Shown: positions 1 through 64,000 of the stretch, piece by piece
Position numbering within the stretch: position 1 is the stretch's first letter
How the letters are laid out: each line of letters begins with the position of its first letter
Origin: Escherichia coli
Lineage (GTDB): Bacteria > Pseudomonadota > Gammaproteobacteria > Enterobacterales > Enterobacteriaceae
Direction: 5' to 3' (one strand)
NCBI RefSeq assembly: GCF_011045215.1
Contig: NZ_CP049201.1
Length of the DNA stretch: 64,000 nucleotides
Notes under the pieces: model-generated
The model's input: only the letters and a program-made list of their open reading frames with translations
Databases searched by the model: none
Told to the model about the DNA's origin: nothing
Made by a program: the position numbers and the translations under genes

Positions 1-155
1 ATACATGGAATATCCCCGCCCCGGCAATACTCAATTTTTGCAGCAAGATGAGTGTCACGCGGATAGAACTCCAGACGATACATATCCCCCAGGACATGCA
101 CTTCCTCAACCTGACGGCCATCTTTAGTTACCGTTATTTTTTTCAGTGCGTACAT
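1..155 (-). CDS. hypothetical phage protein, partial (runs off window start)
   Basis: Minus-strand ATG at 153-155 preceded by GGAGG with 5-nt spacer; open to position 1 (MYALKKITVTKDGRQVEEVHVLGDMYRLEFYPRD...); under 60 aa inside window so absent from ORF track. Confidence 0.3.
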   Translation of the reverse strand, partial: MYALKKITVTKDGRQVEEVHVLGDMYRLEFYPRDTHLAAKIEYCRGGDIPC

Positions 156-222
156 ACGTACCTCCGTTCTTTCGTTTTTTGAGTAATAAAAAAGGCCGCC
201 ACAGCGACCTTTGCCAGTACGT

Positions 223-768
223 TTACAAACCAACGCGCGCTTTCATCCAGCCATAGACAAACGACTCATTGGCCTCGCGTTTCTCTGCCAGCTCCAGATA
301 ACGCTCGCCCTGCGTACAGTTCAGGGCTTTCACCAGTACCAGTTCACCATCCCTGCTGCGATTTTTCAGATATGCCCGTAACGCATTAAGAGTACGCGGT
401 CCGATGCGTCCATCTGCATCCATATCCGGATAGAGTTTCCCGCGCAGGTTAAAAACATTCAGCCAGCGCTGAAGCATTCTGGACGCCACGGCTGGTCCCA
501 TGTTCACGCCCGTGTCGCACAACTCTGCGGCAATATCCGGAGACAGATTCTCAACCTGGTCGAATCGTGGTCCGTACCAGTAGTCCGCCTCGAGTATTTC
601 CAGCGCCTGCCCACGCGTCAGGTCACGCATATCGCCCTGATAACCGTGTGCACGGGCAACTTTTTCAGTGATGCCCCATTTAGTCGGACCACCTTTATCA
701 TCCGGGTGATTGACGTAACCGCCCTCTTTTCCCAGAATTTCGTCAAAAATTTCATCTTTCGACTTCAT
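223..768 (-). CDS. phage endolysin, GH108-like lysozyme with peptidoglycan-binding C-terminal region
   Basis: ORF-track protein carries the IFDEILGKEGGYVNHPDDKGGPTKWGIT motif typical of GH108 lysozymes; start placed at internal ATG 766-768 preceded by GAAGG; last gene of lysis cassette. Confidence 0.75.
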   Translation of the reverse strand: MKSKDEIFDEILGKEGGYVNHPDDKGGPTKWGITEKVARAHGYQGDMRDLTRGQALEILEADYWYGPRFDQVENLSPDIAAELCDTGVNMGPAVASRMLQRWLNVFNLRGKLYPDMDADGRIGPRTLNALRAYLKNRSRDGELVLVKALNCTQGERYLELAEKREANESFVYGWMKARVGL

Positions 769-769
769 A

Positions 770-1060
770 TCAGCGCCTTCGTAATACAAGGATTTTTGAT
801 ACGTTCCCGCGTGCTCGTATCACCAGCACGCAGAACACCAGGTTAATCAGGACGACCAGCCAGTTACCGGGTGGAAAGCGACCACACAGATAACAAAGCG
901 GCGCAAAGGCATAAAGCAGCATCAGCAGCCAGGCCAGCCACGACATCAGCGGTTTATGTCTCGACTCACCACGACGATAAAAAAAGAGCGTCAGCACGAT
1001 AACCGTGCTTAACACCACATTCAGTAATCCGGGAAGGTTACTTAACATTACCGCCTCCAC
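770..1060 (-). CDS. small hydrophobic lysis-cassette membrane protein (holin/antiholin-like accessory)
   Basis: 96-aa ORF with two long hydrophobic stretches, wedged between the putative holin and the endolysin with short overlaps. Confidence 0.45.
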   Translation of the reverse strand: MEAVMLSNLPGLLNVVLSTVIVLTLFFYRRGESRHKPLMSWLAWLLMLLYAFAPLCYLCGRFPPGNWLVVLINLVFCVLVIRARGNVSKILVLRRR

Positions 1061-1427
1061 CCCGCAGACGGGAGAACAGCCCGGATACCAGCGATGCGAT
1101 ATCCTGCTGGTGGATGAATGAGAGAATCTTCACTGACACCACCGATACCAGTACCGCACAAAGCGCGTCGAGAGATGTGCTGTGGAGATTCAGTTTTTCA
1201 ACCAGGTAAGACGCCATCACATCCGCCCCCAGCACGCCAACAATGAACGACACCAGAAAATGCGCTGCCACACGCCAGACAGAAATCTTCTGTGGTATCG
1301 TGGCCACAAACAGCGCCCCTGCGAATGCACCAAACACAATCCCGAAATCCGTTCCGGTAAACAGCCCGAATACCGTCGCCCCGCCGAGCGCCGCAGCCGT
1401 GCCGGAACCGGATAAGGGTTCAGACAT
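1038..1427 (-). CDS. putative phage holin
   Basis: Track ORF 1038..1640 trimmed to ATG at 1425-1427 preceded by AGGAGA; 129 aa, glycine-rich hydrophobic segments (GTAAALGGATVFGLFTG...), directly upstream of endolysin. Confidence 0.6.
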   Translation of the reverse strand: MSEPLSGSGTAAALGGATVFGLFTGTDFGIVFGAFAGALFVATIPQKISVWRVAAHFLVSFIVGVLGADVMASYLVEKLNLHSTSLDALCAVLVSVVSVKILSFIHQQDIASLVSGLFSRLRGGGGNVK

Positions 1428-1443
1428 ACTTTTTCTCCTGTAA

Positions 1444-1468
1444 ATAAAAAAGGGCCGCTGTCGGCCCG
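1444..1468 (-). terminator. hairpin plus T-run on minus strand, immediately upstream of holin (tR'-like)
   Basis: GGGCCG-ctgt-CGGCCC stem at 1453-1468 flanked by A-runs on plus strand, so T-run follows hairpin on minus strand. Confidence 0.4.
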
Positions 1469-1597
1469 TAAAAAAACACCCCGTCAAAGGCACCCGCAGA
1501 TGCCTTTTGTGTGGTGTTATCTGGTGTTTTCTGATGTGGTGTGTGCAGGACACAGATGTGAAAAAGGTCCGCCGGTACGAACCCTGTGTATGGATAA

Positions 1598-1625
1598 AAA
1601 AATGCCCGTCATGAGACGGGCTAAC
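1598..1625 (-). terminator. second hairpin plus T-run on minus strand
   Basis: GCCCGTC-atga-GACGGGC preceded on plus strand by AAAAAAA (T-run after hairpin on minus strand). Confidence 0.35.
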
Positions 1626-1675
1626 GCATTCATCATGCAAGAGTTAAGCAGGATTACCTGTATCGAATTATCGGT

Positions 1676-1751
1676 ATCAGAATGAGTCGTCAACCTGCAA
1701 CGCAATTCTGACGAATCGTAGACCCCGGTTCAGGCGACGACTCATTCTGAT
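1676..1751. repeat. 16-bp perfect inverted repeat with 44-nt spacer
   Basis: ATCAGAATGAGTCGTC at 1676-1691 and GACGACTCATTCTGAT at 1736-1751 are exact reverse complements. Confidence 0.7.
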
Positions 1752-1906
1752 AACGCATACCATTAACAATGTAAAAAACACAGCACTGAAACTGTAACCG
1801 GCCAGGCATTACAGAATGAAGAAAATAAAGTGTCCGCAACCAGATTCTTCACGAAAATTCGTCAGTGCTGATAAAGCTATGACTCATCAGTTTTACTGGA
1901 GAACGG

Positions 1907-1982
1907 TGGCGGGAATCGAACCCACATCATCAGCCTGGAAAGCTGAGGTAATAGCCATTATACGATACCCGCATACTGTGCT
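1907..1982 (-). tRNA. tRNA-Gly(UCC)-like pseudo-tRNA; acceptor 3' strand not complementary
   Basis: Minus strand reads GCGGGTATCGTATAATGGCTATTACCTCAGCTTTCCAGGCTGATGATGTGGGTTCGATTCCCGC, near-identical to E. coli glyT through D, anticodon (loop TTTCCAG) and T arms, but then continues CACCGTTCTCCA, which cannot pair with the 5' GCGGGTA. Confidence 0.4.
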
Positions 1983-2190
1983 GGCTTCCGGAATCACACG
2001 AATTACCGGGAAAGCCAGCACTGGTCTTTCCGGTGGCAAGCAACACCCCTGTGAACATAAAGACAACCACCTTCCGGACCAGTCAGAATACTAACGACAG
2101 TTTTTCAGACATCAAAAATATATTTGGTGTTCAGTTTTAAATATGTGTATACATCTGTATCAGAAATATACAACTTATATCATCACTGAA

Positions 2191-3237
2191 TTAAAAATCT
2201 TTCGTTATTTCTCTGACCGTCTGATTAAAACGTTCCTCTTCCAGTTCCACGCCAATCGCCCTGCGTCCCAGCAACAGTGCCGCTTTTATCGTGGAACCTG
2301 ACCCCATAAAAAAATCTGCGACCAAATCGCCTGGACGGCTGCTGGCAGTAATTATCTGACGCAACATATCCGCCGGTTTTTCACAGGGATGTTTGCCCGG
2401 ATAATACTGCACGGGCTTGTGCGTCCAGACATCCGTATAAGGAACGACAGCCGATACGGAAAAATAACGCCGCAGTGATTTGTATTCCTCCAGCAGGCTG
2501 ACATATTGCCGGTTCAGTTCGCTGTATGTGCTGACCAGCTGGTGATGTGGCTGCTCCAGTTCACCGCGCTGGTGTTTTTCTGCCGCCACACGTGCAAACA
2601 GCGCCTGCAGTTTACTGTAATCGGCCTCATTCGGTAACTGCCACTGACTGGTACCAAACCAGTGCGAAACCATGTTTTTCTTTCCGGTGGCTTCAGCTAT
2701 CTGTTTTGACGTTATCCCCAGTGATTCACGCGCATCACGGAAGTAAGAAATCAGCGGGGCCATCACGTGCTGTTTAAGCTCGCGCCCCTTTGCCGCATAG
2801 CCGTCATTTTTTGGCTGGTATGGCCCCTGATAATGTTCAGCAAACAGAATGCGCTCTGTTGCCGGGAAATACGCCCGCAGGCTTTCCTTGTTGCACCCGT
2901 TCCAGCGTCCGGACGGCTTCGCCCAGATAATGTGGTTCAGCACATTAAAGCGCTCACGCATCATGATTTCGGTGTCAGATGCCAGGCGATGACCACAGAA
3001 CAGGTAAAGACTTCCGGCAGGCTTCAGTACCCGCCAGAACTGCGCCAGACATCGGTCCAGCCATTGCAGGTAATCATCGTCGCCCTTCCACTGGTTATCC
3101 CAGCCCTCGGGCTTCACTTTAAAGTATGGCGGGTCTGTGACTATCAGATCGACAGAGTTTTCCGGTAATGTCCGGATAAATTCCAGGCAATCCGCGTTGA
3201 TTAACTCACAACTGGATATTTTTACAGTATTAGCCAT
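2191..3237 (-). CDS. DNA methyltransferase (N6-adenine or N4-cytosine type), orphan
   Basis: 348 aa with DPPY motif near N-terminus (LIVTDPPYF) and FxGxG AdoMet motif near C-terminus (FFMGSGST); no nuclease recognised alongside. Confidence 0.85.
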   Translation of the reverse strand: MANTVKISSCELINADCLEFIRTLPENSVDLIVTDPPYFKVKPEGWDNQWKGDDDYLQWLDRCLAQFWRVLKPAGSLYLFCGHRLASDTEIMMRERFNVLNHIIWAKPSGRWNGCNKESLRAYFPATERILFAEHYQGPYQPKNDGYAAKGRELKQHVMAPLISYFRDARESLGITSKQIAEATGKKNMVSHWFGTSQWQLPNEADYSKLQALFARVAAEKHQRGELEQPHHQLVSTYSELNRQYVSLLEEYKSLRRYFSVSAVVPYTDVWTHKPVQYYPGKHPCEKPADMLRQIITASSRPGDLVADFFMGSGSTIKAALLLGRRAIGVELEEERFNQTVREITKDF

Positions 3238-3387
3238 AGATCAATAAGCACTTCTCTGATAGGCTCATACCGCTTTTGCGCAAAGCAGATGGGCCTGAGG
3301 TTTGCTTGTGACCCCAACGCATGAGCAGATGGCTGGCAGGTGCCGCTAACACCCACCAGCCGCCCATTACCACAAATTAAAAAGCCT

Positions 3388-3585
3388 TCACTGCGAAAGG
3401 CGTCTGTAACAACCGAACTGATAATCTGCCAGACCCGCCATAACAAGCTGGGTCAGTATTAACTGGCAGCGTTCGCGTGAAAGGTAAGTATTCTGCGCAA
3501 TTTCCCCGACGGTCGCCGGTTCGGTGACGCTTAATTCATTAAACACCACTCTGGCGGTTTTGGTCATATCCTGCTGTTTTAGCAT
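3388..3585 (-). CDS. small putative DNA-binding protein (winged-helix-like)
   Basis: Track ORF 3388..3807 trimmed to internal ATG 3583-3585 (AGGGA upstream); the N-terminal extension looks non-coding; residues TVGEIAQNTYLSRERCQLILTQL resemble an HTH recognition helix. Confidence 0.35.
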   Translation of the reverse strand: MLKQQDMTKTARVVFNELSVTEPATVGEIAQNTYLSRERCQLILTQLVMAGLADYQFGCYRRLSQ

Positions 3586-3902
3586 GTCTTTTTCCCTATT
3601 CCGGTTAACGTGACATACCAATAACTCTTGTCTGAAAAGCCAGCAAGCTGAAAAACCGGTATTCGTAACCACCAGCGCGTTTAACGTACTGCACCACTTT
3701 TCGGGCACAAAAAACCCGCCTAACGGCGAGCTTAAGCTGTGTAGCGAAGTAACCACTCTTAACACACTAAGCGAAAAAATGCGGACCGCGTTAGTGATTT
3801 TTAGCAAGTTTTGCTTTATTTTTCCTACGTACAGTAAAAATAAGAAATCAATTCCAGCCAGGCTGGCTGAGTTAACACAGGTCTTAGAATGAGGGAACTT
3901 CT

Positions 3903-4913
3903 TTGTACGAAATACATTACGACGTTGAGTCTGAACAGCAAGCTTTTGAATTACTTGAACGTTACCTAAACGGACAAGCTTTACCCGAAAAAATTAGTTT
4001 CAATGGTTGGCCAAGTCTAACCATCAGGTTGACTGGTGAAAAATTCAACAAATCACTCACACCTTCAGTTATGAAAGGATTTGTTGAAATGCAATCGCAA
4101 CTCAATAAGTCTTATGCGCTAGCAAAGTTCGGAACTCCTGATGTCCGCAGGCTAACAAAAGAAGAACTTGATGCTTTAGAAATTGAAGTTACAGTAGAGC
4201 AAGGTTCATCTCTTGTAGAGATTAACATTGATGGCTTCCTAAGCAAGCTTACGCACGAACTGGTAGGGAAAATGAACGCCACAGAGATTGTATTTACGGT
4301 TCTCGGTGCTGCCGTTATATGGGGCGGTGTAACCGTCTTCAAACGCTATCTGGATAACCGTAAAGATACTCGGTTGGCTGAAATTGCTAAAGAAGGCGAC
4401 AAAGAACACCTACGCGCAATGCAAGTGATGACACAGGAGGAAACAAAACGCCTCCAAATCATCTCAGAAATGGTGGCTAAAAAACCTCTACTCGACAATA
4501 TGGATCGAATGTCTTATGACGCTAAAACCACCATGGTTAAATCTTTCGTGCGTTCAGATTCAGCAGAAATTGACGGTGTCACAATAGATTCAGAAACGGC
4601 AAAAGAGCTAGTAACAAATGCTCGTCGACGCTCAGTTGAAATGAGAATAGACGGTATATACCGTATCGAAGAAGTGAATAATACCGACCCCGAAAGCTTC
4701 AAAGTTAAGGTTCGAAAGGTCGATTCTGATCAACGTTTGACCTGCGTTGTTCAGGATATATTCCTTGATGAATCAGGGAACAAAGAAGCCTTACAGCGAG
4801 CTGAATGGGAAAGAAAGCCTGTGCATTTAAGCATCAATGCCAAACACATTGATGGAGATATCAAGTCCGCCGTAATTTTACATGTGAAAGATGTTGAAGA
4901 TAAGCCCGAGTAA
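3903..4913 (+). CDS. hypothetical protein with one central hydrophobic segment; AT-rich cargo gene, family not recognised
   Basis: 1011-nt ORF opposite to the late genes; TTG start 6 nt after GAGGGA (in-frame TAG at 3885-3887 excludes an upstream ATG); 36 G+C in first 100 nt by hand count; hydrophobic stretch EIVFTVLGAAVIWGGVTVF. Confidence 0.7.
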   Translation: MYEIHYDVESEQQAFELLERYLNGQALPEKISFNGWPSLTIRLTGEKFNKSLTPSVMKGFVEMQSQLNKSYALAKFGTPDVRRLTKEELDALEIEVTVEQGSSLVEINIDGFLSKLTHELVGKMNATEIVFTVLGAAVIWGGVTVFKRYLDNRKDTRLAEIAKEGDKEHLRAMQVMTQEETKRLQIISEMVAKKPLLDNMDRMSYDAKTTMVKSFVRSDSAEIDGVTIDSETAKELVTNARRRSVEMRIDGIYRIEEVNNTDPESFKVKVRKVDSDQRLTCVVQDIFLDESGNKEALQRAEWERKPVHLSINAKHIDGDIKSAVILHVKDVEDKPE

Positions 4914-4928
4914 TCGGGCTGTCTGGTT

Positions 4929-5309
4929 TCAAGATTCCACTTCGGCATCCATTTCTAAACTTACATCCAACATACTCAGGCAACCGTCGATAAACCCTTC
5001 AGCCATCTGTATCTCTATACGTATCAATTTCTCATCCTTCCAACGCGCCTTTGCAATCTTGCGCTTGGATATCCTGTATAAATAATGTGCCACAAGAAGC
5101 GAATGCTCATAAGGCCTTTTTTGCTTTAAACAAGCAAGACAACCTTCAATAATTAATGCGTCACTATCTGAACAAGCCAGGCGTTTCTTACTGGTATAGG
5201 GCAGAAGTCCCTTAAACCCGGCAGCTATAGGTGAATAGTCCACACCCGAGCTATCACTAGCCGCCCATGCCCCCCAACGCTCAAGAACCATCTGAATATC
5301 ACGCGCCAT
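4929..5309 (-). CDS. late-gene antiterminator Q (QuuD/DLP12-type)
   Basis: MARDIQMVLERWGAWAA...IAAGFKGL...LEMD matches the remembered QuuD sequence; sits after rusA as in lambdoid nin-Q regions. Confidence 0.75.
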   Translation of the reverse strand: MARDIQMVLERWGAWAASDSSGVDYSPIAAGFKGLLPYTSKKRLACSDSDALIIEGCLACLKQKRPYEHSLLVAHYLYRISKRKIAKARWKDEKLIRIEIQMAEGFIDGCLSMLDVSLEMDAEVES

Positions 5310-5670
5310 CGTTACCACCTGTAATTTCGTAAATCTTCACACCCAGCCGACCACCAGGTACGCGCTGACCGCGCACAATATTAATTTCATCAAACTGCTC
5401 GTCGTCGATAAGCAACCCCGCATGTGTCAGTGCATCCAGTGGTGCTTTCAGAATATTGTCCAGGTCACGACGGCGCTTATCCGGTGGCTCTGCAGTAATT
5501 TTTATTGCCAGCCTTCCGGACAGATTTAATTTCAGCCGCTGCTGGCGAACAATGAGCGCCACATCACGGCGATAACGCTCACCGGCTTTTGATACAAAAT
5601 ATGTGCTGCCACGACGTCGCCAGTAGGTGTTTACCGTCGGCGGGTAAGGCAAAACAAACTCTATACGCAT
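5299..5670 (-). CDS. rusA: RusA-family Holliday junction resolvase
   Basis: 123 aa; PPTVNTYWRRRGSTY and RRRDLDN motifs match RusA. Confidence 0.85.
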   Translation of the reverse strand: MRIEFVLPYPPTVNTYWRRRGSTYFVSKAGERYRRDVALIVRQQRLKLNLSGRLAIKITAEPPDKRRRDLDNILKAPLDALTHAGLLIDDEQFDEINIVRGQRVPGGRLGVKIYEITGGNDGA

Positions 5671-5682
5671 CAGTAACCTCTT

Positions 5683-6732
5683 TTACCCGAGCACGCCGGT
5701 TGCAAAGGCGTGATCAAGAAAACGAAAAATTAAATCAACCTGGGAACCATGCTTTTCTTCGAACGCCAGCGGATCCGCATGAAGTTCGTTGTGATGTTCC
5801 CGGCATAACGGTAGCGTGAAAATATCGTGGGATTTTGTTCCCATTCCGCCCTGACCATGACCAATCAGGTGATGGGGATCGTCGGCTGGCTTACCACAGC
5901 ACGCACACGGCTGTGTCTTTACCCAGCGTGTATATTTCTCATTTATCCAACGGCGACGTTTAGGTCGCTTCATGAAAGATTCCGGAGACTCCGGATCTAC
6001 GGCAATGCTGACCACCGTCTTTTCCTGTGGTGCGTTCTGTTGCTGGTGGGCGTGAGGTGGTAGCGCAATATTTTTTGTGCGCTGCTTCAGTATGCTGGTA
6101 GCTGTCTGCTCTCCCGGTACGATGTCGCTTTCGCGGTATACTGAGTGGATTTTTTCACCCGGAAGCTTCAGGATTCGACGCGCCATATTTTCGGTCATGG
6201 CATCCACTACATCATTTACAGCAGCCCAGCAGTACAGTTCAGCCAGCGATAATTCCCGCTCCTGTGTACCGCTTATTGCGTGACGTATGACGTCAATCAT
6301 CCAGGCTGTCAGATTTTGTTGAGCAAGCTGCCCGAGTGATTCGGAGGTCTGGTCACGCAGCTGGTTGTCGCAGTGCCAGCACAACACCATCGCGCCGGTG
6401 CCGTAACGATGTATGACGGTTTCACTGTGATGATAGTCACCATGAGGCCACTGGCAGGATTTGACATGACGCAACAGCCAGTCAGACAGTGCGCCAGCGC
6501 CGCCAGCAGCACGAATCACCCGCTCATCGCTGAAAAATGGCAGTAATGATTTATCTTCCGCCAGCGGCTGGCGAACAGCAGGAACAACTCCGAACGGCAG
6601 ACCGCGCATGCTTTTCGGTTCCGGTTCCACCAGCACTCGAGGGTTATGAAATACCTGCATGGATTCACGACCAGGCTTAAGGACCACCAGCCCGAGTTCC
6701 GGTACCGGAACAGGTCGAAGTAATACCCGCAC
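5683..6732 (-). CDS. DUF968/YdfU-like protein with C-terminal HNH-type motif
   Basis: 349 aa, same length as Qin YdfU; C-terminal CACCGKPADDPHHLIGHGQGGMGTKSHDIFTLPLCREHHNELH. Confidence 0.75.
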   Translation of the reverse strand: MRVLLRPVPVPELGLVVLKPGRESMQVFHNPRVLVEPEPKSMRGLPFGVVPAVRQPLAEDKSLLPFFSDERVIRAAGGAGALSDWLLRHVKSCQWPHGDYHHSETVIHRYGTGAMVLCWHCDNQLRDQTSESLGQLAQQNLTAWMIDVIRHAISGTQERELSLAELYCWAAVNDVVDAMTENMARRILKLPGEKIHSVYRESDIVPGEQTATSILKQRTKNIALPPHAHQQQNAPQEKTVVSIAVDPESPESFMKRPKRRRWINEKYTRWVKTQPCACCGKPADDPHHLIGHGQGGMGTKSHDIFTLPLCREHHNELHADPLAFEEKHGSQVDLIFRFLDHAFATGVLG

Positions 6733-6733
6733 G

Positions 6734-7006
6734 TTACCTCCAGATGCGTTGCTGGAATGTGCGGGATGGACGCGGTGGGCGTTCGGAATAAGGGAGCCTG
6801 ACTGAAATTATCCAGTGTCGGAAGTCAGGGCTGAGGTCTTTCTGAAACTCGTACCCACGTCTGCGGTAGTTCTGTATCAGCCATTCGGCCTGTTCTTCAG
6901 TGCAGGGGTCATGCTGATACCAGTCATATTTGAATGTGTGAGAACGCCGCCCGTATCTGCTGGCAGGGGCGGCATCAGAATTGTTAATTTTCTTGTAATG
7001 CACCAC
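6734..7006 (-). CDS. hypothetical nin-region protein
   Basis: 90-aa ORF abutting the DUF968 gene on the same strand. Confidence 0.4.
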   Translation of the reverse strand: MVHYKKINNSDAAPASRYGRRSHTFKYDWYQHDPCTEEQAEWLIQNYRRRGYEFQKDLSPDFRHWIISVRLPYSERPPRPSRTFQQRIWR

Positions 7007-7072
7007 TACTATCCTCGTAATGGTGCGACAGACGCCAGTTGTTCAGGCTGGCTTTAACTACAACATTATAAT

Positions 7073-7267
7073 CTAGTCTTTCTTAATGCTGAAGTGACTG
7101 ACCGAATCCGCATGTGATTCTTTGGTGATCAGAATAACATCGGATGGCAATGGCATTACGATAAACTCACCATTCTCAAGAACTATTACTTCATAATTAC
7201 CTGGTATAGAAAGCGCAGCAATTAATTCCTTATCGTTCATAACCAAAATCCCGTGAACTTTAAACAC
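7073..7267 (-). CDS. hypothetical small protein
   Basis: 64-aa ORF co-oriented with the early-right operon. Confidence 0.35.
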   Translation of the reverse strand: MFKVHGILVMNDKELIAALSIPGNYEVIVLENGEFIVMPLPSDVILITKESHADSVSHFSIKKD

Positions 7268-7400
7268 CTCCCCTTAAGGGGACCATCCTTCTTCTCCCTG
7301 CGCGCCAATCAAGTAATGAGATTCTATTTCCCCCGTAATTAGCCTCAAGAACAACAAATCACAAAAACACAAAAAGCCTGTTTGATTAAAAATAATCGTA

Positions 7401-7424
7401 ACAAAAAACCCGCCGAAGCGGGTT
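7401..7424 (-). terminator. rho-independent terminator downstream of hok
   Basis: AACCCGC-cgaa-GCGGGTT hairpin at 7407-7424 preceded on plus strand by AAAAAA, so T-run follows on minus strand. Confidence 0.45.
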
Positions 7425-7492
7425 AAGTGCGGGTGCGTTGAGGATGCCTGACACATCAGAGGTGGCGAGGGATTTCTCCCCCGCCAGGTCTC

Positions 7493-7648
7493 TTACTCCT
7501 CAGATTCGTAAGCTGTGAAGACAGCGACCTCCGTCTGGCCGGTTCGGATTCGTACCTCGCAGAGGTCTTTCCTCATTACCAGTGCCGTCACTATGACGGT
7601 TAAACAGATGACGATCAGGGCGATTAACATCGCCTTTTGCTGCTTCAT
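7493..7648 (-). CDS. hok: Hok/Gef-family type I toxin
   Basis: MKQQKAMLIALIVICLTVIVTALVMRKDLCEVRIRTGQTEVAVFTAYESEE is near-identical to remembered HokD; AAGGAG 7 nt upstream. Confidence 0.85.
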   Translation of the reverse strand: MKQQKAMLIALIVICLTVIVTALVMRKDLCEVRIRTGQTEVAVFTAYESEE

Positions 7649-7705
7649 AGCCTGCTTCTCCTTGCCTTTCGGCACGTAAGAGGCTAACCTACGTTTGTGT
7701 AGCAT
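7493..7705 (-). CDS. mok-like overlapping reading frame
   Basis: In-frame N-terminal extension (MLHKRRLASYVPKGKEKQA) upstream of the hok ATG, as in hok/mok/sok loci. Confidence 0.45.
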   Translation of the reverse strand: MLHKRRLASYVPKGKEKQAMKQQKAMLIALIVICLTVIVTALVMRKDLCEVRIRTGQTEVAVFTAYESEE

Positions 7706-8102
7706 AGATTGGGCCTCAGATTAATGTTAAGCGTCTTGCCGGACGCGTAATGTTAACTGGGGCTTTTCTCTGTCTGCCTTACAGTGGCATGCCCGAGGCA
7801 GACAGCCTCAGGCACCCGCAACAATCTTACCGACACCGATAAGAAAACGCTATTTTTTATTGCCAGAACCTTCTGCCCAGGCTAATGTATCCGCGTCAGA
7901 ACGGCGCAATGCGCTCGCCTGAGATACGTTTACTTGTCATTGGTGGCAACAGATAACGGCAATTGTTGTTTCTGTTTGTTTCCTTCAAAAACCCCGGACC
8001 ATCAATCCGGGGTTTTTGTTTGTTATCCCCAGCGGCAAATCGAATACACCATCAGCGCCACCGCCATCGCAATTCCTGCCGTTGTGAATGCTTCAGGCCA
8101 GG

Positions 8103-8465
8103 TCATCGTAAAATATCCTCCACGCTTATCAGTCCGTTTCGCTCCAGGTAGTCCATCACCTTATCCGGCAGTTTGCAGTCCGGCTTCGCTTTCCTCAGTT
8201 GCCAGGTTAACTGCTTTACCTGCATGGTTAACTCGTCGACCAGACGCTGATACCCCACTGGTTTGTATTCATAAAATTTACCAACTGGCGCTGCTGCCAG
8301 CGATTGCAGTGCAATTTCCAGAACAGCAATATCCATCTTATATGCGCGAATGAGGTCATGGTCGATTGTACCTGGTATGCACAGTCTCTGTGATTCAATA
8401 GTCTCCTCTGCGTGGGCTATTAACTGCTCTTTGGTAAACCGTTCTTCTTTGGTCAAAGTCGCCAT
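8103..8465 (-). CDS. hypothetical phage protein
   Basis: 120-aa ORF in early-right operon; starts 1 nt after stop of upstream small ORF. Confidence 0.5.
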
Positions 8466-8466
8466 T

Positions 8467-8640
8467 TTATTCTTCCTCTTCGTCTTTTATTTCGTGATAT
8501 GAGTAATTGCAGTGATTAAAGAAAACATCAATTGCCTCGTTTTCTATTTCCTCAGGAATCGCGTCATCATCCACTTCAAATACATCTTCACGCACGCCAC
8601 CAACAATCCTCGTTTCGATAACTATTTTGAATTTTCGCAT
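8467..8640 (-). CDS. small acidic hypothetical protein
   Basis: Hand-translated 57-aa ORF ([57 protein letters not shown]), GGTGG upstream, tightly coupled to next gene; below ORF-track cutoff. Confidence 0.35.
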
Positions 8641-8730
8641 TGTCTTACCACCATTTCTGGCAGTCTCCTGATGTTCTGAGGGTGCAGAAATCCCTCCGGT
8701 TAAGGATTTTATTTTCGATAATAATATTGG

Positions 8731-9087
8731 TTATTCTGGTCTGGTTTTTGTCGCCCTGCGTATCCGCGCTTTCACATTGCGCTCAATCTGAATTAGCTTT
8801 TCTATATTTTTACGTCTTTCCCGTTCCTCCTGACGCAATTGTTTTACATCATCTGCCAGTCTGGTTTCTCTTTTCGCCACAGAGAGCATCCAGTCAAATG
8901 GCTCCACAACTGCACCGCAGATTTTACAACGGACCTGACGCTCTTTTTCATCAACCCTGACAGAGGCGTGATGGCAATATGGTTTCTCCGATGACTCATA
9001 AAGAAAATTAACCTGATTACGTGGGTCATCCTCTTTTACCGGAAATAAAACAATATTACTTAACTCATCTTCTGGTTTTATTTCCAC
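8731..9087 (-). CDS. hypothetical zinc-ribbon protein with basic coiled-coil tail
   Basis: Track ORF trimmed to GTG at 9085-9087 with AAGGAG 6 nt upstream, overlapping upstream TGA; contains CHH...CKIC. Confidence 0.45.
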   Translation of the reverse strand: MEIKPEDELSNIVLFPVKEDDPRNQVNFLYESSEKPYCHHASVRVDEKERQVRCKICGAVVEPFDWMLSVAKRETRLADDVKQLRQEERERRKNIEKLIQIERNVKARIRRATKTRPE

Positions 9088-9088
9088 G

Positions 9089-9418
9089 TCACTCTCCTTT
9101 GATGCGAATACCTGCCACACGTAGTGCATGCTCCAAATCAGCCAGATAAAGCCAGCGTCCATGCTCTCTGGGCATCATGACATATTGCTCATCGGCATTT
9201 ATCGGATGACCCCTTCGAAGGTCATAGCAAGTCGGTAACTGCACTGTCCTTGCTTCCAGCTCTGCAATGCGTTTATCTCTGGCTTCCAGTTCGTCCAGTA
9301 ACGCCAGCACAACCTGCGGTGTGACTTTCATGCGAAACGCCAGCAGTTTCTGAGGTGTGGACACTGTTTTTATTGCCTCTGCCACATCACGCAACGCCTG
9401 GTTGTTAATCTGATTCAC
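9089..9418 (-). CDS. hypothetical phage protein
   Basis: 109-aa ORF, start overlaps stop of upstream gene. Confidence 0.5.
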   Translation of the reverse strand: MNQINNQALRDVAEAIKTVSTPQKLLAFRMKVTPQVVLALLDELEARDKRIAELEARTVQLPTCYDLRRGHPINADEQYVMMPREHGRWLYLADLEHALRVAGIRIKGE

Positions 9419-9756
9419 TGCATCACCTCACGATTCCTCAACCAGATACAAACCGGTCCATCCTCGGTGTCATGAATGGAGCCAATAAACCAGCCCTCAC
9501 CCTCTGGTCGTTCAGGTTCCCATGCGGAAATATCGGGACCATCTGCATCCGGGTTAAAATCATCTTCATCCATACTGCGAATAGTCCACTGAAGATTATT
9601 TACCTTCATCCAGGCGTTAAATTCTTCCGTCGAAATATACTCCCGGCCATCACAAAATTTTTCATATTCAGGATGCGTCCAGCAGCCATATTCATCACGT
9701 TCTACCGGCAGTTCTTTGATTTCAATCAAAACATTAACTCCATTAAGATAATGCAA
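9415..9756 (-). CDS. hypothetical phage protein (acidic)
   Basis: 113-aa ORF in operon register. Confidence 0.5.
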   Translation of the reverse strand: MHYLNGVNVLIEIKELPVERDEYGCWTHPEYEKFCDGREYISTEEFNAWMKVNNLQWTIRSMDEDDFNPDADGPDISAWEPERPEGEGWFIGSIHDTEDGPVCIWLRNREVMQ

Positions 9757-9925
9757 AACAAATTAACCACACCACGACAACCGATGCTATTAACACCCTG
9801 ATTGCAAACAGCGGGCTGATATGTCGAAAAGGATTTTCCCAGATAATAAAAGCCGCTGCCAGAAATGCACTGATAAGTAAAACAATAACAAACAGCTCAA
9901 TTTTGATTATCCAGAACATATTCAC
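9743..9925 (-). CDS. small hydrophobic membrane protein
   Basis: 60-aa ORF, almost entirely hydrophobic. Confidence 0.35.
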   Translation of the reverse strand: MNMFWIIKIELFVIVLLISAFLAAAFIIWENPFRHISPLFAIRVLIASVVVVWLICFALS

Positions 9926-10212
9926 TGCATCGCCTTCTGTAAAATAACCGCATGCCCCAGCTTCTCCGCCAGCGCCAGTTCTGCCTTAGCACCCGCCGAC
10001 CGCTGCCAGCCATTCAGCATGTAAATCGCATCCACGCAACGTATCATCGCCATGCAGATATCCATGTACTGCGACTGAGTCAGTCCGTCCGGAAGTACTG
10101 CCGGGTTTAAGACGGTATGCCCTTCCCGTTTCAGTTCCTCTTCCGCTTTGTGAAACGCCTCACGGTTGAAGTTTTCATGGCCAGTCATCGGCCCTGCGAC
10201 ATAAACCTTCAT
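9922..10212 (-). CDS. DUF4406-like protein (nucleoside 2-deoxyribosyltransferase-like fold)
   Basis: N-terminus MKVYVAGPMTG is characteristic of this family. Confidence 0.55.
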   Translation of the reverse strand: MKVYVAGPMTGHENFNREAFHKAEEELKREGHTVLNPAVLPDGLTQSQYMDICMAMIRCVDAIYMLNGWQRSAGAKAELALAEKLGHAVILQKAMQ

Positions 10213-10658
10213 ATCGTTTTTACTGTCCCTTTATTGTCCCTGTAAAACATCAAAACCCGCTGCATAACATCGCTATTCCGGCACTCACGACAGATTATGT
10301 TCTGACGCCTGTCATAGCGGCGTATTTCTCCATCTGGTAATGAATAAATCAGGTCTGGGTCGCTCTTTTTCTTCGCTCTGTTTTTCTTCACTCCCCCTTT
10401 CGCGATCTTTTGGTGAGCCCTTTCCCAGTCCCTGTGCGCCTGCTCAGACGGAAATACCCCGTAGTCAGAGTTGTACACCTCACCGCTGGCAGCAAGCTCT
10501 CTGGATAAGCGACCGGTAGTGACTCTGCTGACACCCGTTTTATCTGCCAACTGCTGATGTGTTTCTCGCCCACTCTGGCGTACGAGCTCCACAATGCGCG
10601 CCTTCACTTCTTCCCGTTGTTCGTGTGTGAAAGGTTTTGCCATAAGCGCCTCCGGCAA
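10209..10658 (-). CDS. hypothetical phage protein, possible DNA-binding
   Basis: 149-aa ORF, basic, overlaps neighbours by 4 nt. Confidence 0.5.
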   Translation of the reverse strand: MPEALMAKPFTHEQREEVKARIVELVRQSGRETHQQLADKTGVSRVTTGRLSRELAASGEVYNSDYGVFPSEQAHRDWERAHQKIAKGGVKKNRAKKKSDPDLIYSLPDGEIRRYDRRQNIICRECRNSDVMQRVLMFYRDNKGTVKTI

Positions 10659-11429
10659 TCACTTTTCTGATGCAACACGGCGGGAAGAATCAGTCATCTG
10701 CCGGAAAATATCCCGGTGCTTGTTCAGCTCCCGCAGCGCAGCGCAGACACGTTCCCACTTCCGGATATGACTTTTTGCCCGGCGCAGTTCACGGTTTGCC
10801 ATATGTAGCGATGGCAGCATTACATAGTCGGTATGTTTTTCGGTGAACAATGGCAGTGACTGCACAATATCCGCCACCGTTTCTGTTTTAATTTCTTCCT
10901 GTGTTGCAACCTCCTGTACTGGTAACGCAACCCCCGCTGGCTGAGGAAAGGCTTTACCATCAGTTTCCGCTACCGATGCGGCTTTCAGTTCTGCTGGTAA
11001 ATTCTCGCCTGGCATGCAGTAACGAAATTTACCGTTCTGATTAACGCGTGCCAGTCGCCCTGTTGAGGTTACTACCGCCAGCGTGGAAGCAACCTTGCGA
11101 ATGCTGACACCGAACTTACCCGCCAGTTCCTCACACGTTTTAGCCCCCTCCTGGCCGATAAACTCAATCATCATGTCAGCGGTAACTTTTTGTTCGCCCA
11201 CCCCGGTTAGCACATCCGGTGCTTCAGATTGTACTGGCTGCTCTTCGGTTACCCCGGATTCACCTTCGCCAGCCAGAAACCAGGTGTGGCCAGTTTTATC
11301 AACGACGCCATTTCTTTTGAGTTCCCACAGCTCGTTCAGAACTTCTTCACGACTGATTTCAAGTCGTGCGACCAGTTCCACCGACGTGGCTTTTCCCATT
11401 GCTTTCAGTGCATCAAAAACGGTCTCCAT
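10659..11429 (-). CDS. hypothetical phage protein (DUF1627-like)
   Basis: 256-aa ORF following the helicase loader. Confidence 0.5.
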
Positions 11430-11468
11430 TAAAATTTCCTCCCGGTAAAATTATTTCTCAATTCCTGG

Positions 11469-12197
11469 CTAACCAACATTTGAACGCCAGCTCTCCCAGT
11501 TAAAATTCACCCAGCGACCACCGTTCATGGTCATGCGGTCCATCACGCGCTCGCCAAGCAGCGTATTCATTGCCGTATGGTTCAGGTTCGTCAGCATCCC
11601 GACGCTGTGCATCGAGGCTGTTCTGCGATCGACTATCTGGTTCAGTGTGACCTGTTCGTTACGCGTATCCCGCTGCATACCAATTTCATCCAGGACAAGC
11701 AGGTCAACTTCACACAACCCCTGCAAAAATTTTTCGCCCGAGTTTTTGTTGTCGTAGTTGCCGTGTAACGCCAGCATCACATCCGCCACCGTCACCACAA
11801 TCACGCTGCGACCTTTCGCCAGAAGATGGTTGCCAATGGCTGCTGCCAGATGATTCTTTCCGGTACCCGGCTTACCGCTGAACACGAAATTTGTGCATCC
11901 GGTCATCATTTCTTCCGCGATGGATTTTGCCTGGCTCAGCGCGTGGCGTTGGCCATCGTTCTTCACCTGGTAATTCGCAAACGAACACTTCTGGTGCAAC
12001 AGTTGGATACCGGAACGCTTCATAATTTTCTCCACCCGGATCTGGCGATTCTGGCGGTTAATTTCCTCACTACGCTTTCGCCCTTCTGCAAGCTGCCACT
12101 CTCGCCACTCGTCCACTGTCCGGTACGGCGCGGTTACATGCTGCGGGGCCAGCTTACGGATACGCTCAAGAACACCACCTGCCGCAATATTTTTCAT
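11469..12197 (-). CDS. DnaC/IstB-like replicative helicase loader
   Basis: Walker A FSGKPGTGKNHLAAAIG and Walker B LLVLDEIG; position equivalent to lambda P / Rac YdaV. Confidence 0.85.
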   Translation of the reverse strand: MKNIAAGGVLERIRKLAPQHVTAPYRTVDEWREWQLAEGRKRSEEINRQNRQIRVEKIMKRSGIQLLHQKCSFANYQVKNDGQRHALSQAKSIAEEMMTGCTNFVFSGKPGTGKNHLAAAIGNHLLAKGRSVIVVTVADVMLALHGNYDNKNSGEKFLQGLCEVDLLVLDEIGMQRDTRNEQVTLNQIVDRRTASMHSVGMLTNLNHTAMNTLLGERVMDRMTMNGGRWVNFNWESWRSNVG

Positions 12198-12203
12198 AAC
12201 CCG

Positions 12204-13313
12204 TTACCCCCTGAATCCCGGCGGAATTTCGGTATCCGGTTCAGAAATATGATTCACACAACGCTGGTTGTTCGTGCCGCTTACCGGGAGCAACCAGGGG
12301 TTTTCAAAATTCCGGTCCGGTCCAAAAAACGTCGTCGCTCGCTGAACAAATTCCGTTCCCGCTTTCCCGGTCGCCGCCAGGTATCTCGCGTAACGCCTCA
12401 CACCATCCAGCATGGTCTCTGGTGGCACCCCCTCGCGCAATCTGGCCTTCCAGGCACTGAATGCGGATTTCTTCGGGTTTGCCCCGGCACGCAACGGGTA
12501 TTCCCGCCAGACCTGTTCGAACACATCCGGATAATCCACTCGTCCCACAGGCCGCCCGGTGTTTTCCGGGACTACCCGATCGGCTTCCCGCTGAATGGCG
12601 GAATCGGCTTCAGGCTGCTGCAGTTGGTGTGATTGCTCCGACCCTGCGGTCATCACCTGCTGCACAGCGCCCGAATCGGTTTTCAGCGCATACGCCGAAT
12701 CGGCTTCCGGTGTCGTGCCTGCTGGCTGACCAGAATTTACGGTCTGAACATCCCCTGCCTGGTTCGTGGTGTTTTTTTCGCCATGAGCTATAGTGTTTTT
12801 GTCCTGTTCTTTCTCCTGCTCCTGTTCCTGTTCTTGGCTTCGAAGCCCCTTAAAAGCCCCTTCGAAGCCCCTTACCGAATTTCGGCTATTATTCCGCCTC
12901 ACATCCAGATGGAAATCCGTTTTATATCTGTCGTAAAACGCTGACAGAAAAGCGTTTTCAGGTAATGATGCATACTCATTCCTGACACCTGCACAACGGT
13001 TATCGCCAGGCTTCAACGTTTCCCCAACCTGCCAGGCTGCCATTTCATGGACCCAGACCATCTCGGCATCATGGTCATAGCTACAAAAACCAGCTTCAAC
13101 AGCCCTTTTAAGCCCCTTTGAAGCCCCTTCCAGACCAAGCCCGGTTTCATGAGCAAGGTATAAAACTGGCAGGTAATACAAACCCAGCATATTTGCGTGA
13201 GGGGATGTCATCAGGTAAAAAGCAACAACTTGCGCTTCTGCACCCGCCTTTCTAAGTTCTCTCCCCGTTTCTCCCAGCCAGAATCGCGGAGAAACTTTTG
13301 CGTAATCACGCAT
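12204..13313 (-). CDS. replication initiator (O-like / YdaU-like) with internal iterons
   Basis: Track ORF trimmed to ATG 13311-13313 preceded by GAGG; immediately upstream of the helicase loader; contains iteron-like repeats and an acidic QEQEQEQEKEQ linker. Confidence 0.65.
   Translation of the reverse strand: MRDYAKVSPRFWLGETGRELRKAGAEAQVVAFYLMTSPHANMLGLYYLPVLYLAHETGLGLEGASKGLKRAVEAGFCSYDHDAEMVWVHEMAAWQVGETLKPGDNRCAGVRNEYASLPENAFLSAFYDRYKTDFHLDVRRNNSRNSVRGFEGAFKGLRSQEQEQEQEKEQDKNTIAHGEKNTTNQAGDVQTVNSGQPAGTTPEADSAYALKTDSGAVQQVMTAGSEQSHQLQQPEADSAIQREADRVVPENTGRPVGRVDYPDVFEQVWREYPLRAGANPKKSAFSAWKARLREGVPPETMLDGVRRYARYLAATGKAGTEFVQRATTFFGPDRNFENPWLLPVSGTNNQRCVNHISEPDTEIPPGFRG
12843..12873. 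repeat. iteron-like direct repeats, three AAGCCCCTT copies at 11-bp period
   Basis: Copies at 12843-12851, 12854-12862, 12865-12873 inside the O-like gene. Confidence 0.6.
13101..13129. repeat. second iteron cluster (AAGCCCCTT x2 plus a degenerate copy)
   Basis: AGCCCTTTT at 13101-13109, then AAGCCCCTT at 13110-13118 and 13121-13129. Confidence 0.5.
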
Positions 13314-13530
13314 GGCTACCTCATCTGGTGCCGAACCTTCCTCCGGATATAATCTGTGGTTCCCAATCGACAGAACCAGAGGAGGTTCGACATGTATTTT
13401 TTGAAAAGCCTTTATCAGGCTCATGTATTAAATGTTGCAGCAACAAACCGCTGGTGTAACAGCCCCGAAATGCTCCCGGATTACAGAGCCTGGCTGCGCG
13501 CCGAAACATACCTTCGTCTCGACATATTGA

Positions 13531-14040
13531 TTAGCGAACTTCAAAAAGAGACTGCATCCATTCATAACCTTCAGGGTATCGACGCTGTTCGCATTCTGGT
13601 ATCGCGCCATAGTGCTCTCTCAATAATTGAAGTGCGTCATCTCTCTTTTTCTGAACTGATTTTCTTGCTTCAACCAGCTCTGGAATCAGCGAATATCCCA
13701 CCGAAAGTGATCCAATACCCACCTCATGTTGACGAGCAGTTACAAGATGTGCCATACAACCAGCGTGCTGGATTGACTCCCTGCTCAGAGGCTGAATGGG
13801 ATCACTCTCTGCTGAAGAAATACCAAGATTTGTATAATCCTCAATAAGCCCGGCACACGCTTCTGCATCAGCCAGCTTTATTCTGGTTTCCTTGCGCTGC
13901 TCTCTGGCTGACAAACGCCAGAGCAGCGCATTAGCTTTATGTATCAACCACTCTGCCAGCTCCACATCAGATAAACCGCCACGCCAGATGTGCGGACTGT
14001 TTTCGTAAACGCTCAGTGTCAATTTTTTGTCATTACTCAT
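13531..14040 (-). CDS. hypothetical protein between YdaT-like and O-like genes (strand ambiguous)
   Basis: 169-aa ORF from ATG 14038-14040, 13 nt after the YdaT-like stop, weak RBS; overlaps a plus-strand ORF that has a strong SD. Confidence 0.4.
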   Translation of the reverse strand: MSNDKKLTLSVYENSPHIWRGGLSDVELAEWLIHKANALLWRLSAREQRKETRIKLADAEACAGLIEDYTNLGISSAESDPIQPLSRESIQHAGCMAHLVTARQHEVGIGSLSVGYSLIPELVEARKSVQKKRDDALQLLREHYGAIPECEQRRYPEGYEWMQSLFEVR

Positions 14041-14053
14041 ATTTATTACCCAA

Positions 14054-14479
14054 TTAATGCACAGCCAGAGTGTTTCCTGCCGGGCCACCACGATTCATCT
14101 GATCGAACAGAACGATCGCTGATGCAACGAAATCATCAATATCTTTCACCAGCCGTTCCTTCGTCTCTACCAACTCCCGAAAATAAGCGGAACTGTGGCT
14201 GCGCATTCGGGCCACCAGCGGAGGCGGCATTGCTTTTTCGATCGCTGGTAACAACGCCTGAATTTTTTTAACCGCATCAGGGGTGTCTTTATCCAGCCAA
14301 CGGAAAATTTTCTGGGTATTACGAGCCAGCGCTTCCGGATGCCTGTCGTCATATAGCTCCGGGAACGTCATACCCAGCTCAAAATAAGCCTGGGTTATTT
14401 CAGCTGCCGGAACTTTTTCACCGTCCGGATGCGCCCAGGCATTCATCGCCATACGGATGTGTTCATGCTTGATTTTCAT
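14054..14479 (-). CDS. YdaT-like regulator (CII-like position)
   Basis: 141 aa; N-terminus MKIKHEHI and length match remembered Rac YdaT; follows the Cro-like gene with a 17-nt overlap. Confidence 0.7.
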   Translation of the reverse strand: MKIKHEHIRMAMNAWAHPDGEKVPAAEITQAYFELGMTFPELYDDRHPEALARNTQKIFRWLDKDTPDAVKKIQALLPAIEKAMPPPLVARMRSHSSAYFRELVETKERLVKDIDDFVASAIVLFDQMNRGGPAGNTLAVH

Positions 14480-14738
14480 GAATCAACTCCGGTGTATTTG
14501 GTGTGTTAGCCTTATCTCCAGCAGGCAACCCGTCAGTTGGATTCGGGTATAAATCTGGTCGCAATTCATGAGGAGTCACCCCAGTTGCAATATAAATTTG
14601 ACGAACCCGTTCCCCCGTCGGAACTCGACCATTGTATTCATTTGCCCATTTGTGTATTTGAGATGGCCAAGCCCCTATTGCACGCCCTAGTGGACGAATA
14701 CCACCAGCAATCTTTATTGCTTTGTCCAATGCTGTCAT
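14463..14738 (-). CDS. Cro/YdaS-like HTH regulator
   Basis: 91-aa ORF divergent from the repressor gene; GGAGG upstream; helix-turn-helix-like segment GIRPLGRAIGAWPSQIHKW. Confidence 0.65.
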   Translation of the reverse strand: MTALDKAIKIAGGIRPLGRAIGAWPSQIHKWANEYNGRVPTGERVRQIYIATGVTPHELRPDLYPNPTDGLPAGDKANTPNTPELIHENQA

Positions 14739-14807
14739 ACAACCTCCAGTTCAACTAATCATAACAATTGTTCACTTAAAACGAACATAAGTCAACACCT
14801 CGAGGAA

Positions 14808-14835
14808 TTGTTAGTGTTCACTGAACGGTTATAAT
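14808..14835 (+). promoter_or_regulatory. sigma70-like promoter for the repressor gene; transcript probably leaderless
   Basis: TTGTTA (14808-14813), 16-nt spacer, TATAAT (14830-14835); ATG at 14842, only 6 nt after the -10; palindrome GTTCAcTGAAC (14816-14826) in the spacer. Confidence 0.4.
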
Positions 14836-14841
14836 TGCTAA

Positions 14842-15231
14842 ATGGACATGAGAAAAAAGCAATACGACACCCCGCTAGCAGAAAGGTTAGATGCGATCTC
14901 TCAACAGCATCATTTAAGTGGTTCAGATTTAGCGCGTATCGCTGGTGTAGGTCGTTCATCAGTCAACGCATGGAAAAAAAGAGGAACAATCAGTAAAGAT
15001 TCCGCAGCCAAAATTGCAGAAGCCACAAACGTTTCCCTTTCTTGGCTACTGACAGGGAAAGAAGAGACAAATAGAGAAGCGCTTGATGATGACGAGAAGG
15101 CCCTGCTTGATGTTTACAGAAACCTGCCACCTGTAGAACGTAGAAATATGCTGGCAGCTTTTCAAATGCGACTTCAAAAACTGACCGAATTTTACTCAGA
15201 ATACGTCGACCCAATAACACGACAAAAATAA
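14842..15231 (+). CDS. prophage repressor-like HTH protein (XRE family, no peptidase domain)
   Basis: 129 aa; HTH segment LSGSDLARIAGVGRSSVNAWKK; divergent from the Cro-like gene across a 103-bp operator region. Confidence 0.65.
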   Translation: MDMRKKQYDTPLAERLDAISQQHHLSGSDLARIAGVGRSSVNAWKKRGTISKDSAAKIAEATNVSLSWLLTGKEETNREALDDDEKALLDVYRNLPPVERRNMLAAFQMRLQKLTEFYSEYVDPITRQK

Positions 15232-15399
15232 TTCTTTATTTTACAGAATCATACCGCCGCAAGGCGGTTTTTTTTACCTTTTACGTATTCATAATGTTGA
15301 CTTTTGTTCACCCAAAGAGAACAATGTATTCCATCAAAGCACAACGGTGCGACAGGTCTTAGTTCCGCTACCCCGGCGTTAAGGGGAAATGAGGTCAAC

Positions 15400-15555
15400 A
15401 TGGATACTATCGATCTTGGCAACAACGAATCTCTGGTATACGGCGTGTTCCCCAACCAGGACGGCACGTTCACCGCCATGACGTATACCAAAAGCAAAAC
15501 GTTTAAAACCGAATCTGGCGCGCGTCGCTGGCTGGAAAGAAACTCAGGTGAGTGA
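15400..15555 (+). CDS. small protein, YdaF-like
   Basis: 51 aa from internal ATG of the track ORF; resembles remembered Rac YdaF and occupies the same position next to the repressor. Confidence 0.45.
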   Translation: MDTIDLGNNESLVYGVFPNQDGTFTAMTYTKSKTFKTESGARRWLERNSGE

Positions 15556-15556
15556 T

Positions 15557-15685
15557 ATGGATTTCGACACAATCATGGAAAAGGCTTACGAAGAATACTT
15601 CGAAGGCCTTGCCGAAGGCGAAGAAGCTCTCAGCTTCAGCGAATTTAAACAGGCGCTTTCCAGTTCGGTAAAATCTAACGGCTGA
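15557..15685 (+). CDS. small acidic protein, YdaG-like
   Basis: Hand-translated 42 aa (MDFDTIMEKAYEEYFEGLAEGEEALSFSEFKQALSSSVKSNG); ATG 2 nt after the upstream stop. Confidence 0.45.
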   Translation: MDFDTIMEKAYEEYFEGLAEGEEALSFSEFKQALSSSVKSNG

Positions 15686-15714
15686 TAAGCGAAGCGGCAC
15701 CGCGAGGAATCAGT

Positions 15715-15933
15715 ATGCAGAAACGAGAACCCCTCATCATCGCACCAGACTATACCGATGATGAACTTTATGAGTGGATGCGCGGGAAGATACGCGCCAT
15801 TAATGACCTGAAGCAGGCCACTGACCACAAAGAGCGCCTCTCTGAAACACTGACGTCAGTGACGCAGGATATTATCGCTCTGGCAAAAAGCGCGGCATTA
15901 AACGTTTCGCGACCGGTAAAAACAACTGACTAA
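15715..15933 (+). CDS. hypothetical early-left protein
   Basis: 72-aa ORF with GAGGAA upstream. Confidence 0.4.
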   Translation: MQKREPLIIAPDYTDDELYEWMRGKIRAINDLKQATDHKERLSETLTSVTQDIIALAKSAALNVSRPVKTTD

Positions 15934-15944
15934 TGAGGTTAACC

Positions 15945-16103
15945 ATGAATGAGGCAGAACTGAGACACGTTATAGCATTGCTTCTGGAAGATGCAAAACG
16001 TCTACATGAACTGGAACCAAATGCAGGCACAGGGGCCCGTATTTTGTTAGCAAAAAAATGTCTTGCTTCACAAGTGGTAAAAGCAACTGAACAGCGAGGT
16101 TAA
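15945..16103 (+). CDS. hypothetical small protein
   Basis: Hand-translated 52 aa; TGAGG 7 nt upstream; stop overlaps next start (TAATGATG). Confidence 0.35.
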   Translation: MNEAELRHVIALLLEDAKRLHELEPNAGTGARILLAKKCLASQVVKATEQRG

Positions 16104-16741
16104 TGATGGAATTTAAAGATTTACCGCTATCAATCCAGGGGATTGCAGCACACACACTACGTCAACGTCTGAACGAAGCTATGGCTGAATCTGCAACGAA
16201 AGAAACCATTGATAACATGGCTCGTAATGTGCACGATGCGTTTACCGGATTGTATTTCTGTGCGTCTGTAAATAAACACGACCCAGAGAGTGTGGCAAAG
16301 AAAATTGCAGAAACGACAGTGCAAAACATCAATACGAAACCAACCGAAGACGAAATTGACCAGCCTGCCAGTGAACAAAAGAAAGAAAAATCGCCATATG
16401 CGGGGAACATGTTTGTTTATGACAAACTTATCCGAATTCGTGGCGAAATTCCGACTGAATACCTGGCAAAAATTCACCAGGCATTACTTAAAAATCTGGA
16501 AACGGAAGTATTTGATGGCAACACCAACGGCTCCTTCGTGGTGTCAGCCCTCACAAAAGAATGGGATACAGATAATCGCCGGAATGTTGCTACATGGTTA
16601 TTCAGCAACAAAGCTGCTGCCCTGGAAGCTGCGGCCTGTATTTGCGACCTGCTAAGGACAGACCGCAAATACAACCTGGATGTGTATAGCTATATTTATG
16701 CTGAACACTATCCACTCTGGATTGACTGGTTTAAAGGGTAA
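16103..16741 (+). CDS. hypothetical early-left protein, family not recognised
   Basis: 212-aa ORF translationally coupled to upstream small ORF. Confidence 0.55.
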   Translation: MMEFKDLPLSIQGIAAHTLRQRLNEAMAESATKETIDNMARNVHDAFTGLYFCASVNKHDPESVAKKIAETTVQNINTKPTEDEIDQPASEQKKEKSPYAGNMFVYDKLIRIRGEIPTEYLAKIHQALLKNLETEVFDGNTNGSFVVSALTKEWDTDNRRNVATWLFSNKAAALEAAACICDLLRTDRKYNLDVYSYIYAEHYPLWIDWFKG

Positions 16742-16903
16742 CACCTGCGGGACCGAGCCGACCAGCACCACGATTATTTTATCCTCCATTAAGGGGTGAA
16801 TTAAAAATGGAGACCAACACGCTGCTACGTGTGGTCGTGCGCCGGACACGGATAACCTTCCGGCATGCTCTTTAACAATCTGGATATCCACAACAGCAAT
16901 AAC

Positions 16904-17539
16904 CTACGGATTGCTGCTCAATGCTCTACCTATCTCTTCTTCAGATGGGGGCGGTATATAGTCATCATTGCGTTCAAATTTAAAGCGCGAATCACATTTC
17001 AGGCATTTAGAAATATGGAACTTATCATGCTCACCAATTTCAACAGGTTGAAGTATTGCTATTACACCATGCTGATAGCAATTGGGACAGGCATAGTGAA
17101 AACATGTGTCTTCTTCGTCGAGGCTGTTCCTGAAAGCATAGACAAAATGCCCAAAACCAGTTTTGTGTATCGTATAGCATTCAAGTTTTCGATTACGCTC
17201 GTCAATTTCATGACATTTTTACTTAAGCAAGAGTATTTCCTCGTACTGAAGCGCGAGCGTTTTCGCTAGCTCTGCGTTCTGTATTTGTAAGTCTGCCAGT
17301 TGGCGACGCATTTCGTAGACAGCCTTTTCACGTTCAGATTGGCTTTTTGCATCAAGTATTACCTGTAATAAATCAATCGAGACTTTAATTGCCGTTATTG
17401 ATGAAGTTATTCCAGATAGCATTCTTAACTCTCTTTGTTGTTGGGGTATCCGGATTATACAAAATTCTTGTTGTTGGGGAACAACAGGAACCACCTCGCC
17501 TGATGTGGTTAAAAGCAGGCACACAACACGAAAGCGCAC
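16904..17539 (-). pseudogene. coiled-coil/zinc-ribbon gene interrupted by an in-frame TAA
   Basis: Track ORF 17219..17539 ends at TAA (17219-17221); the same frame continues 104 codons to TAG at 16904-16906 with no ATG/GTG start and CPNC...CLKC zinc-ribbon motifs. Confidence 0.4.
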
Positions 17540-17984
17540 GGCGAAGGTTTCTTTTCCTTAGAAGGCTTGTCGTTAGATTTCTTCGGCCGTGCGCTTCCGG
17601 TTGTGGCAATCCGCGAAATGGCGCGGCGGTAAGTATGGCGGGGTTATCCTTACCCCCACTGGTAGCACCGGGTTGTCAGGTTGACCATACGCTTAAGTGA
17701 CAACCCCGCTACAACATCTCCATGTTGAGGCTTGTGTGAGACCTTTGGCGGCATCAGTTTAATTGCTGGCTGATGTCCGCCCTTTTTAAAGTGAATTTTG
17801 TGATGTGGTGAATGCGGCTAAGCGCACGCGGAACAGTTAAAAGACCATTTGTTCTCCGTATCAATACTTATGGGTAGGTACTTGCAGGCGGGTCCCTGTA
17901 TTCCGGCGTTAATTGTTAACTGGTTAACGTCACCTGGAGGCACCAGGCACCGCATCACAAAATTCATTGTTGAGGACGCGATAA

Positions 17985-18172
17985 TGGAAACGTTATTACT
18001 CAATTCCACTACGCCTGAGACTCGTTTTGAAATTGGCGTTATCACTGGCGATAAAAACTTTATTGAGGATGCCATTAATCAGATAAAGCATGAGCCAGAT
18101 TCATCAAATGAGATATGCATTGCTTCAATGCTGGCCCGTTTACGCCCGACGCAAAAAGGATGCTGGCAATGA
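17985..18172 (+). CDS. hypothetical small protein
   Basis: 62-aa ORF from internal ATG with GAGGA 7 nt upstream. Confidence 0.35.
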
Positions 18173-18372
18173 ATACCACATTTGCACTTGTTCTGACGGT
18201 TTTTCTTGTTTCCGGTGAACCAGTTGACATGGTTATTGGCGTATACAGCTCAATGAAAGAATGCATGGCTGCCGCAGATGAACAGAAAATTCCCGGTAAC
18301 TGTTATCCGGTCGATAAAGTTATTCACCAGGATAATAACGAAATCCCGGCAGGACTTAAAACAGCGCCGTAA
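18169..18372 (+). CDS. small protein with N-terminal signal/lipoprotein-like segment
   Basis: 67 aa (MNTTFALVLTVFLVSGEP...); ATG overlaps upstream TGA. Confidence 0.4.
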   Translation: MNTTFALVLTVFLVSGEPVDMVIGVYSSMKECMAAADEQKIPGNCYPVDKVIHQDNNEIPAGLKTAP

Positions 18373-18449
18373 TTGATATTCGGTTTCATTTTTATATGTC
18401 AGCAATGACAGGGATTTGTTCACCCTTAAATCTGTAATGAGGTTTATCA

Positions 18450-20885
18450 ATGAGCACTGATAAAGAAGAATTTGCATTATATTGTGAAGCAAAAAATGAC
18501 AAAGTCAGAAAACGCCTTGGAATTAAAGGTGGTTTTTACTGGACTACAGCAAAAAAATTATCTGTTGCCATCTCCCGCTGCATTACCGCAATGGATGACA
18601 ACGATTATGATGAAGACGACTTTAAAAAACCCGTCCGCGTCCATTTACCCGTTGTGAATGACCTTCCACCTGAAGGCGTGTTTGATACTGAATTCTGTAA
18701 CCGTTACGAAAAAGGCGGGGAAGATGGCATCACAATGGTATTTATCGCGCCCTCACCCTCTGCGCAGGACAAACCAGCCAACATTGACAATACCAACGTC
18801 AACGGCGAAGACATGACTGAGATTGAGGAGAACATGCTCCTGCCGGTTTCAGGTCAGATTCTGCCTGTTCGATGGCTGGCACAGCACGGCAGCAAAAAAC
18901 CGATCACACACGTTTCGCGGGACGAACTGCGCGCATTACATAACGCACAGGATGAAAAACTTCCCGCCGTTACCGCGCTGGCTATCTCAAATAAAGCAGC
19001 GCAACTCGAACCGCTGGAGATTCGCGATCTCCACAAACTGGTGCGAGACACTGACAAAGTTTTCCCCGCCCCCGTAAATTCGGACCTGGGACTGATAACC
19101 TCTTTTATCGAAGCATACCTAGACGCCGACTACACCGATCGCGGTCTGCTGACAAAAGAGTGGATGAAAGGAAATCGTGTTTCGCGTATCACCCGTACGG
19201 CTTCCGGTGCAAATGCCGGTGGCGGGAACAAAACCGATCGCAATCCGAATTTAGTACACACCTTCGATACGCTGGATGTGGAGATTGCAACAGCCACACT
19301 TCCGATGGATTTTAATATTTATGAAATTCCGGGCAGCGTTTATCGTCGCGCAAAAGAAATCGTCCTGAAAAGAGAAAGTCCGTTCAAAGAATGGTCCGCA
19401 GCACTTCGCGCAACCCCGGGTATTCTGGATTATTCCCGCGCCGCTATTTTTGCACTTATCCGGAGCGCTCACCCTGAGTTTTATCACTACCCGGGACGCC
19501 TTCAGGGGTATATCAACGCCCACTTAACGGAGACTGATCACGAGAACCCCAGCAAGGAAACTCTCACTGCTGCACGACATACACCGGAAAAAGACATCCT
19601 GGAAGAAGTTAACCGCGAACTGGCTGCTGAACGCGAAACAGAAGAAGAAAAAAATAATGAGGAAAAATCACAACCGTCTGACGCAATGGCAGATGAACAG
19701 GCAACGACTGAAGCAATGGGACAGGATACAACTGAATATCGCCAGGACACACAATCGCTGGATACTCAGGCACAGATAAATCCGGTTAATCAGGTAAAAG
19801 TTACCGCTGACGAAGTAAACAAAATTATGCAGGCAGCCAATATCAACCAGCCTGATGCCGACAAAATACTGGCAGTCCATCGCGGTGAATTCGTTGACGG
19901 AATTAGCGACCCGAATGATCCGAAATGGGTTAAGGGGATTGAAACCCGCGATTCTGTGAACCAGAACCAGCCCGAATCGGAACAAAACAGCCAAAATGCG
20001 TTACAAAACGAGCCAGAAACGAAACAGCCTGAACCAGAAGAGCAACAAGAACCGGAAAAAGTCTGCACCGCCTGCGGTCAGACCGGCGGCGGCAACTGTC
20101 CTGACTGTGGCGCGGTGATGGGCGACGCAACATACCAGGAAACATTCGATGAAAAAAATCAGGCTGAAGTTCAGGAAGATGATCCGGAGGAAATGGAAGG
20201 CGCTGAACATCCGAACAATGAGAATGCTGGTAACGATCAGTATCACGCCAGCGATAGTGAAACTGGCGAGGCGACAGATCCCTTAATTAATGTGAACGGT
20301 CATCACGAAATCACATCCACCAGCAGTACGTGTGACCATCTAATGATCGACCTTGAAACCATGGGAAAAAATCCTGATGCCCCGATTATCTCAATAGGTG
20401 CAATATTTTTCGATCCGCAAACCGGAGATATGGGACCGGAATTTAGTAAGACTATAGATCTGGAAACAGCTGGCGGAGTCATTGATCGTGACACCATTAA
20501 ATGGTGGCTTAAGCAATCACGCGAGGCGCAATCTGCCATTCTGACCGATGAAATCCCGTTAGATGATGCACTGTTGCAATTGCGGGAATTTATCGACGAA
20601 AACTCCGGCGAATTTTTTGTTCGTGTCTGGGGAAATGGAGCCAGCTTCGACAACGTAATTTTACGCCGTTCATATGAACGGCAGGGGATCCCCTGCCCGT
20701 GGCGTTACTACAACGATCGCGATGTACGCACAATTCTTGAACTGGGAAAAGCCATAGACTTCGATGCCAGAACGGCTATTCCATTCGAAGGCGTACCCCA
20801 CAATGCGCTGGACGATGCCCGTCACCAGGCAAAACAAGTTTCAGCTATCTGGCAAAACCTGATCCCGAGTCAGGCTGATTTTTAA
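18450..20885 (+). CDS. large phage exonuclease-like protein (C-terminal DnaQ/DEDDh-like 3'-5' exonuclease, acidic linker, zinc ribbon)
   Basis: 811 aa; C-terminus LMIDLETMG...WGNGASFDN...HNALDDARH fits DEDDh motifs; CTACGQTGGGNCPDCG zinc ribbon; E/Q-rich low-complexity centre. Confidence 0.7.
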   Translation: MSTDKEEFALYCEAKNDKVRKRLGIKGGFYWTTAKKLSVAISRCITAMDDNDYDEDDFKKPVRVHLPVVNDLPPEGVFDTEFCNRYEKGGEDGITMVFIAPSPSAQDKPANIDNTNVNGEDMTEIEENMLLPVSGQILPVRWLAQHGSKKPITHVSRDELRALHNAQDEKLPAVTALAISNKAAQLEPLEIRDLHKLVRDTDKVFPAPVNSDLGLITSFIEAYLDADYTDRGLLTKEWMKGNRVSRITRTASGANAGGGNKTDRNPNLVHTFDTLDVEIATATLPMDFNIYEIPGSVYRRAKEIVLKRESPFKEWSAALRATPGILDYSRAAIFALIRSAHPEFYHYPGRLQGYINAHLTETDHENPSKETLTAARHTPEKDILEEVNRELAAERETEEEKNNEEKSQPSDAMADEQATTEAMGQDTTEYRQDTQSLDTQAQINPVNQVKVTADEVNKIMQAANINQPDADKILAVHRGEFVDGISDPNDPKWVKGIETRDSVNQNQPESEQNSQNALQNEPETKQPEPEEQQEPEKVCTACGQTGGGNCPDCGAVMGDATYQETFDEKNQAEVQEDDPEEMEGAEHPNNENAGNDQYHASDSETGEATDPLINVNGHHEITSTSSTCDHLMIDLETMGKNPDAPIISIGAIFFDPQTGDMGPEFSKTIDLETAGGVIDRDTIKWWLKQSREAQSAILTDEIPLDDALLQLREFIDENSGEFFVRVWGNGASFDNVILRRSYERQGIPCPWRYYNDRDVRTILELGKAIDFDARTAIPFEGVPHNALDDARHQAKQVSAIWQNLIPSQADF

Positions 20886-20949
20886 TGTTCAACCCCGGTC
20901 GTCGCCCACTAGCTATAGTGGTGGCGACCATGATTAGCGAACGACGCTC

Positions 20950-21198
20950 ATGGCAAGACTTATTCTGCTCACTGAGTGGGCAAAAGAGGAATTCAGCGAT
21001 CCGGTCCCTACTCCGGGCACGTTAAGTAAATACGCTAAAGCCGGAATGATATTTCCTCTCCCCAAAAAAGTTGGAAGACACTGGCGAGTGGATCCACGAG
21101 CTCGCTTTGTCGGAATGGTAAACAAGCCGGAGGTGATCGCCACAGATCACCCTGCTTTGAAGAGGATACTGGAAGATGGCGCGCCCGCGAAAATATAA
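20950..21198 (+). CDS. xis: excisionase (lambda Xis-like)
   Basis: 82 aa, overlaps int start as in lambda; GMIFPLPKKVGRHWRVDPRARFVG resembles lambda Xis. Confidence 0.7.
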   Translation: MARLILLTEWAKEEFSDPVPTPGTLSKYAKAGMIFPLPKKVGRHWRVDPRARFVGMVNKPEVIATDHPALKRILEDGAPAKI

Positions 21199-22306
21199 AA
21201 CCGAAGTTCCGGGACTATCTCCGTATTTTGACAAAAGAAATAACAAAGTTTACTGGCGTTACAGGCATCCCATAACAGGCAAAAATCACGGTCTCGGCAG
21301 TATTGACCAGAAACTGGCAGAAACTATTGCAGCAGAAGCGAACAGCCGTCTTGCCAGGCAGCAAATGGAACAAATGCTCAGTCTGCAGGAGAAAATTATT
21401 AATGATACCGGCGGTTCATCAACCGTTTCCATTTTTCTGAATAATTACAGAAAAATTCAACAGGAAAGATATGAAAACGGAGAGATCAAACTCAACACGC
21501 TGAAACAAAAAGCGGCCCCTCTCAGGGTATTTGATGAACGTTTTGGCACCAGACCGTTAGATGCCATAACTGTAAAAGATGTGGTATCGGTGCTGGAAGA
21601 GTACAAGGCCAGAGGACATAACAGAATGGGGCAAATTTTCAGGAAGGTACTGATCGATGTTTTCCGGGAAGCTCAGCAAACAGGCGATGTTCCGCCAGGC
21701 TTTAACCCTGCAGAATCGGCAAAAAAACCGCAGGTGCGGATATCAAGACAGCGACTGACTTTTGATGAGTGGATGATGATTTATAACGCAGCGGAAAAGG
21801 ATGGTTACTTTTTACAGCGCGGCATGCTGCTGGCACTGATGACAGGCCAGCGCCTTTCAGATATTTGCAAAATGCAATTTTCGGATATCCGGGATGGTTA
21901 TCTTCATGTCGAACAGCAAAAAACAGGAACCCGGATTGCCATCCCTCTTGCTCTGCGTTGCAATAAATTAAATCTCACCCTGGATGATGTGGTGTCATCC
22001 TGTCGCGATTGCGTTCTTAGTCCGTGGCTATTGCACCACCATCATGCGAAAGGGACAGCCAAGCGCGGCGGGATGGTTAAGCCAGCAACGTTAACAGTTG
22101 CATTTAAAAAAGCGCGGGATTCTGTGGATTACAACTGGCGTGCTAATGGCACCCCACCCTCTTTCCATGAGCAGAGATCTTTATCAGAGCGATTGTTCAG
22201 AGAGCAGGGAATTGATACCCAAATTTTGCTGGGTCATTCGAATCAAAAAATGACCGATATTTACAACGATGCACGCGGCAAGGAGTGGAAAAAACTGGTC
22301 ATTTGA
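21176..22306 (+). CDS. int: tyrosine integrase (lambda Int family)
   Basis: 376 aa; LTFDEWMMIYNAA...LALMTGQRLSDICKMQFSDIRDGYLHVEQQKTGTRIAIPLAL aligns with remembered lambda Int catalytic region. Confidence 0.9.
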   Translation: MARPRKYKTEVPGLSPYFDKRNNKVYWRYRHPITGKNHGLGSIDQKLAETIAAEANSRLARQQMEQMLSLQEKIINDTGGSSTVSIFLNNYRKIQQERYENGEIKLNTLKQKAAPLRVFDERFGTRPLDAITVKDVVSVLEEYKARGHNRMGQIFRKVLIDVFREAQQTGDVPPGFNPAESAKKPQVRISRQRLTFDEWMMIYNAAEKDGYFLQRGMLLALMTGQRLSDICKMQFSDIRDGYLHVEQQKTGTRIAIPLALRCNKLNLTLDDVVSSCRDCVLSPWLLHHHHAKGTAKRGGMVKPATLTVAFKKARDSVDYNWRANGTPPSFHEQRSLSERLFREQGIDTQILLGHSNQKMTDIYNDARGKEWKKLVI

Positions 22307-22313
22307 TGACCAG

Positions 22314-22347
22314 TTTTGCAGAGGAGTTTTGCAGAGATTTTGCAGAG
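22314..22347. repeat. three direct TTTTGCAGAG repeats between int stop and ompW stop (att arm region)
   Basis: Copies at 22314-22323, 22327-22336, 22338-22347. Confidence 0.6.
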
Positions 22348-22351
22348 AAAA

Positions 22352-22990
22352 TTAAAAGCGGTACCCGGCAGAGAACATAAACACCCACGGATCCAGTCGT
22401 ACCGCGTCTTTCACGGGTGTTCCGTTAGATTTATAGCTGGCTGTGGTATCGATATCCATGTACCACACTGACATGTTAACCAACCAGTCACGGTTAATCA
22501 GATAATCAACCCCCACCTGCCCGGCAGCTCCCCAGGAATCTTTCAGACTGAGATCGGAAAGCCCCGCCTCTTTGCCATGATCGTTAAATCCATTATCAAA
22601 GAAGGTGGTGTAGTTAATACCTGCCCCAACATAAGGACGGAATTTGCTGCTGGCATCACCAAAATACCACTGCGCCATCAGTGTTGGCGGCAGATGATGA
22701 ACGGTTGCAATATCGCCGGTCGCCCGGGTGCCGATTTTATGGCGGAACGGCGTCGCTGCCAGTAATTCCACACCAATGTTGTCGGTCGCCATATAAGTAA
22801 ACGTCAGGCCCAGTTGAGTGTTATTGGTCACGCTGAATCCACCCAGACTTCCTAACGTACCACCAGCACCTTCTGTTGGACGTACGGTTGCAGAACCTGC
22901 ACGCATAAAAAATTCGCCTGCTTCATGCGCAAAGGCACTGCCAGAGAGAAGAGTTGTTACTGCCAAAGCCGCCACTGTTAACTTTTTCAT
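22352..22990 (-). CDS. ompW: outer membrane protein W
   Basis: 212 aa with signal peptide; matches E. coli OmpW. Confidence 0.95.
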   Translation of the reverse strand: MKKLTVAALAVTTLLSGSAFAHEAGEFFMRAGSATVRPTEGAGGTLGSLGGFSVTNNTQLGLTFTYMATDNIGVELLAATPFRHKIGTRATGDIATVHHLPPTLMAQWYFGDASSKFRPYVGAGINYTTFFDNGFNDHGKEAGLSDLSLKDSWGAAGQVGVDYLINRDWLVNMSVWYMDIDTTASYKSNGTPVKDAVRLDPWVFMFSAGYRF

Positions 22991-23346
22991 ATCCGCTCCG
23001 TCGTTATGGTTATAAAAACGTGACGAATATACCTACATTGGAGTAACAAATGATCCTACATAGATCACATTACATATGATAATTCACCATTTATTGATCT
23101 GGATTAATTTAGAAGTTGCATTGAGAATCCTGGTTAACGTGATTTAAATCAATTTTTAAATATTTTCGCTACGCAAATATTAACTCGTTCGCCACTTGCC
23201 GCGGTTTGCCCACGCCTGAAGGCCAGCAATTACCTCCGCTTTACAAAGATATGCTTTTCCATACAAGACCTGATGCTGCCACCCGAGGCTTAACCAGGGT
23301 ACAATTGCCCGCTAATTAACACCTGCATAAAACTCAAGGAGAGTGC

Positions 23347-24090
23347 ATGTCTATCACGGCGCAGTCCGTATACCGTGACACCGGAAATTTCTTCCGTAAT
23401 CAATTTATGACCATTCTGTTGGTATCGTTGCTATGTGCGTTTATCACAGTGGTGTTAGGGCATGTTTTCTCACCCAGTGATGCACAGCTTGCGCAGCTCA
23501 ATGACGGCGTGCCCGTTAGCGGCAGTAGTGGGTTGTTCGACCTGGTTCAGAATATGTCACCGGAACAGCAACAAATTTTGCTGCAGGCTTCAGCGGCGTC
23601 CACTTTTTCAGGATTAATCGGTAACGCCATTCTCGCCGGAGGCGTAATATTAATTATCCAGCTGGTGTCTGCGGGTCAGAGAGTCAGTGCGCTGCGAGCT
23701 ATTGGTGCCAGTGCGCCGATATTGCCAAAGTTATTTATTCTGATTTTTCTGACTACCCTTTTAGTACAGATTGGCATCATGCTGGTGGTCGTTCCGGGAA
23801 TTATCATGGCCATATTACTGGCCCTGGCACCGGTGATGTTGGTACAGGACAAAATGGGCGTTTTTGCCTCGATGCGTAGCAGTATGCGGCTGACTTGGGC
23901 GAATATGCGTCTGGTGGCACCCGCAGTACTGAGCTGGTTGCTGGCAAAAACACTGTTGCTGCTTTTTGCCTCTTCTTTTGCCGCATTAACCCCGGAAATT
24001 GGTGCCGTACTGGCGAACACCTTGAGCAACCTGATTTCAGCCATATTGCTCATCTATCTGTTCCGCCTGTATATGTTGATTCGCCAATAA
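23347..24090 (+). CDS. yciC: UPF0259 inner membrane protein YciC
   Basis: 247-aa polytopic membrane ORF in conserved position. Confidence 0.9.
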
Positions 24091-24119
24091 CCTTAAGCAT
24101 TTGATTACGGAATCGTAAA

Positions 24120-24659
24120 ATGAAGCAGTTTCTTGATTTTTTACCGCTGGTTGTCTTTTTCGCGTTTTACAAGATTTATGACATCTATGCGGCTACTGCG
24201 GCGCTGATCGTCGCCACGGCGATTGTGCTTATCTATAGCTGGGTTCGCTTTCGTAAGGTTGAGAAGATGGCCCTGATCACTTTTGTTCTGGTGGTCGTCT
24301 TCGGTGGCTTGACGCTGTTCTTCCACAATGATGAGTTTATAAAATGGAAGGTTACTGTCATTTATGCCCTGTTTGCGGGTGCCCTGTTAGTCAGCCAATG
24401 GGTGATGAAAAAGCCGCTAATTCAGCGGATGCTGGGTAAAGAACTCACGCTGCCGCAACCGGTATGGTCGAAGCTGAATCTGGCCTGGGCTGTTTTCTTT
24501 ATCCTTTGCGGTCTGGCAAACATCTACATCGCATTCTGGCTGCCGCAAAATATTTGGGTCAACTTTAAAGTCTTTGGCCTGACCGCCCTTACCTTAATCT
24601 TCACATTGTTAAGCGGTATCTATATCTACCGCCACATGCCGCAGGAAGATAAATCCTAA
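24120..24659 (+). CDS. yciB: inner membrane protein YciB (intracellular septation protein A family)
   Basis: 179-aa membrane ORF in conserved synteny. Confidence 0.9.
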
Positions 24660-24763
24660 CCAGACTGCCAGTCCTTCGGGGCTGGCGCTGTATCTCCTCT
24701 GTTCTCCTCAGGAAAATCATAGTAGCATCGCGCCTGTGATTTTCCTTTTAAGTCGGTTTTACC

Positions 24764-25162
24764 ATGTCTACAACACATAACGTCCCTCAGGGCGATCTTG
24801 TTTTACGTACTTTAGCCATGCCCGCCGATACCAATGCCAATGGTGACATCTTTGGTGGTTGGTTAATGTCACAAATGGATATTGGCGGCGCTATTCTGGC
24901 GAAAGAAATTGCCCACGGTCGCGTAGTGACTGTGCGGGTTGAAGGAATGACTTTCTTACGGCCGGTTGCGGTCGGCGATGTGGTGTGCTGCTATGCACGC
25001 TGTGTCCAGAAAGGGACGACATCGGTCAGCATTAATATTGAAGTGTGGGTGAAAAAAGTAGCGTCTGAACCAATCGGGCAACGCTATAAAGCGACAGAAG
25101 CATTATTTAAGTATGTCGCGGTTGATCCTGAAGGAAAACCTCGCGCCTTACCTGTTGAGTAA
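24764..25162 (+). CDS. yciA: acyl-CoA thioesterase YciA
   Basis: 132-aa hotdog-fold thioesterase in conserved position. Confidence 0.9.
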   Translation: MSTTHNVPQGDLVLRTLAMPADTNANGDIFGGWLMSQMDIGGAILAKEIAHGRVVTVRVEGMTFLRPVAVGDVVCCYARCVQKGTTSVSINIEVWVKKVASEPIGQRYKATEALFKYVAVDPEGKPRALPVE

Positions 25163-25201
25163 TAGTCAAAAGCCTCCGGTCGGAGGCTTTTGACTTTCTG
25201 C

Positions 25202-25921
25202 TTACTGAATTTCGGTGGTGCCGTTAATTTTAAACAGGATATTCACCACAATCCCACTGCCTGGCTTACCCGGCTCATAACGCCATCTGCGCATCGCATT
25301 TTTCACCTCACGCTCAAACATGTTCGCAGGCTTGGCTGAGAGGATTTGTACGTTATCCACGCGACCATCCGGCGTGACGTCAAATTTAACTTTAACCTGC
25401 CCTTCAATGCGCAATGCCTGTGCTCGTGCCGGATACTGCGGCTGATTACGGCTTAATGCGCGTGGTCCTGAAGCCACACTGGTAACCGGCTTGCTGGTTG
25501 CAGCCGTTGCTGTACTTGATGTCGGGCGTGCCGGTGTCGTATTTTCAAACGGTGATGCCGGACGCGACTCTACGGGTTTGACATCGCGTTTTGGCTGCTC
25601 CTGTACCTTTTTCACCGGCTTCGGTTTTGGCTTAGGTTTCGGCTTCGGCTTTTCAATGACCACCGGTGCTTCTTTTGGCGGTTCAGGAATCGGCTCAGGT
25701 TCCGGTTCTGGCTCTACCACCGGCTCCGGTGGCGGCTGAACGGCTTGTGGCGGTTCGAGATCAGCAGGCGCAACCATCGTGACAGAAATCGGCTGCGCAG
25801 GCGCAGGTAGTTCAATAACCTGATGTACCGAGGTATAGAGCAGACCCGCCACAACAGCACCATGAATGCAGACCGAAAGTAACGTCGGCCAGGGGAAGCG
25901 GCGAGGTAAATCAAGGGTCAT
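25202..25921 (-). CDS. tonB: TonB energy transducer
   Basis: Track ORF trimmed to [11 protein letters not shown] start; (EP)n and (KP)n proline-rich repeats. Confidence 0.9.
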
Positions 25922-26144
25922 TGAAGTCATAATCATTTCAGTAGAAAAACCAGGTCTCGATTTTAAATGCAAATAGCAATCATATTCAATAAGGCAAGAC
26001 GATCAGGATCAGTGAAAATGTCATTTTTGGCGTAATTGACCTTACTTTATGCATGGTCTTAACAAAGACATCATCTTTCCGTTGCAGATCTTCGCCCTTT
26101 CAAATAACGTACTTTACAACTTTCCCGAACAAGGAGTTGTGCCC

Positions 26145-26441
26145 GTGTTGTATGTTATTTACGCTCAAGACAAAGCTGATAGCCTCGAAAAACGCCTTTC
26201 CGTTCGTCCGGCACATTTAGCACGTTTACAGTTACTGCATGATGAAGGTCGTTTGTTGACAGCTGGTCCAATGCCAGCGGTAGACAGTAACGATCCAGGG
26301 GCTGCGGGATTTACTGGCTCAACCGTTATTGCTGAATTTGAATCGCTGGAAGCAGCTCAGGCCTGGGCCGATGCTGACCCGTACGTAGCGGCAGGAGTCT
26401 ATGAACACGTTTCAGTGAAACCATTTAAGAAAGTGTTCTGA
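26145..26441 (+). CDS. yciI: YciI-like protein
   Basis: GTG start 8 nt after AAGGAG gives the expected 98-aa product. Confidence 0.8.
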
Positions 26442-26741
26442 GTAGAGATCCAATATTTAAGGGCACGGTTTTTGCAACCGTGTTCTTGTTTGGCCTTTCC
26501 TTATAGGTCGGTCATTGCATTCACCACCACAAGCAGATAATAACTTTATCTGTATTTCTTTATATGATGTGAGCATGTTCAGGAAAAATGCCCTTTCCTG
26601 ACGCAGAGTTGCTCACTCAAAACCTTTGATTACTGCAGATAAAGTCATCTACTATTGTTTAACACATTCACGTGTCGCATGTATGTTCAGAAAATGTGCA
26701 CGTTAAGATAATTAAACAAAATTGTGGTTACAGAGGTATCA

Positions 26742-27995
26742 GTGAGTCACTGGGCTACATTCAAACAAACAGCAACAAATTTATGGGTGACCCTACGGCA
26801 CGACATTCTCGCGCTGGCCGTCTTTTTAAATGGGTTGCTTATTTTTAAAACAATCTATGGTATGTCGGTCAATTTGCTTGATATTTTCCATATCAAAGCA
26901 TTTTCAGAGTTGGATCTCTCCTTGCTGGCAAACGCCCCACTATTTATGCTCGGCGTCTTTCTTGTCCTGAACTCCATTGGCTTACTGTTCCGGGCAAAGC
27001 TCGCATGGGCAATCAGTATCATTTTGTTGTTGATAGCGCTAATTTACACCCTGCATTTTTATCCCTGGCTGAAATTTAGTATTGGATTTTGCATTTTTAC
27101 GCTGGTGTTTTTACTGATACTGCGCAAAGACTTCTCCCACAGTAGCGCCGCAGCCGGGACAATTTTTGCATTTATTAGTTTCACGACATTACTGTTTTAC
27201 TCAACCTACGGTGCGCTTTATTTAAGCGAAGGTTTTAATCCGCGAATAGAAAGTTTGATGACCGCGTTCTATTTTTCGATAGAAACCATGTCAACCGTCG
27301 GCTATGGAGATATTGTCCCTGTTTCTGAATCAGCACGATTGTTCACTATTTCGGTCATTATTTCCGGCATTACCGTTTTTGCCACATCTATGACCTCAAT
27401 TTTTGGTCCGCTTATCCGCGGGGGATTCAACAAACTTGTAAAAGGAAACAATCATACAATGCATCGTAAAGATCATTTTATTGTTTGCGGACATTCGATT
27501 CTCGCTATCAATACGATCCTGCAACTGAATCAACGCGGACAAAACGTAACGGTTATCAGCAACTTGCCTGAAGATGATATCAAGCAACTTGAGCAACGCT
27601 TAGGCGATAACGCTGATGTTATCCCCGGTGACAGTAATGACAGTTCAGTATTAAAGAAAGCGGGAATCGATCGTTGCCGGGCCATTCTGGCGCTGAGTGA
27701 TAACGATGCAGATAACGCGTTTGTTGTACTCTCGGCAAAAGATATGAGCAGTGATGTCAAAACAGTTCTCGCCGTCAGTGATAGCAAAAACCTGAATAAG
27801 ATTAAGATGGTACATCCGGATATCATTCTCTCACCGCAACTGTTTGGCAGCGAAATTCTGGCGCGAGTTTTAAATGGTGAAGAGATTAATAATGATATGC
27901 TCGTTTCAATGTTGTTGAACTCAGGTCATGGTATTTTCAGCGATAACGATGAACAAGAAACGAAAGCTGACAGTAAAGAATCGGCGCAAAAATAG
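26742..27995 (+). CDS. kch: voltage-gated potassium channel Kch
   Basis: GTG start (..SHWATFKQ) after GAGGT; pore motif TVGYGD. Confidence 0.9.
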   Translation: MSHWATFKQTATNLWVTLRHDILALAVFLNGLLIFKTIYGMSVNLLDIFHIKAFSELDLSLLANAPLFMLGVFLVLNSIGLLFRAKLAWAISIILLLIALIYTLHFYPWLKFSIGFCIFTLVFLLILRKDFSHSSAAAGTIFAFISFTTLLFYSTYGALYLSEGFNPRIESLMTAFYFSIETMSTVGYGDIVPVSESARLFTISVIISGITVFATSMTSIFGPLIRGGFNKLVKGNNHTMHRKDHFIVCGHSILAINTILQLNQRGQNVTVISNLPEDDIKQLEQRLGDNADVIPGDSNDSSVLKKAGIDRCRAILALSDNDADNAFVVLSAKDMSSDVKTVLAVSDSKNLNKIKMVHPDIILSPQLFGSEILARVLNGEEINNDMLVSMLLNSGHGIFSDNDEQETKADSKESAQK

Positions 27996-28049
27996 AGTTT
28001 AAAGACGGAAGAGTAAACTTATTGGGCACCGCAATGGTGCCCAGTACAT

Positions 28050-28223
28050 TTAGATATTGTAGATCGCAAACAATAACGAGTTACGCTGTTTGTTTAGAAT
28101 GCACTTCCTGATGCTGTGGATACGCATATTTCGGCGCGATTGCCCCTCAAGCCAACGCGATTTACGTCGGCTAGCCTGACGCTGCATGCGCCAGCGCCCC
28201 ACTTCCGTTCTACTCCGCTTCAT
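28050..28223 (-). CDS. yciY: small protein YciY
   Basis: 57-aa internal-start version (MKRSRTEV...) of track ORF. Confidence 0.5.
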   Translation of the reverse strand: MKRSRTEVGRWRMQRQASRRKSRWLEGQSRRNMRIHSIRKCILNKQRNSLLFAIYNI

Positions 28224-28365
28224 GTTAACTACTCTATGCAATAACAGAATGGTCATTATACCCCCGCCCCCGACGCTGACCAGTGGTTTTCCCGCGTTTT
28301 TATTTGCCAGATGAATCCATATGCGTAAACTCATAACAATGCGCTTTCAAAAGGATTTCTAATCT

Positions 28366-30190
<1,825 letters not shown>

Positions 30191-30242
30191 ATAATCACTT
30201 TCGGCGTGAAAAAGGGCTGACAACTGTCAGCCCTTTTTGTGT

Positions 30243-31247
30243 TTAAAGCGGATCGACTTTCAGGCAAGAAACGGCGTGTCTGAAACTCCCCTCCAGCACA
30301 GGACGTGTTTTGGCACACTCCGGACCGGCAATCGGGCAACGGGTACGGAAAACACAACCGGAAGGCGGGTTGATCGGCGACGGTAATTCTCCTTCCAGTA
30401 ACTGGATGGTTTTGTTCTTCTCCAGATCCGGATCAGGTATGGGGACTGCCGACATCAATGCCCTGGTGTAAGGATGTAGTGGATTGTGGTAGACCTCATC
30501 ATAGGTCCCCAGTTCTACCGCATGGCCGAGATACATCACTAACACACGATCGGAAATGTGTTTTACCACGGCCAGGTCGTGAGCGATAAAAATTAATGAC
30601 AATCCCATCTCACGTTGTAACTGCTGGAGCAGGTTGACCACCTGCGCCTGAATTGACACGTCCAGCGCCGACACCGGCTCATCACAGATAATCAGCTTCG
30701 GTTCAAGAATAAGAGCACGAGCAATCCCGATACGCTGGCACTGCCCACCGGAGAACTCATGCGGATAGCGGTTAATCAGGTTAGGCAATAACCCGACTTT
30801 CAGCATCATCGCCTTCACGCGCTCGCGAACTTCCTGGCGTGACATTTTCGGATGATAGGTACGCAGCGGTTCAGCGATAATCTCGCCGATGGTCATACGC
30901 GGGTTTAGCGATGCCAACGGATCCTGGAAAATCATCTGAATATCACTGCGAACGGCACGCCATTCATCGGGCTTCATGCCCAGCAACTCTTTACCTAACC
31001 AGGCAACATGACCGTCGGTCGCCTTGACCAAACCGATGATGGCGCGAGCAAAGGTGGACTTACCGCATCCCGATTCCCCTACCACACCTAATGTTTCCCC
31101 TTCATACAGGCGAAGAGTTACACCATCGACGGCTTTGAGAGTTTTCGGCGGTTGCCAGAACCACTGTTTGCCATCTTTGATTTCAAAGTGCACTTTCAGA
31201 TCGGCGATTTCGAGGAGGACTTTTCTTCCTTCGGTTACAGCATTCAT
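30243..31247 (-). CDS. oppF: oligopeptide ABC transporter ATP-binding protein OppF
   Basis: Walker A GESGCGKST, ABC signature; opp operon order. Confidence 0.95.
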   Translation of the reverse strand: MNAVTEGRKVLLEIADLKVHFEIKDGKQWFWQPPKTLKAVDGVTLRLYEGETLGVVGESGCGKSTFARAIIGLVKATDGHVAWLGKELLGMKPDEWRAVRSDIQMIFQDPLASLNPRMTIGEIIAEPLRTYHPKMSRQEVRERVKAMMLKVGLLPNLINRYPHEFSGGQCQRIGIARALILEPKLIICDEPVSALDVSIQAQVVNLLQQLQREMGLSLIFIAHDLAVVKHISDRVLVMYLGHAVELGTYDEVYHNPLHPYTRALMSAVPIPDPDLEKNKTIQLLEGELPSPINPPSGCVFRTRCPIAGPECAKTRPVLEGSFRHAVSCLKVDPL

Positions 31248-32257
31248 AACAGTTCCTCCACCGGTTTAAAGCAAGCACGCAGACGGCCAGGCGTAAACTC
31301 TTCCAGCGGCGGTGCGCTACTACAAATTTCCATCGCATGCGGACAACGTGGCTGGAACGGGCAACCTTTCGGTAATCGCAGCAAGTTTGGCGGATTACCC
31401 GGGATGGTCAACATTGTTTCACCTTCCGCATCAAGACGCGGCACCGCGTTGAGCAAACCGATAGAATAAGGATGAACGGGTTGATAAAAGACATCGCGCG
31501 CATTGCCATATTCCATCGTGCGCCCGGCGTACATTACCAGCACTTTGTCGCAGATCCCCGCCACCACGCCAAGATCGTGGGTGATCATAATGATGGCGGT
31601 ATTAAATTCCCGCTTCAGTTCATTCAATAGCGTCATGATCTGCGCCTGTACGGTGACGTCCAGCGCAGTAGTGGGTTCATCTGCAATCAGCAGCTTAGGT
31701 CGACATAGCAATGCCATCGCAATCATGACTCGCTGACGCATGCCGCCAGAAAATTCGTGCGGGTACATTTTCATGCGTTTACGCGCTTCCGGCATTTTAA
31801 CCGCATCGAGCATCCGCACCGACTCTTCAAACGCCTCAGCTTTGCTCATGTTCTTATGCAGCCTCAGCACTTCCATCAACTGCTCACCGACGCGCATATA
31901 GGGATTCAACGAAGTCATTGGGTCCTGAAAAATCATTGAGATTTGTTCAGCGCGCAGTTTATTGAGTTCACGCTCTGGCAAATTGAGGATTTCACGCCCA
32001 TTGAAGGTTGCCGATCCGCCAATGCGTCCGTTGGCAGCCAACAGGCCCATCAACGCAAATGCAGTTTGCGATTTACCCGAACCAGACTCACCTACAATGC
32101 CCAGCGTTTCTCCGGCACGTAGGGAAAAATTTAAATCATTGACCGCCGTGACGTCGCCGTCCGGGGTACTAAAGGTGACACGCAAATCTTTCACGTTCAG
32201 CAGTGCGTCAGCCTGTTGTTGTGCGAGCGGCACAGTTGCAGTTTCAATTACGCTCAT
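31244..32257 (-). CDS. oppD: oligopeptide ABC transporter ATP-binding protein OppD
   Basis: Walker A GESGSGKSQ; overlaps oppF start. Confidence 0.95.
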   Translation of the reverse strand: MSVIETATVPLAQQQADALLNVKDLRVTFSTPDGDVTAVNDLNFSLRAGETLGIVGESGSGKSQTAFALMGLLAANGRIGGSATFNGREILNLPERELNKLRAEQISMIFQDPMTSLNPYMRVGEQLMEVLRLHKNMSKAEAFEESVRMLDAVKMPEARKRMKMYPHEFSGGMRQRVMIAMALLCRPKLLIADEPTTALDVTVQAQIMTLLNELKREFNTAIIMITHDLGVVAGICDKVLVMYAGRTMEYGNARDVFYQPVHPYSIGLLNAVPRLDAEGETMLTIPGNPPNLLRLPKGCPFQPRCPHAMEICSSAPPLEEFTPGRLRACFKPVEELL

Positions 32258-32268
32258 GGCTGCACTCC

Positions 32269-33177
32269 TTAACGATCTTTCGGGTCGAGGGCATCACGCA
32301 AGCCATCGCCGATAAAGTTGAAACAAAACAGCGTCACCACGAGGAATCCCGCTGGGAACAACAGTAACCATGGAGAGACTTCCATCGAGTTCGCGCCATC
32401 ACTCAGCAATGCACCCCAGCTGCTTAACGGCTCTTGCGTACCCAACCCCAGGAAGCTAAGGAAAGATTCAAAGAGGATCATGCTGGGCACCAGTAGCGAT
32501 GCGTAGACCACCACCACACCGAGTACGTTCGGCACAATGTGGCGAATAACAATGCCCGGCGTCGATACACCGCCAACTTGTGCCGCCTCAATAAACTCTT
32601 TGCGCTTCAGACTCAGGGTTTGCCCACGCACAATACGAGCCATATCCAGCCAGGAAACCATGCCAATCGCCACGAAAATCAGCAGAATGTTTTGGCCGAA
32701 AAAGGTCACCAGCAAAATGACGAAGAACATGAATGGGAAGGAGTTGAGGATTTCCAGCAGACGCATCATTACCGAATCCACTTTACCGCCCAGATAACCG
32801 GAAAGCGAACCATAAAGTGTCCCCACGACCACTGCCACCAGTGCCGCAGCAACACCGACCATGAGTGAGATACGCCCGCCAATCGCAACGCGCACAAGCA
32901 GGTCGCGACCGGATGAGTCAGTACCAAAGTAGTGACCGGACTCCATATCCGGGGCGCTGGACATCATCGCCCAGTCAGTATCGTCATAGGCAAACTGCGA
33001 AAGCATCGGTGCCAGGATTACAAATAACGCGATCAGCACCAGCACTATCAGACTGGCAACCGCCGCACGGTTATGCATAAAACGTCGACGTGCGTCCTGC
33101 CACAAGCTGCGCCCTTCGACCTCCAGCTTTTCACTGAAATTTTCCAGCGTCTCGCTGTTTTTCTTACTTAACATCAT
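32269..33177 (-). CDS. oppC: oligopeptide ABC transporter permease OppC
   Basis: 302-aa permease in operon. Confidence 0.95.
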   Translation of the reverse strand: MMLSKKNSETLENFSEKLEVEGRSLWQDARRRFMHNRAAVASLIVLVLIALFVILAPMLSQFAYDDTDWAMMSSAPDMESGHYFGTDSSGRDLLVRVAIGGRISLMVGVAAALVAVVVGTLYGSLSGYLGGKVDSVMMRLLEILNSFPFMFFVILLVTFFGQNILLIFVAIGMVSWLDMARIVRGQTLSLKRKEFIEAAQVGGVSTPGIVIRHIVPNVLGVVVVYASLLVPSMILFESFLSFLGLGTQEPLSSWGALLSDGANSMEVSPWLLLFPAGFLVVTLFCFNFIGDGLRDALDPKDR

Positions 33178-33191
33178 CGCGAGCTCCAGTA

Positions 33192-34112
33192 TCAGTAACG
33201 GATTTTCGGGTCGATAACCGCATATAGCACATCGACAATGGCATTAAACAAAATGGTTAAAGCACCAACCAGGATGGTCAGGCTTAACACTAAGGAATAG
33301 TCACGGTTCAATGCGCCATTAACGAACAGTTGTCCAATCCCCGGCAAACCATAAATGGTTTCGATAACCATAGAACCGGTAATAATGCCGACAAATGCGG
33401 GGCCCATATAAGAGAGCACGGGTAACAGAGCAGGTTTTAATGCGTGACGTAAAATGATCCGCCGCATAGGTAACCCTTTCGCCCGGGCAGTACGAATAAA
33501 ATTGGAGTGTAATACTTCAATCATAGAGCCACGGGTAATACGCGCAATACTGGCGATATAGGCGAGTGACAACGCCACCATCGGCAATATCATGAATTTA
33601 AGCGCCCCACCATTCCAGCCACCGCCCGGCAGCCAATGCAAAATGATCGCAAATATCATGACTAATAATGGCGCAACCACAAAACTGGGGATAACAACCC
33701 CGGTCATTGCCAGCCCCATCACGGTATAGTCCCATTTGGTGTTTTGTTTTAATGCGGCAATAACGCCAGCACTAACACCCAGTATTACCGCAAGGAAAAA
33801 TGCTGCGGCTCCCAGTTTGGCAGAAACGGGAAAACTGGATGCAACCAGGTCATTGACCGAATAATCTTTATATTTAAACGATGGACCGAAATCGCCATGC
33901 GCCAGTTGTTTCAGGTAGCTGAAATACTGTGTCATGATCGGATCATTAAGATGATATTTCGCTTCGATATTGGCCATTACTTCCGGCGGTAAAGTACGTT
34001 CGCCGGTAAAAGGGCTTCCCGGCGCGAGGCGCATCATAAAGAACGAAATAGTAATAAGAATAAATAGCGTCGGAATCGCTTCCAGACAGCGACGTAGAAT
34101 AAATTTTAACAT
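33192..34112 (-). CDS. oppB: oligopeptide ABC transporter permease OppB
   Basis: 306-aa permease in operon. Confidence 0.95.
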   Translation of the reverse strand: MLKFILRRCLEAIPTLFILITISFFMMRLAPGSPFTGERTLPPEVMANIEAKYHLNDPIMTQYFSYLKQLAHGDFGPSFKYKDYSVNDLVASSFPVSAKLGAAAFFLAVILGVSAGVIAALKQNTKWDYTVMGLAMTGVVIPSFVVAPLLVMIFAIILHWLPGGGWNGGALKFMILPMVALSLAYIASIARITRGSMIEVLHSNFIRTARAKGLPMRRIILRHALKPALLPVLSYMGPAFVGIITGSMVIETIYGLPGIGQLFVNGALNRDYSLVLSLTILVGALTILFNAIVDVLYAVIDPKIRY

Positions 34113-34197
34113 TGCCCTACCTTCTGGCCTGTGCCTTCTGTAATGCGATAAAAATCAGACACCGTGGAGCAGGACACTCCTGCCCCACGTATTGCCA

Positions 34198-35829
34198 TTA
34201 GTGCTTCACAATGTACATATTCCGGGTATAGGTATTATCCAGCGGATCTTTGCCGGTATAGCCACCAACCCACGGTTTCACCAGACGCGCATTCACGTAG
34301 TAATAAACAGGAACAATGGCCGAATCCTTATCCAGCTGTTGTTCTGCTTTAGTGTACAGAGCTGTGCGCTGCGCCTCGTCAGTCACTTTCAGCGTTTCCG
34401 CCATAATGCTGTCAAAGGCCGGGCTCTTATAATGCGCCGTATTCATCGAGCTGTTCGACAGCATGGTGTTCAGGAAGGAAGTTGGTTCGTTGTAGTCTGC
34501 ACACCAGCCTGCACGGGCCACATCAAAAGTGCCCTGGTGACGGGTGTCGAGGAACGTTTTCCACTCCTGGTTAACCAGTTTGACGTTTACACCAATGTTT
34601 TTCTTCCACAATGAAGAGGCTGCAATCGCCAACTTTTTATGCAGATCGGAGGTGTTATACAACAGGTTGATGGTCAACGGTTTGTCTGCGGTATAACCCG
34701 CTTCAGCCAGCAGTTTTTTTGCTTCTTCGTTACGTTTTTCCTGGCTCCAGCCAAACCATTCCGGCTGAGTCAATTTTGCGCCATCAGTATACGGTGGAGT
34801 GTAACCATAGGCGGGCATGTCGCCCTGCGCTTTCACTTTATTAACAATGATATCGCGGTCCATACCTAGTTTCAGTGCGGTACGCACACGCACATCGTTG
34901 AATGGCGGTTTCTGGTTGTTAATTTCGTAATAGTAAGTGCACAGGTATGGATCAACGTGAACTTCGTCCGGGATCTCTTTTTTCAGCTTCTGGAACAATT
35001 CGATCGGCATATTGTTATACGTCATGTCGATTTCACCACTACGGTAGCGGTTGACATCGGTAACTTCAGAAGCAATAGGCAAATAGGTTACCTGGTTAAT
35101 AACGGTTTTCGCGTTGTTCCAGTAGGTCGGGCTGCGTTCAAGAACGATTCGTTCGTTTACGACCCAATCTTTTAAGGTATAGGCACCGTTGGTGACGATA
35201 TTACCAGGCTGGGTCCATTTTTCGCCGAATTTCTCGATAGCGGCTTTTGGCACCGGTGAAGTTGATGGGTGAACAAGTAATTTATAGAAGTACGGAACGG
35301 GTTCACTTAAGGTGACTTCTAATGTGTGATCATCAATAGCTTTCACGCCGAGATCGGTAATCGGTTTTTTCCCTTCAAGAATTTCATCAATACCGGCGAT
35401 ATGCCCATATTGCAGATAACTGGCATACGGAGAAGCAGTGTTCGGATCAACAGAACGTTGCCAGCTATACACAAAGTCTTGTGCTGTGACTGGCGTGCCA
35501 TCAGACCATTTCGCATCTTTACGCAAATGGAAGGTCCAGACTTTCGCGTCTTTATTATCCCAGGATTCAGCGACGCCAGGTGCTGGATGACCGTCAAGAT
35601 CGCTGACCAGTAAGCCTTCAAACAGGTCTCGGCTGATATTAGACTCCGGAACACCTTCAATTTTGTGCGGATCTAATGACTGAACTTCTGAACCATTGTT
35701 ACGTACCAGCGTTTGTTTTTCCGCCAGTGTGACGCCTGCGGGTACATCAGCTGCCAGCGCGACATTCCCTGCCATTAGCGCAGCCAGAACGCCAGCTGCT
35801 ACTAAACTTCTCTTGGTGATGTTGGTCAT
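34198..35829 (-). CDS. oppA: periplasmic oligopeptide-binding protein OppA
   Basis: 543 aa with signal peptide. Confidence 0.95.
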   Translation of the reverse strand: MTNITKRSLVAAGVLAALMAGNVALAADVPAGVTLAEKQTLVRNNGSEVQSLDPHKIEGVPESNISRDLFEGLLVSDLDGHPAPGVAESWDNKDAKVWTFHLRKDAKWSDGTPVTAQDFVYSWQRSVDPNTASPYASYLQYGHIAGIDEILEGKKPITDLGVKAIDDHTLEVTLSEPVPYFYKLLVHPSTSPVPKAAIEKFGEKWTQPGNIVTNGAYTLKDWVVNERIVLERSPTYWNNAKTVINQVTYLPIASEVTDVNRYRSGEIDMTYNNMPIELFQKLKKEIPDEVHVDPYLCTYYYEINNQKPPFNDVRVRTALKLGMDRDIIVNKVKAQGDMPAYGYTPPYTDGAKLTQPEWFGWSQEKRNEEAKKLLAEAGYTADKPLTINLLYNTSDLHKKLAIAASSLWKKNIGVNVKLVNQEWKTFLDTRHQGTFDVARAGWCADYNEPTSFLNTMLSNSSMNTAHYKSPAFDSIMAETLKVTDEAQRTALYTKAEQQLDKDSAIVPVYYYVNARLVKPWVGGYTGKDPLDNTYTRNMYIVKH

Positions 35830-36565
35830 TGTTTTTGGACTCCCTCATTATAATTACTGGTATTAACCAGCATGTGTAATCCCGGATTGGGACCCTGCAC
35901 AGGCTCGGAGACTTTCTGCTGTCAGGTTACTTTATCGTTACGGATTGCTATCACCGACTTTATTTATTCTGGTGATTCAGACGATCACCTTATGTCGATT
36001 CGTACTGTGTCTCCCCTGTCGAGACACATTATTCTTTCGCGACGCTCTTTAATTGTTAATTATTCTCATTACCAATAAAGAATCGCCTGACGGTTGCCCG
36101 GAAAGTACCAAATGCGGTTCTTACTCGCCAATACATTTTGCAAAATTGTTAAGCAATTCTCTTTTATTGACCGTATCAGAATCTATAGCTTGCATCCATG
36201 TCTTAACAAACATCTTTAAATTCAATCAAATAGAGATTGGTTAAGCATGTCTATCTTTTCTGATTACAGTTCCAGTAGTGAAATGCACAATAATTTAACA
36301 ATTGATTATTATTTAGCACTTTCCTCTACCAAAGGCAGTGGAATTACTAATATCATTTCAATTATTCTTCAGCAAGCCCAGGATTATGATGTGGCGAAAA
36401 TAACATGATGGTGAGGAGAAGCAGTTAAGGAAATCCTTATAACTAACTGTAATTTGAGAAGAATATTTTTACCTATTCCTTTTGCTTTTGATAACTGCGC
36501 GGGAACAAAGTAAAAATAATGACGAAGTAAACGGAGCATGGCAGCTCCGTTTCATTTGAAAGGAA

Positions 36566-37213
36566 TTAATTAAGCAGGCCGGGGAAAATCCCCTTAATAC
36601 CAGTAACGATAAATTCAATCCCCAATGCCATCAGCAATAGCCCCATAATACGCGTAATCACGTTGATGCCGGTCTGGCGTAAAACCCGTACCAGCCACGG
36701 TGCCATGCGGAACAATCCCCAACAACATAAAGCGAACAATGCAATAGCCACAAAGAAACCAAACAGATAGCTAATGCTGTGATAACGCGTACCCCAGACG
36801 ATGGTAGAACTGATCGCCCCTGGCCCCGCCATCAACGGCAACGCCAGTGGCACCACACCAATGCTTTCACGTACCGCGGTTTCTGATTTTTCTTGCTTGT
36901 TCTGTTTATCCTCTCCAAGCTTGCCGCTGATCATCGACATCGCTATCGTCACCACCAGGATGCCCCCGGCGATACGGAACGAATCAATTGATATACCAAA
37001 AAGTTGTAGAATCGTGTCGCCGAGAAAAAGCGAGATCCACAAGATAATGGCCACAGACAGGTTGGCTGTAAGGTTAGTTTTGTTTCGCGCTGCCGCTGTC
37101 TGATAACTGGTCATGCTGATAAAGACGGGAATAATCCCTACCGGGTTGACCAGCGCAAATAACCCGATGAAAAATTTGAAGTAAACGGGAAAATCAAAAA
37201 GGGTCTGAATCAC
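36566..37213 (-). CDS. ychE: MarC-family inner membrane protein YchE
   Basis: 215-aa polytopic membrane ORF upstream of opp. Confidence 0.9.
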   Translation of the reverse strand: MIQTLFDFPVYFKFFIGLFALVNPVGIIPVFISMTSYQTAAARNKTNLTANLSVAIILWISLFLGDTILQLFGISIDSFRIAGGILVVTIAMSMISGKLGEDKQNKQEKSETAVRESIGVVPLALPLMAGPGAISSTIVWGTRYHSISYLFGFFVAIALFALCCWGLFRMAPWLVRVLRQTGINVITRIMGLLLMALGIEFIVTGIKGIFPGLLN

Positions 37214-37689
37214 GGTTAGCTCCGAAGCAAAAGCCGGATAATGTTAGCCATAAATAAGGTTGAAAAGACGCGCTGACAATACGCCTTTTGACAGCATTTT
37301 TCACCTCCTAACTACTTAAAATTGCTATCATTCGTTATTGTTATCTAGTTGTGCAAAACATGCTAATGTAGCCACCAAATCATACTACAATTTATTAACT
37401 GTTAGCTATAATGGCGAAAAGCGATGCTGAAAGGTGTCAGCTTTGCAAAAATTTGATTTGGATCACGTAATCAGTACCCAGAAGTGAGTAATCTTGCTTA
37501 CGCCACCTGGAAGTGACGCATTAGAGATAATAACTCTAATGTTTAAACTCTTTTAGTAAATCACAGTGAGTGTGAGCGCGAGTAAGCTTTTGATTTTCAT
37601 CGGTTAAGCAAATCATCACCGCACTGACTATACTCTCGTATTCGAGCAGATGATTTACTAAAAAAGTTTAACATTATCAGGAGAGCATT

Positions 37690-40365
37690 ATGGCTGTTAC
37701 TAATGTCGCTGAACTTAACGCACTCGTAGAGCGTGTAAAAAAAGCCCAGCGTGAATATGCCAGTTTCACTCAAGAGCAAGTAGACAAAATCTTCCGCGCC
37801 GCCGCTCTGGCTGCTGCAGATGCTCGAATCCCACTCGCGAAAATGGCCGTTGCCGAATCCGGCATGGGTATCGTCGAAGATAAAGTGATCAAAAACCACT
37901 TTGCTTCTGAATATATCTACAACGCCTATAAAGATGAAAAAACCTGTGGTGTTCTGTCTGAAGACGACACTTTTGGTACCATCACTATCGCTGAACCAAT
38001 CGGTATTATTTGCGGTATCGTTCCGACCACTAACCCGACTTCAACTGCTATCTTCAAATCGCTGATCAGTCTGAAGACCCGTAACGCCATTATCTTCTCC
38101 CCGCACCCGCGTGCAAAAGATGCCACCAACAAAGCGGCTGATATCGTTCTGCAGGCTGCTATCGCTGCCGGTGCTCCGAAAGATCTGATCGGCTGGATCG
38201 ATCAACCTTCTGTTGAACTGTCTAACGCACTGATGCACCACCCAGACATCAACCTGATCCTCGCGACTGGTGGTCCGGGCATGGTTAAAGCCGCATACAG
38301 CTCCGGTAAACCAGCTATCGGTGTAGGCGCGGGTAACACTCCAGTTGTTATTGATGAAACTGCTGATATCAAACGTGCAGTTGCATCTGTACTGATGTCC
38401 AAAACCTTTGACAACGGCGTAATCTGTGCTTCTGAACAGTCTGTTGTTGTTGTTGACTCTGTTTATGACGCAGTACGTGAACGTTTCGCAACCCACGGCG
38501 GCTATCTGTTGCAGGGTAAAGAGCTGAAAGCTGTTCAGGACGTTATCCTGAAAAACGGTGCGCTGAACGCGGCTATCGTTGGTCAGCCAGCCTATAAAAT
38601 TGCTGAACTGGCAGGCTTCTCTGTACCAGAAAACACCAAGATTCTGATCGGTGAAGTGACCGTTGTTGATGAAAGCGAACCGTTCGCACATGAAAAACTG
38701 TCCCCGACTCTGGCAATGTACCGCGCTAAAGATTTCGAAGACGCGGTAGAAAAAGCAGAGAAACTGGTTGCTATGGGTGGTATCGGTCATACCTCTTGCC
38801 TGTACACTGACCAGGATAACCAACCGGCTCGCGTTTCTTACTTCGGTCAGAAAATGAAAACGGCTCGTATCCTGATTAACACCCCGGCTTCTCAGGGTGG
38901 TATCGGTGACCTGTATAACTTCAAACTCGCACCTTCCCTGACTCTGGGTTGTGGTTCCTGGGGTGGTAACTCCATCTCTGAAAACGTTGGTCCGAAACAC
39001 CTGATCAACAAGAAAACCGTTGCTAAGCGAGCTGAAAACATGTTGTGGCACAAACTTCCGAAATCTATCTACTTCCGCCGTGGCTCCCTGCCAATCGCGC
39101 TGGATGAAGTGATTACTGATGGCCACAAACGTGCGCTCATCGTGACTGACCGCTTCCTGTTCAACAATGGTTATGCTGATCAGATCACTTCCGTACTGAA
39201 AGCAGCAGGTGTTGAAACTGAAGTCTTCTTCGAAGTAGAAGCGGACCCGACCCTGAGCATCGTTCGTAAAGGTGCAGAACTGGCAAACTCCTTCAAACCA
39301 GACGTGATTATCGCGCTGGGTGGTGGTTCCCCGATGGACGCCGCGAAGATCATGTGGGTTATGTACGAACATCCGGAAACTCACTTCGAAGAGCTGGCGC
39401 TGCGCTTTATGGATATCCGTAAACGTATCTACAAGTTCCCGAAAATGGGCGTGAAAGCGAAAATGATTGCTGTCACCACCACTTCTGGTACAGGTTCTGA
39501 AGTCACTCCGTTTGCGGTTGTAACTGACGACGCTACTGGTCAGAAATACCCGCTGGCGGACTATGCGCTGACCCCGGATATGGCGATTGTCGATGCCAAC
39601 CTGGTTATGGACATGCCGAAGTCCCTGTGTGCTTTCGGTGGTCTGGACGCAGTAACTCACGCCATGGAAGCTTATGTTTCTGTACTGGCATCTGAGTTCT
39701 CTGATGGTCAGGCTCTGCAGGCACTGAAACTGCTGAAAGAATATCTGCCAGCGTCCTACCACGAAGGGTCTAAAAATCCGGTAGCGCGTGAACGTGTTCA
39801 CAGTGCAGCGACTATCGCGGGTATCGCGTTTGCGAACGCCTTCCTGGGTGTATGTCACTCAATGGCGCACAAACTGGGTTCCCAGTTCCATATTCCGCAC
39901 GGTCTGGCAAACGCCCTGCTGATTTGTAACGTTATTCGCTACAATGCGAACGACAACCCGACCAAGCAGACTGCATTCAGCCAGTATGACCGTCCGCAGG
40001 CTCGCCGTCGTTATGCTGAAATTGCCGACCACCTGGGTCTGAGCGCACCGGGCGACCGTACTGCTGCTAAGATCGAGAAACTGCTGGCATGGCTGGAAAC
40101 GCTGAAGGCTGAACTGGGTATTCCGAAATCTATCCGTGAAGCTGGCGTTCAGGAAGCAGACTTCCTGGCGAACGTGGATAAACTGTCTGAAGATGCATTC
40201 GATGACCAGTGCACCGGCGCTAACCCGCGTTACCCGCTGATCTCCGAGCTGAAACAGATTCTGCTGGATACCTACTACGGTCGTGATTATGTAGAAGGTG
40301 AAACTGCAGCGAAAAAAGAAGCCGCTCCGGCTAAAGCTGAGAAAAAAGCGAAAAAATCCGCTTAA
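37690..40365 (+). CDS. adhE: bifunctional aldehyde/alcohol dehydrogenase AdhE
   Basis: 891 aa; ALDH and Fe-ADH domains. Confidence 0.97.
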
Positions 40366-40390
40366 TCAGTAGCGCTGTCTGGCAACATAA

Positions 40391-40417
40391 ACGGCCCCTT
40401 CTGGGGCCGTTTTTTTG
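40391..40417 (+). terminator. rho-independent terminator of adhE
   Basis: ACGGCCCC-ttct-GGGGCCGT followed by TTTTTTT. Confidence 0.7.
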
Positions 40418-40665
40418 TTTTCCTAATGCAACTATTCCATAAACCGACAGCATTAGCCTTCATCATAATTGCAGCGATGTATAACGCCTACACACAGGGA
40501 TATTGTACTTTACAGGTCACAAGTCAACGTCGGTGCTTAAGCGCTCTGTGAGGCGTATAGCGGCGTTAAAAACTACCGCGAAGGGTGTATAACCCAGAAG
40601 AAGTGCGTAAAACGAACTGACAGGATAAAAACGCCCTGCTCACCCTGTCAGTAAAGAAATTCTTA

Positions 40666-41283
40666 TTAATCGTGGCGATGCCTTTCCTGAATAGCCGTTA
40701 ATGAGCCGACTTCTAACGCCTCTTTATAGTGTTTACGGCATACAGAAACGTAGCGTTCATTACCACCAATAACCACCTGCTCACCTTCGTTATAAGGTCT
40801 GCCTGCTTGATCAAGACGCAGCACCATGCTTGCTTTACGGCCACAAAAACAGATGGTTTTTAATTCAACCAGTTTGTCGGACCATGCCAGTAAGTATTGG
40901 CTGCCAATAAATAATTCACCTCGAAAATCGGTACGTAAACCATAACAAAGTACGGGTATATCGAGTTGATCGACAACCTCCGATAATTCATATACTTGTT
41001 GTCTGGTTAAAAACTGGCATTCATCAACCAGTACGCAATGAATTGCCTGCTGTTCATGTTCCGCACGAATCTCATCAAATAATGATGAATTTTGGTTAAA
41101 TAATTTTGCAGGCGATGACAAACCTATACGCGAACTGACTTTCCCGGCACCAAAGCGATCATCAATTTCTGCCGTATATACGACAGTGCGCATGCCGCGT
41201 TCCTGGTAATTGTATGAAGATTGCAACAATGCTGTAGACTTACCCGCATTCATTGCGGAATAGTAGAAATATAGCTGTGCCAT
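40666..41283 (-). CDS. tdk: thymidine kinase
   Basis: 205 aa, P-loop MNAGKST. Confidence 0.95.
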
Positions 41284-41886
41284 CAGCCACAGGCCCTCAA
41301 TGATATGAAATAAAGTTGGCTGGAGTTTATCATAATTCGTCAGTTTTTCAGCTCAACAGTATGCACAGAAGTGGTATATGCGTTCTCCCTTACGAAGCCT
41401 TGCATAATCCTTCTGAGCTATCATTACAACTGCCTCGCTTGTTATAAGCGGGTAAATGACTGCTGGTAACTATTCACAATCTTTAACCTGTTGCGCAAGT
41501 AATAGCCCTCTGTTGACCTCCAGGAGATAGTGCAATACTAAGTCCCTGCTCTTATTGCGACTGTTCTACTTTTCATCATTCGCTTAATAGGGAATTCTCG
41601 TAAACACGACTAATACAGAAGACTGAAAGGTCGTCAGCCTACGATGATCTCCCCATAAAATGTGACATGAATCAGGAAGTTTTAACCTCACGTGCTGCGA
41701 AATCATCGGTGCAAATAGGGCTATATGCCGCGTCTTTTCTGGCTAATTTTATGAAAAGATATTTATTGGCGGCACAAAATAAAGAACAATTTTGAATTCC
41801 TTACATTCCTGGCTATTGCACAACTGAATTTAAGGCTCTATTATTACCTCAACAAACCACCCCAATATAAGTTTGAGATTACTACA

Positions 41887-42300
41887 ATGAGCGAAGCACT
41901 TAAAATTCTGAACAACATCCGTACTCTTCGTGCGCAGGCAAGAGAATGTACACTTGAAACGCTGGAAGAAATGCTGGAAAAATTAGAAGTTGTTGTTAAC
42001 GAACGTCGCGAAGAAGAAAGCGCGGCTGCTGCTGAAGTTGAAGAGCGCACTCGTAAACTGCAGCAATATCGCGAAATGCTGATCGCTGACGGTATTGACC
42101 CGAACGAGCTGCTGAATAGCCTTGCCGCCGTTAAATCTGGCACCAAAGCTAAACGTGCTCAGCGTCCGGCAAAATATAGCTACGTTGACGAAAACGGCGA
42201 AACTAAAACCTGGACTGGCCAGGGCCGTACTCCAGCTGTAATCAAAAAAGCGATGGATGAGCAAGGTAAATCCCTCGACGATTTCCTGATCAAGCAATAA
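41887..42300 (+). CDS. hns: nucleoid-associated protein H-NS
   Basis: 137 aa, [20 protein letters not shown]... Confidence 0.97.
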
Positions 42301-42326
42301 TCTTTTGTAGATTGCACTTGCTTAAA

Positions 42327-42351
42327 ATCCCGCCATCGGCGGGATTTTTTA
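42327..42351 (+). terminator. rho-independent terminator of hns
   Basis: ATCCCGCC-atc-GGCGGGAT followed by TTTTTT. Confidence 0.7.
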
Positions 42352-42387
42352 TTGTCCGGTTTAAGACAATTTAATAAGAATAAGCTA

Positions 42388-42418
42388 TAAAAAAACGGCG
42401 TCGATTGCTCAACGCCGT
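42388..42418 (-). terminator. rho-independent terminator of galU
   Basis: ACGGCGT...ACGCCGT hairpin with T-run on minus strand just downstream of galU stop. Confidence 0.55.
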
Positions 42419-42443
42419 TTCGTGGATAACACCGATACGGATG

Positions 42444-43352
42444 TTACTTCTTAATGCCCATCTCTTCTTCAAGCCAGGCTTTAAATTCCGTGCCAAGGGT
42501 GTTATGACGAATACCGTATTCAACGAAGGCCTGCATGTAACCTAATTTATTACCGCAGTCATGGCTCTTCCCTTTCATATGATAGGCTTCAACCGTTTCT
42601 TTTTCGATTAGCATATCAATTGCGTCGGTGAGCTGAATTTCATCACCAGCTCCCGGAGGGGTTTTTGCCAGCAACGGCCAAATATCCGCACTAAGTACGT
42701 AACGACCCACAATAGCGAGATTAGACGGCGCAACATCCGCTTTTGGTTTTTCAACCACGCCAACCATCGGTACGCTTTCACCCGGCGCTAATTCAACGCC
42801 TTTGCAATCCACAACGCCATATGCGGTCACATCAGCAACCGGTTCAACCATGATCTGGCTATGACCCGTTTCATCGAAGCGGCGGATCATCTCTGCCAGG
42901 TTATCCTGTGACAAATCGGATTCATATTCATCCAGAATAACGTCAGGCAAAATAACAGCCACAGGTTCATCACCCACTACCGGGTGAGCACACAATACCG
43001 CGTGTCCCAGGCCTTTCGCCAGCCCCTGACGAACTTGCATAATAGTTACGTGCGGCGGACAAATAGACTGCACTTCATCAAGCAGTTGACGTTTTACACG
43101 TTTTTCCAGCATTGCTTCCAGTTCAAAACTGGTATCAAAGTGGTTTTCAATAGAGTTTTTAGATGAGTGTGTAACCAGCACAATTTCAGTAATGCCAGCC
43201 GCAATACATTCATTCACGACGTATTGAATTAAAGGCTTATCGACAAGTGGCAGCATCTCTTTCGGGATGGCTTTCGTCGCCGGCAACATCCTGGTTCCTA
43301 ATCCCGCAACGGGGATAACGGCTTTTTTGACTTTCGTATTAATGGCAGCCAT
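42444..43352 (-). CDS. galU: UTP--glucose-1-phosphate uridylyltransferase
   Basis: 302 aa, nucleotidyltransferase motif [15 protein letters not shown]. Confidence 0.95.
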
Positions 43353-43553
43353 TTAAATTCTCCTGGACTGTTCGTGTTTTGAACGTGTTCATATTTCTGT
43401 ATCGCATCCCAGTATATCAGCACCCCAGAGGGGCTAAGTTCTGAAAAGGATGCGAGTTAGCATAATTAAGACAATTACTTATACGAATGGCGACGATAGT
43501 ACCACCAGCCGACATTAGCTGGTAATGCAAATTTAGCCCGCGTTATCGTTTGC

Positions 43554-44567
43554 TCATTCTGCAGACAACATCAAGCGCAGCCGACCACCGGTTCCCCATA
43601 TTTGGCATTGCCAGGCATCGCATCGCTGGCTCAATTGATTCAAATAAGCGTTACCTAAAGTGCCTAACGGAACACCATTACTGATTTGCACCTGGTGTTC
43701 GCCGGTATTTAACGTCGCATTCAGACCCGCAGAAACCAGAATGAGATTTTTCAGTTCGCGATGATAATAGCCAACTAATAGCGGAAACTGCCCCGGCAGA
43801 TTGGCCTGACGGAGTAAATGGTTTACCTGCTTCAATAACGCGCCCAACTCTGGCAACCGTTGATTTTGGTGTGCAAGCTGTTCCTGTAATAATCCGTTAA
43901 ACAATGCGCGTAATAACAAGGCAGCAAGTACGCCATTATGTCCAGCTCGGGTTACATCAAGGCAATAAAATGCCAGATCGTTTTCCGAAAGTGCGGCAAT
44001 ATCAAGCACCAGGCCGGGTTTGTCCGCGGCAACCAATTGACGATAATTAACCCGGCAATGGGAAATCACCTGCTGAACCGGCGGTTGTAGTTCCTGTAAT
44101 AATTTCGCCGCTGCGGCAGGGTTATCAACCATTGCATCCCAGTCGCGAAAAAGCCTTTCCTCTTCCTCAACGCGCGAATTAAACATGCTGGGATAGAGAC
44201 AGGCAAAAACCATCTCGCGCAAGCGATTCAGATCTTTAACTGGTTTCAGCAAAACATCTTCAACGCCCAGACGTAACGCTTTGGCAATATCTGCCATATT
44301 TTCAGTGGCAGATATCACCAGAACTGGGGTCTGGTCGCCTCTGTTACGTATATGCTCCAGCAGTTTAAGCCCGTTCATTCGTGGCATCGCGATATCACAT
44401 ATCATCAGGTCTGGAGTGAAACCTCCCAGCAACTCAAGGGCATCCACCCCATCAGCCGCCAGTACCGTTGTCGCTCCCAATGAGGAAAACCACGAATCCA
44501 GAAGCGAGCGAAATACCTGCTCATCTTCAACAATGAGAATCTGTTTTCCGACCAATGGCTGCGTCAT
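43554..44567 (-). CDS. rssB: RpoS-degradation adaptor response regulator RssB
   Basis: 337 aa with receiver domain (ILIVEDE...). Confidence 0.95.
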   Translation of the reverse strand: MTQPLVGKQILIVEDEQVFRSLLDSWFSSLGATTVLAADGVDALELLGGFTPDLMICDIAMPRMNGLKLLEHIRNRGDQTPVLVISATENMADIAKALRLGVEDVLLKPVKDLNRLREMVFACLYPSMFNSRVEEEERLFRDWDAMVDNPAAAAKLLQELQPPVQQVISHCRVNYRQLVAADKPGLVLDIAALSENDLAFYCLDVTRAGHNGVLAALLLRALFNGLLQEQLAHQNQRLPELGALLKQVNHLLRQANLPGQFPLLVGYYHRELKNLILVSAGLNATLNTGEHQVQISNGVPLGTLGNAYLNQLSQRCDAWQCQIWGTGGRLRLMLSAE

Positions 44568-44658
44568 GTTCTCTCCCCTGACTGGCTTTACTCAATAGTG
44601 GCATGCTATTGCCACCTGCGCCTGTCAGAATTAACTTAAGTGTAGATAAAAATTCTGG

Positions 44659-45564
44659 TCAAATGTTGGTGCGTACCAACGGCAAAAGTTCGTCCATTTT
44701 CTTTTCCACTGCCAGCTGCCCGGCCGCAATGGCAGCGTGCGCGCGATGGAAATCAAGCGTAGATATTTGCGGGCAAACAGGTTGAATCAGAATATCGGGC
44801 GGATCACCTGCCATGCGGTTCCTTTTAAGGCGGTTCTCCAGCACCTGGATAGAAGTGGTCATAATCTCTGTTGCCGTTGGTGCTGTCACCGCCCGACGTG
44901 TCGTTATGCTGCCTAACCTTTCTTTCAGACGCGCATGCCACGGCAGAGAATCACCATTCTCGCTATTTTCTTCACTGACATTAAAGGAGAGCAAATCTTG
45001 TTGCATCAAATGAGCATCGTGCTGCAGGTCGACCGCTATCACAATGTCAGCACCCAATGCACGCGTGAGCGAAATAGGAATTGGGTTAACGACTGCCCCA
45101 TCAACCAGCCAGTAGCCGTTATGCGCAACGGGTGCCATTAGTCCTGGAATACTGCATGATGCGCGAATAGCAAGATGGAGATCGCCTTCAGTAAACCATA
45201 ATTCACGCCCCGTACTTAAATTGGTGGCAACAGCCGCGAAGCGACGGGAACAATTTTCGATCTCTGTTTCCGGCATTATTTCGCGGTATTGATTGAAGAC
45301 ACGCTCGCCGCGCAGTAACCCACCGCGCTGCCAGGAGAGATCCATCAGGCGTAAAACATCCCAATAACTGAAAGAGGTTACCCAATCTTCCAGCGCAGAT
45401 AATCGATCGCATGCATAGGCCGCGCCCACCAGCGAACCAATTGAACATCCTGCAACGATATCAATTTCAATACCCACTTTTTTTAGCGCATTAATAACGC
45501 CAATATGCGACCAACCTCTCGCCGCGCCAGATCCCAGCGCCAGCCCTATTTTTATCTTTCTCAT
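44659..45564 (-). CDS. rssA: patatin-like phospholipase RssA
   Basis: Trimmed to MRKIKIGLALGSGAARGWSHIGV start; GxSxG motif. Confidence 0.85.
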   Translation of the reverse strand: MRKIKIGLALGSGAARGWSHIGVINALKKVGIEIDIVAGCSIGSLVGAAYACDRLSALEDWVTSFSYWDVLRLMDLSWQRGGLLRGERVFNQYREIMPETEIENCSRRFAAVATNLSTGRELWFTEGDLHLAIRASCSIPGLMAPVAHNGYWLVDGAVVNPIPISLTRALGADIVIAVDLQHDAHLMQQDLLSFNVSEENSENGDSLPWHARLKERLGSITTRRAVTAPTATEIMTTSIQVLENRLKRNRMAGDPPDILIQPVCPQISTLDFHRAHAAIAAGQLAVEKKMDELLPLVRTNI

Positions 45565-45676
45565 TATTCCCGCAAGATTCCCCTGGAATGCAATCGTAGC
45601 CACATCGCTACTGCTCGGTTAACATAGTGCTACTCAGGCGGTTAATACGCCGTTATTGTTTCCAGGGAGATTATTT

Positions 45677-46135
45677 GTGTCTCAGCTTTGTCCCTGTGGT
45701 AGTGCTGTCGAGTATAGCCTATGTTGCCACCCTTATGTGTCTGGTGAAAAGGTTGCACCTGATCCAGAACATCTCATGCGTTCGCGTTACTGCGCTTTTG
45801 TGATGCAAGACGCAGATTATTTAATAAAGACCTGGCATCCATCTTGTGGGGCAGCGGCGTTACGTGCCGAATTGATTGCCGGATTTGCGCATACTGAATG
45901 GTTGGGATTGACCGTATTTGAACATTGTTGGCAGGACGTCGACAATATCGGATTTGTCAGTTTTGTTGCTCGATTTACCGAAGGTGGCAAAACAGGTGCA
46001 ATAATTGAACGTTCGCGATTTTTGAAAGAAAACGGTCAATGGTACTATATTGACGGTACACGTCCGCAGTTTGGCCGCAACGATCCCTGCCCTTGTGGTT
46101 CAGGTAAAAAATTTAAAAAGTGCTGCGGCCAATAA
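45677..46135 (+). CDS. ychJ: SEC-C motif protein YchJ
   Basis: GTG start after GGGAGA; two CPCGS-type metal-binding motifs. Confidence 0.85.
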
Positions 46136-46184
46136 TGGTTGACGGTACGGTTTAGCAAACACTCTCAACAAGGTTTTTCCAGCA

Positions 46185-47027
46185 ATGCATTCACTCCAAC
46201 GTAAAGTTCTGCGTACTATTTGTCCGGACCAAAAAGGTCTGATCGCACGTATTACCAATATTTGCTACAAGCACGAGTTAAATATCGTACAGAACAATGA
46301 ATTTGTTGATCACCGTACCGGGCGCTTTTTTATGCGCACGGAACTGGAAGGGATTTTTAATGATTCCACCCTGCTGGCGGATCTCGATAGCGCATTGCCA
46401 GAAGGCTCCGTGCGTGAGCTGAATCCTGCCGGTCGTCGCCGGATAGTGATTCTGGTCACTAAAGAAGCGCATTGCCTTGGCGATTTGTTGATGAAAGCCA
46501 ATTACGGCGGCCTGGATGTCGAAATCGCGGCAGTTATTGGTAACCACGATACTTTACGTTCTCTGGTTGAGCGTTTTGATATACCGTTTGAGCTGGTAAG
46601 CCATGAAGGGTTAAGCCGCAACGAGCACGATCAAAAGATGGCGGATGCCATTGATGCTTATCAACCTGACTACGTGGTGCTGGCGAAGTATATGCGGGTA
46701 TTAACACCGGAATTTGTGGCACGCTTCCCGAATAAAATCATCAATATTCACCATTCATTCCTGCCAGCGTTTATCGGCGCACGTCCTTATCACCAGGCCT
46801 ATGAACGTGGCGTGAAGATTATTGGCGCAACAGCTCACTATGTGAATGACAATCTGGACGAAGGCCCAATCATCATGCAGGACGTTATTCATGTCGATCA
46901 TACCTACACAGCTGAAGATATGATGCGCGCAGGTCGTGACGTCGAGAAAAACGTCTTAAGTCGCGCGCTCTACAAAGTACTGGCGCAGCGCGTCTTTGTT
47001 TACGGTAATCGGACGATTATTCTTTAA
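46185..47027 (+). CDS. purU: formyltetrahydrofolate deformylase
   Basis: 280 aa, ACT domain plus formyltransferase core. Confidence 0.95.
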   Translation: MHSLQRKVLRTICPDQKGLIARITNICYKHELNIVQNNEFVDHRTGRFFMRTELEGIFNDSTLLADLDSALPEGSVRELNPAGRRRIVILVTKEAHCLGDLLMKANYGGLDVEIAAVIGNHDTLRSLVERFDIPFELVSHEGLSRNEHDQKMADAIDAYQPDYVVLAKYMRVLTPEFVARFPNKIINIHHSFLPAFIGARPYHQAYERGVKIIGATAHYVNDNLDEGPIIMQDVIHVDHTYTAEDMMRAGRDVEKNVLSRALYKVLAQRVFVYGNRTIIL

Positions 47028-47186
47028 TCGCCAGCAAAAATAACTGGTTACCTTTAATCCGTTACGGATGAAAATTACGCAACCAGTTCATTTTTCTCAA
47101 CGTAACACTTTACAGCGGCGCGTCATTTGATATGATGCGCCCCGCTTCCCGATAAGGGAGCAGGCCAGTAAAAAGCATTACCCCGT

Positions 47187-47271
<85 letters not shown>

Positions 47272-47430
47272 TCACTTTCAAAAGTACCTGAACTCTCAAG
47301 CGAATCCGTAAATAAATATTCTGCCCAAGCGGGGAAGGACGAGAAGCTTCGACCAAGGTTCGACTCGAGCGCCAGCGAGAGAGCGTTGCCGCAGGCAACG
47401 ACCCGAAGGGCGAAGCGCGCAGCGCTGAGT

Positions 47431-47449
47431 AATCCTTCCTCCACCACCA
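47431..47449 (+). repeat. direct repeat of the tRNA-Tyr 3' end (tyrT downstream repeat unit)
   Basis: AATCCTTCCTCCACCACCA matches the tRNA 3' terminus with one mismatch; an AAGGTTCGAcTC partial copy lies at about 47357. Confidence 0.6.
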
Positions 47450-47632
47450 TTTCTTCCTGAAATACTCAAAACCTGTTACTCCGAGCTAATTTTGCCCGAT
47501 GGCACCGCGTTTACCGGACCTACAATATCCTCCCCTGTAGGTCGGATAAGCGAAGCGCATCCGACAACTCACCCCGCACCGTGCCCATAAAAAAACCCCG
47601 CCGAAGCAGGGTCTATGTGAACTAAAATTCGC

Positions 47633-48310
47633 TTAGTGACGAGCGCGCACCAGCTGGTACTTACGTGTCAGATACTCCACCGGTACGCTCCAGATGTGTA
47701 CCAGACGCGAGAACGGGAACAGCAGGAATAACGTCATCCCCAGCACCAGGTGTAGACGGAAGATAAACGCCACACCATCGAGGTGTTGAGAAGCGCCACC
47801 GTGGAAGGTCACCACCGACTGCGCCCAGCCAACCAGTTTCATCATCTCGCTACCGTCCATATGTTGGGCGGAGAACGGAATGGTCAACAGGCCCAGCGCG
47901 CACTGGATAACGAGCAGCGACAGGATCAGGATATCCGCTCCGGTAGTGGTTGCACGCACGCGTGGGCTGAACAGACGACGCTTAAGCAACAGTAGGCCGC
48001 CAATCAGACACAGCACGCCGCTGGCACCACCAGCAAACATCGCCATTTTCTGTTTCACTTCAATCGGCAGCCAGGCTTCATACATCCAGTGCGGCGTCAG
48101 CATACCGAAGAAGTGACCGACAAAAATCCCCAGAATACCGATATGGAACAGGTTCGACGCCAGGTTCATCCCTTTGCGATCCAGCATCTGGCTGGACGCC
48201 GCGCGCCAGGTGTACTGCCCGTAGTCATAACGCAGCCAGCTACCAATCAGGAAGACCGCCCCGGCTATGTACGGGTAGATATCAAAGAAGAACATATTCA
48301 GGAATTGCAT
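47633..48310 (-). CDS. narI: respiratory nitrate reductase gamma subunit
   Basis: 225-aa membrane cytochrome b; last gene of narGHJI. Confidence 0.95.
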
Positions 48311-49020
48311 TAGTGCTGTCCTCCGGTGGTGATATTCAGATATTGCGGCGCGACGGCACCGGCAAAGCGACGCTGATGAGCAGTGATTGCTGAATCACCG
48401 CAGCCTTTGTCAGCAAAGAATTTAACCTGCTCTTCTTCCCAAACAGCATCCAGCGCCTGCGGCGTATCATCGCGCGCTTCGTCGGCAATTTTTTCCGCCA
48501 CTTTGTCGCTGTCGATAGCGGTATTGGCCAATTTCAGCAGCAGATCAAACAGCACGGCATAACGGCTTTCACGCTGTTGCAGACGCGCGCTCAGCAATGC
48601 CAGAATTGGCGCGATATCTTTCAAACCTTCCACGGCTTCGCTTTGCGGCAGCTGCGACAGGTACTCCAGATACAGCGGCAGATGATCCGGCAATTCGCGG
48701 CTGTTTAACTGCAAGCCGTGCTGCTCGTACTGCGCCAGCAGGTCCACCATCGCCTGGCCGCGGTCGCGGGATTCGCCGTGCACATGTTCAAACAGCAACA
48801 GTGACGTGGCGCGGCCACGGTCGAACAGTTCGCTGTACTGCGCCTGGGCATCGAGCGGATCCATCGTCGTTAAATCGCGCAGGAAAATGCCCAGCGCATG
48901 GGCATCCTCTTTTGGCAGATTTTTCGACGCGGCAATCGCCTCAAACATCTCTTGTTGATGCTGCCATAAGGCAGCATCCGGATATTCAAGGAGACGCGAT
49001 ACAATCACGAGTTCGATCAT
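48310..49020 (-). CDS. narJ: nitrate reductase molybdenum cofactor assembly chaperone
   Basis: 236 aa, operon position. Confidence 0.95.
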
Positions 49021-50555
49021 GGATGCGGCTCCGTTTTGCTGGTCACATCGATGGCATCGATACGACGGCTGTTGAACAGATTGAATTTGGTATCTGAACC
49101 GTGGCAGCCATCACCAAAGGTAAAGCCGCAGCCATTTTTCTCCGGGAAGGCTTCCCGTGCCAGTTCACGATGACTACTCGGCACCACAAAGCGATCTTCG
49201 TAGTTAGCAATCGCCAGATAACGGTACATCTCCTGTGCCTGGGCTTCGGTCAGACCGACCTCTTCCAGCGCACGGGTATCAACTTTACCGTCAACGGTTT
49301 CAGCACGTTTGTAATGACGCATCGCCAGCATACGTTTCAGCGCGCGCAGTACCGGTTTGGTATCACCGGCGGTCAGCAGATTCGCCAGATACTGTACCGG
49401 AATACGCAGGCTTTCGACGTCTGGCAGAATGCCGTTGCTACCCAGCTCACCCGCGTCTGCTGCAGACTGAATCGGAGACAGAGGCGGCACGTACCAGACC
49501 ATCGGCAGTGTGCGATATTCTGGATGCAGCGGCAGCGCCAGTTTCCATTCCATTGCCATTTTATAAACCGGCGACTGCTGTGCAGCTTCAATAACGCTCA
49601 GCGGAATACCGTCTTTAATCGCCTGCTCGATGACTTTCGGATCGTTCGGATCGAGGAACACCTCCAGCTGACGCTGGTAGAGATCTTTCTCGTTCTCGGT
49701 GCTGGCTGCACGTTCAATCGCGTCGGCATCATACAGCAGCACGCCAAGATAACGGATACGACCGACACAGGTTTCTGAGCACACGGTCGGCTGACCCGCT
49801 TCAATACGCGGATAGCAGAAGATGCACTTCTCAGACTTACCGCTCTTCCAGTTGAAGTAGATTTTTTTGTACGGGCATCCGGTGATGCACATACGCCAGC
49901 CACGGCATTTATCCTGGTCGATCAGGACGATGCCATCTTCTTCACGCTTGTAAATCGCACCGCTCGGGCAGGTCGCCACACATGCCGGGTTCAGGCAGTG
50001 TTCGCACAGGCGCGGCAAATACATCATGAAGGTGTTTTCGAACTGGCTATACATCGCCTTCTGGATGTTGTCGAAGTTCTTGTCTTTCGCCAGCTTGTCA
50101 AACTCACCGCCCAGGTCATCTTCCCAGTTCGGCCCTTTTTCGATTTTCGCCATCCGTTCCCCGGTAATCAGCGAACGCGGACGGGCAATCGGCTGCGATT
50201 TGCTGCCTTCCGGCGCGGTATGCAGGTTCTGATAGTCAAAATCGAACGGCTCGTAATAATCGTCGATCCCCGGCAGATGCGGGTTAGCGAAGATTTTACC
50301 CAGCAGCATGGCACGGTTACCCATGCGCGGTTGCAGTTTGCCGTTGATTTTACGGATCCAGCCGCCTTTGTATTTTTCCTGGTTTTCCCAGTCAGTCGGG
50401 AAGCCCTGGCCCGGCTTGGTTTCCACGTTGTTGAACCACGCGTATTCCACGCCTTCACGGCTGGTCCAGACGTTTTTACAGGTAACTGAACAGGTGTGGC
50501 AGCCGATGCACTTATCGAGATTCAGCACCATGCCGACTTGTGAACGAATTTTCAT
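49017..50555 (-). CDS. narH: respiratory nitrate reductase beta subunit
   Basis: 512 aa with Cys clusters for Fe-S. Confidence 0.95.
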   Translation of the reverse strand: MKIRSQVGMVLNLDKCIGCHTCSVTCKNVWTSREGVEYAWFNNVETKPGQGFPTDWENQEKYKGGWIRKINGKLQPRMGNRAMLLGKIFANPHLPGIDDYYEPFDFDYQNLHTAPEGSKSQPIARPRSLITGERMAKIEKGPNWEDDLGGEFDKLAKDKNFDNIQKAMYSQFENTFMMYLPRLCEHCLNPACVATCPSGAIYKREEDGIVLIDQDKCRGWRMCITGCPYKKIYFNWKSGKSEKCIFCYPRIEAGQPTVCSETCVGRIRYLGVLLYDADAIERAASTENEKDLYQRQLEVFLDPNDPKVIEQAIKDGIPLSVIEAAQQSPVYKMAMEWKLALPLHPEYRTLPMVWYVPPLSPIQSAADAGELGSNGILPDVESLRIPVQYLANLLTAGDTKPVLRALKRMLAMRHYKRAETVDGKVDTRALEEVGLTEAQAQEMYRYLAIANYEDRFVVPSSHRELAREAFPEKNGCGFTFGDGCHGSDTKFNLFNSRRIDAIDVTSKTEPHP

Positions 50556-53500
50556 TTTACGCTCTCCTGTACCTGGTCATTGCCTTCGCCATCTAACCAG
50601 TCAATGTTCTTCATCTTACGCACTACAACAAACTCATCGCGGTTAGAACCTACGGTGCCGTAGTAGTTAAAGCCGTATGCCAGATGGGCATAGCCGCCGA
50701 TCATATGCGTCGGTTTCGGTGTGATGCGGGTGACCGAGTTATGGATACCACCACGCTGTTGGGTAATTTCCGAACCAGGCAGGTTAACGATACGTTCCTG
50801 CGCGTGGTACATCATGGTCATCCCTGCCGGAACACGCTGGCTGACAACCGCACGGGCAGTCAGCGCACCGTTGCTGTTGAAGACTTCAATCCAGTCGTTA
50901 TCGGCGATACCCAGATCTTTGGCATCGGCTTCGCTCAACCAGACTACCGGACCACCGCGACCTAAAGTCAGCATCAGCAGGTTGTCGCTGTAGGTGGAGT
51001 GGATACCCCACTTCTGGTGCGGCGTCAGGAAGTTGAGCGCTTTTTCCGGGTTGCCGTTGGATTTCTGGCCTATCACTTCTTTCACCGAACGGGTGTCGAT
51101 CGGCGGACGATAAACCAGCAGGCTTTCACCGAAATCACGCATCCACTGGTGATCCTGATACAGTTGCTGACGACCAGAGAGCGTACGCCATGGGATCAGC
51201 TCGTGAACGTTGGTGTAACCGGCGTTGTAAGAAACGTGTTCATCTTCCAGACCAGACCAGGTCGGGCTGGAGATAATTTTGCGCGGCTGTGCCTGAATAT
51301 CGCGGAAGCGGATCTTCTCGTCTTCTTTATTCAGCGCCAGATGCGTATGGTCACGACCGGTAAATTCGCTCAGGGCAGCCCAGGCTTTCACGGCTACCTG
51401 ACCGTTGGTTTCCGGTGCCAGTGTCAGGATCATCTCTGCCGCATCAATTGCGGTGTTCAGCATCGGCTGGCCTTTCGCCGGACCTTCCGCTTTGGTGTAG
51501 TTGAGCTTACGCAGCAGATCCATCTCGCTCTGGGTGTTCCAGGCAATCCCTTTACCGCCGTTACCGATTTTCTCCATCAGCGGGCCGATAGAGGTAAAGC
51601 GTTCGTAAGTTGCCGGATAATCGCGCTCTACGACCATAATGTGCGGTGCAGTTTTGCCTGGGATCAGGTCGCATTCGCCTTTTTTCCAGTCTTTCACATC
51701 CAGCGGCTGCGCCAGTTCAGCGGCAGAGTCGTGCTGGATAGGCAGCGTGACGATGTCGGTTTCTTTACCCAGATGGCCGACGCACACTTCGGAGAATTTC
51801 TTCGCGATGGCTTTGTAGATTTCCCAGTCGCTTTTCGCTTCCCAGGCCGGATCGACCGCCGCAGACAGCGGGTGAATAAACGGATGCATATCCGAAGTAT
51901 TCATGTCGTCTTTTTCGTACCAGGTCGCCGTCGGCAAAATGATGTCGGAATAGAGACAGGTACTCGACAGACGGAAGTCCAGCGTAACCACCAGATCCAG
52001 CTTGCCTTCCAGACCATTGTCCTGCCAGTCCACTTCTTCCGGCTTCACGCCGCCCTGCTGCCCCAGATCTTTACCCTGGATACCGTGCTCCGTCCCCAGC
52101 AGGTACTTGAGCATAAACTCATGACCTTTACCGGAAGAACCGAGCAGGTTAGAACGCCAGATGAACAGGTTGCGCGGGTGGTTTTTGCCGTTTTCCGGCT
52201 GTTCCGCAGCGAAACGGATAGAACCCTCTTTCAGGGATTTCACCGTATAGTCCACCGGATTCATCCCGGCTTTTTCTGCTTCGCCAGCGATAGTCAGCGG
52301 GTTAGTGCCTAACTGCGGCGCAGACGGCAGCCAGCCCATGCGTTCTGCACGGACGTTAAAGTCGATCAGATGTCCGGTATAGCGGGATTTATCCGCCATC
52401 GGCGACAGCAGTTCTTCCGCAGTCACGGTTTCATAACGCCACTGGCTGGAGTGGTTATAGAAATAAGAGGTGCTGTTCATGTGACGCGCCGGACGCTGCC
52501 AGTCGAGGGCAAACGCCAGCGGCTGCCAGCCGGTTTGCGGACGCAGTTTTTCCTGACCTACATAGTGCGCCCAGCCGCCCCCGCTCTGACCGACACAGCC
52601 GCAGAAAATCAGCATGTTGATCAGACCACGATAGTTCATATCGAGGTGATACCAGTGGTTCAGCCCCGCACCGACGATAATCATCGAACGACCGTGCGTT
52701 TTATCAGCGTTATCGGCAAATTCACGGGCGATGCGAATAATCTGGCTGCGAGAAACGCCGGTAATCTGCTCGGCCCAGGCCGGGGTATAAGCTTTCACAT
52801 CGTCATAGCTGGTTGCACAGTTAACGTCGTTCAGGCCACGTTCCAGACCGTAGTTTGCCAGCGTCAGATCATAAACGGTGGTCACCAGGGCGGTGCTGCC
52901 ATCAGCCAGTTGCAGGCGTTTCACCGGCAGTTTGTGCAGCAGCACGTTTTCCAGTTCCACTTTGTTGAAGTGTTCCGTGCCGTCGCCACCAAAGTACGGG
53001 AAGCCTACCTCAGCGATCTCATCCTGGCTACCCAGCAGGCTCAGTTGCAGCTCGGTTTCTTCGCCAGTTTTGCCGTCGCGCTGCTCAAGATTCCATTTGC
53101 CCTTCTCGCCCCAGCGGAAGCCAATAGAACCGTTCGGCGCAACCATTTCGCCATTGGTATTAAAGGCGACAGTTTTCCATTCCGGATTGTTTTCCTGGCC
53201 CAGCGCATCAACCAGATCAGCAGCGCGCAGCATACGACCTGCAGCGTAGTAACCGTCGCGTTCTTCCAACATCACCAGCATCGGCATGTCGGTGTAGCGA
53301 CGCACATAGTCGGTGAAATACTGGCTTGGGTTGTCGAGATGGAATTCACGCAGCATTACGTGGCCCATCGCCAGCGCCATTGCCGCATCGGTGCCCTGTT
53401 TCGGTGCCAGCCACAGATCGCACAGTTTGGCGATTTCAGCGTAGTCTGGTGTGACGGCAACAGTTTTGGTGCCTTTGTAACGCACTTCAGTAAAGAAGTG

Positions 53501-54295
53501 AGCATCTGGGGTACGCGTCTGCGGCACGTTTGAACCCCAGGCGATGATGTAGCTGGAGTTGTACCAGTCAGCAGATTCCGGTACGTCAGTCTGCTCGCCC
53601 CAGGTTTGCGGCGACGCAGGAGGCAGGTCGCAGTACCAGTCGTAGAAGCTTAAGCAAGTACCGCCAATCAGCGAGAGATAGCGTGCACCCGATGCGTAAG
53701 AAACCATCGACATTGCCGGAATTGGCGAGAAACCAGCAACACGGTCCGGGCCGTAGTTTTTGATGGTGTAAACGTTAGATGCGGCGATCAGTTCGTTCAC
53801 CTCCTGCCAGGAAGAACGAACAAAACCACCGCGTCCACGCGCCTGCTTAAAGCTTTTCGCTTTATCGGCGTCTTCAATGATAGAAGCCCATGCCTCAACC
53901 GGATCGCTATGCAGCGCCTTCGCTTCACGCCACATTTTCATCAGGCGTTTGCGCATCATCGGGTATTTCAGGCGGTTGGCACTGTAAAGATACCAGGAGT
54001 AGCTGGCACCGCGCGGGCAGCCGCGAGGTTCATGGTTTGGCAGATCCGGACGGGTACGCGGATAGTCAGTCTGCTGGGTTTCCCAGGTGACCAGACCGTT
54101 TTTGACGTAGATTTTCCAGCTGCAGGAGCCGGTGCAGTTTACCCCGTGGGTAGAGCGGACGATTTTGTCATGCTGCCAACGCTGGCGATATCCATCCTCC
54201 CAGTCACGGTTGGTATTGAGAAGCTGGCCATGCCCATCGGCAAAGGTTTCACCCTTCTGTTTGAAGTAGCGAAACCGGTCCAGGAATTTACTCAT
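50552..54295 (-). CDS. narG: respiratory nitrate reductase alpha subunit
   Basis: 1247 aa molybdopterin oxidoreductase. Confidence 0.97.
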   Translation of the reverse strand: MSKFLDRFRYFKQKGETFADGHGQLLNTNRDWEDGYRQRWQHDKIVRSTHGVNCTGSCSWKIYVKNGLVTWETQQTDYPRTRPDLPNHEPRGCPRGASYSWYLYSANRLKYPMMRKRLMKMWREAKALHSDPVEAWASIIEDADKAKSFKQARGRGGFVRSSWQEVNELIAASNVYTIKNYGPDRVAGFSPIPAMSMVSYASGARYLSLIGGTCLSFYDWYCDLPPASPQTWGEQTDVPESADWYNSSYIIAWGSNVPQTRTPDAHFFTEVRYKGTKTVAVTPDYAEIAKLCDLWLAPKQGTDAAMALAMGHVMLREFHLDNPSQYFTDYVRRYTDMPMLVMLEERDGYYAAGRMLRAADLVDALGQENNPEWKTVAFNTNGEMVAPNGSIGFRWGEKGKWNLEQRDGKTGEETELQLSLLGSQDEIAEVGFPYFGGDGTEHFNKVELENVLLHKLPVKRLQLADGSTALVTTVYDLTLANYGLERGLNDVNCATSYDDVKAYTPAWAEQITGVSRSQIIRIAREFADNADKTHGRSMIIVGAGLNHWYHLDMNYRGLINMLIFCGCVGQSGGGWAHYVGQEKLRPQTGWQPLAFALDWQRPARHMNSTSYFYNHSSQWRYETVTAEELLSPMADKSRYTGHLIDFNVRAERMGWLPSAPQLGTNPLTIAGEAEKAGMNPVDYTVKSLKEGSIRFAAEQPENGKNHPRNLFIWRSNLLGSSGKGHEFMLKYLLGTEHGIQGKDLGQQGGVKPEEVDWQDNGLEGKLDLVVTLDFRLSSTCLYSDIILPTATWYEKDDMNTSDMHPFIHPLSAAVDPAWEAKSDWEIYKAIAKKFSEVCVGHLGKETDIVTLPIQHDSAAELAQPLDVKDWKKGECDLIPGKTAPHIMVVERDYPATYERFTSIGPLMEKIGNGGKGIAWNTQSEMDLLRKLNYTKAEGPAKGQPMLNTAIDAAEMILTLAPETNGQVAVKAWAALSEFTGRDHTHLALNKEDEKIRFRDIQAQPRKIISSPTWSGLEDEHVSYNAGYTNVHELIPWRTLSGRQQLYQDHQWMRDFGESLLVYRPPIDTRSVKEVIGQKSNGNPEKALNFLTPHQKWGIHSTYSDNLLMLTLGRGGPVVWLSEADAKDLGIADNDWIEVFNSNGALTARAVVSQRVPAGMTMMYHAQERIVNLPGSEITQQRGGIHNSVTRITPKPTHMIGGYAHLAYGFNYYGTVGSNRDEFVVVRKMKNIDWLDGEGNDQVQESVK

Positions 54296-54638
54296 CGGTT
54301 TTCTCCTGTGGGAGCCTGTCGGCCCTCTGATAAATCGACATTGCTAATGTTTAAGGGCAAGGTAACGCTCTGAAACAGCGTGGGAATTGATAACGATCAA
54401 GAGTGATGGGGATGAAAAATAAAGTAAATTCCTAAGATACCCCTTTAGGATAATTAACAGTTACAGCATAACATGCTGTAAATTAAGACGTTTTATACCT
54501 GTAGTTATTTAAACTATTAAGATTTTTATGCAAATGGGTATTAAGGAGTATTCCCCATGGGTAACATATTAATGGCTCTTAATGAAATCCGGCGAAATAA
54601 ACCATATAACATTAGTATGTTGTAACTAAATGACGCAT

Positions 54639-54665
54639 AAAAAAAGCGCGACATCATGCCGCGCA
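54639..54665 (-). terminator. rho-independent terminator of narK
   Basis: GCGCG...CGCGC hairpin with T-run on minus strand about 25 nt downstream of narK stop. Confidence 0.5.
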
Positions 54666-54687
54666 AAGGATAATCAAATATTAAGAT

Positions 54688-56079
54688 TTATTTTTTAGAA
54701 TGCCGACCATATACCGCCCAGGTAATCACTACGCAGGCGATATAGAAAATCAAAAATACCTTCATTGCGCCGACTGGCGAACCCGTTAATGCCAGCGAGC
54801 TACCAAATGCTTTCGGGATAAAGAAGCCACCAATCGCGCCAATCGCAGAGATGAAACCCAGGGCCGCCGCCGTGTCGGTTGCCGCTTCACGCATCGCACG
54901 CTCGTCAGAACCCCCTTCTGCTTTCACGCGATCCATTGTCAGTTTACGGAAGATCACTGAAATCATCTGGAAAGTGGAACCACTACCCAGCCCAGCTGTC
55001 AGGAACAGCGCCAGGAAGACCGCGAAGAACGCCATGAAGCTTCCGCCCTGCCCGTCAGTCGGTAAGGTCAGGAACAGCAGGCCGCTGAAAATCGCCATCA
55101 GAATAAAGTTCACCAGCGTGACACGAGTTCCGCCCAGACGGTCAGATAATGCACCACCTGCAGAACGCGCCAGCGCACCAATAAACGGCCCGAAGAAAGC
55201 GTATTGCAGAATCTGAACATCCGGGAACTGCGTTTTTGACAGCATCGCAAAGCCCGCGGAGAAGCCGATAAAGGAGCCGAAGGTTGCCAGATACAGCAGG
55301 CTCATAATCCACAGATGACCCCGTTTGAGTACCGGCAACTGCTCCTTGATGGAGGCTTTCGAGGTAGCAAGATCGTTCATGCCAAACCACGCCGCAATGG
55401 TGAAGATGGCAAGGAACGGCACCCATATCCAGGACGCATTCGCCAGATACAGCTCAGTCCCATCCGGCTGTTTGACGCCCTGGCTACCAAATACTGCGAA
55501 AATCGACAGTGATACCACCAGCGGAGCAACCAACTGCATGACGCTGACGCCCATGTTGCCCAGACCACCATTCAGACCCAGCGCGCCACCCTGCTTCTGT
55601 TTCGGAAAGAAGAAGCTGATGTTTGCCATACTGGAAGCGAAGTTCGCGCCAGCAAAGCCGCACAGCAGAGAGATGATGATGAAGACGCTATAAGGCGTGG
55701 AGGTATCCTGCACGGCAAAACCCAGCCAGACACAAGGAATAATCAGAATACCGGTGCTGAACGCCGTCCAGCGACGACCACCGAAGATAGGAACCATAAA
55801 GGAGTATGGAACACGTAATAACGCGCCAGAAACCGAAGGCAGCGCAGTCAACATAAATAGCTGATCGGTCGTAAAATTAAAACCGACTTTCGGTAAGTTC
55901 ACCGCAACAGCGCTGAACAACATCCATACGCAAAACGCCAGCAGCAGACAGGGAACGGAAATCCACAGGTTGCGGCTGGCAATACGTTGACCGCGTTGTT
56001 GCCAGAACGCAGGATCTTCCGGTCGCCAATCTGTAATGACAGCTCCAGTAGCCCTTTCGGGGGCGGATGAGTGACTCAT
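54688..56079 (-). CDS. narK: nitrate/nitrite transporter NarK
   Basis: MFS transporter; ATG at 56077-56079 preceded by GAGGTG gives the 463-aa product; track ORF begins two codons earlier at GTG. Confidence 0.9.
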   Translation of the reverse strand: MSHSSAPERATGAVITDWRPEDPAFWQQRGQRIASRNLWISVPCLLLAFCVWMLFSAVAVNLPKVGFNFTTDQLFMLTALPSVSGALLRVPYSFMVPIFGGRRWTAFSTGILIIPCVWLGFAVQDTSTPYSVFIIISLLCGFAGANFASSMANISFFFPKQKQGGALGLNGGLGNMGVSVMQLVAPLVVSLSIFAVFGSQGVKQPDGTELYLANASWIWVPFLAIFTIAAWFGMNDLATSKASIKEQLPVLKRGHLWIMSLLYLATFGSFIGFSAGFAMLSKTQFPDVQILQYAFFGPFIGALARSAGGALSDRLGGTRVTLVNFILMAIFSGLLFLTLPTDGQGGSFMAFFAVFLALFLTAGLGSGSTFQMISVIFRKLTMDRVKAEGGSDERAMREAATDTAAALGFISAIGAIGGFFIPKAFGSSLALTGSPVGAMKVFLIFYIACVVITWAVYGRHSKK

Positions 56080-56417
56080 AGACACCTCTGATACTCGTTT
56101 CGATGTCTGCCACCTTAGTGTCTGTAGCTAAAGGCAATTTGATGTAAATCAAACGATAAGATAACTTTATCTATCATTGATATTTATCATTACCCATAGT
56201 GAGTACAGTGATTTCATAAAAATTATGAGATTTTTCACGGTGCTGTAGAATCCCTACCCTTACCGATGTAAAGCGACTAACCACACGGCAAATAAGGAGT
56301 AACTCTTTCCGGGTATGGGTATACTTCAGCCAATAGCCGAGAATACTGCCATTCCAGAATGTATCGTCACATTCATTAAGGTTATTGCTCATTTAAAGCC
56401 TGAAGGAAGAGGTTTAC

Positions 56418-58214
56418 ATGCTTAAACGTTGTCTCTCTCCGCTCACCCTGGTTAATCAGGTTGCGCTTATTGTGTTGCTTTCTACTGCTATTGGACTGGC
56501 AGGGATGGCGGTTTCTGGCTGGCTGGTGCAAGGCGTTCAGGGCAGCGCCCATGCGATCAACAAAGCGGGATCGCTGCGCATGCAAAGTTACCGTCTGTTG
56601 GCGGCAGTTCCATTAAGCGAGAAAGACAAGCCCTTAATTAAAGAGATGGAACAAACGGCATTTAGCGCCGAGTTGACTCGAGCAGCAGAACGAGACGGAC
56701 AACTGGCGCAATTACAAGGTTTACAAGATTACTGGCGTAATGAACTGATCCCTGCGCTGATGCGTGCACAAAACCGAGAAACGGTGTCAGCGGATGTCAG
56801 CCAGTTTGTTGCCGGGCTTGATCAGCTGGTATCTGGTTTTGACCGCACCACGGAAATGCGCATTGAGACAGTGGTACTGGTCCATCGGGTAATGGCGGTA
56901 TTTATGGCACTTTTACTGGTGTTCACTATTATCTGGTTGCGGGCGCGACTGCTACAACCGTGGCGGCAACTGCTGGCAATGGCGAGTGCCGTCAGCCATC
57001 GCGATTTTACCCAACGCGCAAACATCAGCGGGCGCAACGAAATGGCGATGCTTGGAACTGCGTTGAACAATATGTCTGCAGAACTGGCCGAAAGTTATGC
57101 CGTACTTGAGCAGCGGGTTCAGGAGAAAACCGCCGGGCTGGAGCATAAAAATCAGATCCTCTCTTTTTTATGGCAGGCTAACCGCCGTTTGCATTCCCGC
57201 GCCCCGCTGTGTGAACGCCTGTCACCTGTACTCAACGGCTTACAGAATTTAACCCTGCTACGTGATATCGAACTGCGGGTGTATGACACTGATGATGAAG
57301 AGAATCATCAGGAGTTTACCTGCCAGCCAGATATGACTTGTGATGATAAAGGCTGCCAGCTCTGCCCGCGCGGCGTATTACCCGTTGGTGATCGCGGCAC
57401 GACCCTGAAGTGGCGGCTGGCTGACTCTCATACGCAGTACGGTATTTTGCTGGCGACCCTGCCGCAGGGGCGTCATCTTAGCCATGATCAACAACAACTG
57501 GTGGATACCCTGGTTGAACAACTCACCGCCACGCTGGCGCTGGATCGGCATCAGGAACGTCAGCAACAGTTGATCGTGATGGAAGAGCGTGCCACCATTG
57601 CGCGCGAACTGCATGATTCTATTGCCCAATCTCTCTCTTGCATGAAGATGCAGGTGAGTTGTTTACAGATGCAGGGCGATGCGCTGCCAGAAAGCAGCCG
57701 CGAACTGTTAAGTCAGATCCGTAACGAACTGAATGCATCCTGGGCGCAGTTGCGTGAATTGCTCACCACATTCCGCTTGCAGCTCACCGAGCCTGGATTA
57801 CGTCCGGCGCTGGAGGCGAGTTGCGAAGAGTACAGCGCCAAATTTGGCTTCCCGGTGAAGCTGGATTATCAATTGCCGCCTCGTCTGGTGCCTTCGCATC
57901 AGGCAATCCACTTGTTGCAAATTGCCCGTGAGGCATTAAGTAACGCCCTCAAACATTCGCAAGCGAGTGAAGTCGTGGTGACGGTGGCGCAAAACGATAA
58001 TCAGGTCAAACTGACCGTCCAGGATAACGGCTGCGGCGTGCCTGAAAATGCCATCCGCAGCAATCACTACGGCATGATAATAATGCGCGACCGTGCGCAA
58101 AGTTTACGAGGCGATTGCCGCGTCCGCCGTCGTGAATCAGGTGGCACCGAAGTGGTGGTCACCTTTATTCCCGAAAAAACTTTCACAGACGTCCAAGGAG
58201 ATACCCATGAGTAA
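56418..58214 (+). CDS. narX: nitrate/nitrite sensor histidine kinase NarX
   Basis: 598 aa, HAMP and histidine kinase regions. Confidence 0.95.
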
Positions 58215-58857
58215 TCAGGAACCGGCTACTATCCTGCTGATTGACGATCACCCGATGCTGCGAACTGGCGTAAAACAGCTTATCAGTATGGCACCAGATA
58301 TCACCGTGGTTGGCGAAGCGAGTAATGGCGAACAGGGTATTGAACTGGCGGAGTCTCTTGATCCCGATCTGATCCTGTTAGATCTCAATATGCCCGGCAT
58401 GAACGGTCTGGAAACGCTGGATAAACTGCGCGAAAAGTCCCTCTCAGGGCGCATTGTGGTATTCAGCGTCTCTAACCATGAAGAAGATGTGGTCACCGCA
58501 CTGAAACGCGGCGCGGATGGCTATCTGTTAAAAGATATGGAACCGGAAGATCTGCTGAAAGCATTGCATCAGGCAGCTGCTGGCGAAATGGTATTAAGCG
58601 AAGCATTAACGCCTGTTCTGGCCGCCAGCTTGCGCGCTAACCGTGCCACGACTGAGCGCGATGTTAACCAGTTAACCCCACGCGAGCGCGATATTCTCAA
58701 GCTGATTGCCCAGGGTTTGCCGAACAAGATGATTGCCCGCCGCCTGGACATCACCGAAAGCACAGTAAAAGTGCACGTCAAGCACATGCTGAAGAAAATG
58801 AAGCTCAAGTCTCGCGTGGAAGCAGCGGTATGGGTGCATCAGGAGCGCATTTTCTGA
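58207..58857 (+). CDS. narL: nitrate/nitrite response regulator NarL
   Basis: 216 aa from internal ATG ([19 protein letters not shown]), overlaps narX stop. Confidence 0.95.
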
Positions 58858-60252
58858 TTACGGTTCCCAGCGCAGTTCGTCGTTTGACAATGCGTCGAAC
58901 GGTTCGACAAGCGTTAGCGTGATCTCATTGGAGGAGACACGCTGCCCCTGGTTATCTTCCACCACCACCGACAATCGCCAGTGATTGCTCGCCCCTTCCC
59001 CGTTCTGCCAGTCAGGCATGATCAGCGTCCAGCCCTCCGCGCTGTTGGCTTGTGCGCCCGGCGTCAAACTTAATATCTGCGTATCGCCCTGCCAAATCAG
59101 TTGCCGAATACCGTAACGACTGCGGATTTGTAATTTCAGCGGCACTGTTTCGCCAGGTTTTAAATCCCACGGCGGTGTCGCCAGAAACACCGTTAACGTT
59201 TTTCGCTGTCGGTACTCAAGAGTCGGTAGATTATTTCGCTGCGGATTATCATAGCGACTACCACGTAACGACTGACTTTCGGCAACCTCGCCCGCAGAAA
59301 GTTGTTTTTTGAGCGGTACACCAAAGCGGTAATTAAGATTCAGCCCGAGGTTATTTTGATTCTCGCCACTTTCACCCTGTTTATGCTGGGCCGTCACAGT
59401 GACTAATGGCACAGGGGTGTAATTTAATCCCAGACTCAACGCGACGGGATTGTGATAACCCGTACCAGAGTTAAACAAATCAACACGATCACCAAAATAC
59501 TGTTCTACGCTGACACTGGTATTGAGGTGTTGATAGAACGGCATGCGCATCCGGGCTGTCAGGTCGTACCCGCGCGCCATCCGTTGTTCCTGCGTGGCTG
59601 TCTGTTCATGCCATGCAGCAAATGGCTGATAAAAGTTTGCCGATAGTCGCAAATATTCGCCCCACGCTTCGGCACCAAAGCCCGCTCGCTGAAGATTTTC
59701 GTCCATCAAGTTGTCATAAAAAGTGTTATAACCCACCAGCCAGTTGCCGCGCGCCCAGCGTTGCCCAACGCCCACATTGCTCACCAACCCATCATCCTGC
59801 TGAGTAAGACCAAGCTGGCTCCAGGTGAGATAACGATCATTATCTTGTAACGGCACAAACCAGCTTCCACGACTGCCGGTAAAATGACCTTCGTTATCCA
59901 CTTTGACGTCAACACTGGCATTTCCCCACGGTGATAGCCAGGACTCTACGTGCTGATTAACCTGTTGACTAAGCGCGTCGCGGACTTTTCCCAATGCGAA
60001 AGCTTTTGCCTGCTCGCCAGTATCCAGCCCGTTATCATTCATACTGGTTTCGCCGAAATCTTTCACAATTTCAGCAAAGTGTTTTTCCCCATCATGATTT
60101 TCAGGTGCCATGCCTAAATCCGGCAGACCATCATTGTTATTATCAAAGGGATTTGCCGCTTTTTGCTCGAAGGTAGATTGTGCGTTAGCTGTACCGCCTG
60201 CCGCCAGCAAGAGTAAATAAAACGGAATAATGCGAGGAACGAAACGGCTCAA
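58858..60252 (-). CDS. ychO: invasin/intimin-like outer membrane protein YchO
   Basis: 464-aa ORF with signal peptide, conserved position beside narL. Confidence 0.8.
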   Translation of the reverse strand: MSRFVPRIIPFYLLLLAAGGTANAQSTFEQKAANPFDNNNDGLPDLGMAPENHDGEKHFAEIVKDFGETSMNDNGLDTGEQAKAFALGKVRDALSQQVNQHVESWLSPWGNASVDVKVDNEGHFTGSRGSWFVPLQDNDRYLTWSQLGLTQQDDGLVSNVGVGQRWARGNWLVGYNTFYDNLMDENLQRAGFGAEAWGEYLRLSANFYQPFAAWHEQTATQEQRMARGYDLTARMRMPFYQHLNTSVSVEQYFGDRVDLFNSGTGYHNPVALSLGLNYTPVPLVTVTAQHKQGESGENQNNLGLNLNYRFGVPLKKQLSAGEVAESQSLRGSRYDNPQRNNLPTLEYRQRKTLTVFLATPPWDLKPGETVPLKLQIRSRYGIRQLIWQGDTQILSLTPGAQANSAEGWTLIMPDWQNGEGASNHWRLSVVVEDNQGQRVSSNEITLTLVEPFDALSNDELRWEP

Positions 60253-60274
60253 AACGTCGGTAACTTCCGGTAAT

Positions 60275-60314
<40 letters not shown>

Positions 60315-60315
60315 A

Positions 60316-60419
<104 letters not shown>

Positions 60420-60436
60420 GAATACAGGAGTAAATA

Positions 60437-60790
60437 ATGCAAAAAATCGTGATCGTTGCCAATGGCGCACCTTACGGGAGCGAATCCTTGTTTAACAGCT
60501 TGCGGCTGGCCATTGCGTTACGAGAGCAGGAGAGCAATCTGGATCTGCGTCTCTTCCTGATGTCTGATGCGGTCACAGCCGGGTTGCGCGGGCAAAAACC
60601 AGGGGAAGGCTACAACATTCAGCAAATGCTGGAGATCCTTACCGCTCAGAATGTACCGGTGAAATTGTGCAAAACCTGTACCGACGGGCGCGGGATTAGT
60701 ACACTTCCTCTGATTGATGGGGTGGAAATCGGTACTCTTGTGGAACTGGCGCAATGGACGCTGTCAGCCGATAAAGTGCTCACATTTTAA
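60437..60790 (+). CDS. ychN: DsrE/DsrF-family protein YchN
   Basis: 117 aa. Confidence 0.9.
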   Translation: MQKIVIVANGAPYGSESLFNSLRLAIALREQESNLDLRLFLMSDAVTAGLRGQKPGEGYNIQQMLEILTAQNVPVKLCKTCTDGRGISTLPLIDGVEIGTLVELAQWTLSADKVLTF

Positions 60791-60833
60791 TGTTTGAGGG
60801 GGCGTCTGACGCCCCACGATGAGGGAAGTTTAC

Positions 60834-61529
60834 TCAGGCGAATCCCGGCCGTAACACACCATCCGGAAAATTCTCCGCCAGCAGTTTTTTTACCGATACC
60901 AGCAAATCATTCAGCCCATCGTCCTGCATTCCCAGTTTGATAAGCTCCTGTTCCAGTGAAAACAGGTATTGTGCGTTGGTTCCCAGCGGACCGCTCGCCG
61001 CCGCAATCAACGGCGCGATGACCTGAGCGCGAGTGTCAGATTCATATTCTGGATGTCGCGGGTCCATAATAAACACAATGGCGTTTACTGTGCGTCCATC
61101 ATCAAGATCAAGCTGACACCAGGTTGGCAGATAACAGCCGGTAATCATCTCGCGCTTCCACAACAGGGTTAGTTCCTGCTCCAGCGTCTCTTCTGGCAGT
61201 CGATAGGCGACGCCTGTGGTACGTCCGCCCTCTTTCAGTGCAAGCATCCGTCCCGGCTGGTGCGCAGTCCCGCGCCCAGCGGTCAGGCGCAGGCAAAACG
61301 CGCGATGCCATCCAACCAGTGTACCGGTGCACGACTCGGTAAACTCCAGTGCCGGATTCCACATCAACGATCCATAACCGAAGATCCACACCGGTCCCTC
61401 ATCAGGTCGACAAGCCAGCGTCGCCGCCAGCGAAGCCGCCCGTTGTTCTGCTGACCATAAGAGTGATTCTTCAATGGCACCAAATGCCGTTTTACAATCG
61501 GCATTCATCAAGAAATCACGCGTTATCAC
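60834..61529 (-). CDS. chaC: glutathione-specific gamma-glutamylcyclotransferase ChaC
   Basis: GTG start (..ITRDFLMNADCK) gives the expected 231-aa product. Confidence 0.85.
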   Translation of the reverse strand: MITRDFLMNADCKTAFGAIEESLLWSAEQRAASLAATLACRPDEGPVWIFGYGSLMWNPALEFTESCTGTLVGWHRAFCLRLTAGRGTAHQPGRMLALKEGGRTTGVAYRLPEETLEQELTLLWKREMITGCYLPTWCQLDLDDGRTVNAIVFIMDPRHPEYESDTRAQVIAPLIAAASGPLGTNAQYLFSLEQELIKLGMQDDGLNDLLVSVKKLLAENFPDGVLRPGFA

Positions 61530-61686
61530 CTTACACCTCCGCCACTGCATACTTCCCTGCGACAACTATTTGGTGTCTTCCGGACATTTTTACTGCTCAT
61601 TTTGAAACCACTAACGGGACAATATGCAATCCGCGGACCACTTGCAAGGCAACACCGCACGAATAGCTTTAACTAAGCTACCGGTT

Positions 61687-61917
61687 TTACGATTTTTTAT
61701 GCCATTTATCATCATCCCCTTTGGCATATTCATGCTTCACAGCAGCCCAGGCCACTTTATGCGCGGTTTCTTCGCGACTGGCGTCATCACGCCGATCTTC
61801 TTTATCTTTATATTGATCCCATGCGCTGTTGAACGCTTCTTTATAGATATCCTGGGCATGAGACGGTAGAACGTGCTTTACGCTTTCCGGCAGGTCGCTT
61901 TTCGTTTTATACGGCAT
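61687..61917 (-). CDS. chaB: cation transport regulator ChaB
   Basis: 76 aa. Confidence 0.9.
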   Translation of the reverse strand: MPYKTKSDLPESVKHVLPSHAQDIYKEAFNSAWDQYKDKEDRRDDASREETAHKVAWAAVKHEYAKGDDDKWHKKS

Positions 61918-62186
61918 CGTTGACTCCTTTTACAAAGTTGAACATTAAGTGTGGTCAACAATATCTACTCTTGCCAAAACATAAGAATTTTCGTGTCAGA
62001 CTGTTCTTAAGAAACGCTAAAACAAACATTGTCTAAACGTATTACTTATTTTTATGCCCCAATGAGTAAAAAATCGACAGCGGGGTAAAATTTCGTAAAA
62101 TGTTACCGATATCCAGACACTTTCTGTTATTTTTCCTACCTATTTTTTACATTTTCGACAAATTCATCTGCAAAGGGATAACCATA

Positions 62187-63287
62187 ATGTCAAATGCTCA
62201 AGAGGCGGTGAAAACCCGCCACAAGGAGACTTCGCTTATTTTCCCGGTTCTGGCGCTGGTAGTGCTGTTCCTGTGGGGAAGCAGCCAGACACTACCAGTG
62301 GTCATTGCCATCAATCTTCTTGCGCTTATTGGTATTTTAAGTAGCGCCTTTAGTGTTGTCCGTCATGCGGACGTATTAGCCCATCGCCTGGGAGAACCTT
62401 ACGGTTCGCTTATTCTTAGCCTTTCAGTGGTTATTCTTGAAGTCAGTTTGATTTCAGCTTTAATGGCAACCGGCGACGCCGCGCCAACGCTAATGCGTGA
62501 TACGCTCTATTCAATCATTATGATTGTTACCGGTGGGCTGGTTGGCTTTTCATTATTGTTGGGCGGTCGTAAGTTTGCCACCCAATATATGAATCTGTTT
62601 GGTATCAAGCAGTATTTAATTGCGCTGTTCCCCCTGGCGATAATCGTACTGGTATTTCCAATGGCTCTGCCTGCGGCGAATTTTTCAACCGGTCAGGCGT
62701 TACTGGTAGCATTAATTTCTGCGGCAATGTATGGCGTATTTTTGCTGATCCAGACCAAAACGCATCAAAGTTTGTTTGTCTACGAGCACGAAGATGACAG
62801 TGATGACGACGACCCGCACCACGGTAAACCGTCTGCCCATAGCAGCCTGTGGCATGCTATCTGGTTGATTATCCACCTGATTGCCGTTATTGCAGTCACC
62901 AAAATGAACGCCAGCCCGCTGGAGACTTTGCTCGACAGCATGAATGCCCCTGTCGCCTTTACTGGCTTCCTGGTGGCACTGTTGATTCTGTCGCCGGAAG
63001 GTTTAGGTGCATTAAAAGCAGTGTTGAACAACCAGGTCCAGCGCGCGATGAATCTGTTCTTTGGTTCAGTGTTAGCAACAATTTCGCTTACCGTACCTGT
63101 CGTCACGCTAATTGCATTTATGACGGGTAACGAATTGCAGTTTGCACTTGGTGCGCCAGAAATGGTGGTGATGGTGGCCTCTTTAGTGCTGTGCCATATC
63201 TCCTTCTCCACCGGACGTACTAACGTGCTCAATGGCGCAGCGCATCTGGCACTGTTTGCCGCCTATTTGATGACGATATTTGCCTGA
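62187..63287 (+). CDS. chaA: Na+(K+)/H+ and Ca2+/H+ antiporter ChaA
   Basis: 366-aa product from internal ATG (MSNAQEAVKTRHK); polytopic. Confidence 0.9.
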   Translation: MSNAQEAVKTRHKETSLIFPVLALVVLFLWGSSQTLPVVIAINLLALIGILSSAFSVVRHADVLAHRLGEPYGSLILSLSVVILEVSLISALMATGDAAPTLMRDTLYSIIMIVTGGLVGFSLLLGGRKFATQYMNLFGIKQYLIALFPLAIIVLVFPMALPAANFSTGQALLVALISAAMYGVFLLIQTKTHQSLFVYEHEDDSDDDDPHHGKPSAHSSLWHAIWLIIHLIAVIAVTKMNASPLETLLDSMNAPVAFTGFLVALLILSPEGLGALKAVLNNQVQRAMNLFFGSVLATISLTVPVVTLIAFMTGNELQFALGAPEMVVMVASLVLCHISFSTGRTNVLNGAAHLALFAAYLMTIFA

Positions 63288-63691
63288 CAGTTATATCTCC
63301 TCCGATGACGGAAATCGGGGGAGATAATATAAATTCCTGCTTATTGTATTTCTTCATACTACCTGGACAGGTCGTTAATCAGAATTGCGAGCCTGTACCA
63401 CAACCTGCACGAATCCACTGCAACAGCTGTTGAAAAGCCGGAATGTACTCTTCATTGCAAACATTTCAGGGATGAAGTGAAGATGAATTGAGACGTAGTA
63501 TCCACACCAAGCCGGCGTTATCCGGTGAGGCGCAATGTTGCGGGGGCTTTATCCCTGGTGGCATTGGTTGCTGGAAAGAGAAAACCCCCGCACGTTGAGA
63601 GGTAAAACCTGACAACAGAACGGGGGCTAATCTTGAAACCAGACACTTCAAGAATAGCCGCAAAATGTTGTCATTACAACAAGGCGGCTAT

Positions 63692-63799
63692 ATGACGCTC
63701 GCGCAGTTTGCCATGACTTTCTGGCACGACCTGGCGGCACCGATCCTGGCGGGAATTATTACCGCAGCGATTGTCGGCTGGTGGCGTAACCGGAAGTAA
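63692..63799 (+). CDS. ldr: Ldr-family type I toxin peptide (35 aa)
   Basis: Hand-translated MTLAQFAMTFWHDLAAPILAGIITAAIVGWWRNRK; AAGG 7 nt upstream; sits inside a long direct repeat. Confidence 0.85.
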   Translation: MTLAQFAMTFWHDLAAPILAGIITAAIVGWWRNRK

Positions 63800-63957
63800 G
63801 GTGAAAACGGGCGTCAGGCTGCCGTGATGGCAATATGCGCCCGAAACCGGCCGCAGGGGTAACAGCCTGCGGCCATTTTTGTCTTTATCACTTCCACAAG
63901 TAAATATTGGCAACCCGAGCTGGAAGCATCATCCAGAGCACTCATGAAACGACTGTA

Positions 63958-64000
63958 ACAGCTGTTGAAAAACCGGAATGCACTCTTCATTGCAAACATT
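63958..64000. repeat. start of next long-direct-repeat (LDR) unit
   Basis: ACAGCTGTTGAAAAaCCGGAATGcACTCTTCATTGCAAACATT repeats 63424-63466 with 2 mismatches at a 534-bp offset. Confidence 0.7.

Follow-up and report, generated by a model that had tools for sequence, protein, structure and literature searches.

A lambdoid immunity switch of uncharacterised specificity in an Escherichia coli prophage, with a predicted leaderless repressor transcript

The 103 bp that separate a repressor gene from a divergently oriented Cro-like gene in an Escherichia coli prophage (positions 14739–14841 of the 64,000-nucleotide stretch of DNA analysed here, which we call the window) are probably the OR-type control region of a lambdoid immunity switch, in which the repressor is made from a leaderless PRM-like transcript and 17-bp operators are located at PR and PL. 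Its design follows that of switches analysed before in other E. coli prophages, including a repressor mRNA that starts with the AUG; the finding is in that sense sound but ordinary. To judge from its sequence, the immunity specificity is new and uncharacterised, of a known kind, and nothing about it departs from known lambdoid logic.

When recomputed, the coordinates agreed with an earlier note on this DNA, which had described divergent genes 103 bp apart: a sequence check places the start codon of the Cro-like gene (minus strand, read as CAT) at 14736–14738 and the repressor ATG (plus strand) at 14842–14844. The gene order is int-xis-exo-dicB-ydfA-like, repressor, and then, divergently, the Cro-like gene, ydaT and replication genes, with an ORF of integrase size (21176–22306) on the repressor side. 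It is matched by the annotated prophage gene order at near-identical E. coli loci and, together with the Pfam and PHROG family assignments, fits the earlier suggestion of an immunity switch, which here is that of a lambdoid prophage. Two general features of lambdoid switches are found here: divergent repressor and Cro genes flank a short control region between an int/xis/recombination arm and a cII/replication arm, and repeated operator-like sites overlap both divergent promoters and recur at a second (PL) promoter. The immunity type is carried by 81 of 5,426 complete E. coli genomes (about 1.5%), and never in two copies within one genome; the O157:H7 reference strains Sakai and EDL933, looked for because maps of transcription starts have been published for such strains, are absent among the 60 of these 81 carrier records that are listed.

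The repressor gene (14842–15231, plus strand) was correctly recognised in the earlier note as that of the repressor, and is of the CI type. Its 129-aa product (Pfam Phage_CI_repr, 1.6e-12) has only HTH families as Pfam matches, and has the build of the short DicA/Gifsy-type repressors (size criterion c. 125–135 aa), with an N-terminal HTH, a C-terminal helical domain (LLxxFxxLPxxEQ motif) and no S24 peptidase domain. DicA itself shows 25% identity by BLASTP (E 3e-6), and alignment of the repressor family profile with DicA by hhalign gave a probability of 97.9% (E 4.8e-13, 118 columns); by these alignments, the protein is a full-length DicA homologue. A search of solved structures gave only marginal HTH matches (186 CI, E 0.002; an Xre antitoxin). 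A longer repressor ORF is precluded by an in-frame TAA at 14839–14841. Downstream, the maintenance transcript would end at an intrinsic terminator (15253–15277, plus strand) made up of a GC-rich hairpin, ACCGCCGCAAGGCGGT, followed by T8, and conserved in homologues.

The promoter that had been proposed for the repressor is present as described, and was found independently by a consensus scan (14808–14835, plus strand; 10/12). TTGTTA (14808–14813) is separated by 16 nt from TATAAT (14830–14835), which is followed by 6 nt (TGCTAA) and then the repressor ATG. Its –35 hexamer is weak (4/6). Just eight sites scoring at least 10/12 occur on both strands of the whole window, and a promoter of at least that score with its –10 ending 5–8 nt before the ATG arose in only 0.07% of 20,000 dinucleotide shuffles of the 103 bp. 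The block at 14807–14838 is nearly invariant in homologues, more so than any other part of the region. Neither the first in-frame ATG nor a second one at 14848 is preceded by a Shine–Dalgarno sequence (best matches to AGGAGG 3/6 and 2/6, respectively), nor is there any possible upstream in-frame start, a combination expected of the leaderless class. The predicted transcription start (14842, plus strand) is the A of the first ATG, the seventh nucleotide after the –10; thus, the promoter would start at, or within one or two bases of, this A, and the repressor would be translated from the 5'-terminal AUG of a leaderless maintenance transcript.

The 6-nt spacing between the –10 and the ATG is shared with lambda (TAGATT-TAACGT-ATG) and CP-933P (GATAAT-TACCAC-ATG). 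It is again 6 nt in the relatives L027, L028, PHB10 and Kp4865-4, all of which keep the same PRM layout, and is 7 nt in Kp4882-1 and 8 nt in ST974 phi18.2, the geometry being held in relatives with as little as 38% identity. (In SEN34, TATTCT was seen by eye 6 nt before the ATG; the scripted scan did not score this hexamer.) The intervening bases vary (TGCTAA, TGCCAA, TGCCAC, TCCGTT, GGCATT, GGGCTT), and none of these versions has a Shine–Dalgarno sequence. A distant relative with 33% identity (L031) carries GAGGTG, so the Shine–Dalgarno-less trait is specific to this group. The 5' end of the repressor mRNA is predicted to be unpaired, folding of its first 60 nt gave no special structure (z 0.18), and the AUG is followed by an A-run, as it is in cI, paaR2 and dicA. 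With the lambda/paaR2 geometry kept in relatives while the six bases vary, the leaderless repressor mRNA postulated in the earlier note seems the best reading. The cI mRNA of lambda was found by experiment to be leaderless. Leaderless translation of paaR2 has been proven by 5' RACE, N-terminal sequencing and mass spectrometry (PMC8630535), and the dicA, racR and ymfK mRNAs of K-12 are also leaderless (PMC4681348, PMC9638921, PMC8794815).

The second ATG, which had not been mentioned before, is as conserved as the first, both being kept in all 29 loci, and it gives rise to a different reading, that transcription starts at about 14842 but translation begins at 14848, yielding 127 aa behind a 6-nt leader, or else that the start lies a few bases off. 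The NCBI pipeline does start the repressor at 14848 in related genomes (databases hold both forms), and relatives begin with MRK or MQKK, aligning with the second ATG. However, in every relative that has a single ATG the –10 ends 6–8 nt before it (in SEN34, by eye), a distance that here points to the first ATG, the second being 12 nt from the –10. Moreover, a 5'-terminal AUG is the recognition signal of leaderless initiation (PMC8630535), the second ATG has no Shine–Dalgarno sequence, and the sole change in codon 2 among homologues is synonymous (GAC/GAT). On balance, we regard such a short leader as rather unlikely.

On the other side of the control region, the Cro-like gene (14463–14738, minus strand) encodes a 91-aa regulator of the YdaS family (Pfam YdaS_toxin, 7.2e-10; PHROG_35 transcriptional repressor, 5.8e-25) with a weak match to the Cro structures 5W8Y and 3BD1 from Xylella prophages. 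It has a conventional Shine–Dalgarno sequence (GGAGG, 14743–14747, minus strand; TGGAGG 5/6, 5 nt before the ATG), which is invariant in homologues. The PR-like promoter (14767–14795, minus strand) consists of TTGACT (14795–14790), a 17-nt spacer and AACAAT (14772–14767), scoring 9/12, and its hexamers are invariant in all 15 distinct homologous sequences. It would drive the Cro-like/ydaT/replication operon through a normal leader with the GGAGG ribosome-binding site, and is arranged back to back with the PRM-like promoter, both being of the sigma-70 type. The next gene, ydaT (14054–14479, minus strand), specifies the cII-equivalent activator (Pfam YdaT_toxin, 8.2e-11; PHROG 'CII-like transcriptional activator', 8e-47), and matches the CP-933P YdaT structures (PDB 3C4R/8BT1) with an E value of 2.5e-82. 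At the cro/ydaT junction is a candidate YdaT operator of the OM type, TTGATTTTCATGAATCAA (14469–14486), which occurs once in the window and exactly matches the site footprinted in CP-933P, TTGATT-N6-AATCAA (PMC9986795). A PRE-type establishment promoter is expected near this site, from which YdaT would supply a leadered establishment transcript.

Might the repressor be made mainly from leadered transcripts, whether from this YdaT-activated promoter or from racR-like upstream starts, with the TATAAT promoter minor or silent? The exact YdaT operator, the three promoters of racR and the weak –35 of the PRM-like promoter could all be cited for this. Against it, a PRE-type promoter needs YdaT, which by analogy is repressed in the lysogen (PMC8630535), so that a local promoter is required for maintenance; no other part of the region is as conserved as the PRM block; the consensus scan found no other plus-strand promoter-like site within the 103 bp; and there is no ribosome-binding site that a leadered mRNA could use. 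We therefore think it unlikely that leadered transcripts predominate over the leaderless one, although extra transcripts of this kind may exist here, as only one of the three racR promoters is leaderless.

Turning to the operators, the GTTCA and CGAAC half-sites to which the earlier note had pointed are present (GTTCA at 14749 and 14770, CGAAC at 14782–14786), and the strongest candidate, by sequence, is the 17-bp inverted repeat bounded by the last two. This predicted main (OR1-like) operator, GTTCACTTAAAACGAAC (14770–14786), lies in the spacer of the Cro promoter and overlaps its –10. It has a twin at a PL-like promoter (TTGACT-17-AACAAT; 15297–15325, plus strand) upstream of the DUF1391/ydfA-like gene, in a position equivalent to dicBp of Qin (PMC10448788), where the candidate OL is GTTCACCCAAAGAGAAC (15306–15322). 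A 31-nt stretch of the PR region recurs at PL as a reverse complement (77%), with the same two hexamers and with the 17-bp repeat placed alike relative to them. Of the three occurrences of GTTC-N9-GAAC in the 64 kb (0.99 expected), two are the PR and PL sites. In 14 distinct homologous sites the operator arms are invariant and the centre is variable, and a PWM trained on the operator sites of homologues and scored over the c. 64,000 positions of the window ranks OL first and the main operator second (22.6 bits, the best match elsewhere scoring 14.4). An inverted repeat of 17 bp is also found in relatives at 38–81% identity, equally far from the ATG (–72 to –75). In L028 and L029, in which the repressor is 74% identical and the Cro HTH is altered, the half-sites at –91, –71 and –25 read TTAGC, not TTCA. 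The possibility that the PL operator of these two loci had tracked the altered OR half-sites was checked and rejected: that of L028 is without the change. Since the 17-bp repeat has perfect arms of only 4 bp and is not significant by chance statistics within the window alone, the case for it as an operator rests on the PL twin, the conservation and the covariation. On this evidence, the binding consensus of the repressor would be GTTCAy-N5-nnGAAC, the inverted repeat being bound by a dimer or higher oligomer, presumably held together by the C-terminal helical domain, and binding to the strong copies at 14770–14786 and 15306–15322 would shut off both early operons.

The earlier note had named as candidate operators two compact palindromes, AACAATTGTT (14763–14772) and GTTCACTGAAC (GTTCAcTGAAC, 14816–14826), both of which are present where it had placed them. 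Each is unique in the window (0.13 and 0.19 expected, respectively), but such palindromes are individually unremarkable: at least one was found in 22% of shuffles, and at least two in just 2.5%. In homologues AACAATTGTT is replaced by AACATTGTT, AACGATTGTT, AATAATTGTT, GCCAATTGTT or CATCATTGTT; its left half varies freely, a 1-bp deletion breaks the symmetry in seven loci, and the right half alone is invariant, being the –10 of the Cro promoter (AACAAT, minus strand). It is thus better seen as this –10 plus a non-conserved left half than as an operator. GTTCACTGAAC, in the PRM spacer, is invariant among close homologues and is well located for a PRM-proximal operator, but the palindrome is lost in relatives at 81% and 74% identity (it becomes GTTCACTGAGA in L027 and ATTAGCCGTTG in L028), only the left half-site being kept or covarying. 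The 17-bp repeat has a counterpart at the PL-like promoter but neither palindrome does, and the half-site centres of an 11-bp palindrome would be too close together for the HTH-dimer geometry of the 17-bp sites. It is accordingly very unlikely that the compact palindromes themselves are the operators.

We place the strong operator in the 17-bp repeat, with weak half-consensus sites predicted to flank it on either side, at the PR start (14749–14765) and in the PRM spacer (14810–14832). The second operator of relatives is a further inverted repeat of 17 bp (–26 to –29 relative to the ATG), in the place that GTTCAcTGAAC occupies here; the palindrome itself probably does no more than contribute to a weak site of 17 bp. 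Its left half-site, at –25, covaries with the PR operator in L028. There are two candidate 17-bp registers in this PRM-proximal zone, 14810–14826 (GTTAGTGTTCACTGAAC) and 14816–14832; they are 6 bp apart, leaving the extent of the site ambiguous, and their PWM ranks (51 and 439, respectively) show it to be weak. A site here would give negative autoregulation, or else be the one that the Cro-like protein prefers. As neither 17-bp register scores well, and all close homologues keep the 11-bp palindrome unchanged, the data are compatible with a composite in which the perfect half-site GTTCA at 14816–14820 serves both the palindrome and a 17-bp register, and the repressor and the Cro-like protein discriminate between PR and PRM by half-site spacing, not by sequence; we give this elaboration very little weight. 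The other weak operator-like site, GTTCAACTAATCATAAC (14749–14765), lies over the Cro transcript start and is uncertain; it has PWM rank 10 of c. 64,000, and its left half-site covaries in L028 (TTCA to TTAG), but it is the most variable block among close homologues. As for an OR2-like third operator between the two –35 hexamers, the only candidate, an 8-bp palindrome (CCTCGAGG, 14798–14805), proved not to be conserved. Around –42 of PRM no operator-like site is centred, and hence there is no sign that the repressor activates PRM in the manner of CI. On the expectation for a bistable switch, that both regulators bind shared operators with opposite orders of preference, the covariation of half-sites with both HTHs in L028 and L029 bears only indirectly.

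How such a switch might be induced bears on whether it still works. Repressors of the DicA/Gifsy class are inactivated by a small antirepressor (Rem, GfoA), not by RecA-mediated cleavage. Within the window, the prophage part contains no LexA box and a search for a Rem-like antirepressor found no homologue (tblastn E 1.4), but the prophage extends past the left end of the window and antirepressors can be encoded elsewhere (PMC10448788). With no sign of an inducing route in the window, the prophage may be a cryptic one, and one could go further and regard the features described here as relics without present regulatory activity, many such prophages of E. coli being defective and one related contig (L030) having a frameshifted repressor. 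This seems very unlikely: the repressor, Cro-like and YdaT ORFs are intact, the 15 distinct sequences combine invariant hexamers and operator arms with variable spacers, there is a single copy per genome in 81 genomes, and Rac and Qin are cryptic, yet their equivalent repressors are active, and either essential or strongly repressing.

Among characterised systems, DicA/DicC of Qin has the same kind of short two-domain repressor without a cleavage domain, divergent regulator genes, and a repressed promoter of the PL type in front of a ydfA/DUF1391 gene and, beyond it, dicB; dicA is transcribed as a leaderless mRNA (PMC4681348), as is predicted here for the repressor gene. The Cro partner differs, the YdaS-family protein having no similarity to DicC, and the YdaT cII equivalent is a further difference from Qin, as are the half-sites (GTTCA in a 17-bp site, against GTTAG and 16 bp in Qin), the intergenic distance (103 bp, against 83 bp) and the lack of a detectable Rem-like antirepressor in the window.

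The PaaR2/YdaS/YdaT system of CP-933P has the same gene order, a near-identical YdaT, an identical YdaT operator, the same geometry of –10, 6 nt and ATG (leaderless translation being proven for paaR2), and a second version of the PR promoter at PL, with operators to match. The CP-933P type is marked by YdaT and, where cro meets ydaT, by the operator TTGATT-N6-AATCAA, both of which are present here; the marks of PaaR2-type immunity (a PaaR2-like repressor, GTTTAGTAA-type repeats and paaA2-parE2) are not. From the near-identical YdaT, one might have expected the repressor and Cro-like protein to be PaaR2 and YdaS of CP-933P, but BLASTP finds no similarity in either case, the repressor showing only a distant relationship to PaaR2 in its C-terminal domain (hhalign 78%, E 1.7e-5). 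The CP-933P operators are four 18-bp repeats of the GTTTAGTAA type, and here the repressor gene is followed by a terminator, not by a paaA2-parE2 toxin–antitoxin pair. Identity to CP-933P continues to about 14491 and breaks off right after the YdaT site, which points to a heteroimmune cassette carried in a shared chassis.

RacR/YdaS/YdaT of Rac shares the layout of divergent repressor, YdaS and YdaT. A leaderless transcript comes from the strongest of the racR promoters, and RacR binds intergenic repeats (PMC9638921). The relationship is confined to the RacR HTH region (hhalign, 37 columns), RacR (158 aa) having a different C-terminal part, and the Rac intergenic region is 123 bp long and holds three promoters for racR, besides nine monomer sites that have been proposed (PMC9638921). 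Lambda resembles the present region in having divergent promoters within about 100 bp (100 bp in lambda), 17-bp operators, a second set at OL/PL, a PRM –10 ending 6 nt before the ATG of its leaderless cI mRNA, and an identical cro ribosome-binding site, GGAGGTTGTATG. It differs in that the repressor here has no S24 peptidase/RecA-cleavage domain, one strong operator takes the place of three comparable ones at OR, and the cII equivalent is the unrelated YdaT.

The value of these observations is mostly for annotation and comparison, and the understanding of lambdoid switches is unchanged by them. They define an uncharacterised specificity, made up of the operator GTTCAy-N5-nnGAAC and its repressor/Cro pair, whose carriers include many O157:H7 strains, and suggest that the repressor start codon may be annotated two codons short in many RefSeq genomes. 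They also extend the link between maintenance repressors and leaderless mRNAs, a spacing of 6–8 nt between the –10 and the ATG being found across phage relatives from Escherichia, Salmonella and Klebsiella.

Two divergent genes, one for a Cro-like protein of 91 aa (minus strand, start at 14738) and one for a repressor of 129 aa (plus strand, start at 14842), are separated by 103 bp. A consensus scan found a promoter for each within this gap. The PRM-like promoter (plus strand, 10/12) has TTGTTA at 14808-14813 and, after 16 nt, a perfect TATAAT at 14830-14835, which ends 6 nt before the repressor ATG; the PR-like promoter is TTGACT-17-AACAAT on the minus strand (14795 to 14767). Sites of PRM quality number just eight in the whole window, and only 0.07% of 20,000 shuffles of the control region gave a promoter of equal quality whose -10 ended 5-8 nt before the ATG. 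On re-inspection of the window, all coordinates and sequence strings in an earlier note proved correct, including those of two compact palindromes, AACAATTGTT (14763-14772) and GTTCACTGAAC (14816-14826), each unique in the window; individually, however, such palindromes are non-significant (at least one in 22% of shuffles, at least two in 2.5%). A perfect 8-bp palindrome between the two -35 elements, CCTCGAGG (14798-14805), lacks conservation among homologues and probably arose by chance.

The repressor matches Pfam Phage_CI_repr (1.6e-12) and HTH_3, the 91-aa protein matches YdaS_toxin (the Cro-like family), and the next minus-strand gene encodes YdaT (E 2.5e-82 against the crystallised YdaT of prophage CP-933P); database names for the regulator proteins are generic only. 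In close E. coli loci the gene order is standard lambdoid: to one side lie int, xis, exo, dicB, a ydfA-like gene and the repressor gene, and to the other the Cro-like, YdaT, replication, Q, lysis and packaging genes. Of 5,426 complete E. coli genomes, 81 have the 631 bp that span control region and repressor, never more than once each, as expected for an immunity determinant. Decaying copies of the region also exist, since one IMG/VR copy (locus L030, 2501-2710) has a frameshifted repressor (69 aa). Phages mEp237 (1014-1893) and SEN34 (1504-2316) each have two tandem paralogues of this repressor; gp39 of mEp237 has an annotated start just 13 bp away from that of cro and is probably overextended by about 30 codons.

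Elsewhere in the window, a 186-aa ORF (13531-14091) flanked by ydaT and the replication gene is without a Pfam match and corresponds to PHROG_8304 (unknown function; 5e-119). Rfam matches at 7643-7817 and 1902-1972 are to sok antitoxin RNA (109 bits), fitting the hokD locus of related prophages, and, weakly, to a tRNA-like element (36 bits, minus strand) not called by ARAGORN. The prophage late genes extend past the left end. On the right, an integrase-sized ORF ends at 22306, with host genes beyond, and a 212-aa ORF adjoins int where a related strain has an OmpW-family pseudogene; the host chromosome (22352-64000) includes tRNA-Tyr with RtT RNA (47187-47449) and rdlD (63579-63644).

Might the repressor mRNA be leaderless, as the earlier note claimed? 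In E. coli K-12, three of the five leaderless mRNAs detected by differential RNA-seq encode the prophage regulators dicA, racR and ymfK (PMC4681348); the strongest racR promoter yields a leaderless transcript (PMC9638921), and 5' RACE, N-terminal sequencing and mass spectrometry established the same for paaR2 (PMC8630535). The spacing of -10, 6 nt and ATG in the window (TATAAT-TGCTAA-ATG) is the same in lambda cI (TAGATT-TAACGT-ATG) and CP-933P paaR2 (GATAAT-TACCAC-ATG). It is also found in 29/29 IMG/VR loci (73-100% identity), among which the 6 nt themselves vary (TGCTAA, TGCCAA, TGCCAC, TCCGTT). Among cultured-phage relatives (38-60% identity), a scripted scan gave 6 nt in PHB10 (GGCATT) and Kp4865-4 (GGGCTT), 7 nt in Kp4882-1 and 8 nt in ST974 phi18.2; in SEN34, unscored by the script, visual inspection placed TATTCT 6 nt ahead of the ATG. 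No ribosome-binding site precedes the repressor ATG in the compared IMG/VR loci and cultured-phage relatives; GAGGTG is present in a 33%-identical relative. In the window, no Shine-Dalgarno sequence precedes either repressor ATG (14842 or 14848), the minus-strand gene having TGGAGG, and an in-frame TAA (14839-14841) rules out a longer repressor frame. In the predicted mRNA, nt 1-8 are unpaired and the AUG is followed by an A-run, a feature shared with cI, paaR2 and dicA. From the geometry shared with proven cases and the comparative data, it seems likely that the maintenance transcript is leaderless or has a leader of at most 6 nt; the promoter-ATG arrangement is as claimed, and the transcription start itself is placed by analogy.

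All relatives conserve both in-frame ATGs (14842 and 14848). In related genomes the NCBI pipeline takes the second (127 aa) and other callers the first (129 aa), and databases hold both forms. The promoter geometry favours the first, which we consider the likelier start, so many RefSeq repressor records may be two codons short.

Which repeats, then, are the operators? The earlier note proposed the compact palindromes, together with further GTTCA/CGAAC half-sites, but when 15 distinct homologous control regions were aligned the left half of AACAATTGTT varied freely (with a 1-bp deletion in seven loci), and the invariant right half, ATTGTT, is the Cro promoter -10 (AACAAT on the minus strand). 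We reassign the main operator to an adjoining 17-bp inverted repeat, GTTCACTTAAAACGAAC (14770-14786), which fills the PR spacer and overlaps the -10 by 3 nt; in homologues its arms are invariant and its centre variable. Downstream of the repressor terminator is a reverse-complement copy of the PR region (31 nt, 77%) with the same -35 and -10, in which GTTCACCCAAAGAGAAC (15306-15322) occupies the same register. The consensus scan also found this PL-like promoter (15297-15325, hexamers identical to those of PR), which precedes a DUF1391/ydfA-like gene (15401-15555), in a position matching dicBp in Qin. The 64 kb contain three GTTC-N9-GAAC matches (0.99 expected), two of them being these PR and PL sites, and a weight matrix trained only on the homologues' sites placed the same two first and second (22.8 and 22.6 bits; next 14.4) among about 64,000 window positions. 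Relatives and CP-933P have 17-18-bp inverted repeats in two places relative to the repressor ATG, one at -68 to -75 and the other at -26 to -29.

The other proposed operator, GTTCAcTGAAC, lies at -26, matching the second of these positions, but the palindrome is not conserved (it is GTTCACTGAGA and ATTAGCCGTTG in the related loci L027 and L028), and its two possible 17-bp registers score weakly (ranks 51 and 439). The conserved feature at these positions is a half-site. In L028 and L029, with a 74%-identical repressor and an altered Cro HTH, the half-sites at -91, -71 and -25 are all TTAGC, the window having TTCA at -92, -71 and -25; this co-variation is the best indication that these positions are recognition elements. 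As a caveat, the PL operator of L028 and L029 lacks the half-site change of OR. The OR half-sites of such relatives (GTTAG/CTAAC; L028 and L029, 2396-2500; L032, 2351-2434) are also those of the Qin dicA-dicC operator GTTAGTCATAACTAAC, their repressor being only about 23% identical to DicA.

Because its YdaT is so close, CP-933P was chosen for comparison, its immunity region being recovered from published primer sequences. The window repressor and Cro-like protein show no BLASTP similarity to PaaR2 or CP-933P YdaS, and DNA similarity ends about 5 nt past the YdaT operator, near 14491. That point marks the left boundary of the immunity cassette that was exchanged: a different cassette in the same chassis, a classic lambdoid mosaic. 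PaaR2 shares only the C-terminal domain (profile match, 78% probability) with the window repressor, and RacR of Rac only the HTH, whereas DicA is a distant full-length homologue (BLASTP 25% identity, E 3e-6; family profile 97.9% probability, E 4.8e-13, 118 columns). DicA belongs to the Gifsy class of short, non-cleavable repressors; it shuts off a PL-type promoter ahead of ydfA, and the antirepressor Rem inactivates it (PMC10448788). The RBS region of lambda cro, GGAGGTTGTATG, is identical to that of the Cro-like gene (14727-14747), although the proteins are unrelated in sequence.

The best-supported model is a DicA-type version of the lambda switch. Bound to strong operators in the PR and PL spacers, the repressor would block the Cro/YdaT/replication and ydfA-dicB-exo-xis-int operons; the weak site in the PRM spacer may serve autoregulation or be a Cro target. 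The maintenance transcript would be leaderless, monocistronic and terminated at 15253-15277, and an establishment transcript would come from YdaT bound at its operator, TTGATT-N6-AATCAA (14469-14486), an exact copy of the footprinted site that spans the Cro stop and ydaT start. CI-like activation is not evident, as PRM has no operator near -42, and as for a route to induction, no LexA box was found in the prophage part of the window and no Rem homologue in the window. The earlier observation holds, and its interpretation largely so, except in the choice of operator repeats. The element adds an uncharacterised immunity specificity to a well-understood kind, and its significance is mainly for annotation.

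Follow-up and report, generated by a model that had tools for sequence, protein, structure and literature searches.

Gene content and predicted control of the block

The window, a stretch of 64,000 nucleotides of Escherichia coli DNA (contig NZ_CP049201.1), contains five small open reading frames on its plus strand which follow a prophage repressor gene. ORF1 (15400-15555; 51 aa) is ydfA and encodes a DUF1391 protein, ORF2 (15557-15685; 42 aa, pI 4.1) is ydfB (phrog_2061). Both were named on the basis of their identity to genes of K-12. ORF3 (15715-15933; 72 aa; phrog_1744) is a variant of ydfC, ORF4 (15945-16103; 52 aa) codes for a helical protein assigned to phrog_30817/12693/2982, and ORF5 (16106-16741; 211 aa) belongs to phrog_2151, whose product is called 'Ybl81' in some records. 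The intergenic gaps measure 1, 29, 11 and 2 nt, in this order, and a GAGG-type ribosome-binding site lies ahead of each ORF. The first ATG of ORF5, an alternative start at 16103 which shares one nucleotide with the stop codon of ORF4, would give a product of 212 aa. Most likely, the true start is at 16106 (211 aa) because aligned homologues begin with MEFKD and the spacing to the ribosome-binding site fits better. The preliminary description of this DNA had reported five tightly coupled plus-strand ORFs, all of which were found. They are genuine genes rather than chance ORFs; in a PHROGs scan all five products fell into families at E <= 1e-20. Judged by their sequence properties, the products are hydrophilic, soluble and devoid of membrane segments. 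Four of them are acidic (pI 4.1-5.8) while ORF4 is mildly basic (pI 8.0).

The immunity region upstream of the block has a lambdoid layout. On the minus strand, a YdaT-family gene (14054..14479; PF06254 YdaT_toxin, E 8e-11) occupies the cII position and is followed by a cro-like regulator gene of the YdaS family (14463..14738; PF15943, E 7e-10), which is divergent from the repressor gene. The latter (14842..15231, plus strand) encodes a CI/DicA-type repressor of 129 aa (PF07022, E 1.6e-12; NF007257 DicA, E 2e-9). Since only 24 out of 90 residues are identical to K-12 DicA, it represents a different immunity type. Between the two regulators lies a putative promoter/operator region (14748..14827) with a perfect palindrome, TGTTC-N9-GAACA, at positions 14769-14787, flanked by two copies with two mismatches each (14748 and 14809). 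A candidate cro-like promoter, TTGACT-17-AACAAT, extends from 14795 to 14767 on the minus strand, a candidate repressor promoter from 14808 to 14835. Downstream of the repressor gene, an intrinsic terminator composed of a GC stem, a GCAA loop and eight T residues was detected (15253..15275, plus strand). It precedes a putative early-left promoter, the equivalent of dicBp (15297..15325, plus strand; TTGACT-17-AACAAT), from which the block would be transcribed. This promoter is overlapped by another perfect palindrome, TGTTCACCCAAAGAGAACA (15305-15323). Hence, the early-left and the cro-like promoter agree in hexamers and spacing, and the palindromes which overlap them are built alike.

The block is probably silent in the lysogen and switched on after derepression, because a putative operator covers both the early-left and the cro-like promoter. 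The CI/DicA-type repressor would bind to these palindromes, and derepression would give rise to one translationally coupled polycistronic message. In K-12, DicA represses dicBp 22-fold, ydfABC and dicF have been found on one polycistronic transcript, and DicF is processed from such RNA (PMC10448788). A different arrangement exists in lambda, where the predicted expression pattern of the present block finds its opposite in the rexAB genes. These are co-transcribed with cI. Co-transcription of the rexAB type with the repressor gene can be ruled out here because the terminator at 15253-15275 intervenes.

The ydfABC core, the replacement module and the operon downstream

ORF1 is identical to K-12 YdfA in 50 of 51 positions and to Rac YdaF in 42 of 49, and matches PF07151 (DUF1391) in Pfam with an E value of 9e-29. 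Six synonymous and one non-synonymous codon differences separate the ydfA gene from that of K-12. ORF2 shares 41 of its 42 residues with K-12 YdfB, whereas Rac YdaG was not among the three best alignments obtained with a panel of 12 K-12 proteins. Thus, the resemblance of the first two ORFs to Rac YdaF and YdaG that had been noticed before holds for ORF1, a DUF1391 relative of YdaF, but not for ORF2, which is YdfB. In ORF3 and K-12 YdfC, 40 of 68 residues are identical and the N-terminus is conserved. The C-terminal two thirds of ydfC belong to a different allele because the DNA homology to K-12 stops at position 15791. Compared with the Qin prophage of K-12, the window is 95% identical over 15361-15791 and 80% over 17511-18444. 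The interval between these segments (15792-17510) is a replacement module of 1.7 kb at a place where K-12 has 262 nt; ORF4 and ORF5 sit inside this module, which is missing from K-12. Two further records were rejected. In one phage record YdfA is labelled 'head-DNA stabilization protein D', for which the only support was a PDB match at E 0.25. The 'ydfA' of plasmid pUA1135 (PMC12111858) shares a plasmid operon with ibfA and, in view of this context, was not considered relevant.

ORF4 holds a conserved N-terminal helical module of 42 aa that also opens proteins of 95-119 aa encoded at the same early-left position of other temperate phages, e.g., Cronobacter phage phiES15 and Shigella phage 75/02 Stx. 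Relatives from Cronobacter, Aeromonas, Serratia and Stx phages are 58-68% identical. The ORF ends 10 residues past the conserved module, exactly at the start of ORF5. A megablast search of 5,426 complete E. coli genomes did not recover its DNA; the exact protein is recorded on 28 contigs.

ORF5 was detected in 599 of these 5,426 genomes (approximately 11%), including O157:H7. The protein is composed of three parts, a helical N-domain (residues 1-75, approximately), a charged linker and an alpha/beta C-terminal domain (approximately 96-205). Several allelic types of the N-domain exist, which are also joined to unrelated C-termini. ORF5 is under purifying selection: among 38 distinct alleles, the N-domain had a dN/dS of approximately 0.51 and the C-terminal domain one of approximately 0.19. 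It would accordingly be seen as a two-part protein in which a fast-evolving helical domain is coupled to a conserved alpha/beta domain. Neither an exhaustive HMMER search nor a profile search revealed relatives outside Escherichia and Salmonella, the N-domain used alone as query recovered truncated copies only, and the C-terminal domain was present in none of 50,697 sequenced phage records. It has a generic alpha/beta fold; ACT-like and SUI1-like folds were considered, but the fold search yielded no function. A literature search for Ybl81 or the RefSeq protein accessions gave nothing.

Directly 3' of most ORF5 relatives, a convergent and abutting gene encodes a protein of 69 aa (phrog_4274) with the C-terminus GRRGPAG..L. 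An architecture tally placed it in roughly 70 of 80 IMG/VR loci, the dominant order being YdfA, ORF5, the 69-aa gene (antisense), DicB and YdfD. Intact copies are located, for instance, at 3743-3952 in locus L010, 4140-4349 in L012 and 5611-5820 in L013. Distant homologues in Salmonella keep the pairing, with approximately 35% identity in the C-terminal domain and 35 of 69 identical residues in the small protein. There, the genes are arranged in the order integrase, HTH repressor, long Cox-like protein, C-terminal-domain gene, small antisense gene and exonucleases. Like the C-terminal domain of ORF5, the 69-aa gene was found in none of the 50,697 phage records. In both the Qin-like E. coli prophages, including those of O157:H7, and the Salmonella Cox-switch elements, the phrog_2151/phrog_4274 pair always comes after the lysis-lysogeny switch and before the exonuclease genes. 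ORF5 usually travels with this partner, which the prophage studied here has lost: comparison with relatives revealed a remnant on the minus strand (16731..16778) comprising the last 15 codons (NNRGAGRLGPAGVTL, followed by the stop codon), approximately 163 nt of the gene being deleted. Strain C5 and three IMG/VR loci likewise carry an intact ORF5 but no partner gene.

In the window, the place of the 69-aa gene is occupied by an antisense gene for a coiled-coil and zinc-ribbon protein (16904..17422, minus strand; phrog_1244), which thus takes a sieB-like position in the early-left operon. It is a pseudogene due to an in-frame TAA at 17219-17221. This stop codon results from a single C-to-T exchange, as the corresponding codon is CAA (Gln) in the IMG/VR locus L017 and the C5 protein also has Gln. 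E. coli C5 and the IMG/VR loci L017, L018 and L092 carry intact copies of the gene.

Downstream of the module, the plus strand carries a DicF-like sRNA (17733..17782; Rfam RF00039) with a terminator at 17750-17777. The match to RF00039 is full-length and scores 45.4 bits (E 1.3e-7), against a gathering score of 48. The 5' part of the sRNA departs from the consensus, so the target range might differ. A weak match to STnc100 (33.9 bits, E 1.5e-4) was noted at 17784-18003, between the DicF-like sRNA and dicB. The dicB gene (17984..18172; 62 aa; PF05358, E 3e-26, 91 bits) encodes a product identical to K-12 DicB in 35 of 62 residues, and ydfD (18169..18372; 67 aa; DUF1482, PF07358, E 1e-24, 86 bits) one identical to K-12 YdfD in 49 of 63. 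DicB is a cell-division inhibitor and the YdfD protein of K-12 a lysis protein. The next gene on this strand (18450..20885) codes for a RecE-like exonuclease (PF06630, E 2e-27; PF16473, E 4e-66). In this protein, an N-terminal Exonuc_VIII region is joined to a 3'-5' exonuclease domain of the DEDDh type that is Rv2179c-like; in its place, the classical RecE nuclease domain would be expected. The annotations of phages Tritos and vB_EcoS-689R5, like those of many E. coli chromosomes, show the same gene order. Further downstream, an integrase-sized ORF (21176-22306) adjoins an ORF of 212 aa on the minus strand (22352-22990), which we take to be ompW in view of its length and position. If so, the prophage would be of the PPompW type. 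Records named PPompW were also matched in the phage search, and in some STEC records the PPompW feature lies inside an Stx2a phage record.

In the window, ydfA, ydfB and ydfC are followed by the DicF-like sRNA, dicB, ydfD and the exonuclease gene in the order known from Qin. Therefore, it is likely that the block forms the promoter-proximal part of a repressor-controlled, dicBF-type early-left operon in a Qin-like lambdoid prophage beside the presumed ompW. The locus as such is a mosaic dicBF-type operon.

Possible functions of the five products

Scans of the five products against Pfam, PHROGs, NCBIfam and PADLOC yielded DUF1391 and PHROG families of unknown function only. The best PADLOC match, AbiEi with 29 residues of ORF1, had an E value of 0.007, and nothing lower was obtained. 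None of the PHROG families for exclusion, immunity or restriction alleviation was matched confidently; the only named family listed was phrog_3585 ('immunity protein'; ORF1, E 0.052). The PDB was searched by sequence with ORFs 1, 2, 3 and 5 as single queries and with profiles of ORF4 and ORF5; no match fell below E ~0.02. The 212-aa product, which had been singled out as an unassigned candidate, thus stays without an assignment, as does the 52-aa product: the Pfam, PHROGs, NCBIfam, PADLOC, PDB-sequence and fold searches gave no function for either of them. For the three core genes, and only for these, published induction data on K-12 are informative. Induction of the K-12 operon with dicF and dicB deleted but ydfABC and ydfD retained caused neither a growth defect nor filamentation (PMC5069750), and a preprint from 2024 still describes ydfABC as genes without a known function (PMC11430063).

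Tentatively, the five soluble proteins may be grouped with their neighbours DicF, DicB and YdfD as early-lytic proteins that modulate or inhibit the host. This class is weakly favoured over factors which are expressed in the lysogen and exclude superinfecting phages, as known for rexAB and sieB. SieB and RexB are membrane proteins, and membrane segments are lacking in all five products. The preliminary description had suggested an exclusion or anti-defence function from the proximity of the block to the immunity region. This location was confirmed, and DicB, encoded by the same operon, blocks the entry of lambda DNA when the K-12 operon is induced (PMC6832061). However, the analogy to rexAB and sieB was not borne out. 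The terminator and the operator-covered promoter part the block from the repressor transcript, PADLOC gave no match at E < 0.007 and PHROGs none to exclusion families. Moreover, once dicB or both dicB and dicF had been removed from the induced K-12 operon, lambda plating returned to near the control level even though ydfABC remained (PMC6832061). Lysogen-expressed superinfection exclusion or defence is, on this evidence, very unlikely. Anti-defence of the kind exerted by Ral, Ocr or Gam, whereby small acidic early proteins, especially ORF5, would inhibit host immunity at the onset of lytic growth, would fit the early position of the block under presumed repressor control. Four of the five products are small, acidic and soluble, their distribution is accessory and mosaic, and the N-domain of ORF5 evolves with a dN/dS of about 0.5, compared to 0.19 for the C-terminal domain. 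On the other hand, none of the PHROG families annotated for anti-restriction or host takeover showed similarity, no structural match was obtained, and the absence of the ORF5 C-terminal domain from the sequenced phage records is odd for a helper of lytic growth. A Ral-type early-lytic role is conceivable, but the anti-defence explanation as a whole is rather doubtful.

Two other explanations start from the gene arrangement. ORF5 and the convergent 69-aa gene might constitute a self-contained two-gene module, for example a toxin/antidote pair, an addiction system or an abortive infection system, kept by cryptic prophages. The pair is retained across the Qin-like prophages of E. coli and the Cox-switch elements of Salmonella, the small gene accompanies ORF5 in most of the IMG/VR loci, and both genes are missing from sequenced phage genomes. 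Yet the present prophage, strain C5 and three IMG/VR loci all keep an intact ORF5 in the absence of the partner, neither protein resembles a known toxin or antitoxin, and the linkage could reflect inheritance as a single mosaic block, which makes this proposal improbable. If it were true, the half-deleted module of the window would probably be inactive or altered. Viewed more broadly, there is a minor chance that phrog_2151 and phrog_4274 form a previously undescribed module, possibly a defence, addiction or anti-defence unit retained by prophages. It is also conceivable that the ORFs act mainly as a translated leader which guards the long transcript from premature termination and shapes the processing of the DicF precursor, ORF4 being a remnant of recombination. 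The processing of K-12 DicF from the ydfABC-dicF transcript (PMC10448788) and the end of ORF4 shortly past its module, exactly where ORF5 starts, would agree with a leader. This explanation is nonetheless quite improbable, as purifying selection acts at the protein level on ydfA, ydfB and the C-terminal domain of ORF5, and the ORF4 module is conserved in amino acids across genera. For ORF5, the best reading is that of a modular accessory cargo. The locus is a known dicBF-type operon with two accessory genes that have no assigned function, and not a new exclusion locus.

Relationship to the lambda, Rac and Qin operons

In placement and logic, the locus resembles the PL operon of lambda (ral, sieB, cIII, kil, gam): early genes that are small and non-essential separate the repressor from the recombination genes, and one gene lies on the opposite strand. 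By contrast, no sequence or profile similarity to the accessory genes of lambda was found, and an N-type antiterminator was not recognised. With Rac (racR-ydaG-ydaF-(sieB)-kilS-kilR), the locus shares a DUF1391 gene, YdaF and ORF1 being paralogues (42/49). The sieB position of the early-left operon likewise holds an antisense gene, and there is weak homology between the KilS/kilR and the DicF region. However, ORF2 does not correspond to YdaG nor the repressor to RacR, and the window contains neither sieB nor kilR.

The dicBF locus of Qin (Kim) in K-12, which is among the better-studied cryptic-prophage loci, has the same gene order and orientation (dicC / dicA / ydfA-ydfB-ydfC-dicF-dicB-ydfD). 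YdfA and YdfB are nearly identical in both prophages, and homology extends to the N-terminus of YdfC, the DicF leader, DicB and YdfD. Both operons have a divergent repressor/cro pair upstream, and in each of them a promoter located after the repressor gene and ahead of ydfA is presumably under repressor control. What separates the two operons is the repressor and its operators, which belong to another immunity type, the other allele in the 3' part of ydfC, and the exonuclease gene, which is intact here while K-12 has the pseudogene ydfE. In addition, the 1.7-kb module with ORF4, ORF5 and the antisense gene replaces the 262 nt that extend from ydfC to the dicF leader in K-12. This interval is a swap site for accessory genes, and the 211-aa ORF5, usually together with its convergent 69-aa partner, is one frequent cargo.

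What the first reader, a model, noticed from the sequence alone, without database searches (positions are those of the whole stretch)
16904..17539. Zinc-ribbon gene split by an in-frame TAA
The 106-codon ORF ending at TAA 17219-17221 continues in the same frame for another 104 codons that have no ATG or GTG start and carry CxxC...CxxC motifs (CPNC, CLKC). The upstream half is a coiled coil. It reads as a single gene of about 211 codons disrupted by a nonsense codon, lying opposite to the surrounding early-left genes in the slot where sieB and kil-type exclusion genes sit in Rac and lambda.
Basis: seen in the sequence. Interest (0 to 1): 0.45.

Follow-up and report, generated by a model that had tools for sequence, protein, structure and literature searches.

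The report
Nonsense-broken Rip1 anti-phage prophage gene
This is one prophage gene, a distant relative of the recently solved anti-phage protein Rip1, that a single C-to-T change has cut short at codon 68, so it is an ordinary dead copy of a known type of defence gene.

Summary
On the minus strand, an ORF ends at TAA 17221-17219. The same frame then runs stop-free for 104 more codons to TAG 16906-16904, with no ATG or GTG and two CxxC pairs. In two near-identical E. coli genomes the TAA is CAA (Gln) and the gene is intact. The same TAA allele occurs in at least 9 independent assemblies (23 contigs), so it is a real allele and not a sequencing error.

The likely start is ATG 17422, giving 172 codons intact and 67 truncated, not about 211.

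The intact protein belongs to a large single-chain family: PHROG 1244 and 343 representative clusters. Its solved member is phage HK446 Rip1 ("ring interacting pore 1", PDB 9oox, bound to the T6 small terminase). The profile E-value is 3.8e-38, hhalign gives 99.8%, and 9oox is the top Foldseek hit.

HK446 rip1 sits in the same position: opposite strand, inside the early-left operon, where sieB sits in lambda (position from my own knowledge).

Most likely this is a loss-of-function allele that lacks the whole zinc-ribbon domain. Other homologues carry independent disruptions: a frameshift at the same spot in Salmonella, and TAG and TAA stops elsewhere. Interest is low to moderate.

The parts
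16904..17422 (-). Disrupted rip1-family gene: 172 codons from ATG 17422-17420 to TAG 16906-16904, interrupted at codon 68.
   Evidence: Translation. Identical gene with CAA at codon 68 in C5 and strain 41. Full-length match to phrog_1244 and to HK446 Rip1, PDB 9oox.
17219..17221 (-). Premature ochre stop TAA at codon 68. It is CAA (Gln) in the intact alleles, so this is a single C>T transition.
   Evidence: Alignment A1, column 502. Per-codon comparison. The Salmonella orthologue also has CAA.
17222..17422 (-). The 67 codons still translatable: the uncharged N-terminal helix plus about three quarters of the long stalk helix.
   Evidence: AF2 helices at residues 2-24 and 28-81. Residues 2-12 are uncharged across 110 homologues. 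Gene callers extend this ORF to GTG 17539 (106 aa).
16907..17218 (-). Untranslated remnant, codons 69-172: the end of the stalk helix and the whole four-Cys zinc-ribbon beta domain (CPNC 17089-17078, CLKC 17005-16994).
   Evidence: No ATG or GTG in frame. The first downstream ATGs (17214, then 17211, which opens the 49-aa ORF) are out of frame. C112 and C115 are invariant and C140 and C143 nearly so in the family. dN/dS is 0.30 against the Salmonella allele.
17429..17479 (-). Probable promoter and leader: extended -10 TGTATAAT (17461-17454), flanked by two exact CCCCAACAACAA repeats (17479-17468 and 17446-17435), then GAGAG (17433-17429) 6 nt before the ATG.
   Evidence: Read from the sequence. 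Repeats: 2 exact copies against 0.39 expected. The block is conserved up to the start codon even where the coding cassette is a different subfamily (TK3046). The consensus promoter scan did not flag it because the -35 is poor. Function is inferred.
16803..16836 (-). Terminator-like hairpin (GACCACACGU-AGCA-GCGUGUUGGUC) followed by UCCAUUUUU, 68 nt after the TAG.
   Evidence: RNA fold. The whole-stretch z-score is only -1.5, and the terminator scan did not flag it. This is an inference.
17733..17782 (+). DicF-like sRNA of the early-left (dicB) operon. It marks the context: the rip1-like gene lies antisense to that operon, just upstream of dicF.
   Evidence: Rfam RF00039, 45.4 bits, E 3.4e-8, just under the gathering score of 48. 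Its hairpin plus T-run is flagged.

Best explanation
The feature is one gene of a Qin/Rac-like lambdoid prophage, transcribed against the early-left (dicB) operon from its own promoter.

Its intact form is a 172-aa protein of the Rip1 ("ring interacting pore 1") family. It has an uncharged N-terminal helix, a long stalk helix, and a C-terminal four-cysteine zinc-ribbon domain.

In the one studied member, HK446 Rip1, twelve copies assemble on the 11-subunit small-terminase ring of an infecting phage (T6). The reported model is a pore-based defence against superinfection.

In this window a single C-to-T change turned Gln68 (CAA) into TAA. Translation therefore stops after 67 residues. The end of the stalk and the entire zinc-ribbon domain are not made. 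No in-frame restart codon exists. The copy is most likely a loss-of-function allele, that is, a pseudogene.

Shown here: the stop, its CAA ancestor, family membership and the shared genomic position.

Inferred: that the zinc-ribbon head is the terminase-binding part and the N-terminal helix the membrane part, that this subfamily also senses a small terminase, and that the truncated product is inactive.
For: Stop and continuing frame.

CAA in place of TAA in two near-identical genomes whose gene is annotated intact.

A real allele, not an error: 106-aa products P0005 and P0006. P0005 lies on 23 contigs. Nine assemblies were fetched, their genes are 99.8-100% identical to the window, and they sit next to at least six different immunity modules.

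Single-chain family:
- phrog_1244 is matched over 3-156 of the protein.
- 343 representative clusters reach E<=1e-3, mostly 145-175 aa and spanning both halves.
- The Cys residues are conserved.

Rip1 membership:
- Profile against PDB 9oox_L: E 3.8e-38, positions 4-149, 12 chains in the entry.
- Single sequence: E 6e-9.
- hhalign: 99.8%, E 1.8e-28.
- AF2 model pLDDT 92, with 9oox_L and 9oox_M as its only significant PDB hits (probability 1.0, TM 0.57/0.74).

Same genomic position as HK446 gp37 and HK620 hkaP.

Rip1 biology:
- The PDB title states Rip1 in complex with T6 small terminase.
- PMC12908700 reports a prophage-encoded protein, an 11-mer terminase capped by 12 Rip1 monomers, and a suggested pore-based defence.
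- bioRxiv 10.64898/2026.04.30.721860 says Rip1 senses the small terminase.

Both halves evolved under purifying selection before the break: dN/dS 0.40 and 0.30.

Among the TAA alleles, the only further changes lie after the stop and both are non-synonymous (P126S, I164M).
Against: - Identity to HK446 Rip1 is only about 24%, so the trigger and even the activity of this subfamily could differ.
- The primary Rip1 paper was not in the searchable library. The mechanism rests on a PDB title, a meeting report and a one-line citation.
- No expression, read-level or protein data are available.
- The TAA allele is at least as common in public assemblies as the intact one and sits in many prophage backgrounds. 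A purely neutral, recent pseudogene explains this less easily than a tolerated or favoured one.
- Two accumulated substitutions are far too few to demonstrate relaxed constraint.
Confidence: 0.85

Rival explanations
1. Adaptive or functional truncation. The stop was selected, or the 67-aa helical fragment still does something. Selection could arise because a pore-forming abortive-infection protein is costly, or is triggered by the small terminase of this or a co-resident prophage. A retained function could be poisoning the assembly of paralogous Rip1 copies, or acting as a small membrane peptide.
For: - The TAA allele is found on 23 contigs next to at least six different immunity regions, while staying 99.8-100% identical.
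- The Salmonella orthologue is broken independently at the same place, by a -1 deletion in the A5 run of codons 68-69, seen in two independent assemblies.
- Other homologues carry independent in-frame stops: TAG at codon 82 in L020 and TAA near codon 45 in L021. There is also a 78-aa N-terminal remnant.
- Promoter, RBS and the N-terminal 67 codons are untouched.
Against: - The count is small and was noticed post hoc. Fragments shorter than about 60 aa would not have been detected by the search, which biases breaks towards the middle of the gene.
- The breaks are of different kinds and at different codons (45, 68, 68/69, 82, about 100). That is what random decay of accessory genes in cryptic prophages looks like.
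- Spread across backgrounds can come from ordinary recombination between co-resident lambdoid prophages.
- There is no evidence that the fragment is stable or made.
Confidence: 0.1
2. Sequencing or assembly error. The real genome has CAA and the gene is intact.
For: It is a single-base difference from the intact alleles. Read support cannot be inspected with these tools.
Against: - Exactly the same TAA is present in 9 fetched independent NCBI assemblies, and 23 contigs in all carry the 106-aa product.
- The window's own variant of the product (P0006, with Phe26) is already on record from a 5.4-Mb contig.
- The change is a substitution, not a homopolymer-length error.
Confidence: 0.03
3. The split is functional as written. 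Either the two halves are separate genes, or a full-length protein is made by stop-codon readthrough or reinitiation.
For: The downstream frame is still completely open (104 codons) and nearly unchanged.
Against: - There is no ATG, GTG or usable TTG in frame, and no Shine-Dalgarno after the stop.
- The ATGs just downstream (17214, a two-codon ORF, and 17211, the 49-aa ORF) are out of frame.
- Almost all family representatives are single uninterrupted chains.
- The stop is TAA followed by A. From my own knowledge, this is an efficient terminator in E. coli with no known programmed readthrough.
- The open downstream frame is explained by the youth of the mutation: 0-1 further changes in 519 nt.
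Confidence: 0.02

Closest known systems
Rip1 (ring interacting pore 1) of Escherichia phage HK446, gp37 / YP_007111990, PDB 9oox
   Same: - Homologous over essentially the full length: profile E 3.8e-38, hhalign 99.8%.
- Same predicted fold, a long helical stalk plus a zinc-ribbon beta domain.
- The same four Cys and the same Y/G/ILQ motifs.
- Similar size (164 vs 172 aa).
- Same genomic position and orientation: a lone gene on the opposite strand inside the early-left operon of a lambdoid phage.
   Different: - Only about 24% identical.
- It has a 20-residue C-terminal tail (DYIPPPSEEEIGRALSSNP) that HK446 Rip1 lacks. That tail is shared with other E. coli prophage alleles.
- The host phage is a Qin/Rac-type dicB-dicF prophage, not an N-antitermination phage.
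- Above all, this copy is cut at codon 68, so it cannot make the domain that defines the family.
- Trigger specificity is unknown.
PHROG 1244 / HK620 hkaP and the allelic cassettes next to dicF in E. coli prophages (e.g. WP_050940250 in TK3046)
   Same: - Same family (E 7.5e-32 and 6.7e-51).
- Same slot.
- TK3046 has an identical promoter and leader up to the start codon, and a conserved C-terminal ...DYIP...EI.R.LGSNP end.
- Flanking DNA is present in 4353 of 5426 complete E. coli genomes.
   Different: - The coding cassette is only about 33% identical to the TK3046 type.
- The window's subtype is rare: 2 of 5426 complete genomes.
- Those copies are intact.
SieB (lambda, P22, Rac) superinfection exclusion / abortive infection protein
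   Same: Same kind of location: a lone opposite-strand gene in the early-left region, expressed from the prophage. This is from my own knowledge of lambda and Rac maps. HK620 hkaP was annotated as a putative superinfection exclusion protein for this reason.
   Different: - No sequence relationship: no Pfam or NCBIfam hit to SieB.
- SieB is a membrane protein without a zinc ribbon (my own knowledge).
- This is a positional analogue only.
TerI and Avs1-3, other defences that sense phage terminase
   Same: They also use a conserved packaging protein of the invader as the trigger (bioRxiv 10.64898/2026.04.30.721860).
   Different: - Avs proteins are large STAND NTPases that sense the large terminase.
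- There is no homology: no PADLOC hit.
- Rip1-type proteins are about 170-aa single-domain-pair proteins reported to sense the small terminase ring.

Membership tests
Rip1 (ring interacting pore 1) family | Full-length sequence homology to the solved member (HK446 Rip1, PDB 9oox) | tested here: met
   A profile of 110 homologues built on the repaired protein hits 9oox_L at E 3.8e-38 over profile positions 4-149. The single sequence gives E 6.1e-9. hhalign against HK446 gp37 gives 99.8%, E 1.8e-28.
Rip1 (ring interacting pore 1) family | Fold: long N-terminal helices followed by a compact beta zinc-ribbon domain | tested here: met
   AF2 model (pLDDT 92, pTM 0.69) has helices 2-24 and 28-81, then beta strands. 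Foldseek against the PDB returns only 9oox_L and 9oox_M as significant hits (probability 1.00, E 2e-7, TM 0.47-0.57 on the query and 0.61-0.74 on the target).
Rip1 (ring interacting pore 1) family | Four conserved Cys (CxxC ... CxxC) and the Y83 / G91 / ILQ motifs | tested here: met
   C112 and C115 are invariant. C140, C143, Y83, G91 and L124 are at least 90% conserved in 110 sequences. All are encoded in the window's frame and align with HK446 Rip1. In the window they lie downstream of the stop.
Rip1 (ring interacting pore 1) family | Prophage-borne lone gene on the opposite strand within the early-left operon | tested here: met
   HK446 gp37 lies between N and ral/cIII on the opposite strand. 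HK620 hkaP does likewise. The window gene lies between the phrog_2151 gene and dicF/dicB, on the opposite strand.
Rip1 (ring interacting pore 1) family | An uninterrupted reading frame able to give the full protein | tested here: not met
   TAA at codon 68 (17221-17219) with no in-frame restart. The window copy is a disrupted member: a pseudogene by homology, not a functional member.
Rip1 (ring interacting pore 1) family | Binding to a phage small-terminase ring, 12-mer assembly, pore formation, protection against phage | not testable with these tools
   Known only for HK446 Rip1, from the PDB title and chain count and the meeting report PMC12908700. This needs plaque assays and biochemistry on a CAA-restored allele.
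SieB / Kil-type exclusion genes | Sequence membership (Pfam or NCBIfam SieB or Kil models) | tested here: not met
   No such hit at E<=1 in Pfam or NCBIfam. Only the genomic position is analogous.
Naturally split two-gene system | Homologues consistently encoded as two adjacent ORFs, the second with its own start | tested here: not met
   Nearly all of the 150 best representatives are single chains of 140-210 aa spanning both halves. The few short ones that were looked up are broken copies (L015/L016 frameshift; L020 and L021 in-frame stops) or a remnant beside a full-length paralogue (L017-L019).

The most novel reading that the evidence does not exclude
The break is not random decay. Rip1-type genes may be repeatedly switched off at the stalk/head junction: here by CAA>TAA, and in Salmonella by slippage in the adjacent A5 run. 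One possible reason is that a terminase-triggered pore is dangerous to a lysogen carrying several inducible prophages. Another is that the retained 67-aa helical fragment acts as a dominant-negative regulator of the paralogous Rip1 copies, which E. coli genomes carry in up to 8 dicF-linked slots.
Probability: 0.1. Interest if true: 0.55.

Novelty: new member of a known kind. Interest (0 to 1): 0.3.

Why it matters
It turns a "hypothetical protein / internal stop" into something interpretable. The lone opposite-strand gene next to dicF in Qin/Rac-type prophages belongs to the Rip1 family of small-terminase-sensing defence proteins. The conserved DNA that flanks it (upstream leader/dicF-precursor region and 3' end) is present in about 80% of complete E. 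coli genomes. The gene exists there as highly divergent allelic cassettes behind one conserved promoter.

For this strain, the practical meaning is that this particular defence is probably off.

The recurrent, independent disruptions in the family hint that carrying such a pore-forming sensor has a cost. That would be worth testing, but it is not established here.

Tried and rejected
- **Domain libraries.** Pfam, NCBIfam and PADLOC (2023) gave no significant family for the repaired protein. The only weak hits were coiled-coil noise and a sub-threshold ECs_2282 CxxC match (E 0.016). Scanning all 110 homologues against Pfam gave only scattered zinc-ribbon and coiled-coil hits.
- **Literature.** Five of the eight full-text searches were aimed at the primary Rip1 paper and two more were related. 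None found it. Only a meeting report and one citing preprint were usable. Two other "rip1" hits were unrelated. One search failed on a too-short term.
- **Source genome.** The look-up of P0006, the window's exact 106-aa product, found no contig record, so the source genome was not identified. No complete RefSeq E. coli genome carries the TAA allele. Only the two intact copies cover the region.
- **Promoter and terminator scan.** The consensus scan found neither the putative promoter nor the terminator of the gene. Both are my reading of the sequence.
- **DicF.** The Rfam gathering-threshold scan missed DicF. It appears only in the E-value scan, at 45.4 bits, under the cut-off of 48.
- **Other ORFs considered and rejected as genes.** These were the antisense 134-aa ORF 16865-17269 (+), the out-of-frame 49-aa ORF 17062-17211 (-), and the 103-aa ORF 17389-17700 (+). 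None has family support.
- **SieB/Kil homology.** Rejected.

Full report
**1. What is in the sequence**

The feature lies on the minus strand. The ORF listing and a direct translation show an ORF from GTG 17539 to TAA 17221-17219 (106 codons). After the TAA, the same frame stays open for 104 codons, to TAG 16906-16904.

The second half contains no ATG or GTG. Its only TTG is six codons from the end. It encodes CPNC (17089-17078) and CLKC (17005-16994). The ATGs immediately downstream of the stop are both out of frame: 17214 opens a two-codon ORF and 17211 opens a 49-aa ORF.

**2. Is it one broken gene?**

Megablast against 5,426 complete E. coli genomes finds only two that carry the whole region: strain C5 (98.5%) and strain 41 (94.6%). 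In both, RefSeq annotates one uninterrupted CDS across it, of 211 and 196 aa.

In the three-way alignment the only coding difference between the window and C5 is the first base of codon 68: TAA here, CAA (Gln) there.

A diverged orthologue in Salmonella also has CAA. Between the E. coli and Salmonella alleles, dN/dS is 0.40 for codons 1-67 and 0.30 for codons 69-172. Both halves were therefore coding sequence under constraint. The TAA is a derived nonsense mutation in a single gene.

**3. Not a sequencing error**

The protein database already holds the 106-aa truncated product. P0005 is on 23 contigs. P0006 is identical to the window's product.

Nine independent NCBI assemblies were fetched. 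All carry TAA, and their 519-nt genes are 100% or 99.8% identical to the window. The neighbouring immunity regions in these nine assemblies are of at least six different kinds, so the allele circulates among mosaic prophages.

The only additional changes in these TAA alleles are P126S and I164M. Both lie after the stop and both are non-synonymous. This fits relaxed constraint but is far too little to prove it.

**4. True start and signals**

Family members begin with M-(I/L)-x-x-I...IK and are 145-175 aa long. Two database entries of this subfamily are called at 172 aa. ATG 17422 matches that N-terminus.

ATG 17422 is preceded by GAGAG (17433-17429) and by an extended -10, TGTATAAT (17461-17454). 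The -10 sits between two exact CCCCAACAACAA repeats.

This leader is conserved base for base up to the start codon in strain TK3046, whose coding cassette is only about 33% identical. So the gene is most likely 172 codons, and the surviving product 67 residues. The 106 and roughly 211 figures come from an upstream in-frame GTG.

A hairpin followed by a U-run lies at 16836-16803, after the TAG. The promoter and terminator are my inferences; the consensus scanner flagged neither.

**5. What the gene is**

Pfam, NCBIfam and PADLOC-2023 give nothing. PHROG 1244 (unknown function) is matched end to end.

An exhaustive HMMER search finds 343 representative clusters at E<=1e-3. Nearly all are single chains spanning both halves. 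In an alignment of 110 of them, C112 and C115 are invariant, and C140, C143, Y83, G91 and L124 are at least 90% conserved.

A profile of that alignment hits one PDB entry very strongly. This is 9oox, "ring interacting pore 1 (Rip1)", at E 3.8e-38 over positions 4-149, with 12 chains of that sequence in the entry.
- The single sequence gives E 6e-9.
- hhalign against HK446 gp37 gives 99.8%.
- The AlphaFold2 model of the repaired protein (pLDDT 92) has helices 2-24 and 28-81, followed by a small beta domain.
- Its only significant PDB matches are 9oox_L and 9oox_M, [quoted passage not shown].

**6. Context**

The window's plus strand carries, in order, the early-left operon of a Qin/Rac-type prophage:
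- a CI-type repressor (14842-15231)
- DUF1391 (ydfA-like)
- a phrog_1744 gene
- a phrog_2151 gene (16103-16741)
- the rip1-like gene, on the opposite strand
- DicF (17733-17782; 45.4 bits)
- DicB
- DUF1482
- RecE (18450-20885)
- an integrase-sized ORF of 376 aa (21176-22306; not checked)

In HK446 the rip1 gene (gp37) lies between N and ral/cIII, also on the opposite strand. HK620 hkaP, a homologue, sits likewise and was annotated as a putative superinfection exclusion protein. From my own knowledge of the lambda map, this is where sieB sits.

**7. How it most likely works**

For Rip1 itself, the accessible sources are these:
- the PDB title;
- a preprint stating that Rip1 senses the small terminase subunit.

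From the anatomy I infer three roles. The zinc-ribbon head engages the terminase ring. The stalk helices bundle. The N-terminal helix inserts in the membrane once twelve copies are brought together. Supporting that last point, the N-terminal helix is uncharged at residues 2-12 across the family, and probably corresponds to the roughly 40 residues not modelled in 9oox, since the chains have 124-126 of 164 residues.

The window's allele stops at residue 67. It keeps the N-terminal helix and most of the stalk but has no head and no Cys ligands. It should therefore be unable to sense the trigger. I put 0.85 on "loss-of-function allele of a Rip1-family defence gene".

**8. A wrinkle**

Disruptions recur in this family:
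- The Salmonella orthologue has a -1 deletion in the A5 run of codons 68-69, adjacent to the E. coli mutation. It is seen in a GenBank assembly and in an independent SRA assembly.
- Other subfamilies show an in-frame TAG at codon 82 (L020), an in-frame TAA near codon 45 (L021), and a frameshift near residue 100 (P0134).
- One locus has a 78-aa N-terminal remnant lying just upstream of a full-length paralogue (L017-L019).

This could mean that such genes are costly and are often inactivated, or that the N-terminal fragment is useful. However, the sample is small and post hoc. The search could not have detected very short fragments. Decay of accessory genes in cryptic prophages is common. I give the adaptive or functional-fragment reading 0.1.

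**9. Comparison and novelty**

The closest known system is HK446 Rip1. Fold, motifs, size and genomic position are the same. Identity is about 24%, the C-terminal tail differs, the phage background differs and, decisively, the frame is broken.

The window gene is a disrupted new member of a known (2026) family. It is not a new kind of system.

What is mildly useful is the generalisation. The divergent "hypothetical" cassettes behind the conserved leader next to dicF are Rip1 homologues. The conserved DNA on either side of the cassette matches in 4,353 of 5,426 complete E. coli genomes, at up to 8 places per genome.

**10. Verdict**

- Interest is 0.3.

Noticed in passing
window 17733-17782 (+): DicF-like sRNA with its terminator hairpin. 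It scores 45.4 bits, just below Rfam's gathering score of 48, so the default scan misses it. The rip1-like gene is antisense to the transcript that would be processed into DicF.
   Followed up: partly
window 17784-18003 (+): Sub-threshold match to Rfam STnc100 (33.9 bits against a gathering score of 47, E 3.9e-5). It lies immediately after DicF and overlaps the start of the dicB-like ORF region.
   Followed up: no
window 17435-17446 and 17468-17479 (-): Two exact CCCCAACAACAA direct repeats bracket the extended -10 of the rip1-like gene (2 exact copies against 0.39 expected). They are conserved in prophages whose rip1 cassette is a different subfamily, so they could be operator sites or part of the antisense dicF-precursor structure.
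   Followed up: partly
window 17510-17720: This roughly 200-nt non-coding stretch upstream of the gene, between it and dicF, is one of the two flanks that account for matches at 80-95% identity in 4,353 of 5,426 complete E. coli genomes, at up to 8 places per genome, while the coding cassette between the flanks is swapped. Megablast of the query also matches an Actinobacillus pleuropneumoniae phage record; which part it matches was not checked.
   Followed up: partly
window 16103-16741 (+): A 212-aa gene of PHROG 2151 (unknown function, no Pfam) lies convergent with the rip1-like gene. It accompanies this rip1 subtype in C5 and in all 9 TAA-allele loci fetched, but not in strain 41. A possible functional partner, or just linkage.
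   Followed up: partly
L015 3001-3520 and L016 (Salmonella enterica assemblies): The Salmonella orthologue of this gene is broken by a -1 deletion in the A5 run at codons 68-69, right next to the E. coli nonsense site. An intact 172-aa Salmonella allele (P0004) also exists.
   Followed up: yes
L020 1076-1600; L021 1-585: Two other Rip1-family subfamilies carry independent in-frame stops (TAG at codon 82; TAA near codon 45), with the rest of the frame still open.
   Followed up: partly
L018 1501-2319 (also L017, L019): A 78-aa N-terminal Rip1 remnant is followed 66 nt later by a complete 171-aa Rip1 paralogue, next to kilR. It looks like a cassette replacement that left the old 5' end behind.
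   Followed up: partly
Pseudomonas Mu-like phages (DMS3, JBD30, D3112 orf25, MP38 ORF25) and Klebsiella phages: Rip1-family homologues (25-31% identity, about 90% coverage) are present in transposable Pseudomonas phages and Klebsiella prophages. The family therefore extends well beyond lambdoid coliphages.
   Followed up: no
window 7643-7817 (-), 63579-63644 (-), 47318-47449 (+): Rfam gathering-level hits are a sok antitoxin RNA (implying a hok/sok module inside the prophage part), the rdlD antitoxin RNA, and RtT next to a tRNA. The right-hand two thirds of the window was not examined. From the sizes of its large ORFs alone I guessed it is chromosomal (opp, adhE and nar neighbourhood), and this was not checked.
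   Followed up: no
window 14054-14738 (-) and 14842-15231 (+): The immunity region is of the YdaS/YdaT type (Cro-like YdaS_toxin family and YdaT_toxin/CII-like family), facing a 129-aa Phage_CI_repr repressor. Loci carrying the same TAA allele have at least six different immunity modules, some with ParE/PaaA2 toxin-antitoxin pairs inserted.
   Followed up: partly

Follow-up and report, generated by a model that had tools for sequence, protein, structure and literature searches.

What does a small perfect inverted repeat do in the untranslated interval of a prophage operon, and is it a functional element at all? The window considered here is the whole analysed stretch of 64,000 nucleotides, part of an Escherichia coli chromosome with a lambdoid prophage. 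Within it, the first-pass annotation had singled out a 445-bp gap (17540-17984) with no convincing ORF and a hairpin that might be a regulatory site or a small RNA. This gap lies inside a Qin-type dicBF operon. On the + strand, a gene for a CI/DicA-type repressor (PF07022) is followed by a DUF1391/YdfA-like gene and several small ORFs, then by the gap, and then by dicB, a DUF1482/YdfD-like gene, a gene for an 811-aa exonuclease VIII-type protein, and the integrase gene. The base at 17984 is the A of the dicB ATG, and the gap is the untranslated leader of dicB. The lack of coding potential was borne out, with no Pfam match in the gap and with indels in one of its loops (the H3 loop described below) whose lengths are not divisible by three. 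The small RNA DicF, however, is encoded inside the gap, and the small ORFs that had been noticed upstream of the exonuclease gene are dicB itself (PF05358) and the YdfD-like gene. Few bacterial small RNAs have been known for longer than DicF, and the dicBF operon serves as a model of the effects of cryptic prophages on host division, metabolism, and phage resistance.

The repeat is found where it had been reported, with arms GGGTTGTCA (17670-17678) and TGACAACCC (17698-17706) around a loop of 19 nt. By itself it is only marginally significant: dinucleotide shuffles of the 445-bp region contain on average 0.06 such repeats, and 4.6% of the shuffles contain at least one. Nine-mer inverted-repeat seeds in the whole window number 57, when 8.5 are expected. 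Folding of single sequences gives z scores from -1.35 (124 nt around the domain described below) to -1.9; the minimum free energy (MFE) structure of the window reproduces the junction of this domain, whereas that of the K-12 sequence does not give the consensus fold. Because the repeat is marginal when taken alone and the single-sequence fold is not significant, the reality of the hairpin must be judged from related sequences.

Viral contigs were scanned with a degenerate pattern of the loop, and the resulting 120 loci, representing 77 distinct versions, are the basis of the fold summarised in Table 1. Among 74 distinct homologues, six of the eight pairs of the stem (H4) show pair-preserving changes on both sides, with arms such as GGGTAACCA/TGGTTACCC (locus L033), GGGTCGTCA/TGACAGCCC, and GAGTTGCCA/TGGCAAC. 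The two loop-proximal pairs are invariant, but the retrieval pattern had fixed them, as it had most bases of the near-invariant loop. The stem is thus conserved and covarying, and the absence of conservation that the first-pass annotation had named as evidence against its hairpin was not found. What did not survive is the idea of a free-standing 9-bp unit. The ninth pair, G17670:C17706, competes with the pair C17627:G17670 of a neighbouring helix (P2), and the hairpin is one helix of a larger conserved RNA domain, hereafter element A. The hairpin is very probably helix H4 of this 116-nt four-helix junction in the dicBF leader, a domain that corresponds to the 5' extension found in long DicF of K-12 (190 nt).

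Table 1. Features of the dicBF leader and of its surroundings in the window. Helices are given as their two strands.
Feature	Position	Strand	Evidence or remark
Candidate operon promoter (dicBp-like)	15297..15325	+	Consensus scan only; just past the terminator of the CI/DicA-like repressor gene
Predicted RNase III substrate duplex, 5' arm	17522..17542	+	Inverted repeats I1, I6; conserved in K-12
Predicted RNase III substrate duplex, 3' arm	17586..17605	+	Shares its last 6 nt with the 5' strand of P0
Element A, conserved four-helix junction	17600..17715	+	Covariance model R1, 141 bits, E 7e-43
P0, closing helix of element A	17600-07 with 17708-15	+	Covariation
H1, hairpin of element A	17611-15 with 17622-26	+	Varies only on one side
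P2, helix of element A enclosing H3	17627-30 with 17667-70	+	Covariation
Candidate pseudoknot, 5' strand GUAUGG	17633..17638	+	Pairs with CCAUAC of the H4 loop
H3, hairpin of element A	17640-43 with 17654-57	+	Covariation
Flagged hairpin, helix H4 with its 19-nt loop GGUUGACCAUACGCUUAAG	17670..17706	+	Inverted repeat; 6/8 pairs changed on both sides
H4, hairpin of element A	17671-78 with 17698-705	+	Covariation
Candidate pseudoknot, 3' strand CCAUAC	17685..17690	+	Within the H4 loop
Variable linker with putative RNase E site for the DicF 5' end	17716..17732	+	41% identity to K-12
DicF sRNA variant with intrinsic terminator	17733..17787	+	RF00039, 45.4 bits, E 1.5e-8
Element B, STnc100-like dicB leader	17798..17960	+	Closed by a 13-bp stem (17798-17810 / 17948-17960); RF02076 below gathering score
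dicB, cell-division inhibitor, first gene after the leader	17984..18172	+	PF05358, 91.4 bits; RefSeq annotation of homologues

A number of observations support this fold. First, in the alignment of 75 versions made with R1, which is fitted to the model and includes many close relatives, 96.4% of the cells are paired and 14 of the 36 pairs are compensatory. A shuffle control gave 4.8 +/- 1.4 compensatory pairs, with none of 500 replicates reaching the observed 14, and sliding the partners by 1-3 columns lowered pairing to 31-57%. Second, a MAFFT version of the alignment gave very similar values (96.1% of cells paired, 12 of 36 pairs compensatory). Third, every one of the six helices except H1 shows compensatory changes; the H3 stem, e.g., changes from CGGGG/CCCCG to CUGGG/CCCAG, CAGGG/CCCUG, CGAGG/CCUCG, and CCCGGG/CCCGGG. 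Fourth, loci retrieved by the DicB protein, independently of the loop pattern, contain element A in eight cases of the ten that this small retrieval provided (132-146 bits). The loops are invariant while the helices covary, and the pyrimidine-rich UCCU of the H3 loop is kept in 60 of the 75 versions in spite of the variation in loop length. The orientation of the RNA can also be deduced, since G-U pairs are frequent at two positions of P0 (39 and 30 sequences) and would read as A-C mismatches on the opposite strand, implying that the dicF/dicB strand is the one that folds. The pairing of GUAUGG with the H4 loop is a probable pseudoknot suggested by the alignment: its positions are 99.8% paired, two of the pairs were fixed by the retrieval pattern, and one pair only covaries (U:A to C:G in P1-type sequences).

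These patterns bear on whether there is an RNA element here at all. The hairpin could be due to chance, be a site in DNA, either an operator or a 'linker' for recombination between phage modules, act as a terminator, or belong to a small protein gene, and the marginal statistics of the repeat, the mosaic junctions that fall within element A, and the short hypothetical ORFs annotated across some of its copies would agree with one or other of these readings. Yet neither compensatory changes in nearly all helices nor G-U pairs restricted to one strand are expected of them; the H3-loop indels break any reading frame, element A occurs as a single copy in the window when searched with R1, neither strand has a T-run after the stem, and ARAGORN finds nothing. 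We regard this whole group of readings as disfavoured and extremely improbable. Several specific identities were considered and rejected. The H4 stem is followed by CCGCTACAAC, with no T-run, and the scan for intrinsic terminators reports only the DicF hairpin in the gap. The RfaH ops/JUMPStart element (GGCGGTAGnnTG) corresponds in the window to GGCGGTAAGTATG, which does not give an exact core with T6 and the C3:G8 pair, and P7 has GGCGGC at this place, a change compensated in the RNA helix P2 (U:A to C:G). Neither ARAGORN nor the Rfam tRNA models give a tRNA or tmRNA. By eye, GGUAAGUAUGGCGGGG..CCCC looks similar to 5S rRNA helix IV, but Rfam lends this no support.

Downstream of element A the leader contains a variant of DicF. 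The RF00039 match (17733-17782) covers the full length of the model and stays 2.6 bits below its gathering score of 48, so that a default Rfam scan missed DicF, as standard Rfam annotation would; at gathering thresholds Rfam reports nothing in the gap. The variant retains the UUUGGCGGYAUCAGUUU core and the terminator hairpin with its U-run (stem GGCGG at 17747-51 and CCGCC at 17777-81, T-run at 17783-87; the hairpin of the terminator scan spans 17750-17777). The expected synteny is also present, with dicB 197 nt downstream and the DUF1391/YdfA-like gene and the CI-type repressor gene upstream. The suggestion of a small RNA in the gap was thus right in part: there is one, but the flagged hairpin is not DicF, as it ends at 17706, 27 nt upstream of the start of the 52-nt DicF model match and wholly outside it. 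The Rfam scan that had been proposed as a check has the same mixed outcome, since it contains DicF as a sub-threshold match and no family for the domain of the hairpin. Between DicF and dicB, element B resembles STnc100 (RF02076; 17784-18003, 33.9 bits for a gathering score of 47), with relatives scoring 37-43 bits; its closing stem is kept in 26 loci, without compensatory changes.

Comparison with K-12 shows that conservation in the leader peaks at element A (89.7% identity over 17600-17715), followed by the hairpin 5' of it (77%), the DicF-dicB segment (76%), and DicF (72%); the linker between element A and DicF (41%) and the sequence further upstream (26%) are far more divergent. Sequence homologous to element A fills some 137 nt before the K-12 DicF core, where R1 gives a match of 148 bits (L002:2748-2870). 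In K-12, two DicF species have been described, one of 53 nt whose 5' end needs RNase E and one of 190 nt whose 5' end needs RNase III, the latter being lost in an rnc mutant and building up upon RNase E inactivation (PMC10448788). The same work, which cites Faubladier 1990 for the long DicF, saw no internal promoter in the K-12 dicBF operon. Published probes were aimed at DicF. Counting 190 nt back from the DicF terminator places the 5' end of the long species about 4 nt before P0, at approximately L002:2747/2748, i.e., 17595/17596 in the window, a position transferred by homology from K-12 and accurate to a few nucleotides. It would fit the RNase III site reported at '813/814' in K-12 (PMC10448788), if one assumes a promoter start about 75 nt before ydfA. 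From its sequence, long DicF would thus consist of a few nucleotides, element A, the 17-nt linker, and DicF.

The window sequence offers a plausible substrate for this cut. Immediately upstream of element A, an imperfect duplex of about 20 bp is predicted (Table 1), which dominates the MFE structure of the unprocessed RNA (z = -3.8) and whose 3' arm contains the predicted 5' end of long DicF. In the MFE structure of the processed RNA, P0, H1, P2/H3, and H4 form, followed by the DicF terminator. In the phage PhiR40_1, the equivalent place is occupied by a duplex with another sequence, which also overlaps P0. A second published RNase III product, a 72-nt DicF (PMC5069750), has a 3' end that, when transferred to the window, falls at about 17806, inside the 13-bp closing stem of element B.

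Element A is not confined to dicBF operons. Of 5426 complete E. coli genomes, 4311 (about 80%) carry it over 80% or more of its length, with a median of two copies and a maximum of eight per genome, and 506 of the places are on plasmids. Outside E. coli it was confirmed in E. albertii, a Citrobacter, and one MAG only. The taxonomic range is poorly sampled because the pattern used to scan genome contigs, with 15 specified bases, was too loose and returned mostly chance matches in GC-rich genomes (120 loci, of which 100 were searched with R1 and 4 were genuine). Searches of phage genomes with blastn revealed the approximately 116 nt in two other settings, both devoid of dicF and dicB. The first includes Stx2c, cdtI, and CPS-53-type phages; in PhiR40_1, e.g., element A is located some 390 nt past cI, ahead of yfdP/yfdQ. 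The second includes P1, P7, D6, and SJ46, where it is 3' of the C1-controlled ban promoter/operator and 5' of tRNA genes, beginning some 40 nt after the ban promoter in P1 and P7. In locus L256 and in the Stx phages POCJ13 and 75/02, mosaic junctions occur inside element A. Some records annotate short hypothetical ORFs across it. There is no Rfam family for element A (window, P1, P7, and an Stx2c phage, with a permissive E <= 10 in the window), none of the phage or RefSeq records examined annotates it as an RNA, and a text search of the available papers found none of its sequence strings. The DicF papers examined treat the 5' extension as precursor and do not describe a conserved fold or an occurrence without DicF. 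The dicBF leader, DicF, and its long precursor are already known, and the DicF of the window belongs to an established family as a variant below its threshold. Judging by the available libraries, what is new is that the flagged hairpin belongs to a covariation-supported four-helix domain that occurs independently of DicF and is more widespread and better conserved than DicF.

No gene neighbour is common to the three contexts, which suggests a host partner. Element A might then be a structured RNA acting in trans, with either the whole RNA of about 190 nt or a fragment of about 137 nt, freed by the RNase E cut that also releases DicF, binding and titrating a host protein or RNA early after derepression. 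Its conservation above that of DicF, its occurrence without DicF, its presence in most complete E. coli genomes and on plasmids, and the combination of invariant loops with covarying helices are all in line with such a role, and the UCCU of the H3 loop resembles an anti-Shine-Dalgarno-like seed. The complementarity of the H4 loop to element B, on the other hand, is not accompanied by correlated variation. On balance, we consider a role in trans unlikely.

The downstream flank shows a different regularity. In almost all of the approximately 45 downstream variants listed (66 unique flanks), a terminator-like hairpin with a T-run follows P0 within 15-110 nt, and the terminator sequences are unrelated between contexts (the DicF type, the Stx2c/CPS-53 type, and that of P1, GCCCAtcttcgGGTGGGCGTTTTTTT). 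This opens the possibility that nascent element A controls elongation in cis, either by modifying RNA polymerase as the put RNA of HK022 does or by suppressing the adjoining terminator, and thereby sets the proportion of short RNA, either DicF or the 190-nt form, to transcripts that read on into dicB, the exonuclease gene, and int. Several facts agree with this: 1) the position upstream of a terminator recurs in three contexts; 2) operon genes follow the terminator each time, from dicB to int, from yfdP/Q to exo, and the tRNA genes, tciABC, and ban; 3) element A is in the leader of the operon in P1/P7 and in the CPS-53-type PhiR40_1; 4) in the few early-left operons checked, no N-type antiterminator was seen, whether by Pfam (window) or in ORF lists and annotations (L005, L248, L010); and 5) the DicF terminator is the only strong one on the + strand from the promoter-like site to the end of the exonuclease gene, according to the terminator scan. 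There is no conserved alternative pairing of element A with the variable terminators, which fits a mechanism directed at the polymerase. But as long as the polymerase has not reached the terminator, the 5' strand of P0 should be tied up in the upstream duplex, and yet P0 covaries. In K-12, the main ydfA-containing transcript stops at the DicF terminator, a read-through product being seen only with RNase E inactivated, and no transcripts extend past ydfD (PMC10448788). Some natural variants also fit poorly. In loci L255 and L256, the whole interior is lost and the P0 strands are joined as a mini-hairpin, GGTTGTGGC-AATCA-GCTACAAC, before a DicF variant and dicB, so that terminator and dicB persist without it (this deletion form is absent from the 5426 complete E. 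coli genomes), and in L010 and L115 element A stands directly before an ORF, without terminator. The fold, finally, is not that of put, which has two stems and about 70 nt in total (PMC9378689). Control of elongation is the main rival of the model that we prefer below, although it seems to us rather unlikely.

A riboswitch-like attenuator would also look like this, with several helices meeting at a junction, a pseudoknot, invariant nucleotides in junction and loops, and a terminator close behind. Element A would then be the aptamer for a metabolite or ion and the terminator the expression platform. Against it, the free variation of terminators and linkers leaves no conserved helix that could do the switching. 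Element A has no match to an Rfam riboswitch even at E <= 10, it lies mid-operon in Qin-type phages, the downstream genes have no metabolic theme, and some copies lack the terminator. This makes a riboswitch very unlikely.

Our preferred model, which we hold tentatively and at somewhat less than even chances, is that element A acts post-transcriptionally, as the 5'-terminal folded domain of an RNA excised from the polycistronic early transcript. About 4 nt before P0, RNase III would cut the duplex that 17522-17542 forms with 17586-17605, and the cut would free the 5' strand of P0 and allow the junction to close. The compact 5' domain would then shield the monophosphorylated 5' end, leaving the variable linker single-stranded, and RNase E would cut this linker to give a DicF of 53-55 nt and an element-A fragment of about 137 nt. 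The near-invariant interior loops probably dock a host factor. Three arguments lead us to favour a post-transcriptional role. First, P0 covaries although the upstream duplex should hold it during transcription. Second, the natural deletion in L255 and L256 keeps exactly P0. Third, element A can head an ordinary ORF, as in L010 and L115. The predicted structures point in the same direction, as the unprocessed MFE pairs the duplex and the processed one forms P0, suggestive of a conformational switch, and element A is 5'-proximal in P1 and P7. Several facts weigh against this 5'-domain model: a plain hairpin suffices to protect a 5' end, the adjacency of a terminator in nearly all variants is more directly explained by a co-transcriptional role, and the single-sequence folding statistics given above are weak. 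Moreover, an RNA whose four-way junction carries a pseudoknot and a 19-nt loop that hardly varies ought to have a specific partner, which the model does not name.

A broader proposal takes element A as a new class of functional phage RNA, one that either reprograms the polymerase at a terminator, as a new analogue of put, or binds a protein, with DicF being just one of several interchangeable 3' 'payloads'. We regard this as possible but doubtful. If it is true, whether as a new antiterminator or as an autonomous functional RNA, the importance of element A rises, and most E. coli genomes would harbour the new RNA class, in lambdoid prophages without N and in P1-type phage-plasmids. The better-conserved module of the long transcript is the precursor part and not DicF; it has a complex fold and is common to phages without DicF, including P1. 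This raises the questions of what limits the output of DicF and DicB after derepression, why an intrinsic terminator precedes dicB and sits in the ban leader of P1, and whether temperate coliphages without N manage such a terminator by RNA.

How does element A compare with known systems? The closest is DicF/long DicF of the K-12 Qin prophage, where the operon has the same order: a CI/DicA-like repressor gene, a ydfA-like gene, a long UTR with dicF, dicB, and a ydfD-like gene (see PMC5069750 for a further source on long DicF and dicBF). STnc100 (RF02076) resembles the DicF-dicB segment and not the flagged hairpin, and the same segment precedes terB/tciA in P7 and D6. The C4/a1b1 RNAs (RF01695, RF03163; immI of P1/P7) are also phage RNAs processed from an operon transcript upstream of a division inhibitor, icd in their case and dicB here. 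A C4-like antisense RNA was suggested by a c4-a1b1 match upstream of element A and by the blastn results with P1, and we reject it on several grounds: the match is at chance level (12.3 bits, E 4.2), the P1 match lies in the ban-operon leader and not in immI, and the H4-loop variants UUAAG/CUGAG show no correspondence with the variable GCTNNGCG in element B. The C4 model itself (RF01695) has no match at E <= 10 in 17300-18200, and genuine C4 (80-84 bits) and isrK copies occur elsewhere in the same phages.

Two further comparisons concern the beginning of early phage transcripts. In the leader of the lambda N mRNA, an early-left duplex is cut by RNase III, which alters the fate of the downstream RNA and relieves the translational repression of N. 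The dicBF leader shares with it a long, here predicted, RNase III duplex in an early-left leader and a proposed change in the fate of the RNA that follows. What lies beyond the putative dicBF cut, however, is a conserved folded domain with an sRNA, and no ORF adjoins it. The put sites of HK022 (putL and putR) encode antiterminator RNAs that act in cis, and their suppression of terminators depends on the zinc-binding domain of the beta-prime subunit of RNA polymerase. They are stem-loops with a triplex, two of them in about 70 nt (PMC9378689). A search with R1 of HK022 20000-29000, a stretch that may not contain the put sites, gave no match. Like put, element A is a structured RNA of temperate coliphages found in an early operon without N, between the early promoter and the terminators, and both have invariant nucleotides, consistent with a partner in the host machinery. 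They differ in architecture, for element A spans 116 nt and has a four-way junction and a pseudoknot, and in number, with one copy per phage instead of two.

Element A, the conserved 116-nt four-helix RNA domain upstream of DicF, exists in a natural variant in which the approximately 100-nt interior is cleanly absent (L255:1249-1270 and L256:1251-1272, two of the retrieved homologous loci). There the closing helix P0 is reduced to a small hairpin made of its two strands joined together, and a DicF-like terminator and dicB still lie downstream. Interior-deletion variants of this type were found in none of 5426 complete E. coli genomes. In NC_025434.1 (POCJ13) and NC_029120.1 (75/02 Stx), positions 6407-6659, homology to the window starts abruptly within the loop of hairpin H4, at about 17685, which indicates that element A is also a point at which phage modules are joined by mosaic recombination; the table lists a further such site. 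The loop of hairpin H3 ranges from 9 to 17 nt among versions, 60 of 75 of which retain a pyrimidine-rich UCCU motif that is reminiscent of anti-Shine-Dalgarno-like seeds. Three loci (L033, L075, and L105) have a terminator-like long hairpin some 30-110 nt downstream of element A, whose loop contains a Shine-Dalgarno sequence and an ATG, and the short ORF starting there crosses the 3' arm and the T-run.

The DicF copy of the window scores 45.4 bits against an Rfam gathering score of 48, and would therefore be missed by standard annotation pipelines. Its sequence departs from that of K-12 DicF within the segment reported to base-pair with ftsZ, and its variant hairpin interior, UUAAUUGCUGGCUGAUGU, was found again in several viral contigs (L001, L027, L053, and L095). 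The dicB leader that follows is closed by a conserved 13-bp stem, where the RNase III 3' end of the published 72-nt DicF would be expected, and the enclosed interior is highly variable. This module resembles Rfam STnc100 at 34-43 bits, under the gathering score of 47, and also lies upstream of terB/tciA in P7 and D6 and of isrK-C4 in one viral contig.

On the other side of element A, the predicted RNase III duplex adjoins a broken ORF antisense to the dicBF transcript. Strain C5 encodes at the same place an intact hypothetical protein of 211 aa (L001:3505-4140), K-12 has no counterpart of the gene, and Pfam found no domain in the fragment.

Coordinates of the RNA features, the broken ORF, and the additional junction site
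Feature	Location	Strand	Remark
H3 loop	window 17644-17653, plus homologues
Broken ORF	window 17040-17539	-	106-aa fragment and smaller pieces
Further mosaic-junction site in element A	L256:1248-1276
DicF copy	window 17733-17787	+
STnc100-like dicB leader	window 17784-18003	+
STnc100-like module copies	L004:2501-2616 (P7), L003:3844-3964 (P1), L010:2062-2184
sok antitoxin RNA	window 7643-7817	-	Rfam, 109 bits
rdlD antitoxin RNA	window 63579-63644	-	Rfam, 91 bits
tRNA, then RtT RNA	window 47187-47449	+	Rfam, 129 bits
Weak tRNA-like match	window 1902-1972	-	Rfam, 36 bits
C4 antisense RNA and isrK (a1/b1-type)	L248:1970-2158, L005:1039-1227, L010:1793-1981	-

Elsewhere in the window, the sok, rdlD, tRNA/RtT, and tRNA-like matches are at the Rfam gathering level. 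Phages with element A also have genuine copies of C4 and isrK upstream of an antirepressor-like gene, and this set is an immI-like module, distinct from element A.

What the first reader, a model, noticed from the sequence alone, without database searches (positions are those of the whole stretch)
22307..22351. Prophage junction at the ompW 3' end with triple TTTTGCAGAG repeat
Only 45 bp separate the int stop from the ompW stop, and this interval holds three copies of TTTTGCAGAG spaced 13 and 11 bp apart. The attachment core therefore probably overlaps the last ompW codons, with the phage restoring the reading frame. The repeats are candidate integrase arm-binding sites.
Basis: partly seen in the sequence, partly recalled or inferred. 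Interest (0 to 1): 0.45.

Follow-up and report, generated by a model that had tools for sequence, protein, structure and literature searches.

The report
Integrase arm sites beside prophage-rebuilt ompW
This is the integrase-side end of a well-known E. coli prophage family (PPompW) that inserts about 100 bp inside the ompW gene and carries its own copy of the gene's last 29 codons; the three repeats are phage DNA and most likely the integrase's arm-binding sites, so the feature is real but ordinary.

Summary
Three exact TTTTGCAGAG copies (22314-23, 22327-36, 22338-47) fill the 45 bp between the int and ompW stop codons.

The attachment core is not in or next to this interval. It lies inside ompW at 22443-22465, with extended similarity over 22438-77. 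Everything to its left is phage DNA, including the last 29 ompW codons and the repeats. A related lysogen keeps the displaced native ompW 3' end beside yciE. This is the published PPompW prophage family (Nakamura et al. 2021, 121-bp att, attP confirmed by PCR). About 1714 of 5426 complete E. coli genomes carry it at ompW.

The repeats are very probably P'-arm integrase-binding sites:
- The integrase has a lambda-type arm-binding domain.
- Phage 21, e14, a Klebsiella phage, a potC-site phage and five metagenomic relatives all have three TTTTG+N5 repeats in the same place, spaced 13 and 11-12 bp.
- A fourth copy marks the outer end of the other arm in intact attP sequences.
- The variable half of the motif tracks the integrase N-domain.

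No binding data exist. This is a routine lambda/phage 21-type attL; interest is low.

The parts
20950..21198 (+). Excisionase (xis), 82 aa, overlapping the int start
   Evidence: Pfam Exc PF07825, E 4e-7, above the curated cut-off. The homologue in the related lysogen is annotated as excisionase.
21176..22306 (+). Heterobivalent tyrosine integrase, 376 aa, of the PPompW / phage 21 clade
   Evidence: Pfam Arm-DNA-bind_1 PF09003 (aa 2-71, E 2e-21) plus Phage_int_M plus Phage_integrase. It is 98.4% identical to the PPompW Int, 50.5% to phage 21 Int and 36% to lambda Int. Candidate catalytic residues R226, K249, H331, R334, H354 and Y363 are invariant in the four-sequence alignment.
22295..22313 (.). 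Perfect hairpin CTGGTCAT-TTG-ATGACCAG spanning the int stop, flanked by A6 (22289-94) and T4 (22314-17). It is a possible two-way terminator for the convergent int and chimeric ompW transcripts.
   Evidence: RNA fold gives -14.9 kcal/mol (z -2.8) on the + strand and -17.0 kcal/mol (z -5.0) on the - strand, where it is followed by U6. It is identical in all PPompW-type sequences. The simple terminator scan did not list it. Function is inferred only.
22314..22323 (+). Arm-type repeat 1 (TTTTGCAGAG), outermost P' site next to int
   Evidence: It is phage-borne and absent from the K-12 empty site. Its centre lies -139 bp from the core centre in intact attP.
22327..22336 (+). Arm-type repeat 2 (TTTTGCAGAG)
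   Evidence: centre at -126 bp.
22338..22347 (+). Arm-type repeat 3 (TTTTGCAGAG), innermost P' site
   Evidence: centre at -115 bp.
22352..22442 (-). Phage-borne replacement of the ompW 3' end: third base of codon 183, codons 184-212 and the stop
   Evidence: This stretch matches K-12 only patchily, whereas 22443-22560 is 100% identical. There are 8 non-synonymous and 11 synonymous codon differences from K-12. The native 3' end survives as a 126-bp pseudogene beside yciE in the related lysogen P393-F10.
22443..22465 (.). Minimal common core GTGGTATCGATATCCATGTACCA, the region where strand exchange must occur (ompW codons 176-183)
   Evidence: This is the intersection of the attP/attB identity blocks of two phage lineages (alignments A2 and A4). 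It contains the imperfect inverted repeat GTGGTA(T)...(G)TACCAC. A 17-bp stretch, TCGATATCCATGTACCA, is invariant in all six sequences.
22438..22477 (.). Extended attP/attB similarity around the core
   Evidence: a 40-bp block shared by attB, both junctions of P393-F10 and the window, with polymorphic positions at 22442 and 22466. The published 121-bp att corresponds to window 22350-22470.
22352..22990 (-). Chimeric but full-length ompW, 212 aa: host codons 1 to about 182 and phage codons about 183-212
   Evidence: It has the same length as K-12 OmpW.
1..22442 (.). Int-proximal part of a lambdoid prophage that runs off the left edge of the window
   Evidence: It encodes a GH108 endolysin, holin, DNA methylase, DUF968 protein, DnaC-like protein, CI-like repressor, exonuclease, xis and int. 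yciE/F/G and the far junction are not in the window.

Best explanation
The interval 22307-22351 is the outer part of the P' arm of a lambda/phage 21-type attachment site, preserved at the int-proximal junction (attL, BOP' in lambda terms) of a PPompW-family prophage in E. coli.

The phage integrates inside ompW. Strand exchange occurs in the core GTGGTATCGATATCCATGTACCA (22443-22465, codons 176-183). The phage carries its own diverged copy of the last 29 ompW codons plus the stop (22352-22442), so the lysogen keeps a full-length, chimeric OmpW. The native 3' end is displaced to the far end of the prophage, outside this window.

The three TTTTGCAGAG repeats lie between that ompW copy and the int stop. 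They are most likely the arm-type sites bound by the N-terminal arm-binding domain of Int, equivalent to lambda P'1-P'3. A single copy at the outer end of the other arm, next to an IHF-like site, would be the P1 equivalent. Int would bridge the arm sites and the core to build the recombination complex.

Shown here: the position of the junction, the phage origin of the repeats, the domain make-up of Int, and conservation of the layout across the clade. Inferred: actual binding of Int to the repeats, the exact cleavage positions, use of IHF, and the terminator role of the hairpin at 22295-22313.
For: Junction position:
- The K-12 empty site is 100% identical to the window only from 22443 rightwards. 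The stretch 22352-22442 is a diverged copy.
- The related lysogen P393-F10 has a 126-bp ompW 3' remnant next to yciE at the far prophage end.
- Intact attP sequences (int, repeats, ompW copy, core, P arm) were recovered from IMG/VR and from E. coli genomes.
- PMC8112680 reports PPompW integration into ompW with a 121-bp attL/R, and attP confirmed by PCR sequencing. GenBank LC567822 annotates the duplication.

Repeats:
- They are absent from the empty site.
- Across five PPompW-type sequences, 1 of 30 repeat columns varies, against 2 of 4 spacer columns and 22 of 91 ompW-copy columns (Fisher p = 0.008).
- Int has PF09003 Arm-DNA-bind_1 with E 2e-21.
- Three TTTTG+N5 repeats spaced 13 and 11-12 bp lie just past the int stop in phage 21, Klebsiella phage Kp4865-4, the potC-site phage 640R1 and IMG/VR relatives L071, L079, L083, L086 and L087. 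In e14 the same triple lies just after the rebuilt icd.
- The phage 21 record annotates its triple as attP subsites P1P2P3.
- A fourth copy in the same orientation sits at +138 bp, against -139, -126 and -115 bp for the triple, next to an IHF-consensus match. Similarity between phage lineages stops just beyond it.
- Phage 21 has the same 1+3 layout, with 4 matches against 0.29 expected.
- Int N-domain identity is higher within a motif class (62-91%) than between classes (45-64%).
Against: - There is no binding, footprinting or mutational evidence for this integrase.
- The P arm and far junction of this particular prophage are outside the window, so the 1+3 layout is shown only in relatives.
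- No IHF-consensus match was found in the long P' arm.
- No convincing second P-arm site (a P2 equivalent) was found.
- One Int relative (L068) has no TTTTG triple directly after int, although AT-rich cargo appears to be inserted there, as in e14.
- Within-class and between-class N-domain identities overlap slightly.
- The experimental support I recall for the phage 21 dodecamers (Wang et al. 1997, J Bacteriol 179:5705) could not be read here.
Confidence: 0.8

Rival explanations
1. The three repeats are binding sites for the excisionase (Xis) or another directionality or bending factor, not for Int. Lambda Xis also binds closely spaced direct repeats.
For: The repeats are head-to-tail with roughly one-helical-turn spacing. 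A lambda-type Xis gene is adjacent. xis is linked to int, so covariation of the motif with the Int N-domain does not rule Xis out.
Against: The same motif is present on both arms, at symmetric outer positions (-139 and +138 bp), and likewise in phage 21. That is the pattern of Int arm sites. Lambda Xis sites lie on one arm only, the P arm, distal to int (established knowledge). From memory, the phage 21 minimal attP for Xis-independent integration in vitro includes the outermost dodecamers (Wang et al. 1997, not verified here).
Confidence: 0.07
2. The repeats act mainly at the RNA level, as the 3'-UTR and terminator module that the phage supplies for the rebuilt ompW and/or for int. Any DNA-binding role would be secondary.
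For: The repeats lie between the ompW stop and a stable hairpin followed by U6 on the ompW strand. The native ompW terminator hairpin is displaced to the far junction. Phage 21 carries an annotated terminator after its icd copy.
Against: The TTTTG+N5 triple occurs beside int whatever the host gene is (icd, potC, ompW and others). It also has a partner on the far attP arm, where no ompW transcript runs. Rfam finds nothing here. The hairpin alone would explain termination.
Confidence: 0.05
3. One reading: the core lies in the 45-bp interval or the last few ompW codons, and the whole ompW ORF is host DNA.
For: Megablast alignments to prophage-free genomes begin at 22350, right at the ompW stop.
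Against: That boundary is an artefact of the partial similarity of the phage-borne ompW copy. True identity starts at 22443. A 126-bp ompW remnant sits at the far junction of a related lysogen. Intact attP contains the ompW copy between the repeats and the core. The published att is 121 bp.
Confidence: 0.02
4. The repeats are a functionless slippage duplication that hitch-hikes next to int.
For: Short tandem arrays can arise by replication slippage. Only about 5 distinct PPompW-type sequences were compared.
Against: The number, position, spacing and TTTTG half-site are conserved across integrases only 44-55% identical, with different N5 halves. The repeat units are conserved while the spacers change.
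Confidence: 0.03

Closest known systems
PPompW prophages of STEC/EPEC (Nakamura et al. 2021, PLoS Pathog, PMC8112680; GenBank LC567818-LC567841)
   Same: The integrase is the same (98.4% amino-acid identity, 96% DNA identity over xis-int-att). The target is the same (inside ompW). The 121-bp imperfect duplication corresponds to window 22350-22470. The three repeats, the hairpin and the order int, repeats, ompW copy, core are the same.
   Different: The window carries a variant P' arm. The spacers are GAG and A instead of GGG and G. The ompW-copy allele encodes SYKSNGTPVKDA instead of KYKSGVTTVKDS. The rest of the prophage is mosaic, and no genome covers 80% or more of window 1-21000. The paper does not mention arm sites (the word 'arm' occurs 0 times).
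Phage 21 and e14 integration into icd
   Same: The integrase belongs to the same clade (50% identity). The core lies inside a host ORF, and the phage carries a replacement 3' end (53 codons of icd). Three TTTTG+N5 repeats lie between that copy and int, and one more copy plus an IHF-like site lies on the far arm.
   Different: The host gene differs (icd, not ompW). The N5 half of the motif differs (GGGAA in phage 21, ATAAC in e14, CAGAG here). The P' arm is longer (about 230-270 bp against about 115-140 bp). In phage 21 a separate terminator lies between the gene copy and the repeats, whereas here a hairpin sits at the int stop. In e14, int has been moved 3.3 kb away by inserted genes.
Bacteriophage lambda attP (P1, P2 / P'1-P'3 arm-type sites, IHF, Xis)
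   Same: Int is heterobivalent, with the PF09003 arm-binding domain. Three tandem arm sites abut the 3' end of int. Arm sites occur on both arms. An IHF-like site lies beside the outer P-arm site. A lambda-type Xis is present.
   Different: Int is only 36% identical. The arm motif is unrelated to lambda's C/AAGTCACTAT (from memory). The P' sites lie about 115-140 bp from the core rather than about 55-85 bp, because a gene fragment is embedded in the arm. The core is intragenic. Only one P-arm site was recognised.

Membership tests
PPompW prophage family (criteria of PMC8112680: integrase over 90% identity and coverage to the O145:H28 PPompW int; ompW locus split by the insertion) | Integrase over 90% identical over more than 90% of its length | tested here: met
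   98.4% amino-acid identity over 100% of the length to the PPompW_132418/14040 Int. DNA identity is 96% over xis-int-att.
PPompW prophage family | Prophage inserted in ompW with a roughly 121-bp imperfect duplication of the ompW 3' end at both junctions | tested here: inconclusive
   The int-side copy is present at window 22350-22470. The far junction lies outside the window. The remnant is present in the related lysogen P393-F10 and in LC567822.
Lambda-family heterobivalent tyrosine integrase attP with arm-type sites | Integrase with an N-terminal arm-type DNA-binding domain plus a tyrosine-recombinase catalytic domain | tested here: met
   PF09003 scores 76 bits (cut-off 22) and PF00589 scores 61.6 bits (cut-off 27.1). 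R226, K249, H331, R334, H354 and Y363 are invariant in alignment A3.
Lambda-family heterobivalent tyrosine integrase attP with arm-type sites | A repeated motif distinct from the core, present on both arms of attP | tested here: met
   There are three copies in P' (window 22314-47). One copy lies at +138 bp in the P arm of three related attP / far-junction sequences. The P arm of this particular prophage is not in the window.
Lambda-family heterobivalent tyrosine integrase attP with arm-type sites | A core shared by attP and attB, with inverted core-type half-sites around a 6-8 bp overlap | tested here: inconclusive
   There is a 23-bp common core containing the imperfect inverted repeat GTGGTAT / GTACCAC 10 bp apart. 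Cleavage positions are unknown.
Lambda-family heterobivalent tyrosine integrase attP with arm-type sites | Sites for accessory bending proteins (IHF) within the arms | tested here: inconclusive
   The P arm holds AATCAATCAGTTA (9 of 9 consensus positions) or variants matching 8 of 9, beside the outer site. No match was found in the P' arm.
Lambda-family heterobivalent tyrosine integrase attP with arm-type sites | Direct binding of the Int N-domain to the repeats, and their requirement for recombination | not testable with these tools
   This needs EMSA or footprinting and attP mutagenesis.
Phage 21/e14-type intragenic integration with 3'-end replacement | Crossover inside a host ORF, with a phage-borne substitute 3' end that keeps the ORF full length | tested here: met
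   The core covers codons 176-183. The phage supplies codons 184-212 and the stop. The ORF stays at 212 aa, as in K-12.
Phage 21/e14-type intragenic integration with 3'-end replacement | Integrase of the phage 21/e14 clade with the TTTTG+N5 triple next to the gene copy | tested here: met
   Int is 50% identical to phage 21 Int. The triple has spacing 13/11 here, 13/12 in phage 21 and 13/11 in e14 read in int sense.

The most novel reading that the evidence does not exclude
Integration of PPompW-type phages rewrites a surface loop of OmpW. The phage-supplied 29 codons keep the last beta-strand identical (synonymous changes only) but change 8 residues in the connection between the last two strands (NYKLGGAQQHDS becomes SYKSNGTPVKDA; other phage lineages give KYKSGVTTVKDS). 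By the standard topology of 8-stranded barrels, this connection is extracellular loop 4. If this changes recognition by OmpW-dependent phages, bacteriocins or antibodies, then about a third of sequenced E. coli carry a prophage-imposed receptor variant, a form of lysogenic conversion by gene-end replacement. A second, milder novel reading is that the TTTTG+N5 triples and the Int N-domains form a readable arm-site specificity code across the phage 21/e14/PPompW clade.
Probability: 0.15. Interest if true: 0.5.

Novelty: already known. Interest (0 to 1): 0.15.

Why it matters
It matters little beyond correct annotation.

- The true junction lies about 100 bp inside ompW. The ompW ORF in roughly 1714 of 5426 complete E. 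coli genomes is therefore a host-phage chimera.
- The similarity boundary at the ompW stop (about 22350) that BLAST comparison gives is not the crossover point.
- TTTTGCAGAG as the arm-type site of this integrase appears not to be stated in the papers I could search. It gives a simple marker for delimiting PPompW-type attP, attL and attR, and for recognising intact attP copies inside prophage clusters.
- The clade-wide TTTTG+N5 layout could help predict att arms for related integrases.

Tried and rejected
- I looked for the far junction, yciE and a second copy of the core in the window. None is present, so the prophage runs off the left edge.
- The megablast boundary at 22350 was at first taken as the junction. 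I rejected this after base-level alignment.
- Most IMG/VR integrase loci were useless for the arm, because those contigs end exactly at the int stop. Only 9 extended further. A DNA-pattern scan for the hairpin recovered 9 more stretches.
- Rfam found nothing in 20000-25000 at E up to 1.
- The simple terminator scan did not call the 22295-22313 hairpin. The likely reason is that the flanking A and T runs extend the stem and use up the T tail.
- I found no IHF-consensus match in the P' arm and no convincing second P-arm site.
- Wang et al. 1997 on the phage 21/e14 attP is not held. Literature searches for the motif returned only unrelated primer sequences.
- L068, the one relative without an adjacent triple, has AT-rich cargo directly after int. 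I did not treat it as a counter-example.
- Colicin S4 contact residues reported for OmpW (D116, H117, E120 in mature numbering; PMC5755745) lie outside the replaced segment. A colicin S4 effect is therefore not predicted.

Full report
**Observation.** The int ORF (21176-22306, +) ends with TGA at 22304-06, followed by a second TGA. ompW (22352-22990, -) has its stop at 22352-54, so 45 bp separate the two genes. TTTTGCAGAG occurs exactly three times in the 64-kb window, at 22314-23, 22327-36 and 22338-47, with spacing of 13 and 11 bp. Tandem Repeats Finder reports the array. The description is accurate, and the clustering of three exact 10-mers in 34 bp is not chance.

**Context.** To the right lie ompW, yciC, yciB, yciA and tonB, and further on the opp operon, which is 99.6% identical to E. 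coli genomes. To the left lie xis (Pfam Exc), an 811-aa exonuclease, a CI-like repressor, a DnaC-like protein, DUF968, a DNA methylase, a holin and a GH108 endolysin. This is the int-proximal half of a lambdoid prophage that continues past the window start. yciE/F/G, which flank ompW in K-12, are not in the window.

**Where the junction really is.**
- Megablast to prophage-free genomes starts at 22350, which looks like a junction at the ompW stop. Base-level alignment shows otherwise.
- The window is 100% identical to K-12 from 22443 to at least 22560. The stretch 22352-22442 matches only in patches.
- In the closest lysogen (P393-F10, 98.8% identical over the junction), PGAP annotates a 126-bp 'OmpW family, missing N-terminus' pseudogene beside yciE at the far prophage end. 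That remnant is K-12-like.
- The phage therefore inserts inside ompW and brings a diverged copy of the 3' end.
- I compared attB, both junctions and intact attP sequences from IMG/VR (L088, L090, L091). The identity blocks of the phage lineages intersect in GTGGTATCGATATCCATGTACCA, which is window 22443-22465 and ompW codons 176-183.
- A 17-bp stretch of that core is invariant. Extended similarity covers 22438-22477.
- The core contains the imperfect inverted repeat GTGGTAT / GTACCAC, 10 bp apart. This is a plausible pair of core-type half-sites, but that is inference.
- The phage-specific part encodes the third base of codon 183, codons 184-212 and the stop. It has 8 amino-acid changes and 11 synonymous codon changes relative to K-12, and the ORF stays at 212 aa.

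**Already published.** Nakamura et al. [quoted passage not shown] They detected excised circles by PCR and sequenced attP. GenBank LC567822 annotates the 121-bp duplication, which corresponds to window 22350-22470. Its Int is 98.4% identical to the window's. In one search, 1714 of 5426 complete E. coli genomes have this int directly beside ompW.

**The repeats.**
- They are phage DNA. The K-12 sequence downstream of ompW lacks them, and they sit between int and the ompW copy in intact attP.
- Across five PPompW-type sequences, 1 of 30 repeat columns varies. By contrast 2 of 4 spacer columns and 22 of 91 ompW-copy columns vary (Fisher p = 0.008).
- Int carries the lambda-type arm-binding domain PF09003 (E 2e-21) plus the catalytic domain.
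- The layout recurs throughout the integrase clade. In every case there are three TTTTG+N5 repeats just past the int stop:
  - phage 21: TTTTGGGGAA, spacing 13/12, annotated in OL657228 as 'attP ... 3 subsites P1P2P3', preceded by a 53-codon icd copy and a terminator;
  - Klebsiella phage Kp4865-4: TTTTGATAA, spacing 13/11;
  - the potC-site phage 640R1: TTTTGGRGAR, spacing 13/11;
  - IMG/VR relatives L071, L079, L086 and L087: TTTTGCAGRR, spacing 13/11; and L083: a TTTTGGGGAG-type motif;
  - e14 in MG1655: the triple lies right after the rebuilt icd, although intE is now 3.3 kb away.
- In intact PPompW attP the triple is centred at -139, -126 and -115 bp from the core. A fourth copy, TTTTGCAG(A/G)(A/G) in the same orientation, lies at +138 bp beside an IHF-consensus match.
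- Similarity between otherwise different phages ends just beyond that fourth copy. The attP span is about 287 bp.
- Phage 21 has the same 1+3 arrangement, with an IHF-like site next to the lone copy.
- Int N-domain identity is higher within a motif class (62-91%) than between classes (45-64%).

**Mechanism (best explanation).** This is a lambda-like heterobivalent recombination system. The C-terminal domains of Int act at the intragenic core. The N-terminal domain binds the TTTTGCAGAG arm sites on P' (three) and P (one). IHF-type bending brings the arms to the core, and Xis directs excision. Binding, cleavage positions and the IHF requirement are inferred.

**The hairpin.** CTGGTCAT-TTG-ATGACCAG (22295-22313) is flanked by A6 and T4. 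It folds at -14.9 and -17.0 kcal/mol on the two strands. It may terminate both int and the rebuilt ompW, whose native terminator went to the far junction. This is inference, and the simple scan did not call it.

**Rivals.**
- Xis sites (0.07). This is disfavoured because the motif lies on both arms.
- A purely RNA-level 3'-UTR role (0.05). This is disfavoured because the triple accompanies int whatever the host gene is.
This is refuted by the alignments.
- A functionless slippage array (0.03). This is disfavoured by clade-wide conservation.

**Comparison and novelty.** The locus is a member of the published PPompW family. It works like phage 21/e14 at icd and like lambda attP in general. The one detail I could not find stated in the searchable literature is that TTTTGCAGAG is the arm-type motif of this integrase. 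That is an expected property of a known kind of site.

**Side observations.**
- The replaced OmpW segment changes the connection between the last two strands, which is extracellular loop 4 by standard barrel topology.
- 489 of 5426 genomes carry an intact attP beside a PPompW-type int inside prophage clusters. This seems to be what PMC8112680 calls 'attB-in-PP_3'.
- In one IMG/VR contig the core is joined to a truncated fimbrial usher gene.

Noticed in passing
window 22352-22442 (- strand), OmpW residues 184-196: The phage-supplied ompW end keeps the last strand (VRLDPWVFMFSAGYRF) identical through synonymous changes only. It alters 8 residues in the preceding loop (NYKLGGAQQHDS becomes SYKSNGTPVKDA). 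Other PPompW lineages carry yet other loop versions (KYKSGVTTVKDS, SYKFNGTPVKDS). OmpW is a known colicin S4 and phage receptor, but the reported colicin S4 contact residues lie outside this segment.
   Followed up: partly
L097 (E. coli O157:H7 EC4115, NC_011353.1) 5896-7501; also L088, L090, L092-L095: 489 of 5426 complete E. coli genomes hold an unrecombined attP (three repeats, ompW copy, core, IHF-like site, fourth repeat) directly beside a PPompW-type int inside prophage clusters, followed by T3SS-effector cargo. This looks like the '121-bp attB-in-PP_3' of PMC8112680. In this context it has the full structure of an attP rather than an attB, so these prophages entered the chromosome by some route other than their own att.
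   Followed up: partly
L096 5215-6799 (IMGVR_UViG_643886067_000001): A PPompW-type int with its repeats, ompW copy and core is joined not to ompW but to a fimbrial usher gene truncated at about 480 aa (Pfam Usher and PapC_N). A chaperone gene and a fimbrial subunit gene follow. This is a possible secondary attachment site that disrupts the usher.
   Followed up: partly
L098 1443-1476 (E. coli K-12 MG1655, e14 next to icd): e14 keeps three KTTATCAAAA repeats (spacing 11 and 13 bp) 70 bp after the rebuilt icd stop. This is the same motif as in Klebsiella phage Kp4865-4, whose Int is 84% identical. In e14, intE has been separated from the repeats by ymfD, ymfE and lit.
   Followed up: partly
window 22289-22317: A6, an 8-bp perfect hairpin and T4 overlap the int stop, which is a double stop (TGA TGA). 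This is a possible bidirectional terminator shared by the convergent int and ompW. It is identical in all PPompW-type sequences.
   Followed up: partly
L068 2625-3200: An Int relative (57% identical, N-domain closest to the TTTTGCAG class) has no TTTTG triple directly after int. AT-rich sequence follows instead, suggesting cargo inserted between int and its arm sites, as in e14.
   Followed up: no
window 1-21000: The prophage body is mosaic. No complete E. coli genome covers 80% or more of it, and the best match covers 70% at 94% identity. It includes an N6/N4 DNA methylase (2194-3237, -) and an 811-aa Exonuc_VIII plus 3'-5' exonuclease fusion (18450-20885, +).
   Followed up: no
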